Source of the DNA: Candidatus Gottesmanbacteria bacterium
GTDB lineage: Bacteria > Patescibacteriota > Microgenomatia > UBA10105 > UBA927
Assembly (NCBI GenBank): GCA_023245355.1
Contig: JAHFKN010000003.1
Coordinates: 1 to 55,006 of the forward strand
Length of the DNA stretch: 55,006 bases
Direction of reading: 5' to 3'
In this document: positions 1-55,006 of the stretch, in pieces
How positions within the stretch are numbered: position 1 is the first letter of the stretch
Layout of the letters: each line of letters opens with the position of its first letter
Program-made: the position numbers and the translations under genes
The notes under the pieces: generated by a model
Database searches by the model: none
Told to the model about the DNA's origin: nothing
The model's input: only the letters and a program-made list of their open reading frames with translations

Positions 1-1
1 G

Positions 2-547
2 GGACTTGCAACGATATCTATTGGGGAAGTACTCCGTGAAGTAAAAGCCGTAGGGCAGGATCATCGGTTTTGGCCTCTTTTTAAGGATGCAATTACCATT
101 GCCGACGCCGGAGGCATTGTTCCTGACGAGCCGATATTCCGGTGTTTTACCCGGCTGGTTACCGAGCATCTGGACGCAGGTAAGGAAACGGTGATTTGGA
201 TCGGAGGACCCCGAAGTGATCAGCAGCTGGATTGGCTGGATAGGTGGACGCGTGCGTGCGGATACGAAGAAAAATTTATGTATGTTGACGTTCCCGATGA
301 CATTGTATTTGAGCGGGTAGAGCAGAGGAAGTCACATAAGCGAACTGACGATCAGGCTGTAGAATATCGGCTTGCGGAATTTGAGCGGGTGACAAAACCT
401 GTTATTGATAGGCTTCGGGAACAGGGAAGACTTCATGAGATGAGCGGTACGGGCGGGAAAGAACATGTCGGCACGAAGGCGGTGGAATTACTTTTCCCCG
501 GTGTCAGGGAGCCGGAAATACGGCTTCCTTCCAGGGCGCGAAGATAA
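2..547 (+). CDS. Adenylate-kinase-like nucleoside monophosphate kinase (5'-truncated by window edge)
   Basis: Frame is open from base 2 (GLATISIGEVLREV...IVPDEP...IGGPRSDQQL...RTDD...RLAEF). These are NMP-kinase motifs and align with 2313..2945. The P-loop lies outside the window. Confidence 0.8.
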   Translation, partial: GLATISIGEVLREVKAVGQDHRFWPLFKDAITIADAGGIVPDEPIFRCFTRLVTEHLDAGKETVIWIGGPRSDQQLDWLDRWTRACGYEEKFMYVDVPDDIVFERVEQRKSHKRTDDQAVEYRLAEFERVTKPVIDRLREQGRLHEMSGTGGKEHVGTKAVELLFPGVREPEIRLPSRARR

Positions 548-549
548 TT

Positions 550-774
550 TTATGCCTGTTCCGGAGTTCTTGTGCGGCGATGTCCGTTTCTTCGTTTCTC
601 AGCGGCTGACCTGTGGGTTTCTGCGAGCGCACGAAAATGCATTGCTTCCCGGGTATCCAGTTCTTCCGAAGCGGCGTCTCCTTTGCAGGATGCAAATCTG
701 GCAAACGCCTCGGCGAGCCCCGCGCGGGATTCTGCGAGTTCTGCAAGCATAAGCTGGAGTTTTCGTCCGTTCAC
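550..774 (-). CDS. Small hypothetical protein
   Basis: 74-aa helical-looking ORF converging on the kinase stop codon; no recognisable motif. Confidence 0.4.
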   Translation of the reverse strand: MNGRKLQLMLAELAESRAGLAEAFARFASCKGDAASEELDTREAMHFRALAETHRSAAEKRRNGHRRTRTPEQA

Positions 775-1014
775 AGATTTAATTTTGGATTGTCCTGATG
801 CTATTAATTATATCTTATCTGTGAAGTCCAGTCATAAGAACTGGGCTGCACGGAAAAAACGGGAGCAGAGGCACAAAGTGCAATAAAATGATGCGATACG
901 CATCAGTTTTATATAAATACTCCCCCAAGGATAACAAAGATGTTCCCACACCAAAACGGTGAGGGAAAAAAGGGATGGCGACGTAATGTCGCCATCCGTA
1001 TTTCGCGTACGTTG

Positions 1015-1722
1015 TTACGGCAGAATGATGACCAGTTTTCCCTGGTTATACAGCTCAGCCCAGCGGGCGAGTTTTTTCCAGGAGGCGATGTCATCCATAC
1101 TGTTTGCCGGTTCAGGCAGGTTGTTCGACCAGGTGCCATGACCGCCATTACTGACACAGACATTGGTTGCCCGTATCCTGTTGCGTCCGCCAGTCGGACC
1201 GTCTTTCCAATCCCAGTTGAGCATATCGTGGAGTTGTTGGGCGGTGATGGTTTCTGTCGGAGGATCGAGTACAACGCCCTGCATGGAAGAGCAGTCTGCT
1301 CCCGTGGGCTTTGTATCCGTTTCCGTAACAGTTATGACATACGGCGCGGTCAACGTCAGTGTCGAGGTGTCGGCCTCCAAAAGGACCGCATCGGATGAGC
1401 CGGTAACAGCCTGACCGACGACCCCGTTTCCCGCACCGTTGACGACCTGTCCGCCGTTGTTGATGATGACGAGACTGGTTGTGTCAACCTGTTGACCGGT
1501 AACGCCGTTGGCAACTGCTTTATCCGGCAACGTCTGCCCGCCATTGTTCACGACTGCACTGTCCGAGTCCGTGTCAATTTGCTGTCCCGGCGCTTCGGTG
1601 GGGCAGTTGGCGTTTTTGGTCGGATCGCATTTTGCGTGCGCGATACCATAGGAGGCGGCGGCGAAGACAATAATCGTCAAGACCGTCAGCAACCTGCGTA
1701 ACCACATAGTGTAATTGTTCAT
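1015..1722 (-). CDS. Secreted hypothetical protein with short internal repeat
   Basis: GGAGG RBS before ATG; signal peptide ending ...GIAHA; repeat GQQxDT...NNGGQ twice; several Cys. Confidence 0.75.
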   Translation of the reverse strand: MNNYTMWLRRLLTVLTIIVFAAASYGIAHAKCDPTKNANCPTEAPGQQIDTDSDSAVVNNGGQTLPDKAVANGVTGQQVDTTSLVIINNGGQVVNGAGNGVVGQAVTGSSDAVLLEADTSTLTLTAPYVITVTETDTKPTGADCSSMQGVVLDPPTETITAQQLHDMLNWDWKDGPTGGRNRIRATNVCVSNGGHGTWSNNLPEPANSMDDIASWKKLARWAELYNQGKLVIILP

Positions 1723-2312
1723 GGGTTTCCTCCGTTTCCTTATAAAAGGTAAAACGGTTTGTACGAAGCGGTGCTAAAGCTAGCATCAGATCGCAATGTG
1801 ACTTATTACTAAGCCCTTACATGTGTCCTAATCGGCTGTGATCACAGGTGTTGGCCAACCGATTAGCCCGAAAAACCAAGTCGCAGTGCCTGGTCGCAGT
1901 GTCTGTCTTACCCGTACGGGCGGAATGAATTCCTCCCGGGGCAGCGGCAGATCGTTATTTGGTTGTCGAATCACCACCTCCTTTGTGTGATGGATGTCAG
2001 GATGATGAACTATATCTTTTATAAAAAAAGATAATCAGTTTGGATTGTTAAAATAAATTTCCCCGGTGTATAGGGAGGAATGTTCCTCCATATGCATCGG
2101 GGAAACGTATTACAATCACGCGTCACACGATACAGGTGTTTTTGTATTGTTATCCTTGCTGTTAATGAGCAACAATTCTGAATAATCAATCGGAGCATCG
2201 CATATTGATGCAGGATCAAGGTGCAGAATTCAGGCCGTATGCCCGAAAGGGGATTATAACAGACAAAATAGCCTGTTGCCAAGATACGTACTATAGGGTA
2301 TACTTATTCCCT

Positions 2313-2945
2313 GTGAAGCCGACTCTTCTTGCGATCATAGGCAAACCTCTCGCCGGCAAAGATACTCAAGCCGATTTACTTGTCGCAGCACATCCTGAGG
2401 CTGTCAAAATTTCAACAGGCCATATCATGCGTGCCGTGCGTGAAGAGGGGGAAACCCACCGGTTCTGGCCGCTGATCGGGCCGTATATCCCGATGATGGA
2501 GCAGGGTCTGAAATTGCCGGATGAGCCTACGATTGCCATGCTTAGTGAGGTCATACGGGAACAATTTTCAGAAGGGAAACAGCTGCTTGTTATCGCGGGG
2601 TCTCCACGCGGTTTGGATCAGCTCGACGGATTCGAAAAAATAGCACAGGAAACCGGCGCAAATTTAGTGCTGGTACACATGGATGCGACGGATGAAGAAA
2701 CGTACAAAAGAAGTGCCTCCAGAAACGAGGGCAGAGTAGATGATACGCCTGAAGTCCATGCGGTGCGCCTCAAGGAGTATGAAGACTTTGTAGGTCCGAT
2801 GGCAGATAAGCTTGCCCGCGAAAACAGGCTTATCTGGGTAAACGGCATGCAGCCGGTTGAGGGGGTATTCCGTCAGATGGAACAGCAATTGCGTCAGCAT
2901 ACGCTTGATCCGGAAATTACCCTGCCTGCCATGGCCCGGCGGTAA
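2313..2945 (+). CDS. adk: Adenylate kinase (short-LID type)
   Basis: P-loop GKPLAGKDTQA, ISTG, LPDE, GSPR, GRVDD, RLKEY. The GTG start at 2313 lies 8 nt after TATACT. Confidence 0.85.
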   Translation: MKPTLLAIIGKPLAGKDTQADLLVAAHPEAVKISTGHIMRAVREEGETHRFWPLIGPYIPMMEQGLKLPDEPTIAMLSEVIREQFSEGKQLLVIAGSPRGLDQLDGFEKIAQETGANLVLVHMDATDEETYKRSASRNEGRVDDTPEVHAVRLKEYEDFVGPMADKLARENRLIWVNGMQPVEGVFRQMEQQLRQHTLDPEITLPAMARR

Positions 2946-3003
2946 CCATAGATTGACAACTCCGCAGAGTTTCTTTTATGCTGATATATGCGGGGGGTCT
3001 TAT

Positions 3004-3480
3004 ATGCAGATGATCCAATCATCTTTGGAGCGGTCCAGTAAAAAGTCCTGGATAGTATTTTTCATCGCGTTAGCTTCTATCGGTCTCATGTTGTATGTTA
3101 TTTCCGTCAATACGGATTTCCGTAGCTATGCAAGCGACGGCCCTGGTGATGTGCAGGCGCAGTTTCAGGAGTGGCTCGCGCAGCGGAGAAATCCCGAAGT
3201 GTATGCCTGGTGTCAGAGTAAATGCGGGAATATGGGAGAAAAAAGAATGCAAAAAGCCTGCATGGGAGTGTGCATAAAAGTAAATGAAGGAAGGCGTTGT
3301 GAAGGGCAGTGTAGTAGATTTGGAAACCCAAATAGTCAGCGACAATGCGCTGCTATCTGTCCGTCTCTTATTAATCCGGATTTTGTCACTCCGACAGCTA
3401 CGCCGTCCGGTACGGATGACCGCGGCGGCCGCAGAGAGCGGTTACAGCAGTACATGCAGCAAAATCAGCAGGGACAATGA
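3004..3480 (+). CDS. Membrane-anchored Cys-rich (4x CxxxC) protein
   Basis: N-terminal TM then TDFRSYAS, four CxxxC motifs, TPTATP linker. Upstream promoter TTGACA(2953)-18-TATGCT. Confidence 0.75.
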   Translation: MQMIQSSLERSSKKSWIVFFIALASIGLMLYVISVNTDFRSYASDGPGDVQAQFQEWLAQRRNPEVYAWCQSKCGNMGEKRMQKACMGVCIKVNEGRRCEGQCSRFGNPNSQRQCAAICPSLINPDFVTPTATPSGTDDRGGRRERLQQYMQQNQQGQ

Positions 3481-3489
3481 GAAGCAGTG

Positions 3490-3750
3490 TTATCTGTGTG
3501 CCCGGGGTTTGGGAATCATGTGGTGATACAGCGTTCTCCGTTCTTTCCGCACGGGAAATCCATGACGTTCTGCTTCGTCGGCCGTGGCCATCCGGAGCCC
3601 GTATTTTTCAAAATATGCTGCTAGTGCCGGTCGGATACTTTCACGATCCAGCAGAGGTTCGACGACGTCACTGATATCGGCAATATGGAATCGCCCGTCG
3701 CGGGCAACAACAATGATTTGATTCCCTAACACGACTTCGCGGGTCATCAT
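3490..3750 (-). CDS. Small hypothetical protein
   Basis: 86-aa ORF with TGnTATCAT just upstream of the start. Confidence 0.55.
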   Translation of the reverse strand: MMTREVVLGNQIIVVARDGRFHIADISDVVEPLLDRESIRPALAAYFEKYGLRMATADEAERHGFPVRKERRTLYHHMIPKPRAHR

Positions 3751-3772
3751 TATTCATGATAGCACTGTCGTA

Positions 3773-4105
3773 TTACCTCTGTTTTGAAAACCGAGCATAT
3801 TTATTGTGATGGGCACGGCGTTGACGGTTGGGATTTAATAGTGATCGCAGATCTGTCGCGCTGGTTCCGTCTGACCTGCGAGCATGTACTATTTGTTGAA
3901 ACGCGTCTGCGTCGAGGGAAGCGGCTTTGGTGGCAAATCCCTCCTGGTATGTGGTCACGCCCATGGCCCCCATTTGTGCGGCGATAAATCGTGATACGCG
4001 CATGCGGTAGCCTTCGTTTGATTCGGTGAAGTGTTTACTCGGCACTTCCAGTTCTATGGTCCGTTCCCGTTCACCGATGGTTGCGATGACCCGTTGTTTC
4101 GGCAT
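3773..4105 (-). CDS. Hypothetical protein
   Basis: 110-aa ORF, non-overlapping, in tandem with 3490..3750. Confidence 0.55.
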   Translation of the reverse strand: MPKQRVIATIGERERTIELEVPSKHFTESNEGYRMRVSRFIAAQMGAMGVTTYQEGFATKAASLDADAFQQIVHARRSDGTSATDLRSLLNPNRQRRAHHNKYARFSKQR

Positions 4106-4238
4106 CGTAAATTATGGATACGGTACACGGGCGTGTATGCGTATTTCAATAGATGTTTTTTCTTCACGGGTGATGCTATACTATATTTCCCCTTAGAAAA
4201 CGTTTTTATGGGGCAATTTTGTATAAGGAGGACCCAAA

Positions 4239-4655
4239 ATGAATGAACAAACCGTTGTGTTGATAAAGCCGGACGGCATGGAAAAACATGTTGTCGGTGA
4301 GATTATTACCCGTTTTGAAAAGGCAGGAATGAAACTAGCCGCCCTCAAACTCGTGCAGCTTACCCAGCCTATTCTCGATACCTGGTATGCGCATCACAAG
4401 GACAAGCCGTTTTTTCCTGAATTGTCCAAACAGATGATGTCGACTCCTGTCGTCGCTATGGTTCTGGAAGGAGATGGAGTGATACAGAAAGTATTTGATA
4501 TATGTGGTCCCACGGATCCCGCAGAAGCAGCGCCCGGTACAATCCGGCGGGATTTCGGCGTAGATAAGCCGCATAACGTGGTGCATAGATCCGACTCTGC
4601 CGAAGCGGCAGCCAAGGAAATCGGCCTTCTGTTCGGACCCAAAGACGTCATTTAA
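4239..4655 (+). CDS. ndk: Nucleoside diphosphate kinase
   Basis: LIKPDG, HKDKPFF, GPTDP, PGTIRRDFG, NVVHRSDS (catalytic His); AAGGAGG RBS. Confidence 0.97.
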   Translation: MNEQTVVLIKPDGMEKHVVGEIITRFEKAGMKLAALKLVQLTQPILDTWYAHHKDKPFFPELSKQMMSTPVVAMVLEGDGVIQKVFDICGPTDPAEAAPGTIRRDFGVDKPHNVVHRSDSAEAAAKEIGLLFGPKDVI

Positions 4656-4704
4656 GTTACCGCAGAGTGAAAGTTTTCCGTTCGTGCGGTATAATACATA
4701 TCCT

Positions 4705-4950
4705 ATGGCAGGACTTGGATTTCTCAAAGAAGCGGGATTACGGCTTATAGGCCGTATGCCGGCAGCACAAACAGAAGAAAGCCTGTTTACACAGGTTCCC
4801 GATAGTCTGAAAACAAACGGCGGCGTTCCTCCCATGAAACCGGAAGCCCGTCCGAGCCGGTTATCAGCCAGGGCGCTCCGCCGTGAGTTGGATAAGGCAG
4901 CCGAACAGTCGCTGACCTCCCGGCATGTTTTCCGTTCGGGACAGCAATAA
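4705..4950 (+). CDS. Small hypothetical protein
   Basis: ATG 9 nt after TATAAT; no motif. Confidence 0.5.
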   Translation: MAGLGFLKEAGLRLIGRMPAAQTEESLFTQVPDSLKTNGGVPPMKPEARPSRLSARALRRELDKAAEQSLTSRHVFRSGQQ

Positions 4951-5049
4951 CAAGTGTTTCTCCCCGTAGTATTTTTACCGCCTCAAGTTGCAGATTTTCG
5001 CGTTTTGACGCTATTTTTAGTATAATTACCGCTTCGTGTATTCATTCCT

Positions 5050-5361
5050 ATGACAGAAACCAGAGAGTTTGTGTTGCAGCCGACATCACGGCGCGGCAGG
5101 GCACTATCCGTTCGGTATGAGCGGCGGGGGACATTGGCAGACTTAACTGTCATGGCCGATGGTGATAGTCTGTTTTCCGGCCGCGTATTGGCTCCGTTTG
5201 CCACGATACTGCAAACCGTAGCAGAGATGGAAGAGTCGGCTCATCAGGCAAAAGAAACGAATGAAATGATGAAATACTACGGATGTATGTATATAGCCCG
5301 TCACGGGCGCACTCAGATTGCAAAGCGCCTCGAAATTCCTGAATTGGCAGAATATGATTAA
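5050..5361 (+). CDS. Hypothetical protein
   Basis: 103-aa ORF with a TATAAT upstream. Confidence 0.55.
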   Translation: MTETREFVLQPTSRRGRALSVRYERRGTLADLTVMADGDSLFSGRVLAPFATILQTVAEMEESAHQAKETNEMMKYYGCMYIARHGRTQIAKRLEIPELAEYD

Positions 5362-5400
5362 CGGAGCTTTTCGTCTGTTAGTGCGGCGTGATGTTATCGA

Positions 5401-5748
5401 ATGCTTCCTGTTGCAATAGGCCAGAATACGGGTTATGATCCGGAAATGATTTCCGTAGCAGAAACACTCGCCCCAAAGAAACGCAGAATATTTTCCGGGT
5501 TCCGTGCAGAAGTTTCCGTGACAAAGCTGTTTGAGCCGGTCGGAAAAACGCTGGTTGTGACCGCGCCTGAGGCTTCCATAATCGCTTCATTGCTTCCGCA
5601 GATACAACTGCGGGAAGAATTAGCCGAGACATTGTGGAGAGAACAGGATGAACATCAGGCGATGCGCCTTATCGACCGCATTACCGCCATAGAAGATGCG
5701 TGGGGAAAGCAAGGAGTCGGCGTCCGGCGGAAGATATTGTGGTTTTAG
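5401..5748 (+). CDS. Hypothetical protein
   Basis: 115-aa ORF filling the gap; start uncertain. Confidence 0.5.
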   Translation: MLPVAIGQNTGYDPEMISVAETLAPKKRRIFSGFRAEVSVTKLFEPVGKTLVVTAPEASIIASLLPQIQLREELAETLWREQDEHQAMRLIDRITAIEDAWGKQGVGVRRKILWF

Positions 5749-6611
5749 TGAAATGCTTCAGTCACGATCCTCACGGTTTCTACGAGTCCGTATACGCCCA
5801 GACCGATAAATGCGAGTGCCCCGAAAAAGGAAACGACTTCATTTTTGACTACGGTAATTGTTTTTTTCGGAGAGAGGAACAGCGCAACATTGAGTAACGT
5901 GTGTGACGCGATGACGCCGATGGCAAATCCGTAGACATTAACGACAGAAAAGAGCGGCACGTAGCCTGCAAAATCATCGAGTCCCAAGATAAACGGAACT
6001 GTTGCGGAAAATGTTAACAGAGGCCGCCAAGACAAGCTGGATTTGCCTTTCATGGCACTTCCCAAATCCGGCATTACCCGGCTGAGTACCGGGTCGATAA
6101 TCTTTTTCACCCGGTCAAGCAACCCGTGCATCAGGAAAAATAACAGTTTCCGTATCCCTCCCTGGCCCTGCCAGTTTGCAAAGTGCTCCAGGCTGCTGTG
6201 TGCGAGCTCAAAGAGGACAAGAGAGGCGATGAAGACCATGAGGGCTAACAGTAAATCGACGTGCTTTAAGGTCACCCAGAGCCCGATAATGGCAATCGTG
6301 CCGAGGGCGTTTCCTGCCGCAGTGCCGATTTCTATGGCGACCCTATTCCTCCAGCCCGGGTTTGCTGCCATCATCCTCCCTATAAAAATAGCAAAATCGA
6401 TACTTGTTTTAAGATATATGGTCGCCCCCACAAGCACGTCTACCCAGCGGATTTCCAGGTGAATTTTTTCTGAAGCAGGTATGAGATTAAAAAGAATAAT
6501 TGCCGCGTGAAGGAGAGCCAAAAATCCTGTCATGACAACCCCGGTCAACGCGATAGGGACGAGTTGGGACAGGACGGGCGAACGGTCAATTTTTTCTCCG
6601 ATTGATTCCAT
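5745..6611 (-). CDS. CadD-like (LysE superfamily) membrane transporter
   Basis: Many TM segments; KTSIDFAIF and GLDDFAGYVPLF resemble the two CadD repeat motifs (TxIDD / GxDNxGxYxPLF). Confidence 0.6.
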   Translation of the reverse strand: MESIGEKIDRSPVLSQLVPIALTGVVMTGFLALLHAAIILFNLIPASEKIHLEIRWVDVLVGATIYLKTSIDFAIFIGRMMAANPGWRNRVAIEIGTAAGNALGTIAIIGLWVTLKHVDLLLALMVFIASLVLFELAHSSLEHFANWQGQGGIRKLLFFLMHGLLDRVKKIIDPVLSRVMPDLGSAMKGKSSLSWRPLLTFSATVPFILGLDDFAGYVPLFSVVNVYGFAIGVIASHTLLNVALFLSPKKTITVVKNEVVSFFGALAFIGLGVYGLVETVRIVTEAFH

Positions 6612-6716
6612 GAATATGTATTGTAACAAATTCGTGATGTGTGAAAGAGTGAAGATGCGGGATATTATGAGGGGATAAGGCTGTAAATACGTGACAGACC
6701 TAAGAGTTGCCCGCCG

Positions 6717-7382
6717 TTATTTTACGACCGGAGGATCGATAATTTTTGTGGACCGGAGAATGGGTAAAAGCACTTCAAACGGGAGGCCGATGACATTGGT
6801 GTATGATCCGTCGACTTTGGTTACCAGATCCCACGGGGTTTCGTTCAGCGCATAGCCGGCTGCAAACCGGGTGAAATCATAGCGGTTGACGTAGCTTTCG
6901 AGTTCCAAACCGGTAAGTTTCCGAAGTGTTACTTTTGTGGTGACTGTTTTGGTCCAGGTTTTTTTGACCTTGCCTTTGTCCAGGTACACGACATGCATAA
7001 CGGTCGTAAATACGTGGGTTTTTCCCATGAGCTCTTTGAGCATGCGGGTTGCGTCCGGGCGGTCGAGCGCTTTGCCGTACATTTTTTTGCCGACGATTGC
7101 CATACTGTCTGCCGCAATGACGATCACTTCGCGGTCTTCAGGAATCATGTAAACGCGGGGATTGTTGACTACTTCGTTGGCTTTGGCGACTGCGCGTTTT
7201 TGTATGGTTTTGAGCGGATTAGGATCGGTAATTTTATCTTCATCAAGCCGGGTTACTGCGACACGGAACCGGATACCGAGTTTTTCCAGCAATGTCCGTC
7301 GTCCGATAGACTGGGAAGCGAGAACGACATCGGGGGCAAGAACGAGATCTTCCTGATTTTTTGAGGAAAACGATAATTTCAT
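6717..7382 (-). CDS. maf: Maf-family nucleotide pyrophosphatase
   Basis: VLASQSIGRRTLL, IAADS, GKA, AAGY, YTNVIGLP. Confidence 0.92.
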   Translation of the reverse strand: MKLSFSSKNQEDLVLAPDVVLASQSIGRRTLLEKLGIRFRVAVTRLDEDKITDPNPLKTIQKRAVAKANEVVNNPRVYMIPEDREVIVIAADSMAIVGKKMYGKALDRPDATRMLKELMGKTHVFTTVMHVVYLDKGKVKKTWTKTVTTKVTLRKLTGLELESYVNRYDFTRFAAGYALNETPWDLVTKVDGSYTNVIGLPFEVLLPILRSTKIIDPPVVK

Positions 7383-7428
7383 TACTTCGTATTATACCGT
7401 ACTTTTATAAAATACGCCAGGGACGGGA

Positions 7429-7722
7429 ATGGGGACACGCTTGATCAGTCAGATGTTCTGCTGGTATGATGCGCGGTTGGATATGGCCAGAACACCCCGA
7501 AGCCGTCAGGATGCCGAAAGGATTGCCGCATGGCATGCGCGGCGGGTATTGCGGCACAATGAAGCAAGCGAGCACCCCATGGAATTTTGGGACTTTATGG
7601 AGCGTGTCGGATTTCCGGCTCGCATGCGTGTGAATGAGTTGGAGGGGCAGTTTCCCGGAATCGCCAGGCTGTTTGACCAGATAATCCATCCGGAATTTTA
7701 CAAGAAGAATAAGGAGCAATAA
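7429..7722 (+). CDS. Hypothetical protein
   Basis: 97-aa ORF divergent from maf. Confidence 0.5.
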   Translation: MGTRLISQMFCWYDARLDMARTPRSRQDAERIAAWHARRVLRHNEASEHPMEFWDFMERVGFPARMRVNELEGQFPGIARLFDQIIHPEFYKKNKEQ

Positions 7723-7723
7723 T

Positions 7724-7954
7724 TTATTCCCCGTCGTCAAAATCGCCGTTGCTTACCGCATCCACGATAAACACCGTGCGCAGTATCTCTTCTTTGGAAG
7801 GCGAACTTTTGGGTTGTCTGCGGCGTCTGCTGAGATGGAATTCAGATGCTTCGAGGCGCAAATGTGCAAATTGGGTAAGCGAACGGGTCGCGCGTCCTTT
7901 AAACGGGATAATGAGCACGACTTCCTCTTTTGTTTCGTTTTCTGTGGTAATCAC
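7724..7954 (-). CDS. Small hypothetical protein
   Basis: GTG start 6 nt after TATAAT, downstream of tRNA-Pro. The longer track ORF runs through the tRNA and is not credible. Confidence 0.45.
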   Translation of the reverse strand: MITTENETKEEVVLIIPFKGRATRSLTQFAHLRLEASEFHLSRRRRQPKSSPSKEEILRTVFIVDAVSNGDFDDGE

Positions 7955-7985
7955 TCCTGTATTATATCTCACATGTAAAGATAAG

Positions 7986-8058
7986 TCGGGGTAGTGAGAC
8001 TCGAACTCACGACCTCTTCGTCCCGAACGAAGCGCACTACCAACTGTGCCATACCCCG
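7986..8058 (-). tRNA. tRNA-Pro(CGG)
   Basis: Cloverleaf: acceptor CGGGGTA/TACCCCG, D arm GCAC/GTGC, anticodon CTTCG-TTCGGGA-CGAAG, T loop TTCGAGT; CCA not encoded. Confidence 0.96.
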
Positions 8059-8111
8059 CAAGATGATGGTATTGTAGCATAATTTTGCGGTAGAATAGGG
8101 AAAGTCTTTTT

Positions 8112-8183
8112 GCCTCCATAGCTCAATGGATAGAGCAGGCCCGTCCTAAGGGCAAGATGAGGGTTCGATTCCTTCTGGGGGCA
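8112..8183 (+). tRNA. tRNA-Arg(CCT)
   Basis: Acceptor GCCTCCA/TGGGGGC, D arm GCTC/GAGC, anticodon loop GTCCTAA, T loop TTCGATT; CCA not encoded. Confidence 0.93.
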
Positions 8184-8207
8184 CAAGCGTAATTATGGGA
8201 GAGTGCG

Positions 8208-8495
8208 TTACATCGACACTTTGCGGAGTATATCTCCTAAGAATTTCCGGGTGACATTGATCGGTTCCTCATTGGTAACGTTTCTGCCAACGTAAATGAC
8301 GAATTCTTCGTAATTCGCACCACACCCCAGTGCTGAGCGGTGATCCTGTTCGCGCCGGACCGGAGAATAATCTCCCATAAATCCACGGGTGCAGATGTCT
8401 ACAACGCGTTCTACGTGTTGTGGGCTGGCTTCCGGAAAATACGTCGCCATATGTCGTATGGCTAAGCGTTTGCGCTCCCGTTCACGGATTGGCAT
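8208..8495 (-). CDS. Hypothetical protein
   Basis: ORF starting MPIRERERKR, ATG 5 nt after TACAAT. Confidence 0.5.
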   Translation of the reverse strand: MPIRERERKRLAIRHMATYFPEASPQHVERVVDICTRGFMGDYSPVRREQDHRSALGCGANYEEFVIYVGRNVTNEEPINVTRKFLGDILRKVSM

Positions 8496-8508
8496 AGGAA
8501 ATTGTATG

Positions 8509-8886
8509 TTATGAAAGCGCTCTATCGGAATGTGTACGTGCATGCATCATGGTCTGAAATACCGAAATGGCGTACCAAAATAGTTTTGCTTTTTGAAAGG
8601 TGCGGTCCGCTTCTTCATGAAATGTGCGGGGGACACCGAGTACATCGTTGTGTGCTCTTTGACGCCAGCTAATTTGGATTGCGACGTGGCCGGAAGGAAC
8701 AATAGGATTGGTTTCAAACCCGAGTGCACACGGCCGTTGCCCTGCATATGCTAATTGGCGTATGGTAAGCGCATTCCATTGGCGTTTGCGGGCCGTATGT
8801 TCCATTGCAGCGGCCCGGGCGATGGGTACGTGGACGATTCCCGTTTCGCCGGATATGAGAGATCGGTCCGTTTCCTGGGTTATCAT
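8509..8886 (-). CDS. Hypothetical protein
   Basis: 125-aa ORF tightly packed between neighbours on the same strand. Confidence 0.45.
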   Translation of the reverse strand: MITQETDRSLISGETGIVHVPIARAAAMEHTARKRQWNALTIRQLAYAGQRPCALGFETNPIVPSGHVAIQISWRQRAHNDVLGVPRTFHEEADRTFQKAKLFWYAISVFQTMMHARTHSDRALS

Positions 8887-8891
8887 AGGGA

Positions 8892-9185
8892 TTACTGGAT
8901 TTTTCCTTTGCCACCGCGGAAGTTCGTGTGTTTAAAAATGCGTTCGTAGGCTGATTCATCCAATCCGGATAAACTGACCGATGTTCCTTGTTTTCTGCGC
9001 GGACGGACGAGTCCTTCCTGTTGCCCGGTAAAACCGTTAACGATTGGAAGATCCTCTCCGAGTGCGTCTGCGGCTTCCTGTGCATGTTTTGCAGCGGTTT
9101 CAAGTGACTCCTCATGTGACATGCCAAACGTAAATGTCGCTCCGACCGGGCCTGCGTGCTCTTTTCTTCTGCGTGGATGTTTCAT
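8892..9185 (-). CDS. Hypothetical protein
   Basis: 97-aa ORF on the same strand, 5 nt from the next ORF. Confidence 0.5.
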   Translation of the reverse strand: MKHPRRRKEHAGPVGATFTFGMSHEESLETAAKHAQEAADALGEDLPIVNGFTGQQEGLVRPRRKQGTSVSLSGLDESAYERIFKHTNFRGGKGKIQ

Positions 9186-9249
9186 AATCGGTGTTTATAC
9201 CACGTTTTGGGCTTCTGGACAATACAGAACCCTTTAGGGGAAGGTGTGA

Positions 9250-10503
9250 TTACCGGAGATTGATAAGATATAGATTATTGACGGCAGAGGCTGCGCTGTT
9301 TAGGTTCGTTAAAATAACTAATTTTCCTCCCGAAGCCCAAGGCACGGCAAATGCGTCCCAGAATGGCCCTGCGTAGGCAGTTCTGCGGTTTGCGCCGTCA
9401 TAGTCCATAATTTCCACTTTGTCTTTCATGACGACGACAAGGTGCCGTGATGTCGGAAGCCAGTGAAGGACAGAGGATACGTCAAAGGGTAGTATGGGCG
9501 CTGTTTTGCTGACAGGAGTGGGGGCAAGGAGGTTGGATTTTGCCACCTGGTAGTTGCGGTCTTCTTTGATGTCATATACGTACACGGTACCAGGTACCAG
9601 CGTCCGTGTTTCTTCTGTCGGATTCGGTCCGATAAGCGCGGGGGTGATAATTTGAGGTAATACCGCTGCGGCGGTTGCTTCATAGAGAATTTTGGTTTCA
9701 TCGGGAGATAACGAGAGTAGTTTTGCAGACGCACTCGCCATGTCGGTAAACAGCTCGGGAACGGTGACTAATTGTTCTTTCATCCGCTGATCTTTGATCT
9801 TTTGCCAATTAGTTTGTAATAGTTTGATATTGGAAACGACCTCCGGATTTTCATTTGTCTGATCTGCAGCGAGAAGATAGTTTGTCAGAGGGGCTGTCGT
9901 TACCAATATTTCTTTGCTGTCAGGAGACCAGGTAAGTGTTGCTTTGGAGAAATTAACCGTGCCGGATTTTGCTACCTGGCGTGCATCACGGTTAAGTCCT
10001 AACGGTTTATCGACAATATCAAGTACCCATACGCCCGGCTTCGTACTGGCGAGCGCCGCGGATGTAGTGGCTGTTGTTTGATTCGGAATGATATATGCGA
10101 GTTTGGAACCATCCGGTGAAAGCGAAGGATTGACCACACCGCTTGCGGTAAGAGCCGTGAGACTCGGATTGATCGGCAGAAGGAGTGCCTCTGCTTTTGC
10201 CACGACCTCACCCTGCACTTTCATGCGTTTATGCCACGATTGAAATCCGTCTTTGGCAATGGTGACGTTATACCAGCCGGGAGGTAACGTGAGGGTTGCC
10301 TGCGTGGCGGTTTTTATTTTGTCGTCAATGATAATTTGGGCGCCTGATGGGTCTGATTGAAGTACAATGAGTCCGGTCGGTTGCACGGATCCGTCCGTGC
10401 GCAATCTGTATCCGCGTCCGTATGCAATAATGGAAGCGGCAACGCCGAGAATGATACATACAGTAACAAAAGGTATCAGAAATGATCGGATTTTTGCAGT
10501 CAT
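9250..10503 (-). CDS. Membrane-anchored PEGA-domain protein with TolB/PD40-like beta-propeller repeats
   Basis: N-terminal TM; PEGA signature (G.I.LQSDPSGAQI.ID...LPPGWY.V.I.KDGF..W); repeats SPDGSKLAY, WSPDSKEIL, SPDETKILY. Confidence 0.85.
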   Translation of the reverse strand: MTAKIRSFLIPFVTVCIILGVAASIIAYGRGYRLRTDGSVQPTGLIVLQSDPSGAQIIIDDKIKTATQATLTLPPGWYNVTIAKDGFQSWHKRMKVQGEVVAKAEALLLPINPSLTALTASGVVNPSLSPDGSKLAYIIPNQTTATTSAALASTKPGVWVLDIVDKPLGLNRDARQVAKSGTVNFSKATLTWSPDSKEILVTTAPLTNYLLAADQTNENPEVVSNIKLLQTNWQKIKDQRMKEQLVTVPELFTDMASASAKLLSLSPDETKILYEATAAAVLPQIITPALIGPNPTEETRTLVPGTVYVYDIKEDRNYQVAKSNLLAPTPVSKTAPILPFDVSSVLHWLPTSRHLVVVMKDKVEIMDYDGANRRTAYAGPFWDAFAVPWASGGKLVILTNLNSAASAVNNLYLINLR

Positions 10504-10560
10504 AAAATATACGAGGTGTAAGCCGCCATAGTATACCGCACATTATGATAGAATGCCATT

Positions 10561-11631
10561 ATGTTCGGTCTCACTAAGCGTCTCGGTATAGATTTAGGCA
10601 CGGCAAACTCCGTCGTTTGGTTGGCCGGTACCGGGGTAGTCCTCAATGAACCTACGGTAGTAGCCGTTACAACCGATGACGGGCGGGTTGTTGCCGTCGG
10701 CAATGAAGCCAAAGAAATGCTCGGCAGGACCCCTGGTAATATCATGGCAAGCCGGCCGATGCGTGACGGCGTGATCGCGGATTATCGTATCACGGAGGCG
10801 ATGCTTTCGCATTTTATCGACCGGGCGGTCGGCAGAAACCGTATTTTTAAGCCGGAAGTCATGATTTGCGTGCCTACCGGCGCCAGTCAGGTAGAGCGCA
10901 GGGCGGTAATAGACGCGACGCTGGCCGCAGGAGCGAAAGTTGCGTATCTCATCGAAGAACCTCTTGCTGCTGCAATCGGAGCGAAAATTCCCATTGCTCA
11001 GGCGAGCGGGCACATGATCGTCGATATGGGAGGGGGGAGTACAGAGGCCGCCGTGATCTCTTTAGGAGGCGTTGTGGTCCATAAAAGCGCGCGGGTGGCA
11101 GGAAATAAGCTTGATGAGGCGATAGCAAACTATGTCAAAAAGAATTTTAACCTCATAATCGGTGAACGGATGGCAGAGGCAATCAAAATTACGATCGGTG
11201 ACGCAGTAGAGCATAATCCGAAGCCGTCTGAGCTTTCCGATAAACGGGGGAAACCTGCAGCAGCCGGCAGTGAACCATCCATACATACCATGGAAGTGCG
11301 CGGTCGCGACGCGATAACCGGGTTGCCGCGGATTATCCAGTTAACACGGGCAGAAGTGACAGCCGCAATTGCACCGGTTTTACATCTTGTCATCAATGCC
11401 ATAAAAAGCGTGCTTGAGGAAACACCGCCTGAGCTTGCTGCCGATATTATAGACAAGGGAATCGTTATGGCCGGCGGGACCAGTTTACTTCGGAATTTTG
11501 ATAAATTGGTTACCCAAATGACCGGCGTACCGGCGCATATTGCCGATGAGCCGCTCCTTTGTGTAGTCCGGGGAACCGGCGTCGCGATAGAAAATATCGA
11601 ATTGTACAAGCGGAGTATTAGTAAGAAATAG
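10561..11631 (+). CDS. mreB: Rod shape-determining actin MreB/Mbl
   Basis: GIDLGTAN, EPTVVA, RPMRDGVIAD, EEPLAAAIGA, VDMGGGSTE, GERMAE, ETPPELAADI, GGTSLL. Confidence 0.96.
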   Translation: MFGLTKRLGIDLGTANSVVWLAGTGVVLNEPTVVAVTTDDGRVVAVGNEAKEMLGRTPGNIMASRPMRDGVIADYRITEAMLSHFIDRAVGRNRIFKPEVMICVPTGASQVERRAVIDATLAAGAKVAYLIEEPLAAAIGAKIPIAQASGHMIVDMGGGSTEAAVISLGGVVVHKSARVAGNKLDEAIANYVKKNFNLIIGERMAEAIKITIGDAVEHNPKPSELSDKRGKPAAAGSEPSIHTMEVRGRDAITGLPRIIQLTRAEVTAAIAPVLHLVINAIKSVLEETPPELAADIIDKGIVMAGGTSLLRNFDKLVTQMTGVPAHIADEPLLCVVRGTGVAIENIELYKRSISKK

Positions 11632-11839
11632 CCCCTAGTAATTAGCAATGTGAGTGAAATTGTCTAAAATCGGTGAAAATGCGGGAAATACAGAAATTTG
11701 CTAAAATACCTTATAGTTATTTTATCTCCACAAAGGAAACGGGATGAGTTTTATGGATATTTTGTATAGAGTTTTTTGTGTTCAATCTATAGAATTATTG
11801 CAAAAAAATATCAATTAATATTGTATTTCGTAAACTATT

Positions 11840-12703
11840 ATGAGCCTTGATTATCAGAAAATACTAAATATTCATATAACGACAGCCCCCAGGGAAGTAA
11901 TCCTAGAAGAAATTAAAAAGTACCTATTTCCGGGCGGAGACGGGACCGTCAAAAAAACAAAAAATAGTGTGAAACCCCTGGTTATCGTGACACCAAACCC
12001 CGAGCAAATCGTATTTGCACGGGTACACCCGTTATTTCGTGATATATTGAATCGGGCCGATGTGGCGCTCCCGGACGGAATAGGAATCATCGGAGCCAGC
12101 CGGTTTCTTTTTCCAAAGATGCGGGAAGGGGCGCAAAAGCCGATTACAGAGAGAATTCCCGGAGTGGAGTTTGTAGAGAGCCTGGCTGCGATAGCATCAA
12201 AGCGGGGCACCAGGATAGGACTTATAGGGGGTTCCGATGGTTTAGCAGTCAGGGCTTTAGAGTGCTTGCAGGCACGGTATCCGGGACTGACCGGCTGGGC
12301 AGAATCCGGTCCGGTACTGAAGCAGGACTCTCCGGCACAGATTGACGCACTTGGTAACGACTATTGGTCCGGGCTGGTTCGGAAAATCCGGACGCACCGT
12401 ATACAAATACTTTTTGTCGGCTTAGGAGCACCCAAACAGGAGTATGTTATAGACCGGCTGGTACGCGAATTTGAATCGGCAAAGATATCCGATCCCGTTG
12501 TCATGATGTCGGTAGGGGGGACATTTAATATTCTGGCGGGAACACTGAAGCGTGCACCACAAGTTGTTAGATCGATAGGGTTTGAGTGGTTTTGGCGGTT
12601 ACTTCAGGAACCATGGCGGTGGAAGCGGCAAATAGCGTTACTGCAGTTTGTCTGGTTGGTTTTGTATGAAAGATTTGTTTCCTCTCCCCGAAAGCGGGTA
12701 TAA
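11840..12703 (+). CDS. WecB/TagA/CpsF family glycosyltransferase (GT26)
   Basis: VTPNPE, LPDGIG, RIPGVE, FVGLGAPKQE, VGGTF, RAP, GFEWFWRLLQEPWRWKR. Confidence 0.95.
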   Translation: MSLDYQKILNIHITTAPREVILEEIKKYLFPGGDGTVKKTKNSVKPLVIVTPNPEQIVFARVHPLFRDILNRADVALPDGIGIIGASRFLFPKMREGAQKPITERIPGVEFVESLAAIASKRGTRIGLIGGSDGLAVRALECLQARYPGLTGWAESGPVLKQDSPAQIDALGNDYWSGLVRKIRTHRIQILFVGLGAPKQEYVIDRLVREFESAKISDPVVMMSVGGTFNILAGTLKRAPQVVRSIGFEWFWRLLQEPWRWKRQIALLQFVWLVLYERFVSSPRKRV

Positions 12704-12974
12704 CGTGTGAGACCAGTGTACAGAAGAAAGATCCGTATAAAGGACTTAGAGATGCAAACGTACATGGCATCAACATGCCGAACGTCGGGGACTCGGTGAG
12801 AAATAAAGCCCATAATTTCTTATTTATACATACATTGATATAGATAATATTATTCTGGTGTAGAAATAGTATTTTCAAGCCCGTCACTATATCTTATTCA
12901 TACTATTCTGATACACCTATATATCTGGTTCAGCAAGAATATTCATGATATACTTCCCGTTTGCCGGAGAGCAT

Positions 12975-13286
12975 ATGAATGTAAAATGTGAAAATATTTC
13001 GTGTCTGTTAAATCAGTTGGGTGACTGTTTCGGTGCGAAGTTTTTGAGCAGACAGCCCACAGCCTTACAAAGTGATGCATTTTGGCAATCTGCCGCAGAA
13101 GAAGAGAATGCGCGAAGGAAACCCATGAACACAGCTCCGGTACAGGCAGAATTTCTCCGCCGGGAGCATATCAAGGATACGCGTCATGCGTGGCAGGTGA
13201 CACGGAGAACACATTGCAGACGACAGGATCGCACTCTAAGGAACGCGCTCAAGGCGTACGATGTCGTAGCAACCCCGTATTTATAA
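12975..13286 (+). CDS. Hypothetical protein with DUF1540-like Cys motif
   Basis: GGAGA RBS; VKCENISCLLNQLGDC fits C-x4-C-x2-N-x4-C. Confidence 0.5.
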   Translation: MNVKCENISCLLNQLGDCFGAKFLSRQPTALQSDAFWQSAAEEENARRKPMNTAPVQAEFLRREHIKDTRHAWQVTRRTHCRRQDRTLRNALKAYDVVATPYL

Positions 13287-13296
13287 CTAACCTCCT

Positions 13297-13608
13297 ATGA
13301 CAACACGAGTCGCGTGCCACCAAGGAAAAGAACGAAGCGTTGTTATAGCCGGGTTATACAGGGAAGCGGGGCGCGATTGGGAATCATTTGACGGCGGCAT
13401 CGAACGGATGATCACATTGAGCGAAAGAGAGATACGACGGGAAATCAAGCGAAATGATGATGTGATTTTGATTTGCGAACCCTGGGGAAGTTGGGATCCT
13501 CAACTGAAAGCGGTAGAACAAGCCGAAGAGCTACTTGCCCGTGCGGGCCGGAGATACAGCCGGTCGACCACGACTGATCTGATGAAGGCATTGATAGGGA
13601 GACGATGA
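13297..13608 (+). CDS. Hypothetical protein with CX5RS loop (phosphatase/rhodanese-like)
   Basis: VACHQGKERS followed by a helix and F-D-G-G. Confidence 0.5.
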   Translation: MTTRVACHQGKERSVVIAGLYREAGRDWESFDGGIERMITLSEREIRREIKRNDDVILICEPWGSWDPQLKAVEQAEELLARAGRRYSRSTTTDLMKALIGRR

Positions 13609-13706
13609 ATACGGGAAACGCGGCGTTCATATGCGGTATTTACGCATGGTGTGTTACGACGATCTTCTTGTGAGTCGGGCAGGGTGTGAGGTATAATTAC
13701 GTGATC

Positions 13707-14921
13707 ATGCGGATCCTGTATTTACAGACGTTTCCGTTTTGGGGAAGCGGCTCGGGCACATACGCGAGGCATCTGGCTTCGGAAGTAGGCCGCCGTCACA
13801 AAGTCGCCATTCTTGCTCCTGATACCAGGCCTATCGAACGGGCCAAACTTTATTCCGTAACCTTACCGTTTCCCGTTGCGTTTACCGGACATCCCGAATG
13901 GCCGGACTGTAAACTCTATACGCAGCTTACCAACGATGAGATTTACCGTGTATATAAAGCACTGCTGGAGTCTGCAATAGCAGCAGTTGTGGATTTCAGA
14001 CCGGATATCATCCATGTACATCACGCGTTTCCGTTTTCGTGGGCAGCAGCATTTATCAAGGATTTTTATAATATTCCCTATGTCGTCACCATTCACGGTT
14101 CGGAATTACCGTCTATGGAAAAGGAAAAGCGGTTCACGAGAGCCACCTATTATGCCATGTATAGAGCCAAACAAATATTTCCTAACTCCGGGTATACCAG
14201 AGACTGGTTCCTTCGGATTTTTAAGGGTAATTTCCATGAGAAATGCCGGGTAATACCGGGAGGAGTCAACGTAGATAAATTCGTGTATTCTGAATCCGGC
14301 GCCAAGTCGGTCGATAAAGAGCTTCATTTACACGGAAAACCAGTGGTTGTATTTGCCGGAAAGCTGACGAAATATAAGGGCGTAGAATTTTTGGTGGGGG
14401 CTGCGAAACATATTCACGGAGAAATTGTAATTTTGGGTGACGGACCGGAGAAACAGCGTCTTCAGGAAAAGGCAACGCAGTTGGGACTCACGAATGTGCA
14501 TTGGGTGGGTCATTTGGGTGCGGGTATTAAAAAATTGGTGCCGTATTATTCCCGTGCAGACGTATTTGTCGCTCCCAGTGTCTGGGACGAGCCGTTAGGA
14601 CTGGTGATACTGGAGGCTATGGCCTGCCAGACGCCGGTTGTTGTTACCAGAAAAGGCGGAATTCCGCTTGCAGTGAAAGAAGGGTATAACGGGTTATTTG
14701 TCCGTGCACGGAACAGTGCTGAGATAGTAGAAAAGGTAAATAAACTTCTCGATAACACGCCGTTGCGGGATAAAATGGGTCAGAATGCCAGAAAATCGGT
14801 GGAAGAGAAATTTTCCTGGGAAACGATCGCGCATAAATTCGAACTTTCCTATATGAAGTATGCCAGGAAACCAAATGCCATAGCGGTTCCCGTCGCGGCG
14901 CCCCTGCCGTTAAAGAAATAA
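13707..14921 (+). CDS. GT4 glycosyltransferase
   Basis: PDIIHVHH, TIHG, FAGKL..YKG, DVFVAPSVWDEPLGLVILEAMACQTPVV. Confidence 0.95.
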   Translation: MRILYLQTFPFWGSGSGTYARHLASEVGRRHKVAILAPDTRPIERAKLYSVTLPFPVAFTGHPEWPDCKLYTQLTNDEIYRVYKALLESAIAAVVDFRPDIIHVHHAFPFSWAAAFIKDFYNIPYVVTIHGSELPSMEKEKRFTRATYYAMYRAKQIFPNSGYTRDWFLRIFKGNFHEKCRVIPGGVNVDKFVYSESGAKSVDKELHLHGKPVVVFAGKLTKYKGVEFLVGAAKHIHGEIVILGDGPEKQRLQEKATQLGLTNVHWVGHLGAGIKKLVPYYSRADVFVAPSVWDEPLGLVILEAMACQTPVVVTRKGGIPLAVKEGYNGLFVRARNSAEIVEKVNKLLDNTPLRDKMGQNARKSVEEKFSWETIAHKFELSYMKYARKPNAIAVPVAAPLPLKK

Positions 14922-14993
14922 CGCGCGGTAATGTACAAATAGACAATAGCGCGGTATAATAGCCTTTCTTATACATTCAGCTATACCAAAATT

Positions 14994-15227
14994 ATGCGGA
15001 AAACAGCACAGGAAGTACCGGGATATACGATCTACTACTCCGATCCGGGAGAGCTGGACGAAATTATGGCCCAAGGCCATGAATATGATGTCTATAAAAT
15101 AGGCTGGAATGGTCCCAACAGCGGAGCACGGCGTGTTATGTTCACGTCCGACGAGCGGGGCAACCGTCGATTTGAGCGGAAAATGCGCGCCCTCCAATTC
15201 GAAATTCAGGATATAGCGGCTGTCTGA
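14994..15227 (+). CDS. Small hypothetical protein
   Basis: 77-aa ORF between GT genes. Confidence 0.5.
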   Translation: MRKTAQEVPGYTIYYSDPGELDEIMAQGHEYDVYKIGWNGPNSGARRVMFTSDERGNRRFERKMRALQFEIQDIAAV

Positions 15228-15278
15228 TGCTTCTTTGCCGAGGATGATTTCTTTTCCCGTTTGACTTACACTAATAAT

Positions 15279-16361
15279 ATGAGAATTCTCATATTAGGGT
15301 CTGTCGCGCTTCCCGTGCCGCCGCCGATGCAGGGAGGGACGGAACGGATCGCATATTGGCAGGCGCGCGAGCTGGCAAAACGGGGGCACACGGTGACGCT
15401 TATTGCAGCAAAAGGTTCAAAGGCGGATCCCTCATATGCGCTGGTAGAAATCGGAGGCGGGGATACGGTTGCCGGTTCTTCCAATCATCTGCCGGAATCC
15501 GGTTCGTTTACCGAGGGGAGCCGGAATTTGCGGAAAGAGTTAATCTACATGACGCAGGTTGCCCAATGGATGCTGGATCATGGGAACGCATTCGACATGA
15601 TTCTCAATAATATGCGCGGCGGAGAATCCGTCTTGCTTCCGATTGCTGCACTTCTGAAGCTGCCGTTTGTCACTGTCATGCATTTACCGATATTTGACGG
15701 TCTTGCAGAGCAGTTCCGTTTCTACCGGACACCGGTGATTACTATCAGCAATGCCCAGCGGGCCGGATTTGACGGGATAACGTATGTCGGAACGGTATAT
15801 AACGCGGCGGATTTGGACGAATTGCCGTATCAGGAAAAACCCGGTGATTACCTGCTGATGATGGGGAGTATCGCTCCGCACAAAAATCAAAAAGACGGGA
15901 TATCGGTCGCCAAATCACTTGGGAAAAAAATTATTCTGGCCGGCAAAATCGGAAACCCCGCCTATTGGGAATCCGAAATAGTACCGCTTGTTGACGGGAA
16001 AAACGTCATACATACGGGTGAAATGGGTATCGCGGAAAAAGCAGCACTTCTGGGGGGCGCTGAAGCACTCCTGTTTCCTGTGGTATGGCCGGAGCCGTTC
16101 GGGCTCGTCATGATAGAAGCGCTTGCATGCGGTACGCCGGTAGTAGCATATGGGAACGGTGCGGTGCCTGAGGTCATCACACAGGGGAAGACCGGCTTTG
16201 TGGTTGACCAGTCGCAGGGCGTCGGGGGACTGGCGGTTGCCACGAAGCGTATCGGGGAGATCAGGCGCGCGGATTGCCGGGCAGAGGTAGAGAAGCGGTT
16301 TACGATCGCCCGGATGATTGATAGTCTGGAGCAAGCCCTGACTGCCGTCGTGCATTCATGA
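15279..16361 (+). CDS. GT4 glycosyltransferase
   Basis: VPPPMQGGTE, ISNAQR, WPEPFGLVMIEALACGTPVV, GKTGF. Confidence 0.95.
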   Translation: MRILILGSVALPVPPPMQGGTERIAYWQARELAKRGHTVTLIAAKGSKADPSYALVEIGGGDTVAGSSNHLPESGSFTEGSRNLRKELIYMTQVAQWMLDHGNAFDMILNNMRGGESVLLPIAALLKLPFVTVMHLPIFDGLAEQFRFYRTPVITISNAQRAGFDGITYVGTVYNAADLDELPYQEKPGDYLLMMGSIAPHKNQKDGISVAKSLGKKIILAGKIGNPAYWESEIVPLVDGKNVIHTGEMGIAEKAALLGGAEALLFPVVWPEPFGLVMIEALACGTPVVAYGNGAVPEVITQGKTGFVVDQSQGVGGLAVATKRIGEIRRADCRAEVEKRFTIARMIDSLEQALTAVVHS

Positions 16362-17213
16362 CCGGTCGAATCCCCGTAATGCAGTTCCCATCGAGCGCAG
16401 AATATATCCGGATTTTTCCCGGACAGTTGCCCTGTTGTAGCAATCATTGGTATGGATGTTCATGAGAATCAGCGGCCGGTCTGAGGCTTGAGTAAGTTCT
16501 GCTGCCCGTTTAGGGAGCCGAAGCATGGCTTCATTGAATGCAATCAGTTGCTGATAACTCATTTTTGAGCCGCGTGCGGATGATACGTCCGGTCTGGACT
16601 GCATGACAATGCCGATGTCTATATGGCGGATAAAGAGCTGTACTATCGCTATAACCTCAGAGAGTCGGGCAGGCTTTCCCGTGTGAAATTCCATCATATC
16701 GGCGAATGTGATTGCATGTAATAGATGCTGTTCATAAAACCGTAGGGTACTGCTCTGTTCCATTTCTCCTCCGTATGCGAGTTCAGACGCATGCGAATCG
16801 ATTCTTGAAGCTGCCCGCAGCAACCGGTATATATTGAGGTCTTCCCGTCTGTTGAGAGCAGGTAAATCAATCCGTCTGGGCTCGTTATAGACCACATGGG
16901 AAATATGCAGGTTCTTTAGTTGTCTGTCTGTCTCGCGGAGTATCGTGGACTTGAGTGATTTGGGAGGGCCGGGTATATCAGCAGTAGCCCAGGGGCGCAA
17001 TGCAGCTAAACGGCGTAATCTTCCTGCGGAATATGGGTATATTTCTCCCTGGTGGATGATAGTGATATGGTCGGTAGATTCACCGTCATGGAGTTTTGGG
17101 AGCCGGGCAAATACGCTGTCCCAATTTTCCGCCGGTCTCGGGAGCGGATACGGACGTGTACGTTTGAAGTCGGAAGTAACGCTTCTATACAATAATTTGA
17201 ACGTTTCCAGCAT
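16356..17213 (-). CDS. Hypothetical protein
   Basis: ~285-aa ORF with no competing gene; no motif recognised; start uncertain (up to 17264). Confidence 0.6.
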   Translation of the reverse strand: MLETFKLLYRSVTSDFKRTRPYPLPRPAENWDSVFARLPKLHDGESTDHITIIHQGEIYPYSAGRLRRLAALRPWATADIPGPPKSLKSTILRETDRQLKNLHISHVVYNEPRRIDLPALNRREDLNIYRLLRAASRIDSHASELAYGGEMEQSSTLRFYEQHLLHAITFADMMEFHTGKPARLSEVIAIVQLFIRHIDIGIVMQSRPDVSSARGSKMSYQQLIAFNEAMLRLPKRAAELTQASDRPLILMNIHTNDCYNRATVREKSGYILRSMGTALRGFDRS

Positions 17214-17349
17214 GGAGAATAGTTGCGGACAGAATATTGTCCAATATCCTATCACATATGTCACGTGATAGACAGATTAGGCCGGAAGGACGGCACATTA
17301 CACTCGTATCACATTGTTGTTCTGTAGTGTGGTACCATCAGGATTCTTT

Positions 17350-17583
17350 ATGGAACGGAAAGAACAACGGCGGCTTCATTTGCTTACCGGTCTTATGCGG
17401 GATGCTTCCGAATTTGAAGAAGAAGCAATAAAGATTGAAGTGTTTTTGGGCGGCAGATGGAAACGCCGCGTTATGGTACTCCCGAAGTGGCAAATAACTA
17501 TCATGCAGCAGCGTGGCGTGTATCATATGACGGATGATGACAAAGAGGAAATACAAGTGCGGTTAGCACGGAAGCCAAGGTGA
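17350..17583 (+). CDS. Small hypothetical protein
   Basis: ORF starting MERKEQRR. Confidence 0.45.
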   Translation: MERKEQRRLHLLTGLMRDASEFEEEAIKIEVFLGGRWKRRVMVLPKWQITIMQQRGVYHMTDDDKEEIQVRLARKPR

Positions 17584-17596
17584 GTTTACCTTGTTG

Positions 17597-17884
17597 TTAT
17601 AATCCCCACGGCGACCGATCTCCAGGAAGCGGCATTGCTCCAAGGGGGCCCTTAATGAGAAAAGAATCGGAATGTGTGCTGCGTCGCTGTCGTGGAAATT
17701 GGTTTTTGAAAATTCTCATTGCCTCACGGGCTGCGCGTCCCGATGGAAATGTAAGTTGAAGGGTTTCGTCTTTTTTAATCCAGTCCTCAAATGGCTGGAG
17801 ATCTTCAGGGAGTTCATGAGTGATAGTAAGAAATCCAACGTGGCGCTCATTTTTTAGTGAAATTTGCATGGTCGTTTGTGCCAT
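17597..17884 (-). CDS. Small hypothetical protein
   Basis: ORF starting MAQTTMQ with TATAAT upstream. Confidence 0.5.
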   Translation of the reverse strand: MAQTTMQISLKNERHVGFLTITHELPEDLQPFEDWIKKDETLQLTFPSGRAAREAMRIFKNQFPRQRRSTHSDSFLIKGPLGAMPLPGDRSPWGL

Positions 17885-17982
17885 AATAATCGCCTTTCTA
17901 TGCTTTATATTATATACCCATTTGGCAATAATTTGCTTCATATATGCTCACGTGCAGTATACGTACGTGTTATTATGAATAT

Positions 17983-19023
17983 ATGAAAATTGCTGTCCTT
18001 GCCCCGCCGTATTTACCGGTGCCACCGCCCCTCTACGGCGGAACAGAAAAAATAGTATCCCTCCTTACCGAAGGATTGGTTGCATCAGGCCACGATGTGA
18101 CGCTGTTTGCCAGCGGAGACAGTAAAACGGGCGCAACGCTTTCCTCGATATATCCTGCCGCATTGGGAAACAGCGGACTGACCAAAAGCGATACCAGCAA
18201 ACCATTGGCCCACTATCATGCATGTTATGCCCGGGCGGGCGAATTTGACATCATACACAGTCATGGGCAGTATTTGAGCTTGCCTGAAGCCGACGGTTTG
18301 AAAACCCCGGTTGTATTTACCTGGCACGGATCGTTTTATGAAGGGGAAACGACACCGGAAAAACGCGAAACGCTCAGAACCTACCGGCATCTTAACTACA
18401 TTTCCATATCCGATAATCAGCGCGGCGGGTTGCCGGAACTTCATTATGCGGCAACGGTATACAACGCACTCGATATAGCCGCCTATACATTTGTGGCAAC
18501 CCCCAGAGACTACCTTCTGTGGGTGGGTCGTGTAAGCCCCAAAAAAGGCGCGTTAGATGCGATTCTCGCCGCAAAACGGCTGGGTATCAGGCTTGAGATG
18601 GCTGCAGCGATAGACCCTATTGACCGCCCGTTCTTTGAGGAGAAGATTAAGCCGCTTATCGACGGAAAACAGATTATCTATCATGGTGAAGTAGGTCACG
18701 CCTCCCTTATCGAGTTATACGGAGGAGCAATCGCGACATTGTATCCTATTTCCTGGCATGAACCGTTTGGTTTGGTTATGGCAGAAAGTATGTCCTGTGG
18801 TACTCCGGTTGTTGCCTACAACATCGGTTCAATACCGGAGATAGTAAAAGATAGATTGACCGGCTTTGTTATAGATCAGTCACGAGGCGTAGATGGTCTT
18901 GTTGATGCGATCAAACGTATTGGTTCGATAGAACGCAAGGCATGCAGAACATACGCGGAAAAACGATTTCATAAGGACCGGATGGTAAAAGATTACGAAG
19001 CGGTGTATCGGAAATTTATATGA
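17983..19023 (+). CDS. GT4 glycosyltransferase
   Basis: VPPPLYGGTE, GHDVTLFASGDS, ISDNQR, WHEPFGLVMAESMSCGTPVV. Confidence 0.95.
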   Translation: MKIAVLAPPYLPVPPPLYGGTEKIVSLLTEGLVASGHDVTLFASGDSKTGATLSSIYPAALGNSGLTKSDTSKPLAHYHACYARAGEFDIIHSHGQYLSLPEADGLKTPVVFTWHGSFYEGETTPEKRETLRTYRHLNYISISDNQRGGLPELHYAATVYNALDIAAYTFVATPRDYLLWVGRVSPKKGALDAILAAKRLGIRLEMAAAIDPIDRPFFEEKIKPLIDGKQIIYHGEVGHASLIELYGGAIATLYPISWHEPFGLVMAESMSCGTPVVAYNIGSIPEIVKDRLTGFVIDQSRGVDGLVDAIKRIGSIERKACRTYAEKRFHKDRMVKDYEAVYRKFI

Positions 19024-20144
19024 ATATAGGATTGTATATTTCACCTGCTCATGCGGTTCCGCCGAAAGAAAACAGTATCCTGGCTCCGTGGATCCTTGTG
19101 CACCAGTTGGCAGAAGGGTTGGTGGCTGACGGGCATGACGTCACCCTGTTTGCCGCAAAGGGGAGTAAGACTAAAGCAAAGCTTGTTTCCGGCGGTATTG
19201 ATCCTGCGGTTGAAAAATTGCCGGAGTACGGCGATAAAGATGATTACCGTGCATATGTCGTGGCTCAGGAGCTGGCGCTGATGCGTGAAGTGATAGGGTG
19301 TGCGAAAGCCGGCAAACTGGATATCGTGCATATACACCAACCGGTGGAACGGTTGTACCCGGCGCTTCTGGCTATGCCGGCACATATCCCGGTCGTCATT
19401 ACGTTTCATGACCCTATTTCTCCTGCGCGGTTTGCCGCGTTGGAAAAGCTTATGGAGTTAGGAAATATTCATTTTGTGTCGTTATCCAAATCCCAACAAC
19501 ACGGCGTACCGTTTCCGTTTGCGGCAGTGGTGCCCAATGGCGTCGATACGAAGCAATTTATACCTGACAGGGCATTACCGCTTCATAAGCGGCCGTTACT
19601 TATGACCGGCAGGATTGTGCAACAAAAAGGGTTTGGTGATGCTATAGAAGCCGCCAAGCGGTCTGCCATGCGGCTTTTGATCATAGGCCAGGAATATCCG
19701 CATCAGAAAATAGCCCATGCGTATTTTGAGACAGAGGTGAAGCCGTATATAGACGGTAAACACGTGTTGTGGGAGTCAGTCGTAAAACACGAACATCTCG
19801 TAGGTCATTATCAAACTGCGGCAGCGTTACTGTTTCCCATCCAATGGGAAGAGCCGTTCGGGCTCGTCATGATAGAAGCGATGAGCTGCGGGACACCCGT
19901 TATAGCCTACAACCGCGGGTCAGTGCCGGAGATCGTCGTTGACGGGAAGACCGGTTTTATCGTGGATCCGGAAAAAGGGGTGGACGGATTGGCAGATGCG
20001 ATCAAACATATCGGAGATATTGACCGGAAGGTATGCAGAACGTATGTCGAGAAACACTTTTCGCTTGAAATAATGGTGAAAGGGTACGAAGCGGTATATA
20101 AAAAAATCCTCCATTCTTCCGGATCCGGAATGTCTTCAAAATAG
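19020..20144 (+). CDS. GT4 glycosyltransferase
   Basis: ATGA overlap with the previous gene; GHDVTLFA, WEEPFGLVMIEAMSCGTPVI, DGKTGF. Confidence 0.95.
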   Translation: MNIGLYISPAHAVPPKENSILAPWILVHQLAEGLVADGHDVTLFAAKGSKTKAKLVSGGIDPAVEKLPEYGDKDDYRAYVVAQELALMREVIGCAKAGKLDIVHIHQPVERLYPALLAMPAHIPVVITFHDPISPARFAALEKLMELGNIHFVSLSKSQQHGVPFPFAAVVPNGVDTKQFIPDRALPLHKRPLLMTGRIVQQKGFGDAIEAAKRSAMRLLIIGQEYPHQKIAHAYFETEVKPYIDGKHVLWESVVKHEHLVGHYQTAAALLFPIQWEEPFGLVMIEAMSCGTPVIAYNRGSVPEIVVDGKTGFIVDPEKGVDGLADAIKHIGDIDRKVCRTYVEKHFSLEIMVKGYEAVYKKILHSSGSGMSSK

Positions 20145-20183
20145 ATTACACACTCCCGGTTGCCTCCGTGCTATGATGATTTT

Positions 20184-21740
20184 ATGCCGGTATTATTAAA
20201 GAAGCATGGCTTCCATACGGCGGATTCCGCCAAAGAAGGAGCGCGCAGCGGATCAAAACACGCGATGCGTGTGTTATTTGTTACCAGTGAAATTGCGACA
20301 CTGTATAAGCGTGGAGGACTTGCCGATGTGAGTTACGCATTGCCTGTCGCACTGTCCCAATTGGGGGTGAATATATCCGTTGCCATGCCGTATTATGAGA
20401 GCGTCACAACCAAGGGTGTTACCTGCGTAGGACAGCTCGCTCTTGATTATGACCGACGGCGGGAACTCGTTTTTGTCTTCCGTGCGCTGCTTCCGCATTC
20501 GCATGTACGTGCGTATCTGTTCCGCCATCCGTTACTCAATAATTATGACGATCTCCATATCGCGGACCGGTTTGCATTTTTTTCCAAAGCCGTCGCACAG
20601 TTGTCGCTGTATTCAGAGGAAATGCTGGGAGGGCCGTACGATATTATCCACTGCAATGACTGGCATACGGCGCTTATCCCGCTTCTGATCGGCGAACAAA
20701 GTAAGGTAGGGTACCGGGAGCGGCCACGACCGCTATCGGCTGCGCCGAAGGCGCTGGCGGGCGGGGAAACTATCCAATCGAAGCGGGTAAAAACTATACT
20801 TACCGTACATAATTTGCTGTATCAGGGTGAGACAGGTTCATCGATCACACTCAAACTCGGATTTCCGAAACCGTTATTCCATCCGTTTATGACACCGCTT
20901 GGGCGGGCCGTACGGTTGCTCACCGAGGGATTTGAGTATGCAGATAAGGTCACAACGGTTTCTCCGACCTATGCCAAAGAGATTGCCGCAGGGAAGCACG
21001 GAAAACGCGTCGTAGAAGTATTCAGCCGCAGAAAAGACCGCATGATCGGTATATTAAACGGTTTGGACAGCAAACTGTGGGATCCCAGAAATGACCCTTC
21101 GCTGCCTGTCCATTACGATGCTTCGACGGTAGTTTCTGCTAAAAGAGTGATTAAAGCGCAGTTGCGGAAAGCGCTCAGGCTCCCGGAATCGGAAGCGCCG
21201 CTTTTCGGATTTGTCGGGAGGCTTGAAAGCAGGCAAAAGGGCCTGGATCTTATCGCGCGCGTGATAAAAAAGCTTGCGGGCGAAGCGTATCAACTGGTGC
21301 TTCTGGGTACCGGACAGAAGAAGCTGGTGGCTCTCTTTGAGCGCCTGGCGGCAGAGCATAAAAACGTCGTGTTTGTCCACACATTTGATGAACGGTTAGC
21401 TCGCAGGATATATGCCGGGAGTGATGTTATGCTTGTTCCTTCGAAATTTGAGCCGTGCGGTTTGACTCAGCTCATTGCCATGCGGTACGGGACATTACCG
21501 TTGGTACGGAAAACAGGCGGCCTTGCCGATACGGTGCACGACGGGAAAACCGGTTTTGTGTTTACGCCGTATACGAGTACCGCCCTTGCCGACAAGATGA
21601 AAGAGGCGATTGCCCTCTATCATGAGAAACCTGCCCGCTTTGAAGCGATGACGGCGCATGTGATGGGATTGGATTTTTCCTGGCAGCATCAGGTAAAAGA
21701 ATACCTCGCGTTATATCAAAGCCTGCTCAAATCTTCCTGA
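20184..21740 (+). CDS. glgA: Glycogen synthase (GT5)
   Basis: KRGGLADV, DIIHCNDWHT, TVHNLLYQG, TVSPTYAKEI, GILNGLD, RLESRQKGLD, PSKFEPCGLTQLIAMRYGT, TGGLADTV. Confidence 0.95.
   Translation: MPVLLKKHGFHTADSAKEGARSGSKHAMRVLFVTSEIATLYKRGGLADVSYALPVALSQLGVNISVAMPYYESVTTKGVTCVGQLALDYDRRRELVFVFRALLPHSHVRAYLFRHPLLNNYDDLHIADRFAFFSKAVAQLSLYSEEMLGGPYDIIHCNDWHTALIPLLIGEQSKVGYRERPRPLSAAPKALAGGETIQSKRVKTILTVHNLLYQGETGSSITLKLGFPKPLFHPFMTPLGRAVRLLTEGFEYADKVTTVSPTYAKEIAAGKHGKRVVEVFSRRKDRMIGILNGLDSKLWDPRNDPSLPVHYDASTVVSAKRVIKAQLRKALRLPESEAPLFGFVGRLESRQKGLDLIARVIKKLAGEAYQLVLLGTGQKKLVALFERLAAEHKNVVFVHTFDERLARRIYAGSDVMLVPSKFEPCGLTQLIAMRYGTLPLVRKTGGLADTVHDGKTGFVFTPYTSTALADKMKEAIALYHEKPARFEAMTAHVMGLDFSWQHQVKEYLALYQSLLKSS
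20730..20760. repeat. REP/RPE-like palindromic element inside glgA
   Basis: CCGCTA...GCGCC-GAA-GGCGC-TGGCGG hairpin, encoding an extra loop (PLSAAPKALAG) between the HCNDWH and TVHN motifs. Confidence 0.5.
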
Positions 21741-21819
21741 TTCTTACTACTTACTCCTGTGCGTTTACAAGTGTTTACAAGTAACTAATACTCCGATGCA
21801 GCCCGTTATGGCCGGGAAT

Positions 21820-22779
21820 TCAGGCAAGAGTATAGTAAACACTCCGTCCTTTGCCGCTTGAGGTAAGAAATCCATAGGAAACCAGCCGTGTCAGATCCCG
21901 GCTCGCAGTGATTTGCGAGATACGGAACCGTTTTTGCACTTCGCGGTTCGTGATTTTTGCACCGGGCATATCCAGCAGCATGCGTATCTGATTCTGGCGG
22001 GTATTGAGGACGCTGACGGAACCATTTCTGCGCTTTTTTTCCGTATCGGGTCCTTCGAAATTTCCAAGAAGCGTTTCATATGCACTGACAACGCTGTTTG
22101 TGTAGTATTCGAGCCAGACGGTCATCTGACCTAATTGCCGTATGCTGTGCAGCGCATGATCGTATGCGTTGGTGTCCCGGGTGAGTTCGGATTCCAGGCT
22201 CAGCATGCCGCGGCAATCATATCCGTGTCTGGTAAGAATGAGGCTGCTTATGAGAAATGTCATCCGCCCGTCTGAGTATTTGTGGAGGGGGGTGTGTGCT
22301 ATATATGCGTGCGTCAGACCAGCGGCAATGACAGGGTGATCCGGCTGTGTTTCTGTGTAGGCGATGAGGTGCTTAATATCGGCAGCACTTTCCCTGACAC
22401 ATCGGGAAATATGCCGGGACAGCATCGGAACAGCTATATGCATAAGTACTTCTATGGCTGATACGGTAAGAGGACGCGCTTGTCCCGTCCACTCGTCGCG
22501 GATGTACATAAGCGCCTGGCGATACAGAAGAGCCTGGTGCTCAATAGGGTGGGGACGTTTGGGGTTCCGGGTAAACAGTCCGGTGAGTTCCTGCATGGTC
22601 ATAGGAAGATTGGCCTGATGTAACGCCGCGAGGATACGCAGACATGTTGCTTCGTGCCGGAGTTCAATTTCTTTCCGGGGCAAGAGGGGTATGCTGAGGG
22701 CACGATTCCTGTATTGGTCAATACGTTTTGTATTGTGCTGGAGTAACGGTGAATAGGTGTATGCAATGGTTGCAGTCAT
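21820..22779 (-). CDS. Fic-like protein with degenerate Fic motif and C-terminal winged HTH
   Basis: HPVIAAGLTHAYIAHTPLHKYSDGRMT occupies the position of HPFxDGNGRxxR; C-terminal ITNREVQKRFRISQITASRDLTRLV...GKGRSVYY is a wHTH. Confidence 0.8.
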   Translation of the reverse strand: MTATIAYTYSPLLQHNTKRIDQYRNRALSIPLLPRKEIELRHEATCLRILAALHQANLPMTMQELTGLFTRNPKRPHPIEHQALLYRQALMYIRDEWTGQARPLTVSAIEVLMHIAVPMLSRHISRCVRESAADIKHLIAYTETQPDHPVIAAGLTHAYIAHTPLHKYSDGRMTFLISSLILTRHGYDCRGMLSLESELTRDTNAYDHALHSIRQLGQMTVWLEYYTNSVVSAYETLLGNFEGPDTEKKRRNGSVSVLNTRQNQIRMLLDMPGAKITNREVQKRFRISQITASRDLTRLVSYGFLTSSGKGRSVYYTLA

Positions 22780-22916
22780 GCCGGTATGTGAAAATATCCC
22801 GGTGATCGTACCATGGAGCTGAGAAAAAATCAAAACGCTTTATAGGCTGTTCATACGGGAAAAGTGCGTTTATGTGATAAGAGAACGATAAGATTATGAT
22901 CCGGTTCGTATGGTAC

Positions 22917-22946
22917 TTGACAACATGTGAAATTCTGACGTACAGT
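22917..22946 (+). promoter_or_regulatory. Sigma70-like promoter of the HTH-dCache/collagen operon
   Basis: TTGACA-18nt-TACAGT. Confidence 0.6.
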
Positions 22947-23062
22947 GGATAGAGAGAGATTCCCTATTAGTAATAACTGTGAAACTCATTGGGAAGCACT
23001 TGTAAAAACCTGCGTATTTTACGCGTCATAACGGGCTAAAGGGTTTGGGAGCCTGCCTAGCT

Positions 23063-24994
23063 ATGCCCAAAACATACACCGTTAAGGAAATTGCCGATAT
23101 ATTAGGGTTCAGCACGAACAGTATCTACACGTTCCTCAAAGAGAAGCGGATTAAAGGCGTACGCATCGGCAAAGGCAGATTCAGAATCCCTGAAGAAGAA
23201 TTATCGCGCATCCTGCATCTTTCTAAAAAACCGGTACGGGATGATACTCTACTTCACGTGTCCGATATTCTCTCTCCGTCTTTGATGTCTGCAGCAGGCG
23301 ATGCCGCGGTGTTTGTTCAGCGTGATCCCGGTTCTTCCCGTCATCAGAATGATACCGTTCTTATACCGAATCTGTTTGATTGGTTCGTCGGGTTAGCAGC
23401 GATTATTACCGGGGTCGCGCTGTTTATATTTAATGCGTCCATAAGCTCACCGAGTCTTTCAAGATTCACTGCATTGTTTCCGTTTATCAGGGTGGTGCTG
23501 ATTGCGGCAGGGTTGGGTGTTATCGTAAGCGGTTCATTGGTCCGTAACAGGATATGGCACGGAGTATTTTTACTCTCGTTATCACTGATGGGGTTTGCAA
23601 ACGTATTCGGGCTCGCACGCACGGGAGATATAGAAGGTGCGCTTATTTACGCAGGTATGGCGCTTGTGACCGGAATAGCCGTCGTCGTGCCGCTCGGGGG
23701 AGTCGTTTCTGTTCTCATCTACGCGACGCTTTTGGCTGTGTTTATCCCGGTAACTATGGTGTTTTTCCCATACGAAGAGCATTTACAGGCAGCTTCCGTA
23801 TTTTTTGGTATGCCGGTATTGACTATGGGCATGATTGCTTCCCTTGCTGCAGCCATCGTGATTTCAGGATTCTGGATAGGATACGCAAAGCACCGGGCAG
23901 CATTTATTGTATCAACTGCTTTTGCCGCAGCGTGTGATCTGGCATTAGCCATATGGTATGCCAATATGCAGTACTGGAGCAGGTCGTTTTTTATGGTCGT
24001 TGTCGGTTTTTTTACCGGATTGTTACCGTACTGGTGGCTGTTGCAGCAGCACGCCCTCCGGCGGCACAAAATTGTATTACACGGGATATTTGTTGCTATC
24101 GGCGGGATACTGCTGGTTACCATCCTTGTTATAAGTTTGCTGCAGCAAAATGTATGGAACTCCAAACAAATAGAATTTTTGAATAAAATTAAAATTGCCC
24201 AAAATGAACTTCAAAATGCCACGATGTCAGTGCAAAGTTCCATAACGGTGGCTTCGATGAACGCTGAGTTTGTCGATACGGTGGTGAAACAGGATTTGCC
24301 CCGGCTGACGGCCAACGCAAAGATTATATATGAAAGCAATCCTGATATACGCCGCCTCGTTTTTTTGGATAAAGACGGCACGGGCGTAGCCCTTTATCCG
24401 TACGGGACATTTGATGAACCGAATTTCGCGTACCGTGATTATTTCCAGAAGCCAAAGGCGACCGGCAAGCCGTACGTGTCCGATGTGTTTAAATCTCTGG
24501 TGGATCACGCGGGAAGATATGTCGCCGTCGTGTCCGTTCCGCTTCACGATAAGAAAGGGAATTTTGTCGGTGTTATTGCTGCATCTTTGGCGCTCGACAG
24601 ATTAGGCATGCACCTGGCGCAAATTGCGGCAGACAAGCAGGGAGAGTATTTTGTCGTAGTTGATGCAAAAGGGAAAATTCTGACGCATCCGGACGAAAAA
24701 TTAGTCGGTACACAGATACCGGTAACCGATCTTCTTGTCAAAGGGATAAACGGGGAAATGGGCGTGCAGCAAAGTACGTTTATCGACGGCTCGTACGGCA
24801 TGGTTGCCTATGCGAATGTCCCGGCGCTCCGTTGGGGGATTAGTCTGAGGGCTGTATCAAGTAATGTTTTTGAGCTTACAGCCATGACGATAACGGCGAT
24901 ATTCGGCGTAGTAACCGTTATCATGCTTTCCGCAATTGCGGTTATTGGCGTTGTATGTGGCCGGACCAGATTCGAAAAAGAAAGCGGACCATAA
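23063..24994 (+). CDS. Membrane-integral sensor/regulator: HTH_17 (excisionase-like) + ~10 TM + dCache + terminal TM
   Basis: N-terminal [43 protein letters not shown]; long hydrophobic block; dCache motifs YRDYFQK...PYVSDVF...VSVP...GVIAA, YFVVVD.KG.ILTHPD, WGI. Confidence 0.85.
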
Positions 24995-27900
24995 TGACGC
25001 CAACACAAAAACAAAAACTGATTCGGCTGAAATCCGCGCACGGCGGATTTCTGGCTGAAATGGGTTTTCCCCGACCTGGCGGGCCGGTTTCGTTTTGGGG
25101 GACACAGTTGATCCTGCCGGTGTTATTTTTTATCGTTTTTGGAGGAACCGCATGGGGGATAGTAACCGTCATACAGCAGAAGAATCTTCCGCAACCACAA
25201 GTCCGTGTAGCAGAGTCGGGCGCCGGTCCTACAATTCATGCGTTGACTCCGGCTGTCGTACGGGAAAGTAAATGGGCACGGCCGTTTGTGGTATTGGTTC
25301 AGCGGGCGGACGGATCGTTTGCCTACGCGTATGTAGAAAATGCGCTGGTCGCAAATGGTGCCTATGTGGGAGACATCACTGTACGGTATACCAACGGAGA
25401 GCACGGAATAGTCCGCTCCGAAAACGGCATATTCAGATTTTTTCTTACCAAACGGGGGCTTTCCGAGTCTGTCCGGATCATAGAGCCTGTTATCAGCGGG
25501 ATAACATTGCCTGATCATAGTATATTGTTGGCTAAATTTACCGACGGACGGATCATCGGTGAACAATTGACCGGACAGTTTACCGCGGTGACGGTATCTG
25601 AAAATCTGCAGATATCCGGCAACCTTTCGGCTGACGGTGAATTTATTTCGCTTACGCTGGAGCCGACGCTAAAATCTCTGGATACCGGAATGGCCATGAT
25701 TCAGCGGGAGGTACTGAAAATGGCGTTAGCAGGGACTGGTGATTCCAGCAGTGTCCTCGGTATTACGACAGATACGGCTGAAAATGTGAATATACCGATT
25801 TTGTCTTCAAATATAAGCTCAAACATGATAATCCAGCGGTTTGATGGAGAGGGAGTGATACGTATTGTTACAAGAAGTAACAATATAGATCAATCTATTA
25901 CAAACACGCAAAATCTGAATCTATCATCTGATTCAAATACGAATAATCAGTCTTCTCAGCTTGCGCTTAATCAGGGATTTTATCCCTCATCGGGCGGATC
26001 TGCAGGTGTTGCGGGGGCAACAGGCGCGACGGGAGCGCAAGGTATAAAAGGTGATTCCGGTGCAAACGGTTCTCAGGGTTCCAACGGAACAAATGGTCCG
26101 ACGGGGGCGAGCGGTGTAGGAGAATTAGGGCCGATCGGTCCGACAGGGGCTACCGGTACAGGGGGAAGCGGAAGCGGCGATCCCGGCGCAGATGGACCTA
26201 CCGGTTCAACAGGGGCTACCGGAATCACTGGTGTTACCGGAGTGTCAGGTCCGACAGGTGCTACAGGATCTACCGGCAACGCGGGTGCAGCCGGTCCGAC
26301 TGGAAATACAGGATCTACCGGAGGTGCAGGACCAACAGGATCGACAGGAGCAACGGGAACGGCGGGAGTCACCGGTCCGACGGGTTCTACCGGATCAACC
26401 GGTGTAGGAGGTGCAGCAGGACCTACAGGAGCAAGCGGAGCGACAGGTGTTGCAGGGGCCACCGGTCCGACGGGTTCTACCGGGGCAACTGGTATAGCAG
26501 GAGTCTCCGGTCCGACCGGTTCTACAGGGTCAACCGGTGCAATAGGCCCGACAGGCTCCACGGGATTAACAGGAATCAGCGGAGAAACCGGTCCGACGGG
26601 AGCAAGCGGTTCCACCGGTACACAGGGCGCAGTCGGTTTTTCAGGACCTACCGGTTCGACAGGTGCGACTGGTTCTGCGGGTGCCAATGGTCCGACGGGA
26701 GCGAGCGGTTCCACCGGTTCTCAAGGTGCTGCCGGACCGACAGGCTCTACAGGATCAACCGGAACTGCGGGTGCCAATGGTCCGACGGGAGCGAGCGGTT
26801 CCACCGGTTCTCAAGGTGTTGCCGGTCCTACCGGGAGTACGGGAGCAACAGGATCTGCAGGAGTAAGCGGACCTACAGGAAGTACAGGTTCTACAGGAGT
26901 CGCGGGAACAGCCGGTCCGACAGGATCGACAGGAACAACGGGTACGCAAGGTGCATCCGGTCCCACGGGAAGCACCGGATCGACCGGTAATCAAGGCAGT
27001 GTTGGTGTAAGTGGTCCCACGGGAAGCACCGGAGCTACTGGTGGTGTTGGCGTATCCGGGCCAACTGGTTCTACGGGGTCGACAGGAACAGTTGGTTCAA
27101 GCGGTCCGACCGGTTCTACAGGAACTACCGGACAAGGAGGGCCGACCGGAGCTACAGGCCCGACCGGTTCACAAGGCGGAGCAGCCGGAGCTTCAGGTCC
27201 CACAGGAACTACAGGCGCAACCGGTTTACAAGGCGCAAGCGGTCCGACCGGAGCTACAGGCCCGACGGGTGAAATCGGTGTGAGTGGTCCGACAGGATCC
27301 ACCGGTGCAACGGGGAGCGCCGGCTCTTCAGGCCCGACCGGTTCTACCGGATCCACAGGATCTATCGGAGTATCAGGCCCGACTGGTGCAAGTGGCGCAA
27401 CAGGAGCTGCCGGTGCTTCTGGTCCGACGGGAGCAAGCGGTGCAACCGGAACTGCCGGAAGTGCAGGCCCGACTGGTAGCACAGGCGCCACTGGTAATAT
27501 AGGTAGCTCAGGTCCTACCGGCAGCACTGGCGCTACCGGATCTGCCGGTACATCCGGCCCAACAGGTTCGACAGGATCTACAGGTTCTGCAGGTTCATCC
27601 GGTCCGACGGGATCTACCGGGGCAACGGGAAGTGTCGGAAGTTCCGGTCCGACAGGTTCTACCGGCTCCACCGGAAATCAAGGAAGTGTCGGAAGTTCCG
27701 GTCCGACGGGATCGACAGGTGCAACAGGAACTGTTGGTGAAAGCGGGCCAACAGGAAGCACCGGATCAGCCGGCACTGTCGGGAGTTCCGGACCCACTGG
27801 TTCAACAGGTGCTACCGGAGGGATTGGTGCTTCAGGTCCTACGGGAGCAACCGGATCAACAGGAACACAGGGTTCGGCAGGAATTGACGGCGCAGATGGC

Positions 27901-30900
27901 CCAACAGGTTCTACGGGAGCAACCGGAGGTATTGGCGCGAGTGGTCCCACAGGTTCAACAGGATCTACTGGCGCACAAGGATCTTTGGGTCCAACAGGTG
28001 CTACTGGTACAACGGGATCTCAAGGTTTACAAGGTTCTTCAGGCCCGACCGGATCTACGGGAGCAACCGGTGTTGCGGGAGTAACCGGGCCTACCGGGAG
28101 TACGGGTGCAACAGGAACACAAGGCTCTTCAGGCCCGACCGGTTCTACTGGTTCAACGGGAAGCATTGGTTTATCCGGTCCGACGGGAGCGAGCGGCTCC
28201 ACCGGTTCCGCAGGTCAGGCGGGAAGTTCCGGTCCTACCGGAAGTACGGGTCCGACCGGGGCTAGCGGAGTAAGCGGGCCAACCGGAAGTACAGGTGTCA
28301 CTGGTTCCGCCGGTGCTGCTGGTCCGACAGGTGCAAGTGGCGCCACGGGGACTGCCGGAGGTGCAGGCGTATCTGGTCCTACAGGTTCAACAGGTGCCAC
28401 AGGAAATGCCGGTGCAGCTGGTCCAACCGGAGCAAGCGGAGCCACAGGATCTGTTGGAGTATCAGGTCCCACGGGTTCAACAGGTGCCACTGGTTCTGCA
28501 GGTGCGAACGGTCCGACAGGTGCAAGCGGATCAACAGGAGCTCAGGGAAGTGCAGGCCCTACCGGTTCAACAGGAGCTACAGGAACTGCGGGAGCCGCCG
28601 GCCCGACAGGGTCTACCGGATCCACAGGAAATGCAGGAACAGCAGGCGTCAGTGGCCCAACGGGATCGACAGGTGCAACAGGAACTGTTGGTGAAAGCGG
28701 GCCAACAGGAAGCACCGGATCAGCCGGCACTGTCGGGAGTTCCGGACCTACGGGTTCAACCGGGTCCACCGGTACACAAGGTGTAAGTGGTCCGACCGGT
28801 TCAACAGGATCTACCGGAGGCATTGGTGTATCAGGTCCAACAGGTGCTACTGGTACAACGGGATCTCAGGGTTCACAAGGTTCTTCAGGCCCGACCGGAT
28901 CTACGGGATCTACAGGAAGCGCAGGAGCTGCCGGTGCTTCTGGTCCGACGGGAGCAAGCGGAGCGACGGGAACTGCCGGAAGTGCAGGTCCGACTGGTAG
29001 CACAGGTGCCACTGGTTCTGCAGGTGTTGCTGGCCCAACTGGCCCAACTGGTTCAACCGGTTCTACTGGTTCTGCTGGTCCGACGGGAGCAAGCGGAGCG
29101 ACGGGAACTGCCGGAAGCGCAGGTGTATCTGGTCCTACAGGCTCAACCGGCGCCACCGGTTTACAAGGTACAAGTGGTCCGACCGGTTCTACCGGATCCA
29201 CAGGATCTATCGGAGTATCAGGTCCGACAGGTGCAAGCGGTGCAACAGGAGCTGCCGGTGCTTCTGGTCCGACGGGAGCAAGCGGAGCCACAGGAACTGC
29301 CGGAAGTGCAGGTGTATCTGGTCCTACAGGCTCAACCGGTGCTACAGGAACTGCAGGAGCCGCCGGTCCAACGGGAGCAAGCGGAGCGACGGGAACTGCC
29401 GGAACCGCAGGTGTATCTGGTCCTACCGGTTCAACAGGAGCCACAGGAACTGCGGGAGCCGCCGGCCCGACAGGGTCTACCGGATCCACAGGAACTGCCG
29501 GAACCGCAGGTGTCAGTGGCCCAACGGGATCGACAGGTTCTACGGGATCCGCAGGTGCTGCAGGTCCGACAGGATCGACAGGAACAACAGGATCAAATGG
29601 TCCGACAGGGGCTACCGGAAGTACGGGATCCGTCGGAGCGATACCGGATAATTCTCTTGATGTGAGTAAATGGTCAGCAACCAGCGCGCTCAACATCAGT
29701 AAAGCAATTACATTCGGCGGGGCCGCATTAGGATTGACGTTCACCAATGACGGTTCAGGCAATTTTCTTGTCAATACATCGAGTACCGGAGATTTCCTTG
29801 TTCAGGACAATGGCGTCAATGCAATACAGGTTGACGGGAACGGCGGTGCGATCAATATCGGAGCAGCCGGTTTGGTAACGATAGATGCGGGTAGTGCCGG
29901 AGTGAACGTCGGCACGAGCGCCAATGCACAGACAGTTACTGTCGGTAACGTGACCGGAGCAACTGCCGTAAATATCAATACCGGTACGGGTGGCATAAAC
30001 TTCGGTGATAACGCAAACACGAAAACGATCGATATCGGAGGCGTAACCAACTCCGGAACGGATACGATAAATATCGCGACCCAGGGAACTGCCGCAGATG
30101 TTGTTACCATCGGAAACTCCAATGCATCAACGACCGTTGCCATCACCGGAGGAAGTGCGTGGTCCATAACAGCTGCAGGCGTACTGACGGTTGCATCCTG
30201 TACGGGCTGCGGCGGAGGGGGAGCGCCGGATACTGCAAGTTTTGTCGATACGTCACCCGCCGCAATGGCAGATAACGACACGACAGAACTGTTTAATGAT
30301 GCGACGAAACCAAACATTACGACGGATTCTACGTCAGCCACGGTATTGGTTTCCGTTGTCGTGACTGACGCATCAGCCACGAGTACCGACGATGAATTCG
30401 ATGCAATACGGATCGTGCGGGAAGTAAACGGTACTGACCCGTCGTGTTCCGCAGATCCCCAGGTGGGCTCTATCATGCAAGGAGGATTTGTCACCGCTGC
30501 GACTCACCCATGGAGCGCATCAGGAACATTTCTTGACAGTCCTGCTACCGCGGGTGTCATAAAATATACGGTCTGTACCAGTGCGCAGTCCGTAGGCACC
30601 GTTGATAATACTCCCACCAGTGTTGAGGTAACGTTGGTTGAACTGGGAGCCGACTTGGCAGAAAATTATTACACATCTGACGATTCAATCGGCCCGGGAG
30701 ATGTTGTCGTTATAGATCCGTCATTGCCTGCCGGAGTGAAGAAAGCCAGTACCCCGTATGATGCAAAAGCATTAGGCGTCGTTTCGACCGTTCCGGGAAT
30801 TACCTTAGATGATGCAATCGGCTTAGGATACGGTAGACCTGTTCCTGTGGCTCTGGCAGGAAGAATTCCGGTGAAAGTTTCAACAGAAAACGGCAGAGTC

Positions 30901-32226
30901 AAAGCAGGGGATTTGCTCAGCCCGTCGGCCATACCGGGAGTGGCAATGAAAGCGACTAAAGCAGGGCAGGTTATCGGTCAGGCGCTGCAGGATTTCAGCT
31001 ATCCGGACGGTGAAGTAGGCTTGGTCGTCGCGTTTGTGAAAACGGATTATTCCTTAGGTAGCAACCTCACCGACTTATTACCGGGACTTACTGCATCGCA
31101 GGAAGTGCCGCTTGGGAAACTCGCGCTGGCATACTTTATGTCCCAAAAGGAACAACTCCAAACCTCGGTTACTCTGTCGGAAATTGTGACTGACAGGGTT
31201 TCAGCAGGACTGGAAGTCATCTCTCCGAAAATCGTCGTTGACGAACTGATTGCGCGTTCCATCCAGCCGGTTGAAAAAGACCTGACAGTGACACTCGGTG
31301 CCGATGGCACGTTTATTCTGACCGGTGGTCGGACCGATGCGACGTCTTCGGCACAGCCGGTTATTACGTTTGACAGCTTCGGTAATGCGTTTTTTGCCGG
31401 AACCGTCACTGCGGATACACTATCCGCCAGACAGATTGTCGGATTAGACTTTGCCACACAGGCAAGTGTATCTGCGGAAGCATCCTCATCTGCAAATATA
31501 TTGTCTTTCATGTCTTTTATACAGGATTCGATCACATTTATTACCCGCGTCGTATTCCGGTCTCCGGCAGAGTTTTTGGCAGATGTCGTGTTCCGCGGAC
31601 GTGTGGTGTTTGATAGAGATACGGCCGGCCGGGCGGTAATTCCGGCCAGCACGTCTTCGGTGACCGTCGTGTTCGATCGTCCGTTTGCCGAGCCGCCGGT
31701 CGTCACGATTTCATTAACGCTTAAGGAAGCAACTGACAGCGCATTCTTAGCCGATGCAGTCAGGGCTGCCGTTGCAAGCGTTACCCGGGAGCAGTTTACT
31801 ATTATATTGGATACATCCGTACCCCGGGATCTTACATACAGCTGGGTAGCACTTGCCGTCACCAACGCCAGGAGTGTTGTCGGAAAAAGGCTGGGAGAAG
31901 GAGGAACTGTAGCAGGGAGTAATATAGAGAATATACCGTTGACCCCCACGGGTATGCCTGCAACTCCGGCACCGACATTTATCCCGACGATGACGCCGAC
32001 GCCTACCGTGATAGCAAGCAGTTCAGGTCAGACGGTTACGGTGCGCGCAAATGAGCCGGGATATGCGCGCATGTTTGAGAATCCTTCGGAAGGTGCATCA
32101 GAATCCGGCCGCATTCCGTCCGGTATGGTTGTATCGTATACAGAAATGCAGGACGGGTGGTATCATGTCATATACGAAGCACTTACAGGATGGTTGAGCG
32201 GAGCATCTGTTTCTGTGAATCCATAA
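24994..32226 (+). CDS. Giant membrane-anchored collagen-like fibre protein (~2410 aa) with Peptidase_G2-like, lectin-like and SH3b domains
   Basis: TAATG stop/start overlap with the upstream gene; N-terminal TM; Gly-X-Y tract; ADLAE...GDVV...LGVVST...[12 protein letters not shown]...GDLL; [13 protein letters not shown]...YSWVA; C-terminal GWYHV...GWLSG. Confidence 0.9.
25996..29643 (+). repeat. Collagen Gly-X-Y repeat tract (~405 triplets; [15 protein letters not shown])
   Basis: 3648 nt of near-continuous GGN-NNN-NNN periodicity with only a few register breaks. Confidence 0.97.
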
Positions 32227-32272
32227 TCATTTTGTTGAAAATACCCGGGGAACGTGATTTATAATGAAAAGT

Positions 32273-32950
32273 ATGTTTAAAATCCCGAACCGCATTATTG
32301 TAATTTTTTGCTTTGTCATTGCACTTCTTGCCGTCGGGTCCTCAGTGTTTTTTTATACCAAATATCAGTCTTTGGCGAAAAAATCCGCGTCGAACAGTAA
32401 AGATGATGTCGCGATCACGGTTGCGGCTGTCGGTAAACTTATGTTGCTTCCGTCTGATGAAATACCGACGGTCGCGACGGTGTCAGATGCAGAAAAGCTC
32501 AAAGGTCAGTCTTTTTTTGCTGCGTCCCAAAATGGTGACAAAGTCCTTATTTTTACGCAGGCAAAGAAAGCAGTACTATACCGGCCGTCTTCCAATATGA
32601 TTATCGATGTGGCTCCCGTGAATCTTGGTACGGATGCCAGTGCGTCCGCAACACAGAAAGAATCAGCTCCGACGTTTGTCTTATATAACGGTACCAATGT
32701 GACGGGACGCACCAAAGCATACGAAGTAACACTCAAGGGGTTGATAGCAAACGCGGTTGTCGTAAACCGCGATAATGCCGGCAAAAGGGATTATGCCAAA
32801 AGCGTCATTATTGACCTGACGGGGACTAAATCCGCACAGGTGTCTGTATTTGCCAAAACGCTGGGACTGGACGTGAGTACGTTGCCCGAAGGGGAAACCA
32901 AACCTGACGGCGCTGACTTTCTTATTATTTTAGGTGCTGACAAGAAGTAG
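32273..32950 (+). CDS. Membrane protein with CPR-type domain and LytR_C-like C-terminal domain
   Basis: N-terminal TM; VGKLMLLPSDEIPTVATV...FF...NGDKVLIF; LYNGT...G...NA...DFLIILGAD (LytR_C-like). ATG 7 nt after TATAAT. Confidence 0.8.
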   Translation: MFKIPNRIIVIFCFVIALLAVGSSVFFYTKYQSLAKKSASNSKDDVAITVAAVGKLMLLPSDEIPTVATVSDAEKLKGQSFFAASQNGDKVLIFTQAKKAVLYRPSSNMIIDVAPVNLGTDASASATQKESAPTFVLYNGTNVTGRTKAYEVTLKGLIANAVVVNRDNAGKRDYAKSVIIDLTGTKSAQVSVFAKTLGLDVSTLPEGETKPDGADFLIILGADKK

Positions 32951-32962
32951 TATACTGTCGGT

Positions 32963-33358
32963 ATGGAAAAAAAATCTGTTATCGTGGCGTTTCTTGTTCT
33001 TTCCCTGCTTGCCGTGGGCGGATCGAGCGCAGGGATATACTATTATTTCCAGTATCAGGCGCTTTCACAGCGTGTAAAAGATCCGCAGGGAGAAGTAAAA
33101 GACATACTGAGTAAAGTGGGAAAGCTTATTGAATTGCCGACCGGGGAAGAGCCGACCATCGCCACGGTCCAGGATGCCGAGCGGATTAAATCCCAGCCGT
33201 TTTTTTCCAAAGCACAGAACGGGTACCGGGTCATTCTGTATTCCAACGCAAAATTGGCGATTCTTTTCGATGAGAAGGGCAATAAGATTATTAATGTCGG
33301 AGCTATTAACCTGAGTACGCCGTCAGCGGCACAGCCGGAGCTTTCACCCACTCCGTAA
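32963..33358 (+). CDS. Paralogue of the upstream gene lacking LytR_C
   Basis: VGKLIELPTGEEPTIATV.DAE.IK.QPFF..AQNG.RVILY aligns with 32273..32950. Confidence 0.8.
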   Translation: MEKKSVIVAFLVLSLLAVGGSSAGIYYYFQYQALSQRVKDPQGEVKDILSKVGKLIELPTGEEPTIATVQDAERIKSQPFFSKAQNGYRVILYSNAKLAILFDEKGNKIINVGAINLSTPSAAQPELSPTP

Positions 33359-33406
33359 CCCGCTGCCCGCTTGGTTTTTGTGCTCAAGTAGGCTACAATC
33401 TCTAGT

Positions 33407-33745
33407 ATGCAAAATTTCCATGATCAAAAGCTCTGGCAGGATGCGTTCGTCGTATTAATGGAGGTCCATGACACGTTCGACGACATGCGCGATGGTGCAA
33501 ACGAAGAAATTGTCGAAGATGTCATTGAAAGTTCAACAGATGTCGCGGCAAAAATCGCAGACGGATTATCCCGCGCCGACAGGAGATTCGGTCGTCAGGT
33601 ATTGCTCGACGCGATCGGTATGGTGGCAATGGTGCGCACGCATTTGGCAGTGGCATGGGGCCGGGGACTGGTGTCCGACGATATGTTTAAATCCATGGAC
33701 GATAAATACGCGGCACTGACTGAGAATCTTCAGCGCGCCAGATAA
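33407..33745 (+). CDS. Four-helix-bundle protein (23S rRNA-IVP-like family)
   Basis: F.DQKLWQ.A, S..VAAKIADG.SR, A.G....RTHL.VA..RG. Confidence 0.75.
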   Translation: MQNFHDQKLWQDAFVVLMEVHDTFDDMRDGANEEIVEDVIESSTDVAAKIADGLSRADRRFGRQVLLDAIGMVAMVRTHLAVAWGRGLVSDDMFKSMDDKYAALTENLQRAR

Positions 33746-33821
33746 TCCGGTGACGGGATTTTTGTCCGGAGTTTTAATTTCCCCCTTTACAATGATTTCT
33801 TCCGTGCGGTAGCCTGATGCT

Positions 33822-34466
33822 ATGTCTGAAATTGATGTGATCCCGGAGATGGCGGAAACAGCGTGGGATGCCTTTGAAAAAAAGGTTGCGATGGTATCGC
33901 ATGCCGCTTCCTGGATTCATGTGAGTGTTTCCGACGGGACGATGGGAGCCCCGGCGACACTTGTTGATTTTTCCCGTCTTCCGGCACTCCGCGAGCTGTA
34001 TCCGAAACTTTCGTTTGAAGCCAGGATACTCTCGGCCACCCCGGAAAAGTACATCCGTCCGCTTGCAGATGCCGGATTTACCAGGCTTTTTGCACATGTT
34101 GAGAGCAATGATCCGCGGATGTTTCTGGAGTCAGCAAAGTTTGACGATATAGAAGTAGGTATTGCGGTTGATGGGGCTACGGAAATCGACCAGGTTGAGC
34201 CTTTTTTGGAGGAGATTGATTGTGTCGCCGTGATGACTGCAGAGGCAGGAACGACGGGAGGGGCATTTCTTCCGGAAGCGGTAGAAAAAATCAAGCTTAT
34301 CCGTCAGAATTTTCCGGATTTACCCATAGAAGCCGTGGGCGGAATTACGGACGTAACGGTAAAAACCGTAAAAGATGCAGGCGCAACACGGCTGGTATCC
34401 AATAATTTTATATTCGGCAGCGGGGAAGACGTATCTAGCCGTATTGAAGCGCTGCAATCTGCTTAA
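33822..34466 (+). CDS. Ribulose-phosphate 3-epimerase-like protein with substituted metal ligands
   Basis: RPE layout (WIHV..SDG, HVE, VM..EAG..GG.F.PE..EKI, IE.VGGI, AGA..LV), but HxD->HxS, HLM->RIL and DGG->VGG. Confidence 0.8.
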   Translation: MSEIDVIPEMAETAWDAFEKKVAMVSHAASWIHVSVSDGTMGAPATLVDFSRLPALRELYPKLSFEARILSATPEKYIRPLADAGFTRLFAHVESNDPRMFLESAKFDDIEVGIAVDGATEIDQVEPFLEEIDCVAVMTAEAGTTGGAFLPEAVEKIKLIRQNFPDLPIEAVGGITDVTVKTVKDAGATRLVSNNFIFGSGEDVSSRIEALQSA

Positions 34467-34487
34467 GATGTACCGGGGTGCGGAATA

Positions 34488-35201
34488 TTATTCCGTACTG
34501 CGGACGGCACGCGGGTGTTCCGCTTCACTTTGTTTTTTTCCCAGGACGATATCGATGGCGTGCGATGTGCCGATACGGGACACGCCCGCATTCAGGAACT
34601 GTTCCGCTTCTTCCCTGGTGTCTATGCCTCCCGCGACTTTTATATTCATGCCGGGTACTGCCTCTTTTACGATGGCGACGTCTTCAAGTGACGGACTGCG
34701 CGGACCCATACCGGAGCCGATTTTTACGAAATCAGCGCCTGATTGTTGGATACATTGGGCGACATCCTGCATCGCTTCTTTTTTGTTGGGGAGTGAATCA
34801 AAATATCCGGGATCGAGGATAAATTTTACGACGACCGGCTTGCCGTAGATACGGGCCGATTCGACAATGTCCGTCATTTCCTTTATAAACCCGGCTTTAT
34901 CACCGCTTATGTAGACCCCCAGATTCGGTACAACATCGAGTTCATCTGCTCCGTCGCTGACGGCGCGGTTGGCGGCGGCCATTTTGACTGTTGATTCGTC
35001 TTGTCCCAGCGGGAAAGAGATGACACATCCGATTTTTGCGTGGCTCCCGAGCAGTGATTTGGCAAGCGCCACATAGGAAGGATTTACAAACGCCGTATGA
35101 AATCCGTATTTGACGACACTTTCACACAGTGCACGGATATCATCGGGAGTAGCATTGGCATGGTGGTTGGCAAAATCGAGGTTCTGAGCTATGGCAGGCA
35201 T
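34488..35201 (-). CDS. deoC: Deoxyribose-phosphate aldolase
   Basis: VISFPLG, GADELDVV, VKFIL, GADFVK (Schiff-base Lys), IKVAGGI, RIGTS. Confidence 0.88.
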   Translation of the reverse strand: MPAIAQNLDFANHHANATPDDIRALCESVVKYGFHTAFVNPSYVALAKSLLGSHAKIGCVISFPLGQDESTVKMAAANRAVSDGADELDVVPNLGVYISGDKAGFIKEMTDIVESARIYGKPVVVKFILDPGYFDSLPNKKEAMQDVAQCIQQSGADFVKIGSGMGPRSPSLEDVAIVKEAVPGMNIKVAGGIDTREEAEQFLNAGVSRIGTSHAIDIVLGKKQSEAEHPRAVRSTE

Positions 35202-35273
35202 AGTACTCAGTATAGCGGATCGGAACCCAAACAGATACTCCCCTGTACTGTGTAAGAAGTATGCGCGCCGTTA

Positions 35274-35615
35274 TTATGCGCCGATACCGCGTCTTGTTCT
35301 TACCCGCGGCTGTCTTCTGAGCATCAGAAGATAATCTTCTCTGGTGATTTGCCGGGGGAGGAGTTGCTGCGGGTGGCCGTCGTGGTCCATATTTTCATAA
35401 TAAATCGTGACGTTTGCACCTTCATCGACGACGCTCATAATCTCGGCTCCCGTCTCGAGGTCAAATATCGGCATCTGTCCGCTGATCGGGCCGGAAGATG
35501 ATAAATCCCGTCTGAATCTGGGGGTACGCGTGCGGGCAGGACGGGGATCATTATCAATAAGGCCTGGGAGGACCGCCTGTATGAATCCTTTTAACCGTTC
35601 TGTCGTCCGTTTCAT
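35274..35615 (-). CDS. Hypothetical protein
   Basis: MKRTTERLKG..., ATG 9 nt after TGGTATAAT. The longer track ORF overlaps coaD antisense. Confidence 0.55.
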   Translation of the reverse strand: MKRTTERLKGFIQAVLPGLIDNDPRPARTRTPRFRRDLSSSGPISGQMPIFDLETGAEIMSVVDEGANVTIYYENMDHDGHPQQLLPRQITREDYLLMLRRQPRVRTRRGIGA

Positions 35616-35675
35616 TGCGCGCGTATTATACCACGGGGTTTTGTACACACGGATAAAATACAGTAGGATAAGATC

Positions 35676-36692
35676 ATGAAATACGCGTATGTATGTGTGG
35701 CAGGCACGTTTGACGGGCTCCATAGGGGGCACGAAGCGCTGCTTAAGCGTGCATTCGGCGTGGGGGAACGTGTGCTCATCGGACTTACATCGGAAGCATA
35801 CCTTACACAATATAAACCTGTGAGTACTGCTGCTTTGTATGAAACGCGCCGTCGCGCTTTGGAGCAATGGGTTGCAACACAGGGGTATGCTAATCGTGTA
35901 ACGATCGTGCCCATTAACGATCCGTTTGAGCCTGCAATATCCGACCCCATGCTTGATGCCATAGTTGTTTCGGAGCAGACCCGCGCGCGGGCAGAGGAAG
36001 TGAACCGTATGCGGGTACGAAACGGGTGCAAACCCCTGATGTTTTCCCTTGTTCCGATGGTGCACGCGCAGGATGATAAGCCGATATCGACGACGAGAGT
36101 GAAGTCGGGAATCATAGATCGTTTCGGCCGGCTTACGATGCCGGATTCACTCAGAAATGACCTGGCTCTTCCGTTGGGAGTCGTGTTAACCGGCACACAA
36201 ATAAAGGAGTCGATGCTCGTGTATAAAGACCGCACTATTATCTCTGTGGGGGATCTGACTACAAAGACGGTATTAGAAGCCGGAGTTACTCCGCTTCTTA
36301 TGATTATCGATAATAAAGTAAACCGGATGGAATTTCATGAGCTAGCGCCCATAATTATACGAAGAGATTTTCGTAAACAGACGGTAAAAAGCGGTCCCGG
36401 ATTTATCAGCAGTGAGGCGATTGATCAAATACGACGGGTAGTATCTTCAGCTGACAAATCCCCGGTTGTGCTTGAGGTAGGCGGGGAGGAAGATCTGTTG
36501 GCACTTCCTGCCATTATCGAAGCCCCGATAGGCTCCGTGGTGTATTACGGTCAGCCGCCGGTTCCCGCATGGGCCCGCTTCGACTCAGCGAGGCGAGCCT
36601 GCGGACCGGATACGTCGGGAGTTGTTGAGGTGGTTGTTACAAGCGAGAAAAAAAAGGATGCTGAGGTTTTGCTGGGGCAGTTTATCCGATAG
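35676..36692 (+). CDS. coaD: Archaeal-type phosphopantetheine adenylyltransferase fused to DUF359 GTP-dependent dephospho-CoA kinase
   Basis: AGTFDGLHRGH, IGLTS, DAIVVS, ISTTRV (PPAT); then ISVGD, IIDNKVNR, PGFIS, GEEDLLALP, VYYGQP (DUF359). Confidence 0.88.
   Translation: MKYAYVCVAGTFDGLHRGHEALLKRAFGVGERVLIGLTSEAYLTQYKPVSTAALYETRRRALEQWVATQGYANRVTIVPINDPFEPAISDPMLDAIVVSEQTRARAEEVNRMRVRNGCKPLMFSLVPMVHAQDDKPISTTRVKSGIIDRFGRLTMPDSLRNDLALPLGVVLTGTQIKESMLVYKDRTIISVGDLTTKTVLEAGVTPLLMIIDNKVNRMEFHELAPIIIRRDFRKQTVKSGPGFISSEAIDQIRRVVSSADKSPVVLEVGGEEDLLALPAIIEAPIGSVVYYGQPPVPAWARFDSARRACGPDTSGVVEVVVTSEKKKDAEVLLGQFIR
36572..36599. repeat. Short palindromic in-frame insertion in coaD-DUF359
   Basis: GCCCGCTTCG-ACTCAG-CGAGGCGAGC hairpin flanked by GCC...GCC; the 24-nt unit encodes RFDSARRA. 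Confidence 0.5.
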
Positions 36693-36707
36693 GGGGATGC
36701 TTTTCTC

Positions 36708-37793
36708 GTGGTATATCCGTCTTTAGATATGTTTCGCTTGTTTATTAGGTGCATAGTTATAGTAGTGGTTTTTTTGGTGGGCACAATACTTCTCTTTGAA
36801 GGTATTTTACGTGTAAAATACAGCTCTATTCCGATAACGCATGAATATTTCCTCACAGCGGACGGGATGAGAAAGAGCGCTGAGTATATTTTCGAAAAAA
36901 CTCAGATTCCGGTGGTGACTGAAGAGAATGGGTATCATATAGCAGTCATAGGAGATTCTTTTAGTGCGTGTGGCATGTTTGTACGTTTTACCTGCTATCC
37001 GATGCTTATTCAGGCAATGCTGAATAATGAAGGAAAAAAGGTGACAATTACTAGTTACGCTGCCGGAGGGAACAATCCCGATCGTGAATTGAGATTTTTT
37101 ACCGATAAAGTCCTTCCGACACACCCTGCGCTTGTTATTTGGCAGTTTTATGCAAATGACGTGTGGGAGAACGTGCTTTTTCCGACATATACGATCTCAG
37201 CAGATCATCAGCTTACGAAAATTTCAGGTGCTGAAAATTGGGCATACAAACGGCAGGTATTTTTTGAAAAGCTTCCCATGAAGCAGTTCATGCTGCGTAC
37301 GTTTGTCGTGCGTTTTGTGCTTCGCATGTTTGAACACAGTAGGTATTATTATTCTCAGGGGAATGATGAAGATCGGATTGCGTGGGGTTTGGAAAAAATA
37401 CGGTTAGAAATTGAAGAGATGAATCGTTTAGCCGGTATATACGGATTTAAAGTGCTGTATTTTCAGATACCGTCCCAATCGATATATTTAGACGATGTAC
37501 CGCCGCCGGAATACCGTTGGATACGCGGACATAATACCCAAGTATATACAGCAATTGAAGAGGTACTTAAAAAGCAGGATGGATACGTCCCAGTGCAATT
37601 TACTACCCTTACGTCTTCAGAAAGCGGCGTGCTTGGTGCGGCATCCGAACCGGTTCAGGATCGTTATTATATGCATGAGGACGATGCTAACATTCTCGGG
37701 GATAAACATTTGAATCAGGCCGGATACCAGGTGGTTGCGGATCATCTCCTGAACGGGATACACTTATTGACACAGGACAGTCGTTTTCAGTAA
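36708..37793 (+). CDS. Membrane-anchored SGNH/GDSL hydrolase
   Basis: N-terminal TM; IAVIGDSF, AAGG, FYAND, DKHLNQAGY. Confidence 0.85.
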   Translation: MVYPSLDMFRLFIRCIVIVVVFLVGTILLFEGILRVKYSSIPITHEYFLTADGMRKSAEYIFEKTQIPVVTEENGYHIAVIGDSFSACGMFVRFTCYPMLIQAMLNNEGKKVTITSYAAGGNNPDRELRFFTDKVLPTHPALVIWQFYANDVWENVLFPTYTISADHQLTKISGAENWAYKRQVFFEKLPMKQFMLRTFVVRFVLRMFEHSRYYYSQGNDEDRIAWGLEKIRLEIEEMNRLAGIYGFKVLYFQIPSQSIYLDDVPPPEYRWIRGHNTQVYTAIEEVLKKQDGYVPVQFTTLTSSESGVLGAASEPVQDRYYMHEDDANILGDKHLNQAGYQVVADHLLNGIHLLTQDSRFQ

Positions 37794-37799
37794 AGAGAT

Positions 37800-38666
37800 A
37801 TGGCCAAATATGTACCGGATATCGGTTCACGTCGCTGGGTAATTATATCGCCGGGGAGACAGATGCGGCCTAATCAGGCAAGAAAACCCCGTGCGACTGA
37901 TACTCCGGTCGTGCCGATTTGTCCCTTTTGCGTCGGAAATGAACATATGACGCCGCCGGAAGTGTACCGTATCGGAGCGGGGGAGAAGGATAAACCAGGT
38001 TGGCAGGTACGGGTGGTACCCAACAAATACCCGATCACCGATACGCACGAGGTCATCATTCACAGTGCGGACGATACAAAGGATATTGAGGATTTGCCGA
38101 TAGAACAGGTTACGCGCATCCTGACAGCGTACAGAGACCGCTACCGTGCGCATGACAACGACGGGCAGGTACTCATTTTCTGTAATCACGGATTTGCAGC
38201 AGGGGCAAGCCTTAAACACCCGCATGCACAGCTTGTCGTCGTGCCGCGGCAGATTAATCTGGATGCCGTGTCCCGCGAACCGGTCGCCAATGTCGTAGAG
38301 GAAAATAATTTTTTTATTACGTATTGCCCTGATTTTTCCCAATGGCCGTTTGAGGTCTGGATTGCGCCGAAAATAGCGGACGGGAAATTCAGTTCGGTCG
38401 CCGACAGTCAGCTGTCCGATCTTGCCGTAGTGCTTCAGGATGCGTTGCAAAGGGTCAGGGAAGCACAGAATAAGGGGTATTTACATTCCGTCCACGAGCC
38501 GGGGGTATTCGTATATAATTTCTATATATATCACGGAGAAAATTGGTTTATCCGTATTACTCCCAGGTTTGTGCACCGGGCAGGATTCGAGTTAGGTACG
38601 GGACTCAACGTCAATGTCGTAGACCCCACAGAAGCCTCAAAAATACTCCAGGAAATGGTAATTTAG
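37800..38666 (+). CDS. galT: GalT-like nucleotidyltransferase (HIT superfamily)
   Basis: CPFCVGNE, VRVVPNKYP, HEVII, NHG..AGASLKHPHAQ, AGFELGTG. Confidence 0.85.
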   Translation: MAKYVPDIGSRRWVIISPGRQMRPNQARKPRATDTPVVPICPFCVGNEHMTPPEVYRIGAGEKDKPGWQVRVVPNKYPITDTHEVIIHSADDTKDIEDLPIEQVTRILTAYRDRYRAHDNDGQVLIFCNHGFAAGASLKHPHAQLVVVPRQINLDAVSREPVANVVEENNFFITYCPDFSQWPFEVWIAPKIADGKFSSVADSQLSDLAVVLQDALQRVREAQNKGYLHSVHEPGVFVYNFYIYHGENWFIRITPRFVHRAGFELGTGLNVNVVDPTEASKILQEMVI

Positions 38667-38863
38667 ATAGCGCCTTTTTGCTGTTGGCCCAATAGCCACA
38701 GTACCGCTTCTTTCTTGTACCGTCTGTCTCCTCTGGAATTAATGCGGATAGCGGGTAACTTACCGCGCTTTCCCCAGCGTTTGATCGTAAGGGGAGATAC
38801 GCGCAATATTTTTGCTACCTCTCTGACTGTCAACAAATCCGGCCATTCATCACCTAGTGCCAT
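38663..38863 (-). CDS. Small HTH_17/BldC-like DNA-binding protein
   Basis: LLTVREVAKILRVSPLTIKRWGKRGKLPAIRINSRGDRRY; AAGGAGG RBS. Confidence 0.9.
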   Translation of the reverse strand: MALGDEWPDLLTVREVAKILRVSPLTIKRWGKRGKLPAIRINSRGDRRYKKEAVLWLLGQQQKGAI

Positions 38864-38912
38864 AACAACCTCCTTTATGTGGAGCAGGAAAACATTATCT
38901 TTTCCGATCACA

Positions 38913-38942
38913 ACAGTACATGAGAACATCAAACCTTGTCAA
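38913..38942 (-). promoter_or_regulatory. Sigma70-like promoter of the BldC-like gene
   Basis: TTGACA-18nt-TACTGT on the minus strand. Confidence 0.6.
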
Positions 38943-38967
38943 TAGGGAGTCGCAAAATATTTTCATT

Positions 38968-38976
38968 TGTGGATAA
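38968..38976 (-). promoter_or_regulatory. DnaA box
   Basis: TGTGGATAA = TTATCCACA (perfect consensus), 25 nt upstream of the -35. Confidence 0.55.
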
Positions 38977-39163
38977 GTTGTGCATGCGGGAAATAATTTT
39001 GCGACGTGTAAACGAGATGGGCGTGCTTTTCCGCGCGCCCATTGCGGGCGCAGTACGTTAGATTGGCTTTCGTGCACTGCTTGCGCAAAGTGAAAGCCGC
39101 CATCGTTTATGACTCCGGCTTGCGTTCGTATGATTATTGATATCTAATAAAAGAAGAAATGTT

Positions 39164-39565
39164 ATGAAATATCATACAAGAGCAGCGTATTCATGGTTTA
39201 TACCCGGTATCGTCTTATTTATCGTTATGTCGTTTACATTCATAGCGCTCTACCTGGGTATGTCAGAGTCACAGGATGTGCGAAGCAGAGCTGCAGAGCC
39301 CGATGATACGCGAGAGATACCGAATTTTACAATTCCACATCCGTCGGGGGTCATATCGGGTACCCCCAATCCAATACCGAGTGTATCGGGATATGTGCGT
39401 ACTACGGGCGTGATCGTTAGCACGGGGGTTCCTGGCTGGTCACGGGGACCCTTACAGACACCAAGGCCGACACCCTCGATATCACCGACGATTCGTCCAT
39501 TTCCTCCCTGTAATATCGTGCTTACGTTTATGAGGCGCCCGTGTATACCACAGGTTGTAGATTAG
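39164..39565 (+). CDS. Membrane-anchored Pro/Thr/Ser-rich protein
   Basis: TM then SQDVRSRAA; TPRPTPSISPT; terminal C-x10-C. Confidence 0.7.
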   Translation: MKYHTRAAYSWFIPGIVLFIVMSFTFIALYLGMSESQDVRSRAAEPDDTREIPNFTIPHPSGVISGTPNPIPSVSGYVRTTGVIVSTGVPGWSRGPLQTPRPTPSISPTIRPFPPCNIVLTFMRRPCIPQVVD

Positions 39566-40212
39566 AGTTTCTTGAGAGAAGCAATCATTGCATCGACTTC
39601 CGATAGAAGCGCATCTTCAGCGCCCAATGTCGTAGTAAGACTCATATGCCCGAATACCGTAGGCTGTCCGTAGTTTTCCGACCCTTTTTGACATACCGTA
39701 TACCCTTTGGTTGATCCTTTTGTGCCCCCGCGGCGTAATACGATGCCGTCAGAGGTCGTTATCGTGACGTACGTGTCATACCGGGAGCTTGGGCCTTCGA
39801 AGTCAGCATCAGACGGATACAGGCAGAGGGCTCCTCCGGTGGCAGCCTGGAAAATTTTAAGTTTTGTGGTCCCTTTGGTAAGTGTGAGCGTATCGGCCCA
39901 TGTACCCTCATTGGTTGTGATATGGTCAGGTATCCAGCCTTCAGGCACGGTCATCTGGTATTTGGTGAAACTGAGTCCTGATTCGGTTCCCAGGCCTGCT
40001 GTGATCGTTTTGGCCGGTTTAAATCCTTCCGGCAGGCTTTCCGGCTTCAGCCCGGGGTCCATCGTGGGTGTCGGCATGGCTGTGGTGGACGCAGCTCCGG
40101 AATTTGATCCCGGCTGGGAAGATTTCCCCAACGAATACGCGCCGTAGGCGATGCTGCCCAGGAGGAGGATAACGAGCACAATTTTGCCCAGGAGCGCAAA
40201 AAACTTTTCCAT
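39562..40212 (-). CDS. Membrane-anchored exported protein
   Basis: N-terminal TM, PTPT linker, YQMTVPEGW, C-terminal VDAMIASLK. Upstream TTGACA-17-GACAAT. Confidence 0.75.
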   Translation of the reverse strand: MEKFFALLGKIVLVILLLGSIAYGAYSLGKSSQPGSNSGAASTTAMPTPTMDPGLKPESLPEGFKPAKTITAGLGTESGLSFTKYQMTVPEGWIPDHITTNEGTWADTLTLTKGTTKLKIFQAATGGALCLYPSDADFEGPSSRYDTYVTITTSDGIVLRRGGTKGSTKGYTVCQKGSENYGQPTVFGHMSLTTTLGAEDALLSEVDAMIASLKKL

Positions 40213-40710
40213 CGACAATATTGTCACAGGTTGACGGGGTGTTGTCAAACGCGTCAGCCTATTTTAGCCGTGCGTTTTAGTTGTTTAAAGTTGAACTATA
40301 GGGTATAATATCAATTCGCAAATAGTTACGCATTACCCACATCGCGGGTTTTGTCGTGGTTGTTTGCTCCTAATAGCCTATGGCTAAAAGGTAGCTCTTT
40401 AACAAAACGAGAATTAGAAAACCATCTGCTTCGTTATCATTTATCCTGTTTCCCCCTATCATGTTTAGCAAACTATAGGGTTTGCTTCGCTTGTTAGGGG
40501 GAAATAATAATTCTAAATTGGGGGATATATAACACGTTATCACTTCACTCATGTAAGAAAGGATAAATGTAGACAAAAGTAGATTACATACGATTATAGG
40601 AAGCTCTGGTATTTATACCCCAGAAACGGCGTCTATGCTTCCGCGGCTTTGTACCCCAAGGCCCAAGACGACACCATCAGTCAAACGAATAAGAGTAACA
40701 GGAGAGAACC

Positions 40711-41652
40711 ATGAAAATCGTAGTCGTAGGTTCAGGAATTGTAGGTCAGGCGACCGGTATCGGACTCAGCAAAGACCACCAGGTCACGTTTTTGGATATC
40801 AATCCAGAGGTCGTGGAGGCGTTATCGCTTCGCGGTTTCGACGCACGCTTGGTCACTCAGCCGGGAGAATTGCATTTCGACATCGTCATGCTGTGCGTAA
40901 GCACGCCATCCGCTGAAGACGGGTCAGTCAATCTGTCCCACATCAAGAGCGCGATGGATGACGTCGAGAAATTGCTTCTCAAAAACAACAAATGGTCACT
41001 TGTTGTCGTCCGTTCCACTGTGCCGCCCACAACCACAGAGCGCGTGCTCGTGCCATTGTTGGAGAGAAACGGCTTACTGCGCGGCAGGGATTTCGGTGTC
41101 TGCATGCAGCCCGAGTTTTTGCGCGCGAAAAGTTCGGTCGAAGATTTTGCCAACCCGTGGGTCACAGTCATCGGCGAATTGGATACCCGCTCAGGCGACC
41201 TGTTGACACAGGTATATCAGACCTTCAGCGGGAAGTTGTTCCGTGTATCCATTGCGGAAGCCGAAATGATCAAGTACGTCCATAATTTGCGAAACGCACT
41301 GGTTATCAGTTTTGCAAATGAAATGTGGTTGTTGAACCAGCACCTTGGTGAGGCTACCGATATCAACAAAGTGTTGAGTGTCGTGACAGTCTCTGCTGAG
41401 AGCGCATGGAATCCGCAATACGGAAGTGTCGGCGGTCAGCCATATGGCGGCACGTGCTTACCGAAGGATACGAACGGCTTGCTGCATTTTGCCGGAACGC
41501 ACGGGTTAAACCTTCCGCTTCTTGCCGCAGTCATCGCCGTCAATACAATCATGGAAGATCTCGCGACTCGTGGACAGGTTCCATCGGCGCAGATTGAAGG
41601 GCTTTGTTGGAAACCAGCACCCGTCATGATACAGGAGGTGAGCCGGGAATAA
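40711..41652 (+). CDS. ugd: UDP-glucose/GDP-mannose dehydrogenase family protein lacking the C-terminal domain
   Basis: GSGIVG, CVSTP, RSTVPP, PEFLR, AEMIKY..N...A..ISFANE, YGGTCLPKD. Confidence 0.85.
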   Translation: MKIVVVGSGIVGQATGIGLSKDHQVTFLDINPEVVEALSLRGFDARLVTQPGELHFDIVMLCVSTPSAEDGSVNLSHIKSAMDDVEKLLLKNNKWSLVVVRSTVPPTTTERVLVPLLERNGLLRGRDFGVCMQPEFLRAKSSVEDFANPWVTVIGELDTRSGDLLTQVYQTFSGKLFRVSIAEAEMIKYVHNLRNALVISFANEMWLLNQHLGEATDINKVLSVVTVSAESAWNPQYGSVGGQPYGGTCLPKDTNGLLHFAGTHGLNLPLLAAVIAVNTIMEDLATRGQVPSAQIEGLCWKPAPVMIQEVSRE

Positions 41653-41714
41653 ATAACCGCACGCGTATCTCTATCGATAACAAATCCTTGCAAATCTAGA
41701 CATAAGGAGTACGA

Positions 41715-43031
41715 ATGATTACGTTTATTTACGAATGGATTGTCGCTCTGACAAAGGGTTGGGGATCCGGGGATCGTGAAGCATTCCTGATATTGGTATC
41801 CGGACTGTGGATCCTCTGGATGTATGTGTTTATCGCCACGCGTTTCTATAAGCCGTGGGGTGCCCGTTTTAACAGCACGGTCTCGGTCATCGTTCCTGTC
41901 TACAAAGAAGATTGGAACACGTTTCTTGCTGTCATGGCATCCATTACCGATTCGCGGTACCCGATTTCCGAAATACTGGTGATCGGTGATGTTCGAGAGC
42001 CGCAGTTTGTCAGGATGTGTGAACGGCATTGGGCAACCGACCGGTTGATCCGCGTGCTGGAAGCACCCGCAGGCAAACGCGCCGCGATCCGCATGGGTGT
42101 GGAAGCCGCGACGTCAGAGATCGTGATGGTCATTGAAAGCGACACCTTTGCCGGTCCGGAAAGCATCGGGGAGCTTCTGCGTCCCTTTGCTGATCTTATG
42201 ATCGGTGGTGTTGTCGGCAAGCAGCTCATTTATGAGCCGCATTCGATCACTGCAGTTCTGAACAACTGGGCAGAGGCGATCAAATACGCCTTCATCATCC
42301 CGTTCCAGTCAATGACACGTTCCGTGACTGTGCTTGGCGGCCGGTGTGTTGCATACCGCAGAGCAGCCGTGCTGCCACTGATGGAGAGTCTGACTACGGA
42401 GAAATTCCTTGGCTTTCCCTGTCAGGCAGGTGACGACGGACGACTGACCAGCCTTCTTATGGCAACCGGATGGGGAGCGGTGTATCAAAGCACTGCCGAC
42501 TTCCGGACTGTCAGCCCTGAGACCTATTTCGGTTTGCTGATGCAGCGGCTCCGCTGGTTTCGAAATAGCTGCCGCCGCACGCTCCGCGCGTTTTTCTGCA
42601 TTCCGGAAAAACACGTGCCGAATGCTGACCGGTTCTGGGTCTATAAACGACCGCGGGCGCTGTACCAAATGGTCCGCACCTGGTTGGGCTCAGTGATCAT
42701 GATCATGCTGTGGTATCTGTTCATCAAGTCCGTTTGGATGGGATATTACTTCCACTGGAACACGTGGTTTGCCTCGCTCGGCGTCGTGCCGGTGTGGTGG
42801 ATCGTGGTCCGTGTGCTGGGAATTTCCATTCTGGGCGCCGTGATTACCCGCGCGATCAAGTCCTATCCGATTTTCCAGACGAACAGCCGATGGTGGCTGC
42901 TCGCATTGCCGTTGTTCCCGCTCCACATGAGTATCATGATGGTTGCGCTTCGGCTTATTGCCATTCCCACGATGTGGAAGAGTGGCTGGCTGTCGCGTAA
43001 ATACAGCGGAAAAGGAGGGTTCCAAAACTAA
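41715..43031 (+). CDS. Processive GT2, hyaluronan-synthase (HasA)-like
   Basis: VSVIVPVYKE, GKRAA, IESDT, GGRCVAYRR, FLG..C.AGDD..LT, YQSTA, QRLRWFR; N- and C-terminal TMs. Confidence 0.8.
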   Translation: MITFIYEWIVALTKGWGSGDREAFLILVSGLWILWMYVFIATRFYKPWGARFNSTVSVIVPVYKEDWNTFLAVMASITDSRYPISEILVIGDVREPQFVRMCERHWATDRLIRVLEAPAGKRAAIRMGVEAATSEIVMVIESDTFAGPESIGELLRPFADLMIGGVVGKQLIYEPHSITAVLNNWAEAIKYAFIIPFQSMTRSVTVLGGRCVAYRRAAVLPLMESLTTEKFLGFPCQAGDDGRLTSLLMATGWGAVYQSTADFRTVSPETYFGLLMQRLRWFRNSCRRTLRAFFCIPEKHVPNADRFWVYKRPRALYQMVRTWLGSVIMIMLWYLFIKSVWMGYYFHWNTWFASLGVVPVWWIVVRVLGISILGAVITRAIKSYPIFQTNSRWWLLALPLFPLHMSIMMVALRLIAIPTMWKSGWLSRKYSGKGGFQN

Positions 43032-43067
43032 TCTCAGGTTAGTCATAACATGAGAACAATCGGAGGA

Positions 43068-43109
43068 ACCAGGGTACCCTGCATTGCACGAGAGGGCAGG
43101 GACCCTGGT
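43068..43109. other. Strong intergenic hairpin within the polysaccharide cassette
   Basis: ACCAGGGT(A)CCCTGC ... GCAGGGACCCTGGT inverted repeat with no U-tract. Confidence 0.6.
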
Positions 43110-43141
43110 AACTCTTATCTCCAATACGAGGAGGAAGGTCA

Positions 43142-44791
43142 ATGAAACGAAAAGACGTACTTCCGTTACTCATCATCGGTGTGTTCGTAACGCTCCTGTT
43201 GCGCGGCACCCTGAGAGCGGGATTTCCTGACTGGTTCGAAAACTACGGCAGTTACATGTCGCAGGTAATGTTATTGCGTGACAGTGGAGGCACCTGGTTT
43301 ACGCAGAATTGGTATTTCGGATATGAAATAGGCAGATACTACCCGCCGATGGCAATTCTTGAAACGCTGCTTATCGGTAACATAGTAGGAGACTACTCAC
43401 TTGCGTTCAATCTGCTGGCGTACGCGGCGTTTATCGGTATGGGGATAGCATTCTATGCATTCCTGCGGCGAGAATTCGAGAGCGAATGGGCGACATTGGT
43501 TGCCGTTCTGCTTTTTATAACGAGCCACAGCGTCATCACCGGCGTGCAGGGATTTTACTGGGAAGTGCCGCATCTTATCGGATTTGCACTTATTCCGGTT
43601 CTGCTCATCAACGTCCGTTCCGCACTCCAAAAGCAGTCGCTGCTCGCTTCATGTATTGCCGGTTTGGTGTTCGGGGCTATTGTGCTCCACAACATTCTGG
43701 CAGGCACGGAAGCGGTCATATTTACGGCACTCTATGTCGTGAAGATGATGCTAAGTGGTTGGAGACCGACGAAGCAGACTGTGTATCAAGTGATGCTGAT
43801 GGGTATGAGCGTTATCGCGGTTGCTGGTTGGTGGCTCGTACCGGCAATATTCCCGGAAGGTCTGGGTATATATACCAAGAATGAGAGTTTTTCTTTGCAG
43901 GGATTAGTGACGCTGTCGGGTGAAGCCGAAAAGCATGATCATTTTTACCTGCTGAGTATTCTCTCAGTGCCGGGCGTTCTGGCTATCGCAGGATTGCTGT
44001 CGTTCATCCGGAAGCCGAAAGCGGTTGATTGGTTTGCGATCCTTATCCTGGGTGTAGCGACACTCTTCGTAGTTATACCCGCGCCGCAAGGCTGGAGATA
44101 TATCGTGGACATGTCGTTGGGAATTTCCATCCTGAGCGGACGGCTTTTCGAGCGTCTGGTGCTCTCAAGCCGGAAGTATGCCAACGTCATCGCTGTAGTG
44201 ATAGGTGTCGCCGTTTTGCTTCATGCGGGCAGTGTCGCTGACCGGGTGGGCTCACGGATCCAGGTAAGTCAGACGTCGTATAAGAGCTCGATCGTGTACA
44301 TCGTCGAGAGTGCGGTCCGCGCTATGATGAAGCCCGATGATGTCGTATACATTGCGTATGCAGACGGATTCCGCGGCGGACCTATGGCGTTTAACCTGTT
44401 CTTTCCCGATGCGGCTCAAGTTGGTGGCGGATCATTCGTCGGGAACCGCAGTGAAGATGCCAAACAAATCGGAGCGTATGTAAAAAGCGGAGACATGCCG
44501 GAGTCTCTGGACAATCTGCTTAAGGATCACGGAGTAACCTATCTTGTCGTCAACCGGGTAAAACTGGAAAAGACGGATGCGTTCGATGTGCTTCTGAGGC
44601 GGTATCAGATCGTGTACGAGTATGACTATATGACCGTGTTATACACGGGATATCATGCTGCGCAGCCCGTTGTTTCGTACGAGTATGCAAATATGTGGCG
44701 CGTGGTGGGTATCATCACAAGTTTACTTGCCGTGTTGGTCATAGAATTCTATCTGATCCAACGTGATATGCACCAACTGGTACGACGCTGA
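43142..44791 (+). CDS. GT-C-fold polytopic membrane protein ('PTPS-related' family)
   Basis: W...WYFGY...RYYPP, ~12 TMs, H...G, WWLVP, outer domain L...GVTYLVV, final TM. Confidence 0.75.
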   Translation: MKRKDVLPLLIIGVFVTLLLRGTLRAGFPDWFENYGSYMSQVMLLRDSGGTWFTQNWYFGYEIGRYYPPMAILETLLIGNIVGDYSLAFNLLAYAAFIGMGIAFYAFLRREFESEWATLVAVLLFITSHSVITGVQGFYWEVPHLIGFALIPVLLINVRSALQKQSLLASCIAGLVFGAIVLHNILAGTEAVIFTALYVVKMMLSGWRPTKQTVYQVMLMGMSVIAVAGWWLVPAIFPEGLGIYTKNESFSLQGLVTLSGEAEKHDHFYLLSILSVPGVLAIAGLLSFIRKPKAVDWFAILILGVATLFVVIPAPQGWRYIVDMSLGISILSGRLFERLVLSSRKYANVIAVVIGVAVLLHAGSVADRVGSRIQVSQTSYKSSIVYIVESAVRAMMKPDDVVYIAYADGFRGGPMAFNLFFPDAAQVGGGSFVGNRSEDAKQIGAYVKSGDMPESLDNLLKDHGVTYLVVNRVKLEKTDAFDVLLRRYQIVYEYDYMTVLYTGYHAAQPVVSYEYANMWRVVGIITSLLAVLVIEFYLIQRDMHQLVRR

Positions 44792-44801
44792 TCGGTTTTC
44801 A

Positions 44802-44846
44802 AAATCAGGAGATTCGCTCTTTCAGGAGTTTCCTGATTTGTCTTTA
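44802..44846 (+). terminator. Probable intrinsic terminator of the polysaccharide cassette
   Basis: AAATCAGGAGATTC / GAGTTTCCTGATTT stem followed by a T-rich run. Confidence 0.55.
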
Positions 44847-45012
44847 TTCGTGGTGTTATTGCCACACTTAATTCTCGTTTTACCGCGGTGGATGCGGTCT
44901 TTTGTTTATGTCGCCCCCTTTTTCAGGGCACCTATTCAAAAGACCACAAACTTAATCCACCGCATTCCTGAGTCGTGTATGAAGTATACGCGCCTGAGGA
45001 ATGCGTACAGAC

Positions 45013-45046
45013 CACTAAAAATCTCCCTCGCGGGAGATTCTTAGTG
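45013..45046 (-). terminator. Intrinsic terminator downstream of rplL
   Basis: AATCTCCC-GCGA-GGGAGATT followed by TTT on the minus strand. Confidence 0.7.
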
Positions 45047-45063
45047 TTTATATTTGTATCCTC

Positions 45064-45450
45064 TTACTTAAGTTCGACTTTTGCACCAGCTGCTTCAAGC
45101 TTTTTCTTCGCTTCTTCTGCTGCTGATTTTGCGACTCCCGTTACCACTTCTTTCGGAGCGGACTCAACGAGTGTCTTTGCTTCCTGAAGACCCAAGGTCG
45201 GAACGAGTTCACGGACTGCTTTGATTACTCCGATCTTGTTGGCTCCTGCTTCTGTCAAAACGACATTGAATACGGTTTGTTCTTCTTTCGGTTCACCTGC
45301 ATCAGCTGATGCGGCGGCTGCTCCTGCGACTGCCACTGGAGCGGCGGTGACACCAAATTTCTCTTCAAGTGCTTTAACGAGATCAGAAAGTTCCAATACG
45401 GTCATCTCTTCTACTGCTGCTAAAATTTCATCTTTTGATAGTTTTGCCAT
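45064..45450 (-). CDS. rplL: 50S ribosomal protein L7/L12
   Basis: [54 protein letters not shown]. Confidence 0.98.
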
Positions 45451-45469
45451 AGTTATAGTGTCACCTCCT

Positions 45470-45982
45470 TTACGATTTTTTTCCTTTGACGGCGTCAAGC
45501 GCCCATACAAGTTTATTCATGTTCCACTGTAATGCATAATGAAGTCCCTGAATCGGGGCATTGAGCTGGCGGACAAGTTTGCCAAGCAATGCCTCACGGG
45601 ACGGCAGGGTAGCCAGCCTCGAAACATCCGCGTCTGTCATAAACGTGGAACCCATTAGCCCTGCTTTGGTTTTACCCATGCCTGCGGCTTTAAAAAACTT
45701 GAGAAGTTCTTTGAGCGGAGCGACTTCGTCCTCATAGGCAAAAAGCACTGCCGTTTCGTTGTTTAAGGTTTCTTTGAGAGACTCTGCCCGGTCACCGAGT
45801 GCGCGAAGGACCAGCCTGTTTTTGGCGATCATAAATTCACCGTTTGTTTTTTTGAGATTGCGGCGCAGTTCTTCCAGCTGTTTATGCTTCAGTCCGCGGT
45901 AGTCGGCAAGTACCATGACTTTGGCGCGGCCCACCTTTTCCGTGAGTGTCGTGACTGAATCTATTTTGCGTTGTGTTGCCAT
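45470..45982 (-). CDS. rplJ: 50S ribosomal protein L10
   Basis: [25 protein letters not shown]; directly upstream of rplL. Confidence 0.95.
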
Positions 45983-46011
45983 AATACCTCCTAATTTGTT
46001 CGCTAATTGCC

Positions 46012-46122
46012 AAATAAAACCCCGCCTAAAGCGGGGAATATGGGGCGGAAAGCCGCCTCAACTATATTCCTTCGGTAGGGCTTCTGTCCGATCTTGTCGG
46101 ACTGCCTACTGTCTTTAGGATA
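46012..46122 (-). promoter_or_regulatory. L10 leader (r-protein autoregulatory RNA) with attenuator
   Basis: Minus strand CCTAAAGACAGTAGG...CCTACCGAAGG, then terminator CCCCGC-TTTAG-GCGGGG-TTTTATTT; promoter TTGTAA-16-TATAAT at 46128-46155. Confidence 0.8.
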
Positions 46123-46162
46123 TGAGTATTATATCAGATAGTTTTGTATTTACAACCTAGCA

Positions 46163-46414
46163 TTACTCCGATTCGGTCCGCGATCGGGATTCACGCTCAG
46201 ACCTTCTTTTTCGTGCCCGCTCTTCGGCTTGCTCGTTGGCCAGTTGTAATTTGGATTCACGGTCTCTTTTTTCTCTTTGCCGGAGTTTTATCTGTTCTAT
46301 CAGATCGCTAAGACTCGGTAATCTGTGAGCGGCGGCTGCATCAGATTCTTCCAGTTCCCGCATCTTATCGAGTGTCTCCTGCGGGATGATTGGACGGGAT
46401 TTACGTAAAGGCAT
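46163..46414 (-). CDS. Small charged coiled-coil hypothetical protein
   Basis: 83-aa Arg/Glu-rich ORF between rplA and rplJ. Confidence 0.55.
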   Translation of the reverse strand: MPLRKSRPIIPQETLDKMRELEESDAAAAHRLPSLSDLIEQIKLRQREKRDRESKLQLANEQAEERARKRRSERESRSRTESE

Positions 46415-46454
46415 ATAGGGGATTATTGATATTTATAATACTATCCTGCATTGT

Positions 46455-46877
46455 CTACTCCGTCCACATGGTAATACCGCCTGATAAATCATCGGTAAAC
46501 AACGTCACTGCATTGTCCCTTCCGCGTTCGATATGGTGAAACGACGGTTCTCCCTGTTTGAAATACATGCCTTCATGTGCGCCGGATCCGGTATGGTCTT
46601 TTCTTCTGGGGCGGAATGCCCGGACTTCAGGAAATACCAATGTTCCATTCACTTCTACGCTTGCCGTGGCTCCGCTTGGAACGACGACGACGCCGTTTGC
46701 AACCTGTGTTCCTTCTATCCAGGGGGTAAGGCATCGTCTGCGGCCGATAAGGGTAGTGACCCCGTCGGCGCTTGCTTCATCTTTTTGGATGCTCAGATGG
46801 GTGTATCCGCGGCCGGATTCGAGTTCTTTTACACGGATAGAGGTGCCTGCAGCTGGTGCTATAAACACGCGTCCCAT
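46455..46877 (-). CDS. Hypothetical protein
   Basis: 140-aa ORF starting 10 nt after the rplA stop. Confidence 0.55.
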   Translation of the reverse strand: MGRVFIAPAAGTSIRVKELESGRGYTHLSIQKDEASADGVTTLIGRRRCLTPWIEGTQVANGVVVVPSGATASVEVNGTLVFPEVRAFRPRRKDHTGSGAHEGMYFKQGEPSFHHIERGRDNAVTLFTDDLSGGITMWTE

Positions 46878-46887
46878 ATGGAGTAGT

Positions 46888-47748
46888 TTACAGGGAGACT
46901 TTGACTCCCGGGCCCATGGTAGAAGACAGAGAGACCCTGGCGACTTTGTTGCCGATTGCAGTAAGGACTGCCGTGATGTTATCCGCGATGTCTTTGTCGT
47001 TGAAACTTACTTTTCCGATCGGCATATGGATAATCGGGTTACCCGGTTCTGTTTTGATGTTTACCTGACCGCTGGAAAGTTCTTTCGCGCGTTTTTCCGG
47101 ATCCGGACTCACAGTACCGGTTTTGGGATTCGGCATAAGCCCTTTGGGGCCCAATATGCGTGCGACTTTGGCCAGTTTACTCATCATTTGCGGGTGGGCG
47201 ACTAATACATCAAAATTGATTTTCCCGGCTTCGACTTCTGCCAATATTTTGTCGTCTGCGATAGCGACTCTGACTTCTTTCCCTGTTCCGTGCGGAAGGG
47301 AAACGCTGGTACGGTAATCCTTTTTCTCACCCAGTGAGAGGGGATTTAAGTTGATATGCAGTTCTACCGTACCGTCAAATTTGGTGAGACTGGTTTGTTT
47401 GACCAGGCTGATTGCATCTTTTAGGGGATACAGCTTCGTTTTGTCGACCATGCCTATGACTTCCTGATAGCGCTTAGACCGGACTTTCACTTTTACTTTT
47501 TTCTTTTTTTCCGCTTTCTTTTTGCTTTCTGCGGGTGTTTCTCCGCTTTCGACTTCATCGATGAGTTTTTTAAATTCCGGTTTGATGTCGGTTCCTTCCA
47601 TAGCAACCGTGCGTTCGCCGCCTTTGAGTCCTACGCCCTCAACTTTGGCCTTTTTGGAGGCTTTGGTTTGGCGCCGTGCTTCGGCTTTGCGTTTTGCTTC
47701 GTGTTCTGCTGCCTCGTCTCCGAGGGTGACTGCGCGTATTTTTCCCAT
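46888..47748 (-). CDS. rplA: 50S ribosomal protein L1 with long N-terminal extension
   Basis: KFDGTVELH, LPHGTGK, FDVLVA, ILGPKGLMPNPKTGTV, IGKVSF, STMGPGVKV. Confidence 0.96.
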   Translation of the reverse strand: MGKIRAVTLGDEAAEHEAKRKAEARRQTKASKKAKVEGVGLKGGERTVAMEGTDIKPEFKKLIDEVESGETPAESKKKAEKKKKVKVKVRSKRYQEVIGMVDKTKLYPLKDAISLVKQTSLTKFDGTVELHINLNPLSLGEKKDYRTSVSLPHGTGKEVRVAIADDKILAEVEAGKINFDVLVAHPQMMSKLAKVARILGPKGLMPNPKTGTVSPDPEKRAKELSSGQVNIKTEPGNPIIHMPIGKVSFNDKDIADNITAVLTAIGNKVARVSLSSTMGPGVKVSL

Positions 47749-47752
47749 AGTA

Positions 47753-48178
47753 TTACTCCACGTCGATGCCCATGCTCCGGGCTGTGCCGGCTACGACTTT
47801 CATCGCCTGGGAAACATCATCGGTATTTAAATCTGCCAGTTTGTCTTTGGCGATCTGCTCAACTTGAGCTTTTGTCAGTTTTCCTGCTGACTCCCTGCCT
47901 GCCTTGCCGCCGCCTTTGTCTATGCCGAGTGCTTTTTTGATCATTGCGGCAACAGGAGGCAATTTTGTGACAAAGGTAAACGTCCGGTCCTCATAGACCG
48001 TGATAACTGCCGGTATGGTTTGGCCTTCCAGCTTTGCGGTCCGTTCGTTATACGCTTTGACGAACTCCATAATGGCAAGTCCGTGCTGACCCAACGCGGG
48101 TCCTACTGGCGGAGCTGCCGTGGCTTTGCCTGCGGGCAAGTTAAGTTTTAAGAGTGTTTTGACTTTTTTGGCTGCCAT
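47753..48178 (-). CDS. rplK: 50S ribosomal protein L11
   Basis: [39 protein letters not shown]. Confidence 0.98.
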
Positions 48179-48298
48179 AGATTCGGGGAACGGGTTACGA
48201 AGAAAAGAAGATTCTTTTTGTCCGAAACCGTTCCGGTTTCTCCCTCACGCGACGCGCGAGGTACCTGAAACTATACCATAACGGTATTGTTTGGGCAA
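48179..48298 (-). promoter_or_regulatory. rplK promoter and structured leader (possible L1-binding site)
   Basis: TTGCCC-17-TATAGT; leader has a GGAACGG/CCGTTCC stem next to GGGAG. L1 binding is inferred from position only. Confidence 0.4.
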
Positions 48299-48307
48299 GG
48301 GGAGTAT

Positions 48308-48940
48308 TTACTGCCCTGCGCAGAACAGCGACATGCAGGCGTTTTTCATCTCTTGGTTAGGGAAATTGCAGCCTGAAGGGCAGGTTTTTTTCCCTTTATT
48401 AAACTGATTGCAGACAAGCGTGCAGAGCGGCCCGTATGAACCCGGTACATCCTTGCACTTGTTGCTGCAGTTAAATTCCCTTGGTGTTTCCGTCGGCTCC
48501 GGTGTGACGGAAGTTCCGGGCGTTGTCCCGGCGGTGGGTTCCGGAGTTCCTCCCCCGGCACTCACCCATTGATTGCACTGTTTCCGGCATACCTCCTGAG
48601 AACTCCAGTCGTGTTCTGCTCCTGTCGTGGGATTTGTGTTCGTACCTCCCGCCGCTTTTACATTTTGGGTACAAAACTGCGCGCACGTCATGGTTTTTGC
48701 TATGACGGCGGGGCAGTCCAAGGCACATGCGGCTTTATCCTTAATAAAAGTCGCAGCTCTTCCCGTTGTGTTGCAGGCGGACGTACATTGCTGTAATCCG
48801 CTATAGGAAGCTCTGCTTCTGTTTTCTGTTTTGATTCTTCCGAACATCGCCGCAGCCAGAATGACGACAAATGCGATTACCAAGGGGACAATAAGAACCA
48901 TGGGGGAAGATTGCTTTCTTTTTGCCTGATATTTTTTCAT
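48308..48940 (-). CDS. Membrane-anchored Cys-rich protein with two 4x(CxxxC) modules
   Basis: AGGAG RBS; TM then KTENRSRAS; eight CxxxC-type pairs split by a TPEPT linker. Confidence 0.8.
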   Translation of the reverse strand: MKKYQAKRKQSSPMVLIVPLVIAFVVILAAAMFGRIKTENRSRASYSGLQQCTSACNTTGRAATFIKDKAACALDCPAVIAKTMTCAQFCTQNVKAAGGTNTNPTTGAEHDWSSQEVCRKQCNQWVSAGGGTPEPTAGTTPGTSVTPEPTETPREFNCSNKCKDVPGSYGPLCTLVCNQFNKGKKTCPSGCNFPNQEMKNACMSLFCAGQ

Positions 48941-49050
48941 AAATAACTCCTCTATCTAGTAGATTGAAACATTTATAAAATCTTGTCAAGGTGTGGTACG
49001 ACGGTCGGCGGATAAATAGCCTCTTGATTTACAGGCTGGAATTCGCGATT

Positions 49051-50232
49051 ATGAAAGCAATGGCTAAATCGAAGAAACCGAGCGGAAAGTCCGCAGTAAA
49101 CAGGCACGTTTCAAAACGGGCTCCTTACGGATTATGGCGTCTCGCCGACCCGAAGATGATCGTTTTGCTGCTGTTATTGCTTACCGGCATTATCATAACC
49201 GTTATAGCTTCCGTGCAGTCGACCAGGCCGGTGAATTTCGCATCATGTAATGACAGCGGATGTGCCAATATCAAAAACGGCAGCTATTGGATGATTACGG
49301 AATGTAACCCCAATCCTCCTGATCCTGACGGGGATCAGCAGTTGTGTATGACGAAAGGGCGTGTAGGATCCTGTGGCGGTAAGCCCTATTGCTGTCCGAA
49401 TTCAGGAGCCCAGTGGACGACCAATATGAGCGCCTGTGCGACGCCCACGCCGACCAAAACGCCGTCGCCTACGAGAACGCCTACTCCGACCCGGACACCG
49501 ACGCCTACGAGAACACCGACGCCGCAGCCGACGAACACCCCGCAGCCGACCGCGACTCCCAGGGCAACATCCACCCCGCGTCCGACATCTACCGGCAGAC
49601 CGACCGCAACCCCCAGGGCAACATCCACACTCCGCCCTACCATAACGCCGACGCCGACCAAAACGCCGGAGTTAGCTGATGCATGCGGCAAATCCTGCGT
49701 GACAGATACGGATTGCCAGCTCGGATTAACGTGTACCACGATATTTGCGACACTCAGAGCCTGTCGGAACAGATTGTGTACCGATAAGCCGGGGTGTTTG
49801 TGCGACGACAGCAACGGATCGTTCTTTTACGCAACGCCGACGCCCGGTCCCGGAGGGTTAGCGATGCGCAGTCTGCCGCTTACGGTCGGCGGATTCACCG
49901 ATAAAAAAGGTCAAACCGGTGATACGCCCTCAATCAGCGGTATATCCGAGCCTGATGCCAAAATTACGATTACGGTGTATCCCGACGGCGTGGGTGGCGA
50001 AGTGTACGCGGACAAAACCGGCAAATGGACGTATAAATTTACCAAAAAACTTACACCCGGGGCCAAAAGCGTCCTTGTCGTTGCTACCAAGCCGGATGGT
50101 CAGGCGCAAATCAACAAAACATTTACGGTGGTCGGCGGGGGAGGCGGCAATCCGTTCGGCATCATCCTGCTTATCATGATTCTGGCTGCCGTCGGTTTCG
50201 GCGTGTACGTGTACGTCAAATCCAACCAATAG
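49051..50232 (+). CDS. Surface protein: TM, Cys-rich domain, PT-repeat stalk, Cys domain, Ig-like domain, C-terminal TM
   Basis: TPTPTRTP repeats; TP.ISG.SEP.AKITI...AD..GKW...L.PG (bacterial Ig-like); hydrophobic C-terminus. Confidence 0.8.
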
Positions 50233-50288
50233 GCATTCCGCCCCGTTATTTTTTGGGTTGCTTCATGGGCGTATAATACATATTCTGT

Positions 50289-50627
50289 ATGACTTCCAAA
50301 TCAGCGCGACGCCTGAGAAACGGTTCTATGCACGGAGCAGAGTTAGGATCCTTTGTGTGTGCGGCCGGCAAAGAACGGGTCGTGCATGTCGTGAGTATGC
50401 ACGCACTCATCCTCGCAAGCGGCTCGCTATTGATTGCTGATGAGGATGAACGCGATACACGGGCCATGCAGACCATTAATTTCCAAAAGCCTGAGGATTT
50501 ACCGGGGAAACGCGTGTTCCGACGCTGCAGGGATTGCAGCCTGCCGTTTTGGCAAACGTGTACGCTTCCGCGGCGTTCCGGATCAGAGGAGCCGCTGACA
50601 GATTTGGCTGAATCCGTGCTGGGATAA
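50289..50627 (+). CDS. Hypothetical protein (possible Zn-binding)
   Basis: TATAAT upstream; CRDC...C motif. Confidence 0.4.
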   Translation: MTSKSARRLRNGSMHGAELGSFVCAAGKERVVHVVSMHALILASGSLLIADEDERDTRAMQTINFQKPEDLPGKRVFRRCRDCSLPFWQTCTLPRRSGSEEPLTDLAESVLG

Positions 50628-50633
50628 CAAGTA

Positions 50634-51866
50634 TCAGTGCGTCTTTTTTTCCACAGCAGGAAGGGTAAATATAAGGGCGATGACGCCGCTTGCTGCAGCG
50701 ACAACCCGAAGCGCAAGTGTCTGGTCTATGAGGGTTATCCCGAGAAAAATGCCGTACATGCCTACCCGGCCTATATTCACAAACCATTCCCGGTCAATAA
50801 TAATCCGGTAATGTGACACGTGTGACCGGCGTGCTTCGTCGTCCATCATATCCATGATTTTGGGTTCATTTGCCGTCCAGATGAGATTATCTGCCAGGTT
50901 GGCAATGACGATATACCAGAGTACCGACAATGGTCCGATGCCCCATAGAAGCGGTGTACCTGAGAGTATAAATGTGCCGAGGAGAGCGATAAATACCGGG
51001 TAAAATTTTTGTTGGCGGTATTTTCTTCCGAACATATAGGTAATGAGCGCCGTAATCGCGGCCATACTGCTGCTTATGGATCCTAATATCGCTTCGTTAC
51101 CGAGTGTTTGGAGGACGAGAACGGTCGGCAGCACATATAACGGCACGTCTGCACATCCCAACGCGACGGAAAGAAAGCGCGCGCGGCGCCACTCCTTTGA
51201 AAACGGCGCAGTGTCACGGTCTGTGAGTGCGGGTTGTTCAATCGTCACCCCGCGTATGATAAGTCCGGCGGCCGTCAACATGACAAATGCGCAGCCGACC
51301 AGCAGTTCATACGCAACCTGCGCGGAAGGCAGCAGGCGGGAAGACACCGTCGCGACAATAACCCAGCCGGCTATGACCGGTATGATGACTGACGCGATGG
51401 TCGAAAGCGTAAACTGTAAACCGGTAAAATAGCTGCGTGTTTCGCTTGTGGTGTGCCGCAGTGTAAGAAAATTTCTGTTTGCCCAATATATTCCGTTTGC
51501 CAGTCCGTACAGGATTCCGTAAAAAAAATATGCCTCCGGCGTGCTTGATTTATAAAACACAACCATGAGCGAGCTTAGTCCCGTCATGACGACGCTTGCG
51601 GCATATAATTTTTTCAGGCGTATATGCCGGAGCAGCCATTTATTTGCGATAAACACCGGGGGAAGCACGATGAAATTCCCGATGTAGTAGATGATCAAGA
51701 GCGTCAGATTTTTGTTCGTCTGCCAGATATAGGCGGACGTAAAGAGTGAGATAAGGGGATACGCGGCGCTGCGTAAAAAATAAGAAACGGAAAGCGATTT
51801 TGCCGTATCCGGCATTGAGCGGAAGTGGTTGATTTCGCGATACCAGCGGGCAATGATCGCGTTCAT
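50634..51866 (-). CDS. MFS transporter
   Basis: ~12 TMs in two halves; GILYGLANGIYW.N......T...R.YF, RE...NIGR. Confidence 0.85.
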   Translation of the reverse strand: MNAIIARWYREINHFRSMPDTAKSLSVSYFLRSAAYPLISLFTSAYIWQTNKNLTLLIIYYIGNFIVLPPVFIANKWLLRHIRLKKLYAASVVMTGLSSLMVVFYKSSTPEAYFFYGILYGLANGIYWANRNFLTLRHTTSETRSYFTGLQFTLSTIASVIIPVIAGWVIVATVSSRLLPSAQVAYELLVGCAFVMLTAAGLIIRGVTIEQPALTDRDTAPFSKEWRRARFLSVALGCADVPLYVLPTVLVLQTLGNEAILGSISSSMAAITALITYMFGRKYRQQKFYPVFIALLGTFILSGTPLLWGIGPLSVLWYIVIANLADNLIWTANEPKIMDMMDDEARRSHVSHYRIIIDREWFVNIGRVGMYGIFLGITLIDQTLALRVVAAASGVIALIFTLPAVEKKTH

Positions 51867-51882
51867 GATGCTTTGCCGCCCT

Positions 51883-52497
51883 TTAGAGTTTGGCAATCTG
51901 CAGGAAGTCGAGTTCCACCGGGGTTTCGCGGCCAAAGATAGAAACAAGTACTTTTACCTTTCCTTTTTCTTCATCGATGGACTCTATGCTTCCCAAAAAG
52001 TCTGCAAACGGTCCGTCAACGATCTTGACTGCTTCAGACACGGAGAAGCTTGCTTTGTATTTCGGCGCTTCCATGGCCATAAATTTCCGGATTGCATCTA
52101 CTTCACGGTCGGAAATCGGCGTGGGTTTGTTACCGGCTCCTACGAATGCGGTCACACCCTGTGTGGTGCGTACTGCCAGCCAGCTGTCATCATCAAGGAC
52201 CATTTTCACGAGAATATATCCCGGAAAGATTTTTTCCTTGATTTCTTCTTTTTTACCGTGGCTTACTTTTACGACATTGCGTGTAGGAACGACGATATCA
52301 AATATTTTGTGCGTCAGTTTTTGGGTTTCGATGCGCTGTTTTAAATTCGCCGCAACTTTGTTTTCATGACCGGAGTAGGTGTGCACGACATACCAGCGGC
52401 CGGCAGAACTGTCTACAGCAGGGGGTTCAACCTGTACTACCGGTTCCGGCGCTGCCTTTTTCGTTTCTTCTGCTGCCTTGGATTGTGTATCGTTCAT
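51883..52497 (-). CDS. nusG: Transcription factor NusG
   Basis: WYVVHTYSGHENKV, KIFPGYILV, VRTTQGVTAFVG, KOW GPFADF, VSIFGRETPVELDF. Confidence 0.98.
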   Translation of the reverse strand: MNDTQSKAAEETKKAAPEPVVQVEPPAVDSSAGRWYVVHTYSGHENKVAANLKQRIETQKLTHKIFDIVVPTRNVVKVSHGKKEEIKEKIFPGYILVKMVLDDDSWLAVRTTQGVTAFVGAGNKPTPISDREVDAIRKFMAMEAPKYKASFSVSEAVKIVDGPFADFLGSIESIDEEKGKVKVLVSIFGRETPVELDFLQIAKL

Positions 52498-52500
52498 AGA

Positions 52501-52713
52501 TTATTTAAAAATCATTGTTGTAATATTGACAAACAGGATGTCCAGACCTCCTACAAACAGTCCCACTGCGACCGATATAATAATGACGGCTGCCGTTAAC
52601 CGGATCGTTTCCTGTCTGGTCGGCCAGGTCACTTTCCGAAGCTCTGTTGCCACCTCAGAAAAGAATTTGGCCGGTGCAACATTCGGTATGCTCGGTGACT
52701 TCGGTTTCTGCAT
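52501..52713 (-). CDS. secE: Preprotein translocase subunit SecE
   Basis: ELRKVTWPTRQE plus a TM ending in D; directly upstream of nusG. Confidence 0.95.
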   Translation of the reverse strand: MQKPKSPSIPNVAPAKFFSEVATELRKVTWPTRQETIRLTAAVIIISVAVGLFVGGLDILFVNITTMIFK

Positions 52714-52813
52714 AGTGTCAACCTAACAAAAGCCCCCTCCCCGGGGACAAGGGATACTATACCAAAAAGAAGGTACCCTTGTAAAGACCACGAGTTGTCT
52801 ACCCATTCATGGT

Positions 52814-54598
52814 TTACGTGCCGCAGGTAAACGTTCTATTGGTGTTGTCTGACGTAAATCCACAGCCGGAAGGCGTATTGGTACAGGCCAGCAGTCTCGC
52901 ATAGATGTCATGAACTTCAGCAGCGAATGTCCAGGCATCTCCGCTCGGACATGCGCCATTGACGATTGCCGTTGTGTTATAGCTGCACATAAATTCCGCA
53001 AATCCGGTCGGGTCGTTACTCGGGTGGGAGAAAAGGCAAGCCATTTGAGAACAAATACCATCATCAGGATTGTCTATTTCCGGCATGGAAACTGCAGTAT
53101 TACCTGTAGCAGGCCAGCCGTACAGACATCCCAAATGGTGGCTGGCGCCGTTAAACGATCCAAGTCCCGATTCGTGAATCCATAATGCCATGACAAAAAG
53201 GGCATTCCAACCATATTTTTTCGACATCTCTTTGACCTGTCCCAATGTTTCCGACGTGAGATTTTGTTCCATTTTTCCGTAGTCGCAGGCAGAGGCGGAA
53301 CACCACCATTTCCCGGTTTCGATAAATGTTGAGAGCATTGCATCATCGATCGTGCAGCTGGCGTTCCTATAGGGAATTTCATATCCGGGATCGCCGCTTG
53401 TGCCGGTTTTCGTGGGCGGCCGGTCCACCTTTAACTCTGTAAACCATTTTTCTTCACAGGCGATCGGAGGCTTTACCTGGCACTCATCCTGTATTTTTTC
53501 GATGCCTCCCAACGCAGCATCGTCCTGCGGGTTATTCTTCGGAGTAAATGGGGTAGAGTAACACCCTGCTTTTTTCATGCCTACCTGAGATTGGTTAAAC
53601 GCGTCAAACGATGTAAGGAGCGGCCGCTGTGGAAACCCCAGAACCTCCACATCATGCGGCTGCAGTGATGCCGCAAGCACTTTCTCCTGGTCTTTGGGAG
53701 GGAGCAGAAAATTGGTCCAGCCTCCGGTTTTGGCAGTATTACTGCTGTCGTCGCCGGTTTCGTTGCCGGGACACCAGTAATCATTGCACATAAAGTTAAA
53801 CCACGGCTGTTTTTGGTCCTTGGTGAGAAGAACTTCGTCTTTGTGCGGCTCTGTTTCGGGCTCTTCCACCTCTGTCCGTTCTCCGTTGATTATTTTTATG
53901 ACGGTTTGCATGATGGTAACTATTTCATGGCCGAATATATTCGTGCCTTCGCCGAAATGAGAGAGTTTCGGGGTGAAATTTTCCAGCGGCCGCAAGTCGA
54001 GCCCCGGGTCGTGTTTTTTGCAGTCTTCAGCAGGATTCATGCCTGCGAGCGCTAAATTCGGACGGTTAAAGTTGACGCCTCCGTTCCCGTCGTTGGGTTC
54101 TACCGGCCGGATACCGAACATGCCGTTAAGGAATTGCCCGTTCCAAAAATGTGTGGGTGCAAACGTAAGAGGCGATGATGTTTCTAAGTCCTCAGAGATA
54201 ATACAGTCAGTCGGTTCAGGATGATCGGAGTGTTCTGCATCCGTTCTGAGAATTGCGCCGTATAACGACGTCAGGGTGATTTTGTTGTCTTCACTCCAGG
54301 GAATGAATTTCCCCAGATCTACTTTGTTTTGCGGGACATTGTAATTACTGATGCGGCTTTTGAAATCCGCGCCGGGGAAAAAATCCGGAGTCTGTATTTC
54401 TTTTTCCTGTCCCTCAACGAGCGGAATGATAAATGAACTGATATCAAACCCGAATTTGTTGCCGATGACTATTGCGACCGATCCGAATTTGTTCAGGCGG
54501 ACGGTCGTAAATGCTTTATCCGTTGTCGCGTGGGCGACAGGCATGGGAAATATGAGTGATGTAATGAGGAGTATGCTGACGATAATAAAACGTTTCAT
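52814..54598 (-). CDS. Secreted Cys-rich protein with possible C-terminal lysozyme-like domain
   Basis: Signal peptide ...PVAHA; KKYGWNALFVMALWIHESGLGS resembles the lysozyme-superfamily catalytic E-S helix. Confidence 0.7.
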   Translation of the reverse strand: MKRFIIVSILLITSLIFPMPVAHATTDKAFTTVRLNKFGSVAIVIGNKFGFDISSFIIPLVEGQEKEIQTPDFFPGADFKSRISNYNVPQNKVDLGKFIPWSEDNKITLTSLYGAILRTDAEHSDHPEPTDCIISEDLETSSPLTFAPTHFWNGQFLNGMFGIRPVEPNDGNGGVNFNRPNLALAGMNPAEDCKKHDPGLDLRPLENFTPKLSHFGEGTNIFGHEIVTIMQTVIKIINGERTEVEEPETEPHKDEVLLTKDQKQPWFNFMCNDYWCPGNETGDDSSNTAKTGGWTNFLLPPKDQEKVLAASLQPHDVEVLGFPQRPLLTSFDAFNQSQVGMKKAGCYSTPFTPKNNPQDDAALGGIEKIQDECQVKPPIACEEKWFTELKVDRPPTKTGTSGDPGYEIPYRNASCTIDDAMLSTFIETGKWWCSASACDYGKMEQNLTSETLGQVKEMSKKYGWNALFVMALWIHESGLGSFNGASHHLGCLYGWPATGNTAVSMPEIDNPDDGICSQMACLFSHPSNDPTGFAEFMCSYNTTAIVNGACPSGDAWTFAAEVHDIYARLLACTNTPSGCGFTSDNTNRTFTCGT

Positions 54599-54620
54599 GT
54601 CTTTATTGTATCTTAGCAAA

Positions 54621-54650
54621 TTGACAAACCCCGTGAAAGCAGCATACAAT
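54621..54650 (+). promoter_or_regulatory. Sigma70-like promoter upstream of galU
   Basis: TTGACA-18-TACAAT. Confidence 0.6.
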
Positions 54651-54813
54651 TACAGTACAGCTTAGCAAGGACTCCACAAAAGACTTTCTAGGCTTGTTTT
54701 TATCTCAAGAGAGTAAGCACGGCACAAGATGCCGGGCGAGCGAAAAATAATCGCGCGAAGCGCGCTCAAGGCGAGTCAAAAGTCTTGAGTATCGCTTACA
54801 AGACTTTTATCTT

Positions 54814-55006
54814 ATGGCACGTACGCCTGCAAAGATACGCAAAGCAGTTATTCCGGCAGCCGGATTCGGCACCCGATTTCTTCCCCAAACCAAGGCAATG
54901 CCCAAGGAAATGCTTCCGATCGTCGATAAACCGGTTATCCAATACGTTGTAGAAGAGCTGGTGGCCAGCGGAATTACCGACATCGTTATCGTCACGGGCT
55001 GGCACA
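54814..55006 (+). CDS. galU: UTP-glucose-1-phosphate uridylyltransferase (3'-truncated by window; absent from the ORF track)
   Basis: [63 protein letters not shown]. Confidence 0.93.

Follow-up and report, generated by a model that had tools for sequence, protein, structure and literature searches.

Locus organization

The window, a stretch of 55,006 nucleotides from a Candidatus Gottesmanbacteria bacterium (contig JAHFKN010000003.1, assembly GCA_023245355.1), carries genes for a multi-pass membrane sensor, a giant collagen-like fibre and two small membrane proteins (Table 1). The original prediction placed these four genes on one strand with the first two overlapping, and both points are borne out by the open reading frames and by direct reading of TAATG at 24992-24996, in which the sensor stop TAA occupies 24992-24994 and the in-frame fibre ATG 24994-24996. 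The domain content proposed for the sensor and the fibre likewise agrees with matches to HTH_17, dCache_1, Collagen, H_lectin and SH3_3. The locus of this small groundwater bacterium also holds operator-like repeats and a divergent Fic-like gene that the prediction did not mention.

Table 1. Features of the sensor-fibre locus and its surroundings (positions in the window)
Feature	Position	Strand	Remark
Distal repeat array, 2-3 copies 10 bp apart	21740-21782	-	between glycosyltransferase stop and Fic-like gene stop
Fic-fold protein, C-terminal winged helix	21820-22782	-	ORF to 22833, likely start Met at 22782
Promoter-like site TTGACA-18-TACAGT	22917-22946	+	10/12 matches
Proximal operator-like array, direct repeats ACTTGTAAAAAC, 11-bp register	22966-23009	+	between promoter and start codon
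Conserved leader element GGGTTTGGG..CTGCC, just before sensor start codon	23041-23057	+	read by eye
Sensor gene	23063-24994 (alternative start 23045)	+	ORF list
HTH_17, N-terminal, predicted cytoplasmic	23063-23215	+	E 6.5e-9, 36.4 bits (cut-off 27)
Membrane helices, about 9	23372-24127	+	structure model; disordered linker separates them from the HTH
dCache, predicted extracytoplasmic	24260-24868	+	dCache_1 E 1.2e-21
Last membrane helix of sensor	24881-24967	+	structure model, C-terminal to dCache
Fibre gene	24994-32226 (alternative start 24955)	+	ORF list
Fibre N-terminus: short cytoplasmic tail, one membrane helix (25111-25182), all-beta domain (25249-25743)	24994-25743	+	
Collagen-like stalk, 4 runs	25996-29643	+	404 Gly-X-Y triplets
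Non-collagen head, short Gly/Thr/Asn-rich repeats	29644-30651	+	unclassified
Peptidase_G2-type intramolecular-chaperone domain	30652-31134	+	profile of homologous domains
H-type lectin domain	31660-31851	+	H_lectin 34.4 bits (cut-off 24), scan of tail alone
Bacterial SH3 domain, extreme C-terminus after Pro/Thr linker	32065-32214	+	SH3_3 E 3.4e-8, 34 bits (cut-off 27), bit score from scan of tail alone
Two paralogous single-pass membrane proteins	32264-32950 (LytR_C-like end), 32963-33358	+	flanking genes

Architecture of the sensor and the fibre

The structure model of the sensor (pLDDT 85, pTM 0.75) places about nine helices between the HTH and the dCache domain and one more behind the latter, so modelled that an Xis/BldC-type HTH faces the cytoplasm and the dCache faces outward. 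The HTH is the most conserved part, holding 15 of 21 invariant columns in sensors that share 23-57% identity overall; it resembles mycobacteriophage Xis Gp37 (4j2n, E 0.0011), and homologues of the sensor are annotated in the source records as "excisionase family DNA binding protein". In Foldseek searches the sensor domain matches the dCache of Mlp24 and PctA (E 1e-9), and that of KinD is also among the fold matches.

The fibre, 2410 residues long and anchored by an N-terminal membrane helix, matches Collagen at E 1e-154 and the NCBIfam model SclB at E 4.5e-197. Threonine occupies the Y position in 217 of the 404 stalk triplets, comparable to the Thr-rich triplets of BclA. Since a collagen triple helix rises 0.286 nm per residue, the stalk would extend about 348 nm if such a helix forms. 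At the membrane-proximal end lies the conserved, family-specific all-beta domain (residues 86-250, block pLDDT at least 86). Searches of the PDB and the viral library returned no similar fold for it, and it has a single match within the window's own genome. The head beyond the stalk, for which the one weak Pfam match is S_layer_N (E 0.019), is possibly beta-helical.

The G2-like domain named in the original prediction holds at the level of its family: a profile of 18 homologous domains matches phi29 gp12 (6qz9, E 7.4e-6; 3gqh, E 1.7e-5), and 13 of these 18 match PF11962, but the window's own copy is not among them and has no Pfam Peptidase_G2 match at E<=5. Within the set, D20 and E23 of the "DxAE" stretch are invariant, and the conserved Asp at 30652-30654 aligns with the first residue of the C-terminal fragment of gp12. 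The domain is probably, by homology, a self-cleaving chaperone that nucleates trimerisation of the head, with a probable cleavage site N-terminal to the lectin and SH3b domains. These two domains make host tethering by the fibre plausible; if phi29-like cleavage occurs, however, they would leave the fibre, which weakens the idea of an attachment tip.

Conservation and boundaries of the cassette

The coupling of sensor and fibre is real and strong. Among 87 genomes of the order, the sensor is found in 39 and the fibre N-domain in 37, one genome holding two sensor-fibre pairs, and every one of the 38 N-domain matches directly follows a sensor match on the same contig and strand; in the two sensor-only genomes the locus is interrupted by contig ends. 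A wider sample of the class returned the N-domain in 26 of 401 genomes, with nine matches outside the family, spread over five other families, and every one of these nine has a sensor match directly upstream. The original prediction had made a conserved neighbourhood its decisive test, and the neighbourhood proved conserved both within the order (38/38) and beyond the family (9/9). At 25 of 37 loci the sensor stop overlaps the fibre start, with orthologues starting at the same overlap, and the pair is usually translationally coupled as well; the two genes are separated by gaps of 58-173 nt in ten loci, seven of which, read by eye, hold a hairpin followed by the operator-like repeat in reverse orientation. 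The cassette is patchy, being found in roughly half the genomes sampled from one Patescibacteria family (whose homologues the source records name Candidatus Gottesmanbacteria), in 9 of 17 within the genus and scattered in other families of the class, and it has the same neighbours on either side in two genera.

The two small membrane proteins were correctly described as paralogues (P0003 as query against 32975-33352: 41% identity, E 3.5e-25). As for the LytR_C-like domain assigned to one of them, P0003 itself stays below the cut-off (16.9 against 22.2 bits), while PF13399 is found in 49 of the 120 homologues listed. The further claim that the small proteins are dedicated anchoring or assembly factors is not supported, leaving the sensor-fibre pair as the part of the earlier interpretation that stands. 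Of 41 relatives, 24 have members of their family, ten of these 24 being genomes without sensor or fibre; with at least 1316 members in Patescibacteria the family is larger than that of the sensor (about 150); within the genus the small pair stays by the downstream housekeeping block whether the module is present or not; and three relatives have three other genes between the fibre and the small pair. The small membrane proteins and the glycosyltransferases are conserved flanks outside the module, present also in genomes that lack it. The -10-like boxes ascribed to the small genes are at chance level: shuffling predicts 10.1 promoter-like sites, and 8 are seen.

A Fic-like gene lies adjacent and divergent at 32 of 39 sensor loci and is missing at 8 of 9 distant ones. 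A profile of 27 orthologues matches FICD (E 5e-14) and SoFic (E 3e-6), conservation is lost where the orthologues align with HPFxDGNGR, and the invariant residues sit mostly in the winged helix. The protein has no catalytic motif and is judged catalytically degenerate or dead, and its highly conserved winged helix could bind DNA here.

Repeats upstream of the sensor

Tandem direct ACTTGTAAAAAC repeats, 10-12 bp apart, occupy the interval between promoter and sensor start in all 36 usable loci. Their core hexamer reaches a density of 2.9 per 150 nt, whereas 151 control upstream regions give 0.21; it is strand-specific and shows spacings of 10-12 or 22 bp in 54 of 69 cases. Since the loci are kin, the p-value of this comparison overstates its significance, and the position matrix was trained on these same 36 loci; the fairer test is given by nine distant loci outside the training set, eight of which carry the same repeat. 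In the 1.275 Mb genome, the distal array is one of only eight clusters with at least two matrix matches, and a comparable cluster, in either orientation, was located by eye at about 15 sensor loci. Also by eye, TTGACA and the cAGTaGATAtAG stretch recur at the same position in other loci, and CTGCC stands 0-5 nt 5' of ATG in many loci across families; the leader element gave no Rfam match and no unusual fold (z 0.53). Being placed 3' of the -10 box and reaching up to the start codon, the repeats may act at the RNA level.

A regulator that may read its own fibre

The fold model sets the dCache on the membrane-proximal domain of the fibre with a score of 0.61, against 0.00 for the best control. 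Of the solved complexes, 58 of 80 attain the score mark applied, as do 2 of 110 mismatched pairs; these counts hold only roughly here since the model was given our own alignments. At least 53% of contacts recur between runs, with partner pLDDT of at least 68, and the predicted interface takes in P446 (invariant) and Y445 (near-invariant) of the sensor together with G138 of the fibre. Conservation at the interface does not exceed that of the remaining positions, either in the sensor (entropy 2.03 against 2.14, p 0.29) or in the fibre domain (2.07 against 1.78, p 0.91).

On balance, and by a modest lead over doubt, we favour a self-contained and self-regulating cassette in which a transmembrane regulator reads its own fibre of about 350 nm. 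We infer its working, from DNA binding and protein contact to the direction of regulation and the target bound by the fibre, as follows. The HTH would bind head-to-tail to the ACTTGTAAAAAC repeats, spaced 10-11 bp, which stand between the promoter and the start of its operon and, in some genera, precede the fibre gene as well, and would thereby set the expression of the pair; the dCache would dock on the basal domain of the fibre, and the regulator would therefore report on the fibre itself, that is on its presence, assembly or load, much as in the ToxR/ToxS and VtrA/VtrC pairs; a carboxylate ligand might act on the dCache together with the fibre base; and the catalytically dead Fic-fold winged-helix protein would be a frequent third member. 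The signal route counts against self-regulation, as a signal would have to pass ten membrane helices and then 40 disordered linker residues to reach the HTH.

A classical ligand-gated one-component system, the reading of the original prediction, in which the dCache binds a small extracellular molecule and the HTH switches the operon with no contact between sensor and fibre, is a respectable but rather unlikely explanation. The repeats and the conserved HTH suit such a regulator, the fold matches (Mlp24, PctA, KinD) are small-molecule receptors, and the pocket retains the carboxylate-binding Arg that aligns with the Arg in "DRSFF" of KinD and in "RAWY" of PctC. With Arg458 (26 of 36 sensors) and Tyr460 (32 of 36) preserved, the pocket may still take a small, perhaps carboxylate, ligand. 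However, Tyr and Ser stand where PctC has Trp and Asp at its amino-acid-binding positions, so that by alignment the pocket is not a canonical amino-acid pocket; moreover, the restriction of the N-domain to neighbours of the sensor and the result of the fold model would go unexplained.

It is improbable that the sensor is mainly a scaffold, holding the fibre base in the membrane and, by way of the repeats, keeping the locus there too, so that the giant membrane protein would be transcribed, translated and inserted in place (transertion) and signalling would be slight or absent. The predicted contact, the common translational coupling and the repeat arrays on both sides of the Fic-like gene fit such a role, and extracts of earlier work link membrane-bound regulators to transertion (PMC9977878) and describe DNA anchoring by RacA-type HTH proteins (PMC5859096). 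Yet a complete dCache fold, its pocket partly conserved, seems too much for a scaffold, and the genes are separated in 10 of 37 loci, seven with a hairpin in between.

Binding of the repeats by the Fic-like protein or another factor in place of the sensor HTH would accord with the concentration of invariant residues in the winged helix and with the position of the Fic-like gene between both arrays of the window, but we hold it for quite improbable: the repeats persist without a Fic-like orthologue at L017, L035, L039 and L057 and in 7 of 8 distant loci that lack the gene, and no array is found at a locus that has the Fic-like gene without the sensor. A prophage or mobile-element remnant, suggested by an "excisionase" beside a collagen-like tail fibre with a phage-type G2 chaperone and by the patchy presence in the genus, is very improbable, given the fusion of that "excisionase" to ten membrane helices and a dCache, the lack of any recombinase or phage-structural Pfam match among the scanned flank ORFs of the window, and the same flanks around the cassette in two genera.

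Comparison with known systems

Individual parts of the cassette resemble known systems. Like Scl1/Scl2 of streptococci, BclA of the Bacillus exosporium and Lcl of Legionella, the fibre combines a long Gly-X-Y stalk with a globular end; it differs in its N-terminal membrane-helix anchor (no LPXTG is seen in its sequence), in a stalk several times longer, in an end made of G2 chaperone, lectin and SH3b domains, and in the dedicated regulator gene coupled to it. With the phi29 gp12 pre-neck appendage and self-cleaving tailspikes it shares a profile that spans the start of the released gp12 fragment and the invariant Asp and Glu of "DxAE", but it is cellular, membrane-anchored and collagen-fused, and about 340 residues (lectin, SH3b) follow the putative self-cleaving domain.

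On the regulatory side, extracts of PMC5859096 and PMC7498355 describe BldC and recombination directionality factors as binding direct repeats one helical turn apart, in variable number, through a small MerR/Xis-like winged helix. Those factors are about 60-70 residues long and free in the cytoplasm, whereas the present HTH is membrane-tethered and fused to a sensor, and its DNA binding is deduced. ArnR/ArnR1 of Sulfolobus is, in the extract of PMC6396743, a membrane-bound one-component regulator controlling a surface filament; its domains are unrelated and, within that extract, it forms no overlapping gene pair with the filament subunit.

The ToxR/ToxS and VtrA/VtrC "co-component" systems have an OmpR-type DNA-binding domain, one membrane helix and a small periplasmic partner, as opposed to the Xis/BldC-type HTH (HTH_17), ten helices, outward dCache and 2410-residue anchored fibre found here, and the words Cache, HTH_17, excisionase and Patescibacteria are all absent from a survey of transmembrane regulators (PMC10269533). 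The plan is nevertheless alike: a cytoplasmic DNA-binding domain joined across the membrane to an outward sensor domain, a partner gene immediately downstream and often overlapping, and a partner that binds the outward domain, as predicted here for the fibre base.

A conserved sensor-fibre pair between two conserved flanks

The best-supported reading of the locus is that of a self-regulating, membrane-bound regulator (the sensor) whose outward domain would be seated on the base of the giant collagen-like fibre that it controls. The window belongs to a 191 kb contig of a genome of 1.275 Mb in 12 contigs, and homologues of the sensor gene are labelled Candidatus Gottesmanbacteria or 'Patescibacteria group' by their sources. 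Sequencing runs listed for 22700-26000 comprise five of DNA, three from a single groundwater study that may be its source, and none of RNA. Reading the open reading frames of the window bore out the original prediction in placing four genes on one strand and in finding the sensor stop and the fibre start overlapped exactly as TAATG. It had missed two components, the divergent Fic-like gene and an array of repeats before the sensor start.

Features of the module and its surroundings in the window
Feature	Position	Strand	Basis
Fic-like gene	21820-22782	minus, divergent from sensor	profile match to Fic-fold proteins
Leader element	23041-23057		
Sensor	ATG 23063, stop 24992-24994	+	ORF
Nine-helix domain of sensor (residues 100-330)	23360-24052		
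Fibre	ATG 24994, stop 32226	+	ORF
Two small genes	32264-32950 and 32963-33358	+	ORF
23S-IVP-like protein	33407-33745		

Conservation was followed in 87 genomes of the order and in 401 genomes sampled evenly across the class. Within the order, the sensor occurs in 39 of the 87 genomes and the fibre N-domain, a conserved all-beta domain behind the membrane helix, in 37; all 38 N-domain matches, each checked against the sensor list, lie directly behind a sensor on the same contig and strand, and in the two sensor-only genomes the sequence stops at the contig end. Neither element was found in the six genomes of the sister family. Across the class, the N-domain occurs in 26 of 401 genomes, nine of them outside the home family and drawn from five other families, with a sensor match directly upstream in 9/9; the module is thus present in six or more families of this class. 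In several of the distant loci the stalk is without collagen, so that what is conserved is the sensor together with the fibre base, and shaft and tip vary. In many loci the contig runs out inside the fibre gene, and because assemblies often break there, surveys of called proteins may under-count such fibres.

Two loci have the look of decay. At L021 (genome G013, contig C12) one ORF holds the HTH of the sensor alone and another holds its body. At L068 (G343, contig C4), one of the nine distant loci, the sensor is reduced to a 77-residue HTH ORF and pieces of the fibre N-domain stand in different frames; this module may be decaying, with its repeats still in place.

The expectation of a conserved neighbourhood held for sensor and fibre but failed for the two small membrane proteins, whose family also occurs in module-free genomes. 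Their proposed role as dedicated accessory or anchoring factors was not sustained: the family has at least 1316 members and is represented in 24 of 41 relatives, ten of which have no module, and this occurrence, together with gene position, rules them out as module parts. Among genomes of the genus, the pair stays with a 23S-IVP-like protein, a ribulose-phosphate epimerase and an aldolase even where sensor and fibre are missing, and three relatives have three other genes separating the fibre from the pair. The LytR_C profile (PF13399) scores 16.9 bits on the larger small protein (cut-off 22.2), spanning positions 7-85 of the 86-position profile, and is matched by 49 of 120 listed homologues. 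A role of the upstream glycosyltransferases as dedicated fibre-glycosylating enzymes found no support, the large 526-residue enzyme being kept at 66-79% identity in four of five module-free genus members, in two of which it is close to a small-protein gene. Since small proteins and glycosyltransferase are both kept in module-free genomes, the cassette stands between two conserved flanks.

With 112 residues, the 23S-IVP-like protein belongs to PF05635, the '23S rRNA intervening sequence protein' family, at a score slightly under cut-off; it is 71-93% identical across the six genus loci that have it and always lies behind the small-protein pair. Members of the small LytR_C-like family also recur behind other giant surface genes, within a few kb and on the same strand; giant genes are frequent here, and the recurrence may be due to chance. 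The giant genes near family members on contigs G001:C19, G010:C52, G021:C7 and C9, G018:C2 and G015:C3 carry fibre-like C-terminal domains.

Architecture of the sensor

Pfam and a fold model agree with the predicted composition of HTH_17, multiple membrane helices and dCache. HTH_17 lies at residues 11-56 (PF12728, 36.4 bits, cut-off 27, E 6.5e-9), also passes TIGR01764 (33.1 bits, cut-off 28.8) and is matched by the excisionase Xis Gp37 (4j2n, E 0.0011); dCache_1 covers residues 407-598 (77.8 bits, cut-off 45, E 1.2e-21). The model (pLDDT 85, pTM 0.75), built on 36 orthologues from the 39 loci after leaving out one split gene and two loci cut at contig ends, runs from the HTH through a disordered linker (residues 53-95), about nine membrane helices and a long helix into dCache, and closes with a final membrane helix; this helix layout places the HTH in the cytoplasm and dCache outside. 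Cytoplasmic DNA-binding domain, membrane span and outward sensor domain in one chain constitute a one-component regulator architecture, and the conserved upstream repeats make the sensor a candidate transcription regulator acting from the membrane.

By far the best-conserved part of the sensor is the HTH. The nine-helix domain holds invariant W107, G117, G150 and W305, and R143, W165, W324 and Q361 are near-invariant in the membrane domain, which has no Pfam family and only unnamed Atlas look-alikes, all below 0.9. Foldseek with the whole model returned dCache matches only, to the dCache domains of Mlp24, PctA and KinD (E 1.4e-9, TM 0.7-0.8 on target).

These matches are what a plain ligand-gated regulator, the first alternative to be weighed, would have in its favour, and the state of the binding pocket bears on it. 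Amino-acid-sensing dCache_1 domains grip the carboxyl and amino groups of their ligands with conserved Arg, Trp and Asp. In an alignment with PctC and KinD the Arg is retained in the sensor, with Tyr at the Trp and Ser at the Asp of PctC (Ser508, present in 24 of 36 sensors); judged from these two positions, it is not a canonical amino-acid receptor.

Predicted contact between sensor and fibre base

Because the co-occurrence of sensor and fibre is strict, contact between them was modelled with sensor residues 96-643 and fibre residues 36-256, each with its own separate alignment. Scores of 0.59, 0.62 and 0.61 were obtained, the best of three controls scoring 0.00; among solved complexes 58 of 80 attain a mark at the 0.61 level, and among mismatched pairs 2 of 110, counts that hold only roughly for custom alignments such as these. 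At least 53% of the contacts agree between runs, with a partner pLDDT of at least 68. In the predicted interface, fibre residues 116-218 meet the membrane-distal half of dCache (residues 420-525), the invariant Pro446 among them; interface residues show no extra conservation relative to the rest of either domain. The modelling supports binding of dCache to the fibre base. A second alternative is that the sensor acts as a scaffold tethering the locus for on-site synthesis.

Operator-like repeats and the Fic-like gene

Tandem direct repeats with the consensus ACTTGTAAAAAC lie between a TTGACA/-10 promoter-like site and the sensor start. Once three of the 39 loci had been dropped, where the start could not be placed, at least one matrix match was present in 36/36 usable loci and at least two in 35/36. 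Since the matrix was trained on the same loci, a simple core hexamer was counted as well: its density is 2.9 per 150 nt, compared with 0.08 on the opposite strand and 0.21 in 151 further upstream regions taken from these loci. Of 69 spacings between neighbouring copies, 54 are of 10, 11, 12 or 22 bp; owing to kinship among the loci, the p-value overstates the case. A fairer test is offered by the nine distant loci, which had no part in building the matrix: the core is present in 8/9, in two or more copies in seven.

The window's genome holds eight repeat clusters in all. Two bracket the Fic-like gene; the other six lie inside genes or are without the 10-bp register, and no wider regulon was found in this genome. 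Ten loci have a sensor-fibre gap of 58-173 nt, and the gap sequences, read by eye, contain a hairpin and a reverse-orientation repeat in 7/10, so that in those seven loci the fibre seems to be served by a site of its own. Locus L049 (G070, contig C72) has, besides its proximal array, two more four-repeat arrays upstream of the Fic-like gene, some 1.6 and 2.1 kb before the sensor start, so that the number of operator-like clusters exceeds two in some loci.

The HTH relatives Xis, BldC and Apl bind direct repeats one helical turn apart (PMC5859096, PMC7498355). The site pattern of HTH_17 and Xis-BldC-type proteins, direct repeats about one helical turn apart, is present here as a sequence pattern. 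That the Fic-like protein binds the repeats instead is a third alternative, one that accords with the bracketing clusters. Its gene is present at 32 of the 39 sensor loci. A profile of 27 orthologues, for which 26 of 31 references were used to trim redundancy and short pieces, matches FICD (E 5.2e-14) and SoFic (E 2.7e-6), the latter with a C-terminal winged helix; a single-sequence search gave E 0.64. The catalytic motif HxFx(D/E)GNGRxxR is gone, with no conserved His or GNG and the last Arg alone kept, and the invariant residues lie in the winged helix. Full-length orthologues without a sensor occur in at least three genomes. The repeats are kept in loci without the Fic-like gene, and a locus with that gene and no sensor has no array; because of these two observations, the conservation of the HTH and the sites of its relatives, the repeats are assigned to the sensor HTH as their putative and rather probable binder.

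An Rfam scan of 21700-25200 gave no match. A leader element just before the sensor start recurs at the same position in loci L013-L017, L035, L039, L054, L057, L060 and L064-L068: in many families CTGCC stands 0-5 nt before the ATG, and in some 'GGGTTTGGG' lies another 10-20 nt upstream. A Shine-Dalgarno-like GGAGG is not evident at this position, and the leader has no Rfam match and an RNA fold no better than that of shuffles.

Composition of the fibre

With residues numbered from the Met at 24994, the fibre has a membrane helix at residues 40-63 and an all-beta N-domain modelled with confidence for residues 86-250, for which neither the PDB (best E 0.05, TM <0.2) nor a viral library (best E 0.007, TM 0.09, weak MORN-like) offers a fold match. 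The collagen-like stalk comprises 404 Gly-X-Y triplets in four runs (PF01391, E 1e-154) and would measure about 348 nm if triple-helical; Thr occupies Y in 217 of the 404, and glycosylation of this Thr-rich stalk is plausible. A repeat-rich head, a G2-like domain, an H-type lectin, a Pro/Thr linker and an SH3 domain follow in that order. The NCBIfam score of the protein arises from repeats alone; with the C-terminus, an Atlas search gave no usable match and a single-sequence PDB search nothing at E<=1.

Of the predicted 'G2-like' domain, the window's own copy has no Pfam Peptidase_G2 match at E<=1, but 13 of 18 homologous copies match PF11962 (best E 2e-5), and a profile of the 18 matches the phi29 pre-neck appendage protein gp12 (6qz9, E 7.4e-6; 3gqh, E 1.7e-5), the match falling exactly at the point from which the deposited C-terminal fragment runs. 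D20 and E23, invariant in the 18 sequences, correspond in the alignment to 'DFAE', with which the 3gqh chain opens. By analogy with phi29, the domain would nucleate the fibre trimer and then perhaps cut itself off; if such self-cleavage, which may follow assembly, takes place, lectin and SH3 would leave the fibre tip, and this loss would bear against the attachment idea. The phi29 likeness is also what a phage remnant would lead one to expect; this fourth alternative is unlikely.

Within the window's genome, the N-domain and the G2 domain are confined to the fibre gene, and none of the other giant ORFs (at least 1000 residues) has either domain or an adjoining sensor. ORFs of this size make up about 8.7% of the genome, one antisense shadow ORF counted in, and include one of 10,844 residues (C1:47413-79947, minus) and a second collagen-like one of 4,453 residues (C3:14874-28235, minus), 3,183 of them in Gly-X-Y runs.

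Possible role and significance

Patescibacteria, an abundant group most of which is uncultured, are thought to live on other cells, and the bacterium studied here is tiny and probably host-dependent. To our knowledge, the pili of a few Saccharibacteria are the only case in this group for which host finding and the control of attachment are known. A bolder proposal, to be held as a long shot, is that the fibre serves as an antenna and the pair as a contact sensor that translates distant touch into gene regulation: the head at the far end of the ~350 nm fibre would catch a partner cell or particle, the docked dCache would feel a pull or rearrangement at the fibre base, and the membrane-tethered HTH would then occupy the repeat arrays differently. 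If this is true, both a protein-binding Cache domain and a transcription factor with its own appendage as 'ligand' would be new. The contact at the fibre base, if real, would by itself widen the range of things sensed by Cache domains and add a new type to the few membrane-bound regulators with a partner protein. The module is compact and clearly bounded, uniting a regulator, a probable operator and a giant fibre with sugar-binding and wall-binding domains.

Comparison with known systems

In the literature searched, no match for the sensor-fibre pairing was found, nor a paper joining Gottesmanbacteria with collagen, nor anything related on collagen-like surface proteins of Patescibacteria; the preprint on CPR pili mentions neither collagen nor Cache (PMC13278184). 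The fibre shares long uninterrupted Gly-X-Y repeats with bacterial collagen-like proteins. Unlike the LPXTG-anchored Scl adhesins, it has no C-terminal sortase signal when its sequence is read directly, and ends in its SH3 domain. Receptors of the ToxR-like family combine an OmpR/PhoB-type winged helix with a single membrane span, whereas the sensor has HTH_17, no OmpR-type domain by Pfam and ten membrane helices in the model. In VtrA/VtrC co-component systems the partner is encoded downstream and binds the outward domain of the regulator; the sensor-fibre pair has this gene order, and such binding is predicted for it by the fold model, at an interface without extra conservation. The logic of the pair is nearest to that of ToxR/ToxS or VtrA/VtrC, built from other parts and with a giant partner.

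What the first reader, a model, noticed from the sequence alone, without database searches (positions are those of the whole stretch)
23063..24994. Unusual one-component architecture: excisionase-type HTH + ~10 TM + dCache with no C-terminal output
Seen: the protein ends about 10 aa after the TM that follows dCache (...[11 protein letters not shown]), with no HAMP, kinase, GGDEF or MCP domain. The only plausible output is the N-terminal HTH_17. Established: dCache usually signals to C-terminal cytoplasmic modules, and ToxR/CadC-type membrane regulators use an OmpR wHTH with one TM. Inference: a new class of membrane-tethered transcription factor, perhaps activated by clustering or by proteolytic release of the HTH.
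Basis: partly seen in the sequence, partly recalled or inferred. Interest (0 to 1): 0.75.

Follow-up and report, generated by a model that had tools for sequence, protein, structure and literature searches.

The report
Membrane-tethered sensor-regulator beside giant fibre
An uncultivated ultra-small groundwater bacterium encodes a membrane protein with a DNA-binding head inside the cell and a chemical sensor outside; its gene is always joined to that of a giant collagen-like surface fibre and is flanked by rows of 10-bp DNA repeats, so it probably switches fibre production in response to outside signals.

Summary
ORF 23063-24994 encodes 643 aa: HTH_17 (5-50), a disordered linker, nine TM helices, an extracellular dCache_1, a tenth TM and a 3-12 aa tail. 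It is not truncated: all 120 listed homologues and the best 150 of an exhaustive search are 693-705 aa or shorter, and none extends into a kinase, cyclase or MCP module. Charge bias puts the HTH inside and dCache outside.

New here: in 41 of 41 related loci that reach past the gene, a giant collagen-like fibre gene follows directly. The stop overlaps a start codon in 35 of 41. Head-to-tail arrays of an ACTTGTAAAAAC-like word, spaced 10-12 bp, lie in the leader (ACTTGTA in 38 of 44 regions, 43-fold over expectation), and in 25 of 42 loci a second array lies before the fibre gene. The arrays track this gene, not the neighbouring wHTH gene.

Best reading: a transmembrane transcription regulator that binds these repeats and controls the sensor-fibre operon. 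That class is known, so "new class" is overstated. This is a new variant, restricted to Gottesman-/Roizmanbacteria-type Patescibacteria. DNA binding, ligand and sign of regulation are untested.

The scan met this family before in five other genomes, with the same reading.

The parts
23063..24994 (+). Sensor-regulator gene, 643 aa (an in-frame TTG at 23045 is an alternative start)
   Evidence: ORF list, translation. 120 of 120 listed homologues of 562-705 aa carry PF12728 + PF02743.
23075..23212 (+). HTH_17 (excisionase/Xis-type) domain, residues 5-50, predicted cytoplasmic
   Evidence: Pfam 36.4 bits against cut-off 27; TIGR01764. Closest full-length solved relative is the mycobacteriophage protein Gp37, 4j2n, E 9.5e-4. 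This region is 82% identical on average across 27 relatives that are 28-62% identical overall.
23225..23353 (+). Disordered, poorly conserved linker, residues 55-97
   Evidence: pLDDT below 50 over 55-97; 14% mean identity; length 21-57 aa across the family.
23354..24160 (+). Conserved 9-helix membrane block, residues 98-366, no family assignment
   Evidence: Hydropathy. AF2 of this block alone: pLDDT 91.7, pTM 0.89. No Pfam family covers it. Invariant F105, W107, G117, G150 and W305 in 37 sequences (as residues 8, 10, 20, 53 and 208 of the 98-366 segment).
24161..24880 (+). Extracytoplasmic dCache_1 domain, residues ~367-606
   Evidence: Pfam 77.8 bits; VIA Z 23.5 to 4wy9; Foldseek E 3.5e-10 to 6ior.
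24881..24991 (+). Tenth TM helix (607-640) and short cytoplasmic tail
   Evidence: AF2 helix 607-640; hydropathy peak 613-631; the tail carries 3 K/R.
22917..22946 (+). Promoter-like site TTGACA-18-TACAGT
   Evidence: Best site of the region, 10 of 12 matches. CTTGACA is present in 28 of 44 upstream regions.
22966..23012 (+). Head-to-tail repeat array in the leader: one strong copy (22995-23012) and three degenerate copies at 10-12 bp steps
   Evidence: The copy at 22995 scores 19.7 bits, the best site in the whole 1.275-Mb genome. Sequence read. Family-wide statistics.
24992..24996 (+). Stop/start overlap TAATG between the sensor gene and the fibre gene
   Evidence: Sequence. Such overlaps occur in 35 of 41 loci.
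25029..25051 (+). Hairpin GAAATCCGC-GCACG-GCGGATTTC, 35 nt after the stop
   Evidence: A GC-rich hairpin at the same place in 31 of 41 loci; with a T-run in 23 of 41 against 29 of 410 control windows. In this window no T-run follows.
24994..32226 (+). Giant fibre gene (about 2410 aa): short N-tail, one TM, conserved ~230-aa membrane-proximal domain, collagen-like GXY repeats, H-type lectin and SH3_3 at the C-terminus
   Evidence: ORF and translation; Pfam H_lectin and SH3_3; N-terminal alignment A2. A homologue follows the sensor gene in 41 of 43 loci.
21820..22833 (-). Divergent 337-aa gene: degenerate Fic-like domain plus C-terminal ArsR-type wHTH
   Evidence: NF033788 E 4.6e-7 at residues 292-337; SoFic E 0.017; 4rgl Fic E 0.64. 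Present in 33 of 43 loci.
22876..22893 (+). Direct pair of GATAAGA, 11 bp apart, upstream of the -35
   Evidence: Sequence. Present in 29 of 33 loci that have the 337-aa gene and 0 of 10 that lack it.

Best explanation
The protein is a transmembrane transcription regulator, that is, a membrane-bound one-component system. It is dedicated to its own operon, which also encodes a giant collagen-like, lectin-tipped surface fibre.

Shown: the extracellular dCache domain is held between TM9 and TM10, and the Xis-type HTH_17 sits in the cytoplasm on a flexible 21-57 aa tether.

Inferred: several copies of the protein place their HTH domains head to tail on the row of 10-12-bp-spaced ACTTGTAAAAAC-like repeats. 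That row lies just downstream of the promoter, and in many relatives a second row lies in front of the fibre gene. A signal at dCache, relayed through the 9-TM block, changes self-association or occupancy and so changes expression of sensor and fibre together. Because the leader array lies between the promoter and the start codon, I favour auto-repression that the signal relieves. The sign of regulation is a guess.
For: (1) The architecture is complete and conserved. All 120 listed homologues have both domains at 562-705 aa. In the exhaustive search 170 clusters score E<=1e-30 and the best 150 are all 693 aa or shorter.
(2) Topology: K+R is three times denser in predicted inside loops, 12.25 per 75 residues against 3.14 per 57.5, over 28 sequences.
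(3) The HTH is far more conserved than the rest: 82% identity against 14% (linker), 36% (TM block) and 43% (dCache). That fits a fixed target.
(4) An unbiased 7-mer count finds ACTTGTA in 38 of 44 upstream regions, 54 occurrences against 1.25 expected, none on the reverse strand.
(5) A PWM scan gives 156 forward and 22 reverse sites. 42 of 44 regions have two or more, with recurring 10-12-10-10 bp spacing.
(6) The window's site is the best in its 1.275-Mb genome.
(7) Over 597 kb of loci, sites pile up in the leader (137), on the opposite strand at the sensor/fibre junction (67), and near -1300 (32). Arrays in both orientations and in helical phase argue for double-stranded DNA, not RNA, as the target.
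(8) The arrays are as strong in the 10 loci that lack the neighbouring 337-aa wHTH gene as in the 33 that have it (3.9 against 3.5 sites). The other repeat, GATAAGA, follows that gene: 29 of 33 against 0 of 10.
(9) Xis/BldC-type HTH domains bind variable numbers of direct repeats head to tail as cooperative multimers (PMC5859096, passages read). The closest full-length solved relative of this HTH is a phage protein, Gp37, 4j2n.
(10) The fibre gene follows in 41 of 43 loci; the other two are cut by the contig end. Stop/start overlap occurs in 35 of 41.
Against: No binding or expression data exist, and no RNA run holding the locus was listed.

In this window the array is weak: one strong copy and three degenerate ones, with no second array.

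The repeats could be bound by another protein. This genome has two small stand-alone HTH_17 ORFs.

In many relatives the second array lies inside translated sequence, which is unusual for an operator.

A disordered, unconserved linker cannot pass on a conformational signal, so the coupling between dCache and HTH is unexplained.

The 9-TM block is more elaborate and more conserved than a tether needs, which hints at a further function.

The family is narrow. Full-length matches were found in 3 of 401 sampled genomes of the phylum and not in a same-genus genome.
Confidence: 0.55

Rival explanations
1. DNA tether and fibre-assembly factor rather than a switch. The HTH arrays hold the operon's DNA at the membrane. 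The 2410-aa, N-terminally anchored fibre is then made and inserted where the 9-TM/dCache block sits, and that block binds or helps to mount the fibre's conserved membrane-proximal domain. On this reading dCache reads the fibre, not a small molecule.
For: The fibre gene is adjacent in 41 of 41 loci that reach that far, and translational coupling is kept in 35 of 41, even through short bridging ORFs.

The fibre has a conserved ~230-aa domain right after its TM.

The complex prediction (sensor 98-643 against fibre 1-300) gave weak support. Median score 0.55 (runs 0.59, 0.01, 0.55), best of 3 controls 0.00. The mark was reached by 116 of 157 solved complexes and 2 of 215 mismatched pairs, but at 0.60 or under by only 18 of those 157 and by both mismatches that passed. 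The runs agree in at least 0% of contacts and the partner's pLDDT is at least 62.

The same genome has a fibre-like protein with two HTH_17 domains fused to its own cytoplasmic end. Three arrays around one gene look more architectural than a simple operator.

Membrane capture of target genes by such regulators is described for a Vibrio system (PMC9977878, abstract seen in the listing).
Against: The complex score is of the kind the tool calls more often wrong than right, and one run of three scored 0.01.

dCache domains are typically small-molecule sensors (the top structural matches are ligand-bound chemoreceptor domains). The arginine that binds a ligand's carboxyl group in amino-acid-sensing dCache domains is kept.

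The C11 fusion gene has no such array upstream.
Confidence: 0.2
2. Regulated proteolysis. The protein is an inactive membrane-held precursor. A signal at dCache triggers cleavage in or near the linker, and the freed ~60-100 aa HTH acts as a soluble BldC-like regulator on the repeats.
For: The linker is long, disordered and unconserved, as cleavable tethers often are. Small stand-alone HTH_17 proteins are functional regulators (PMC5859096).
Against: No protease gene is conserved in the neighbourhood. No conserved cleavage motif appears in the linker. Known transmembrane regulators of this class act from the membrane (PMC10269533 abstract).
Confidence: 0.1
3. The repeats are not this protein's target. 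They are bound by another factor or act in the RNA leader. The HTH_17 then serves protein-protein contacts, or the protein's main job lies in the 9-TM block, for example transport or lipid-linked chemistry related to the neighbouring glycosyltransferases.
For: The 9-TM block has conserved polar residues in predicted outer loops (R.GD..GA, P.D.H, YWSR.FF) and matches no known family. GT4 and GlgA-like genes are syntenic in about 24 of 43 loci. The leader array is on the transcribed strand downstream of the promoter.
Against: Arrays occur on both strands relative to transcription and in 10-12 bp phase, which an RNA element would not explain. They do not depend on the other local HTH gene. The HTH is the most conserved part of the protein. 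Rfam finds nothing in the region.
Confidence: 0.12

Closest known systems
Transmembrane transcription regulators (TTRs; ToxR, TcpP, CadC and the wider set surveyed in PMC10269533)
   Same: One polypeptide joins a cytoplasmic DNA-binding domain, membrane span(s) and an extracytoplasmic sensor, with no phosphorelay. A flexible cytoplasmic linker is present. Target genes are often local and encode envelope proteins.
   Different: ToxR/CadC use an OmpR-type wHTH and one TM. Here the head is an Xis-type HTH_17 and there are ten TM helices, including a conserved 9-TM block of unknown family. The candidate operator is a head-to-tail array, not a ToxR-box. The survey covers RefSeq genomes. Its table is sorted by TM count, and among the 60 of 151 HTH_17 rows I saw, which include all 9 with two or more TMs, none carries dCache_1 and the maximum is 7 TMs.
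dCache_1 + HTH_18 (AraC-type) TTRs listed in the supplement of PMC10269533
   Same: An extracytoplasmic dCache_1 in a membrane-bound transcription factor. dCache_1 occurs in 936 of 50,302 TTRs.
   Different: In the rows shown, the order is sensor, TM, then a C-terminal cytoplasmic HTH_18, the usual N-to-C signalling direction. Here the DNA-binding domain is N-terminal, nine helices away from the sensor, and nothing follows the last TM.
BldC of Streptomyces and phage excisionases (Xis), small HTH_17/MerR-like proteins
   Same: The same domain family (Pfam HTH_17, TIGR01764; 4j2n is the closest full-length solved sequence). BldC binds variable numbers of direct repeats head to tail as cooperative multimers (PMC5859096), which fits the 2-6-copy arrays here.
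   Different: Those proteins are small and soluble. Here the domain is tethered to a polytopic sensor. The repeat word differs: AATT....C per protomer for BldC, ACTTGTAAAAAC-like here.
ArnR/ArnR1 of Sulfolobus acidocaldarius (PMC6396743; title and start of abstract only)
   Same: Membrane-bound one-component transcription factors that control genes for a cell-surface appendage.
   Different: Archaeal, with different domains, no Cache sensor and no giant fibre. I did not read that paper beyond the listing.

Membership tests
Transmembrane transcription regulator (membrane-bound one-component system) | A recognised DNA-binding domain in the same chain as at least one TM segment (the survey's own criterion, PMC10269533) | tested here: met
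   HTH_17 36.4 bits against cut-off 27; ten TM helices.
Transmembrane transcription regulator (membrane-bound one-component system) | DNA-binding domain cytoplasmic, sensor extracytoplasmic | tested here: met
   By prediction only. Nine TMs lie between HTH and dCache. K+R is 12.25 per 75 residues in inside loops against 3.14 per 57.5 outside, over 28 sequences.
Transmembrane transcription regulator (membrane-bound one-component system) | Binds DNA and regulates transcription while in the membrane | not testable with these tools
   Only indirect evidence: conserved repeat arrays that co-occur with the gene.
ToxR/CadC-like receptors | OmpR-type winged HTH (Trans_reg_C) and a single TM | tested here: not met
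   No Trans_reg_C among the 11 Pfam families at E<=1; ten TM helices.
dCache_1 (Pfam PF02743) | Sequence match over the curated cut-off and a double-PDC fold on a long N-terminal helix | tested here: met
   77.8 bits against cut-off 45; Z 23.5, rmsd 3.0, 240 aligned residues to 4wy9.
dCache_1AA (amino-acid-sensing dCache) | AA_motif Y121, R126, W128, Y144, D173 in PctA numbering (PMC8915833, passages read) | tested here: not met
   In the phmmer alignment to PctC 5ltv, R458 aligns with the motif R. The motif W is Y460 (invariant in the family) and the motif D is S508 (nearly invariant). D173A and D173N abolish binding in PctA.
HTH_17 / excisionase-type DNA-binding domain (TIGR01764) | Sequence match over the curated cut-off | tested here: met
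   33.2 bits against cut-off 28.8; Pfam 36.4 against 27. All 28 aligned members match.
BldC family (head-to-tail multimers on direct repeats) | Cooperative head-to-tail binding to direct repeats using the wHTH alone | not testable with these tools
   Consistent with arrays of 2-6 same-strand repeats at 10-12 bp steps.
Classical MerR regulators | HTH followed by a coiled-coil dimerisation helix and an effector-binding domain | tested here: not met
   No MerR family among the Pfam hits at E<=1. A disordered linker and a TM helix follow the HTH.
Histidine kinase / MCP / GGDEF receptors with dCache | A cytoplasmic HAMP, HisKA/HATPase, MCPsignal or GGDEF module after the second TM | tested here: not met
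   The protein ends 3-12 residues after TM10. None of the 120 listed homologues and none of the best 150 of the exhaustive search is longer than 705 aa.
Any solved membrane-protein fold for the 9-TM block | A structural match standing clear of background | tested here: inconclusive
   Block folded alone (pLDDT 91.7). Foldseek best E 0.064. VIA best Z 9.4 over 110 residues, below the level of about 13 that the tool gives for helical bundles.

The most novel reading that the evidence does not exclude
The protein is a contact sensor built into the base of the attachment fibre. Its 9-TM/dCache part grips the fibre's conserved membrane-proximal domain. Engagement or loading of the fibre, for example on a host cell, changes how the sensor molecules cluster. 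Their tethered Xis-like heads then assemble on three repeat arrays around their own gene, which both sets transcription and pins the locus to the membrane where the 2410-aa fibre is threaded out. That would be a direct mechanical or occupancy link from a surface adhesin to DNA in a candidate-phyla bacterium, with no second messenger.
Probability: 0.12. Interest if true: 0.85.

Novelty: new variant of a known kind. Interest (0 to 1): 0.62.

Why it matters
Candidate-phyla (Patescibacteria) bacteria have tiny genomes and few known regulators, and many are thought to live attached to other cells. How they control attachment structures is unknown.

This family offers a compact and testable case: one protein, one operon, one candidate operator. 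The predicted output is a giant lectin-tipped collagen-like fibre.

It also widens the known range of transmembrane regulators in three ways. The head is an Xis/BldC-type domain that should work as a multimer on direct repeats. The sensor lies C-terminal to the output. And there is a conserved nine-helix block of unknown family.

If the repeats are confirmed as its operator, the system is a ready-made ligand-to-transcription module for study, and a handle on what these uncultivated cells sense.

Tried and rejected
Eleven hits whose match starts at residue 76 or later were checked. Seven carry HTH_17 behind a longer linker. Four begin inside or just after the HTH/linker region and look like N-terminally cut gene calls. 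No swapped DNA-binding domain was seen.

Fold of the 9-TM block: no clear match by Foldseek (best E 0.064) or VIA-wide (best Z 9.4 over 110 aa; MprF 9.1). The search with the full model tested only the dCache part. ESM Atlas on residues 98-365: best score 0.75, an unnamed cluster, below the usable level. A DUF6056 hit in 2 of 28 members was not followed up.

Wider regulon: other motif clusters in the window's genome lie inside coding regions and look like chance. In five related genomes the paired pattern gave 18 hits against 4 for the reversed control, about half of them at the operon. I claim no regulon.

The C11 HTH-fibre fusion gene has no array upstream.

RNA element: Rfam found 0 matches at E<=1 in 21700-25400. 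RNAalifold on a MAFFT alignment of 30 post-stop segments predicted 0 pairs, because variable loops misalign the stems. The hairpin claim rests on the per-locus counts only.

Expression: no RNA holder listed.

Amino-acid sensing by dCache: motif not met.

A GT-C-like glycosyltransferase reading of the TM block was considered. The first predicted outer loop is unconserved and lacks acidic residues, so I dropped it. This is a judgement from recall of that family's features, not a test.
Full report
OBSERVATION. The ORF is real: 23045..24994 on the + strand, 643 aa from the ATG at 23063. Pfam gives HTH_17 at residues 5-50 (36.4 bits, cut-off 27) and dCache_1 at 401-592 (77.8 bits, cut-off 45). None of the 11 families listed at E<=1 is a HAMP, kinase, GGDEF or MCP-signal domain. 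NCBIfam adds the excisionase-type model TIGR01764.

Hydropathy and a confident AF2 model (pLDDT 83.6, pTM 0.72) show nine TM helices between residues 104 and about 360. TM9 runs on into the first dCache helix (333-398), a tenth helix spans 607-640, and only a few residues follow. The dCache fold is confirmed against solved structures: Foldseek E 3.5e-10 to Mlp24, and VIA Z 23.5, rmsd 3.0 over 240 residues to Tlp1.

IS IT TRUNCATED? No. A word-indexed search found 151 relatives. All 120 listed are 562-705 aa and carry both PF12728 and PF02743. An exhaustive phmmer search of 1.84 billion representatives found 170 clusters at E<=1e-30, and the best 150 are all 693 aa or shorter.

Eleven of those hits match only from residue 76 or later. 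Seven of them still have HTH_17 behind a longer linker. Four start inside or just after the HTH/linker region and look like cut gene calls. So the architecture is fixed, and no relative continues into a kinase or cyclase.

TOPOLOGY. With nine helices between the HTH and dCache, the two lie on opposite sides of the membrane. Across 28 members, the loops predicted inside carry 12.25 K+R per 75 residues and those predicted outside 3.14 per 57.5. That is the positive-inside pattern expected for a cytoplasmic HTH and an external dCache.

CONSERVATION PROFILE. Identity to the window protein averages 82% in the HTH, 14% in the linker (21-57 aa long and disordered in the model), 36% in the TM block, 43% in dCache and 24% in TM10 plus tail. 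A near-invariant DNA-binding head on proteins that are otherwise about 30-60% identical points to a fixed target.

DISTRIBUTION. 43 related loci were fetched from one-genome-per-species contigs. The informative record titles are Candidatus Gottesmanbacteria, Roizmanbacteria or 'Patescibacteria group'. In an even sample of 401 genomes of the phylum, 6 matched at E<=1e-20. Three were full or near-full length matches (G000, G250, G133) and the other three matched only the dCache part. A same-genus genome had none. The window's genome has a single copy.

NEIGHBOURHOOD. [quoted passage not shown] The two exceptions, L037 and L041, end at the contig edge before the gene ends.

In the window the stop TAA (24992-24994) overlaps the ATG at 24994. 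A stop/start overlap is present in 35 of 41 loci. In 23 of those 35 the frame runs straight into the fibre protein. Of the other 12, one is cut by the contig end and 11 are bridging ORFs of 25-53 codons, 8 of which end in a second ATGA overlap with the fibre start.

The fibre protein (about 2410 aa here) has a short N-tail, one TM, a conserved ~230-aa membrane-proximal domain, long collagen-like GXY repeats, and an H-type lectin and an SH3_3 domain near the C-terminus. A divergent 337-aa gene is present in 33 of 43 loci, a GlgA-like gene in 24, and GT4 glycosyltransferases in 24-25.

REPEAT ARRAYS. Reading the 140 nt before the start codons showed a recurring word. An unbiased 7-mer count over the 260 nt upstream of 44 genes gave ACTTGTA in 38 regions (54 occurrences, 1.25 expected, 43-fold) and none on the reverse strand. 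CTTGACA, a -35-like word, occurs in 28 regions.

A matrix built from these sites found 156 forward and 22 reverse sites. 42 of 44 regions have two or more, and spacings of 10-12-10-10 bp recur in L007, L011, L026, L030 and L032. The arrays start just after a TTGACA-N17/18-(C/T)A(T/C)AGT promoter-like site. In the window that site is the best in 21700-25400 (22917-22946, 10 of 12).

The window's own array is modest. One copy at 22995 scores 19.7 bits, the best site in the whole 1.275-Mb genome, and three degenerate copies lie at 10-12 bp steps.

Scanning all 597 kb of loci showed three hot spots. The leader on the + strand has 137 sites. The opposite strand at +1750..+2249, the sensor/fibre junction, has 67. 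The region -1500..-1251, beyond the divergent gene, has 20 on the - strand and 12 on the + strand.

25 of 42 loci have two or more reverse-strand sites near the stop. The window and its closest relatives (L001-L008, L011-L013) have none, because their two genes abut. The third array is present in 14 of 39 loci with enough DNA.

Same-word arrays in both orientations, in helical phase, partly inside translated sequence and in changing reading frames argue for recognition of double-stranded DNA and against a peptide or an RNA element. Rfam finds nothing there.

WHICH PROTEIN BINDS THEM? Two local HTH proteins are candidates. The 337-aa protein has a C-terminal ArsR-type wHTH (E 4.6e-7) and a weak, degenerate Fic-like domain. 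A second repeat, GATAAGA (window 22876 and 22887), is present in 29 of 33 loci that have this gene and in 0 of 10 that lack it. The Fisher p of 5e-7 overstates the case because related loci are not independent. The ACTTGTA arrays are equally strong in both groups, 3.5 against 3.9 sites.

So the ACTTGTA arrays go with the HTH_17-dCache gene. Two of the ten 'lacking' loci (L028, L030) hold only 1653 and 588 nt of upstream DNA, so the gene could be cut off there.

Head-to-tail arrays of variable copy number are what BldC, a small MerR-like/Xis-like wHTH protein, binds as cooperative multimers (PMC5859096, passages read). The closest full-length solved relative of this HTH is the phage protein Gp37, 4j2n (E 9.5e-4). 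I recall 4j2n to be an excisionase, but the tool gave only the name Gp37.

MECHANISM. Shown: the architecture, its completeness, the predicted topology, the operon link to the fibre gene, and the repeat arrays with their co-occurrence.

Inferred: the tethered HTH domains of several molecules bind the arrays. dCache, through the 9-TM block, alters self-association or occupancy. Sensor and fibre are regulated together. Because the leader array lies between the promoter and the start codon, I favour auto-repression relieved by the signal.

The linker is disordered, so a change in oligomeric state is more plausible than a transmitted conformational change. The ligand is unknown. In the published amino-acid motif (PMC8915833), R is kept (R458), but the W is Y460 and the essential D is S508, so a canonical amino-acid sensor is unlikely.

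THE 9-TM BLOCK. Folded alone it is very confident (pLDDT 91.7, pTM 0.89). It matches no Pfam family, and structure searches gave nothing above background. That is inconclusive, not proof of a new fold. Its conserved polar residues lie in predicted outer loops, next to where the membrane-proximal dCache module and the fibre's basal domain should be.

A complex prediction of sensor 98-643 with fibre 1-300 gave weak support only. The median score was 0.55 (runs 0.59, 0.01, 0.55) and the best of 3 controls 0.00. The mark was reached by 116 of 157 solved complexes and 2 of 215 mismatches, but at 0.60 or under by only 18 of those 157 and by both mismatches. Contact agreement was at least 0% and the partner's pLDDT at least 62. 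This keeps a fibre-base reading alive but does not establish it.

COMPARISON WITH WHAT IS KNOWN. The class is known. A survey of RefSeq genomes counted 50,302 transmembrane transcription regulators with over a hundred DNA-binding domain types and up to 22 TMs (PMC10269533, Results read). In its supplement HTH_17 occurs in 151 of them and dCache_1 in 936, and the rows shown were dCache_1,HTH_18.

Of the 151 HTH_17 rows I saw numbers 1-30 and 122-151. The table is sorted by TM count, so all 9 rows with two or more TMs were seen. None has dCache_1 and the maximum is 7 TMs. Rows 31-121 were not read.

Three full-text searches found no paper on this family or operon. Subscription journals are not covered. 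The public names are generic: 'excisionase family DNA binding protein' and 'helix-turn-helix domain-containing protein'.

The scan itself met the family in five other genomes, and those follow-ups gave the same reading. I looked this up after my own analysis.

VERDICT. Its candidate operator and its obligatory partnership with a giant surface fibre make it directly testable.

Noticed in passing
L048 (G000:C11:842-3991); ORF on the - strand, C11:2-2707, cut by the contig end: Another protein of the same genome has two tandem N-terminal HTH_17 domains, a proline-rich linker, one TM and then collagen-like GXY repeats. Here the DNA-binding head is fused directly to a fibre-type protein. No ACTTGTA array lies upstream of it.
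   Followed up: partly
window 21820-22833 (-) and 22876-22893: The divergent 337-aa protein has a degenerate Fic-like domain (the motif region reads HKYSDGRM) and an ArsR-type wHTH. A direct pair of GATAAGA, often with an inverted pair about 80 bp further upstream in relatives, co-occurs strictly with this gene (29 of 33 against 0 of 10 loci).
   Followed up: partly
window 25029-25051; same place in 31 of 41 loci: A GC-rich hairpin lies 25-37 nt after the sensor's stop, with varied stem sequences. In many relatives a T-run follows (23 of 41 against 29 of 410 control windows), although the region is often translated. This may be an attenuator that ties fibre transcription to translation of the preceding ORF.
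   Followed up: partly
L017-L022, L027, L029, L031, L033, L038 (sensor/fibre junction): Short bridging ORFs of 25-53 codons start in an ATGA overlap with the sensor's stop. In 8 of 11 they end in a second ATGA overlap with the fibre start. Their peptides are not conserved, but the embedded DNA repeats are.
   Followed up: partly
window 38666-38938 (-); also G000:C2:72525-72788 (+): Two small stand-alone HTH_17 ORFs (about 65-90 aa, BldC-like in size). They are alternative candidates for binding the repeat arrays.
   Followed up: no
window 26000-30000: The collagen-like repeat part of the fibre gene has G+C of about 0.60-0.62 against about 0.49 elsewhere in the window. It also opens long spurious ORFs in other frames and on the other strand.
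   Followed up: no
window 15261-21740: A run of three GT4 glycosyltransferase genes and a GlgA/starch-synthase-like gene precedes the module and is syntenic in about 24 of 43 loci. This may reflect glycosylation of the fibre.
   Followed up: no
record titles of L001, L004, L008, L009, L013 and others: Nineteen of the 43 related records are titled 'uncultured Gammaproteobacteria' and one 'uncultured Pseudomonadales', although they carry this Patescibacteria-type operon. These titles look like placeholder labels.
   Followed up: no
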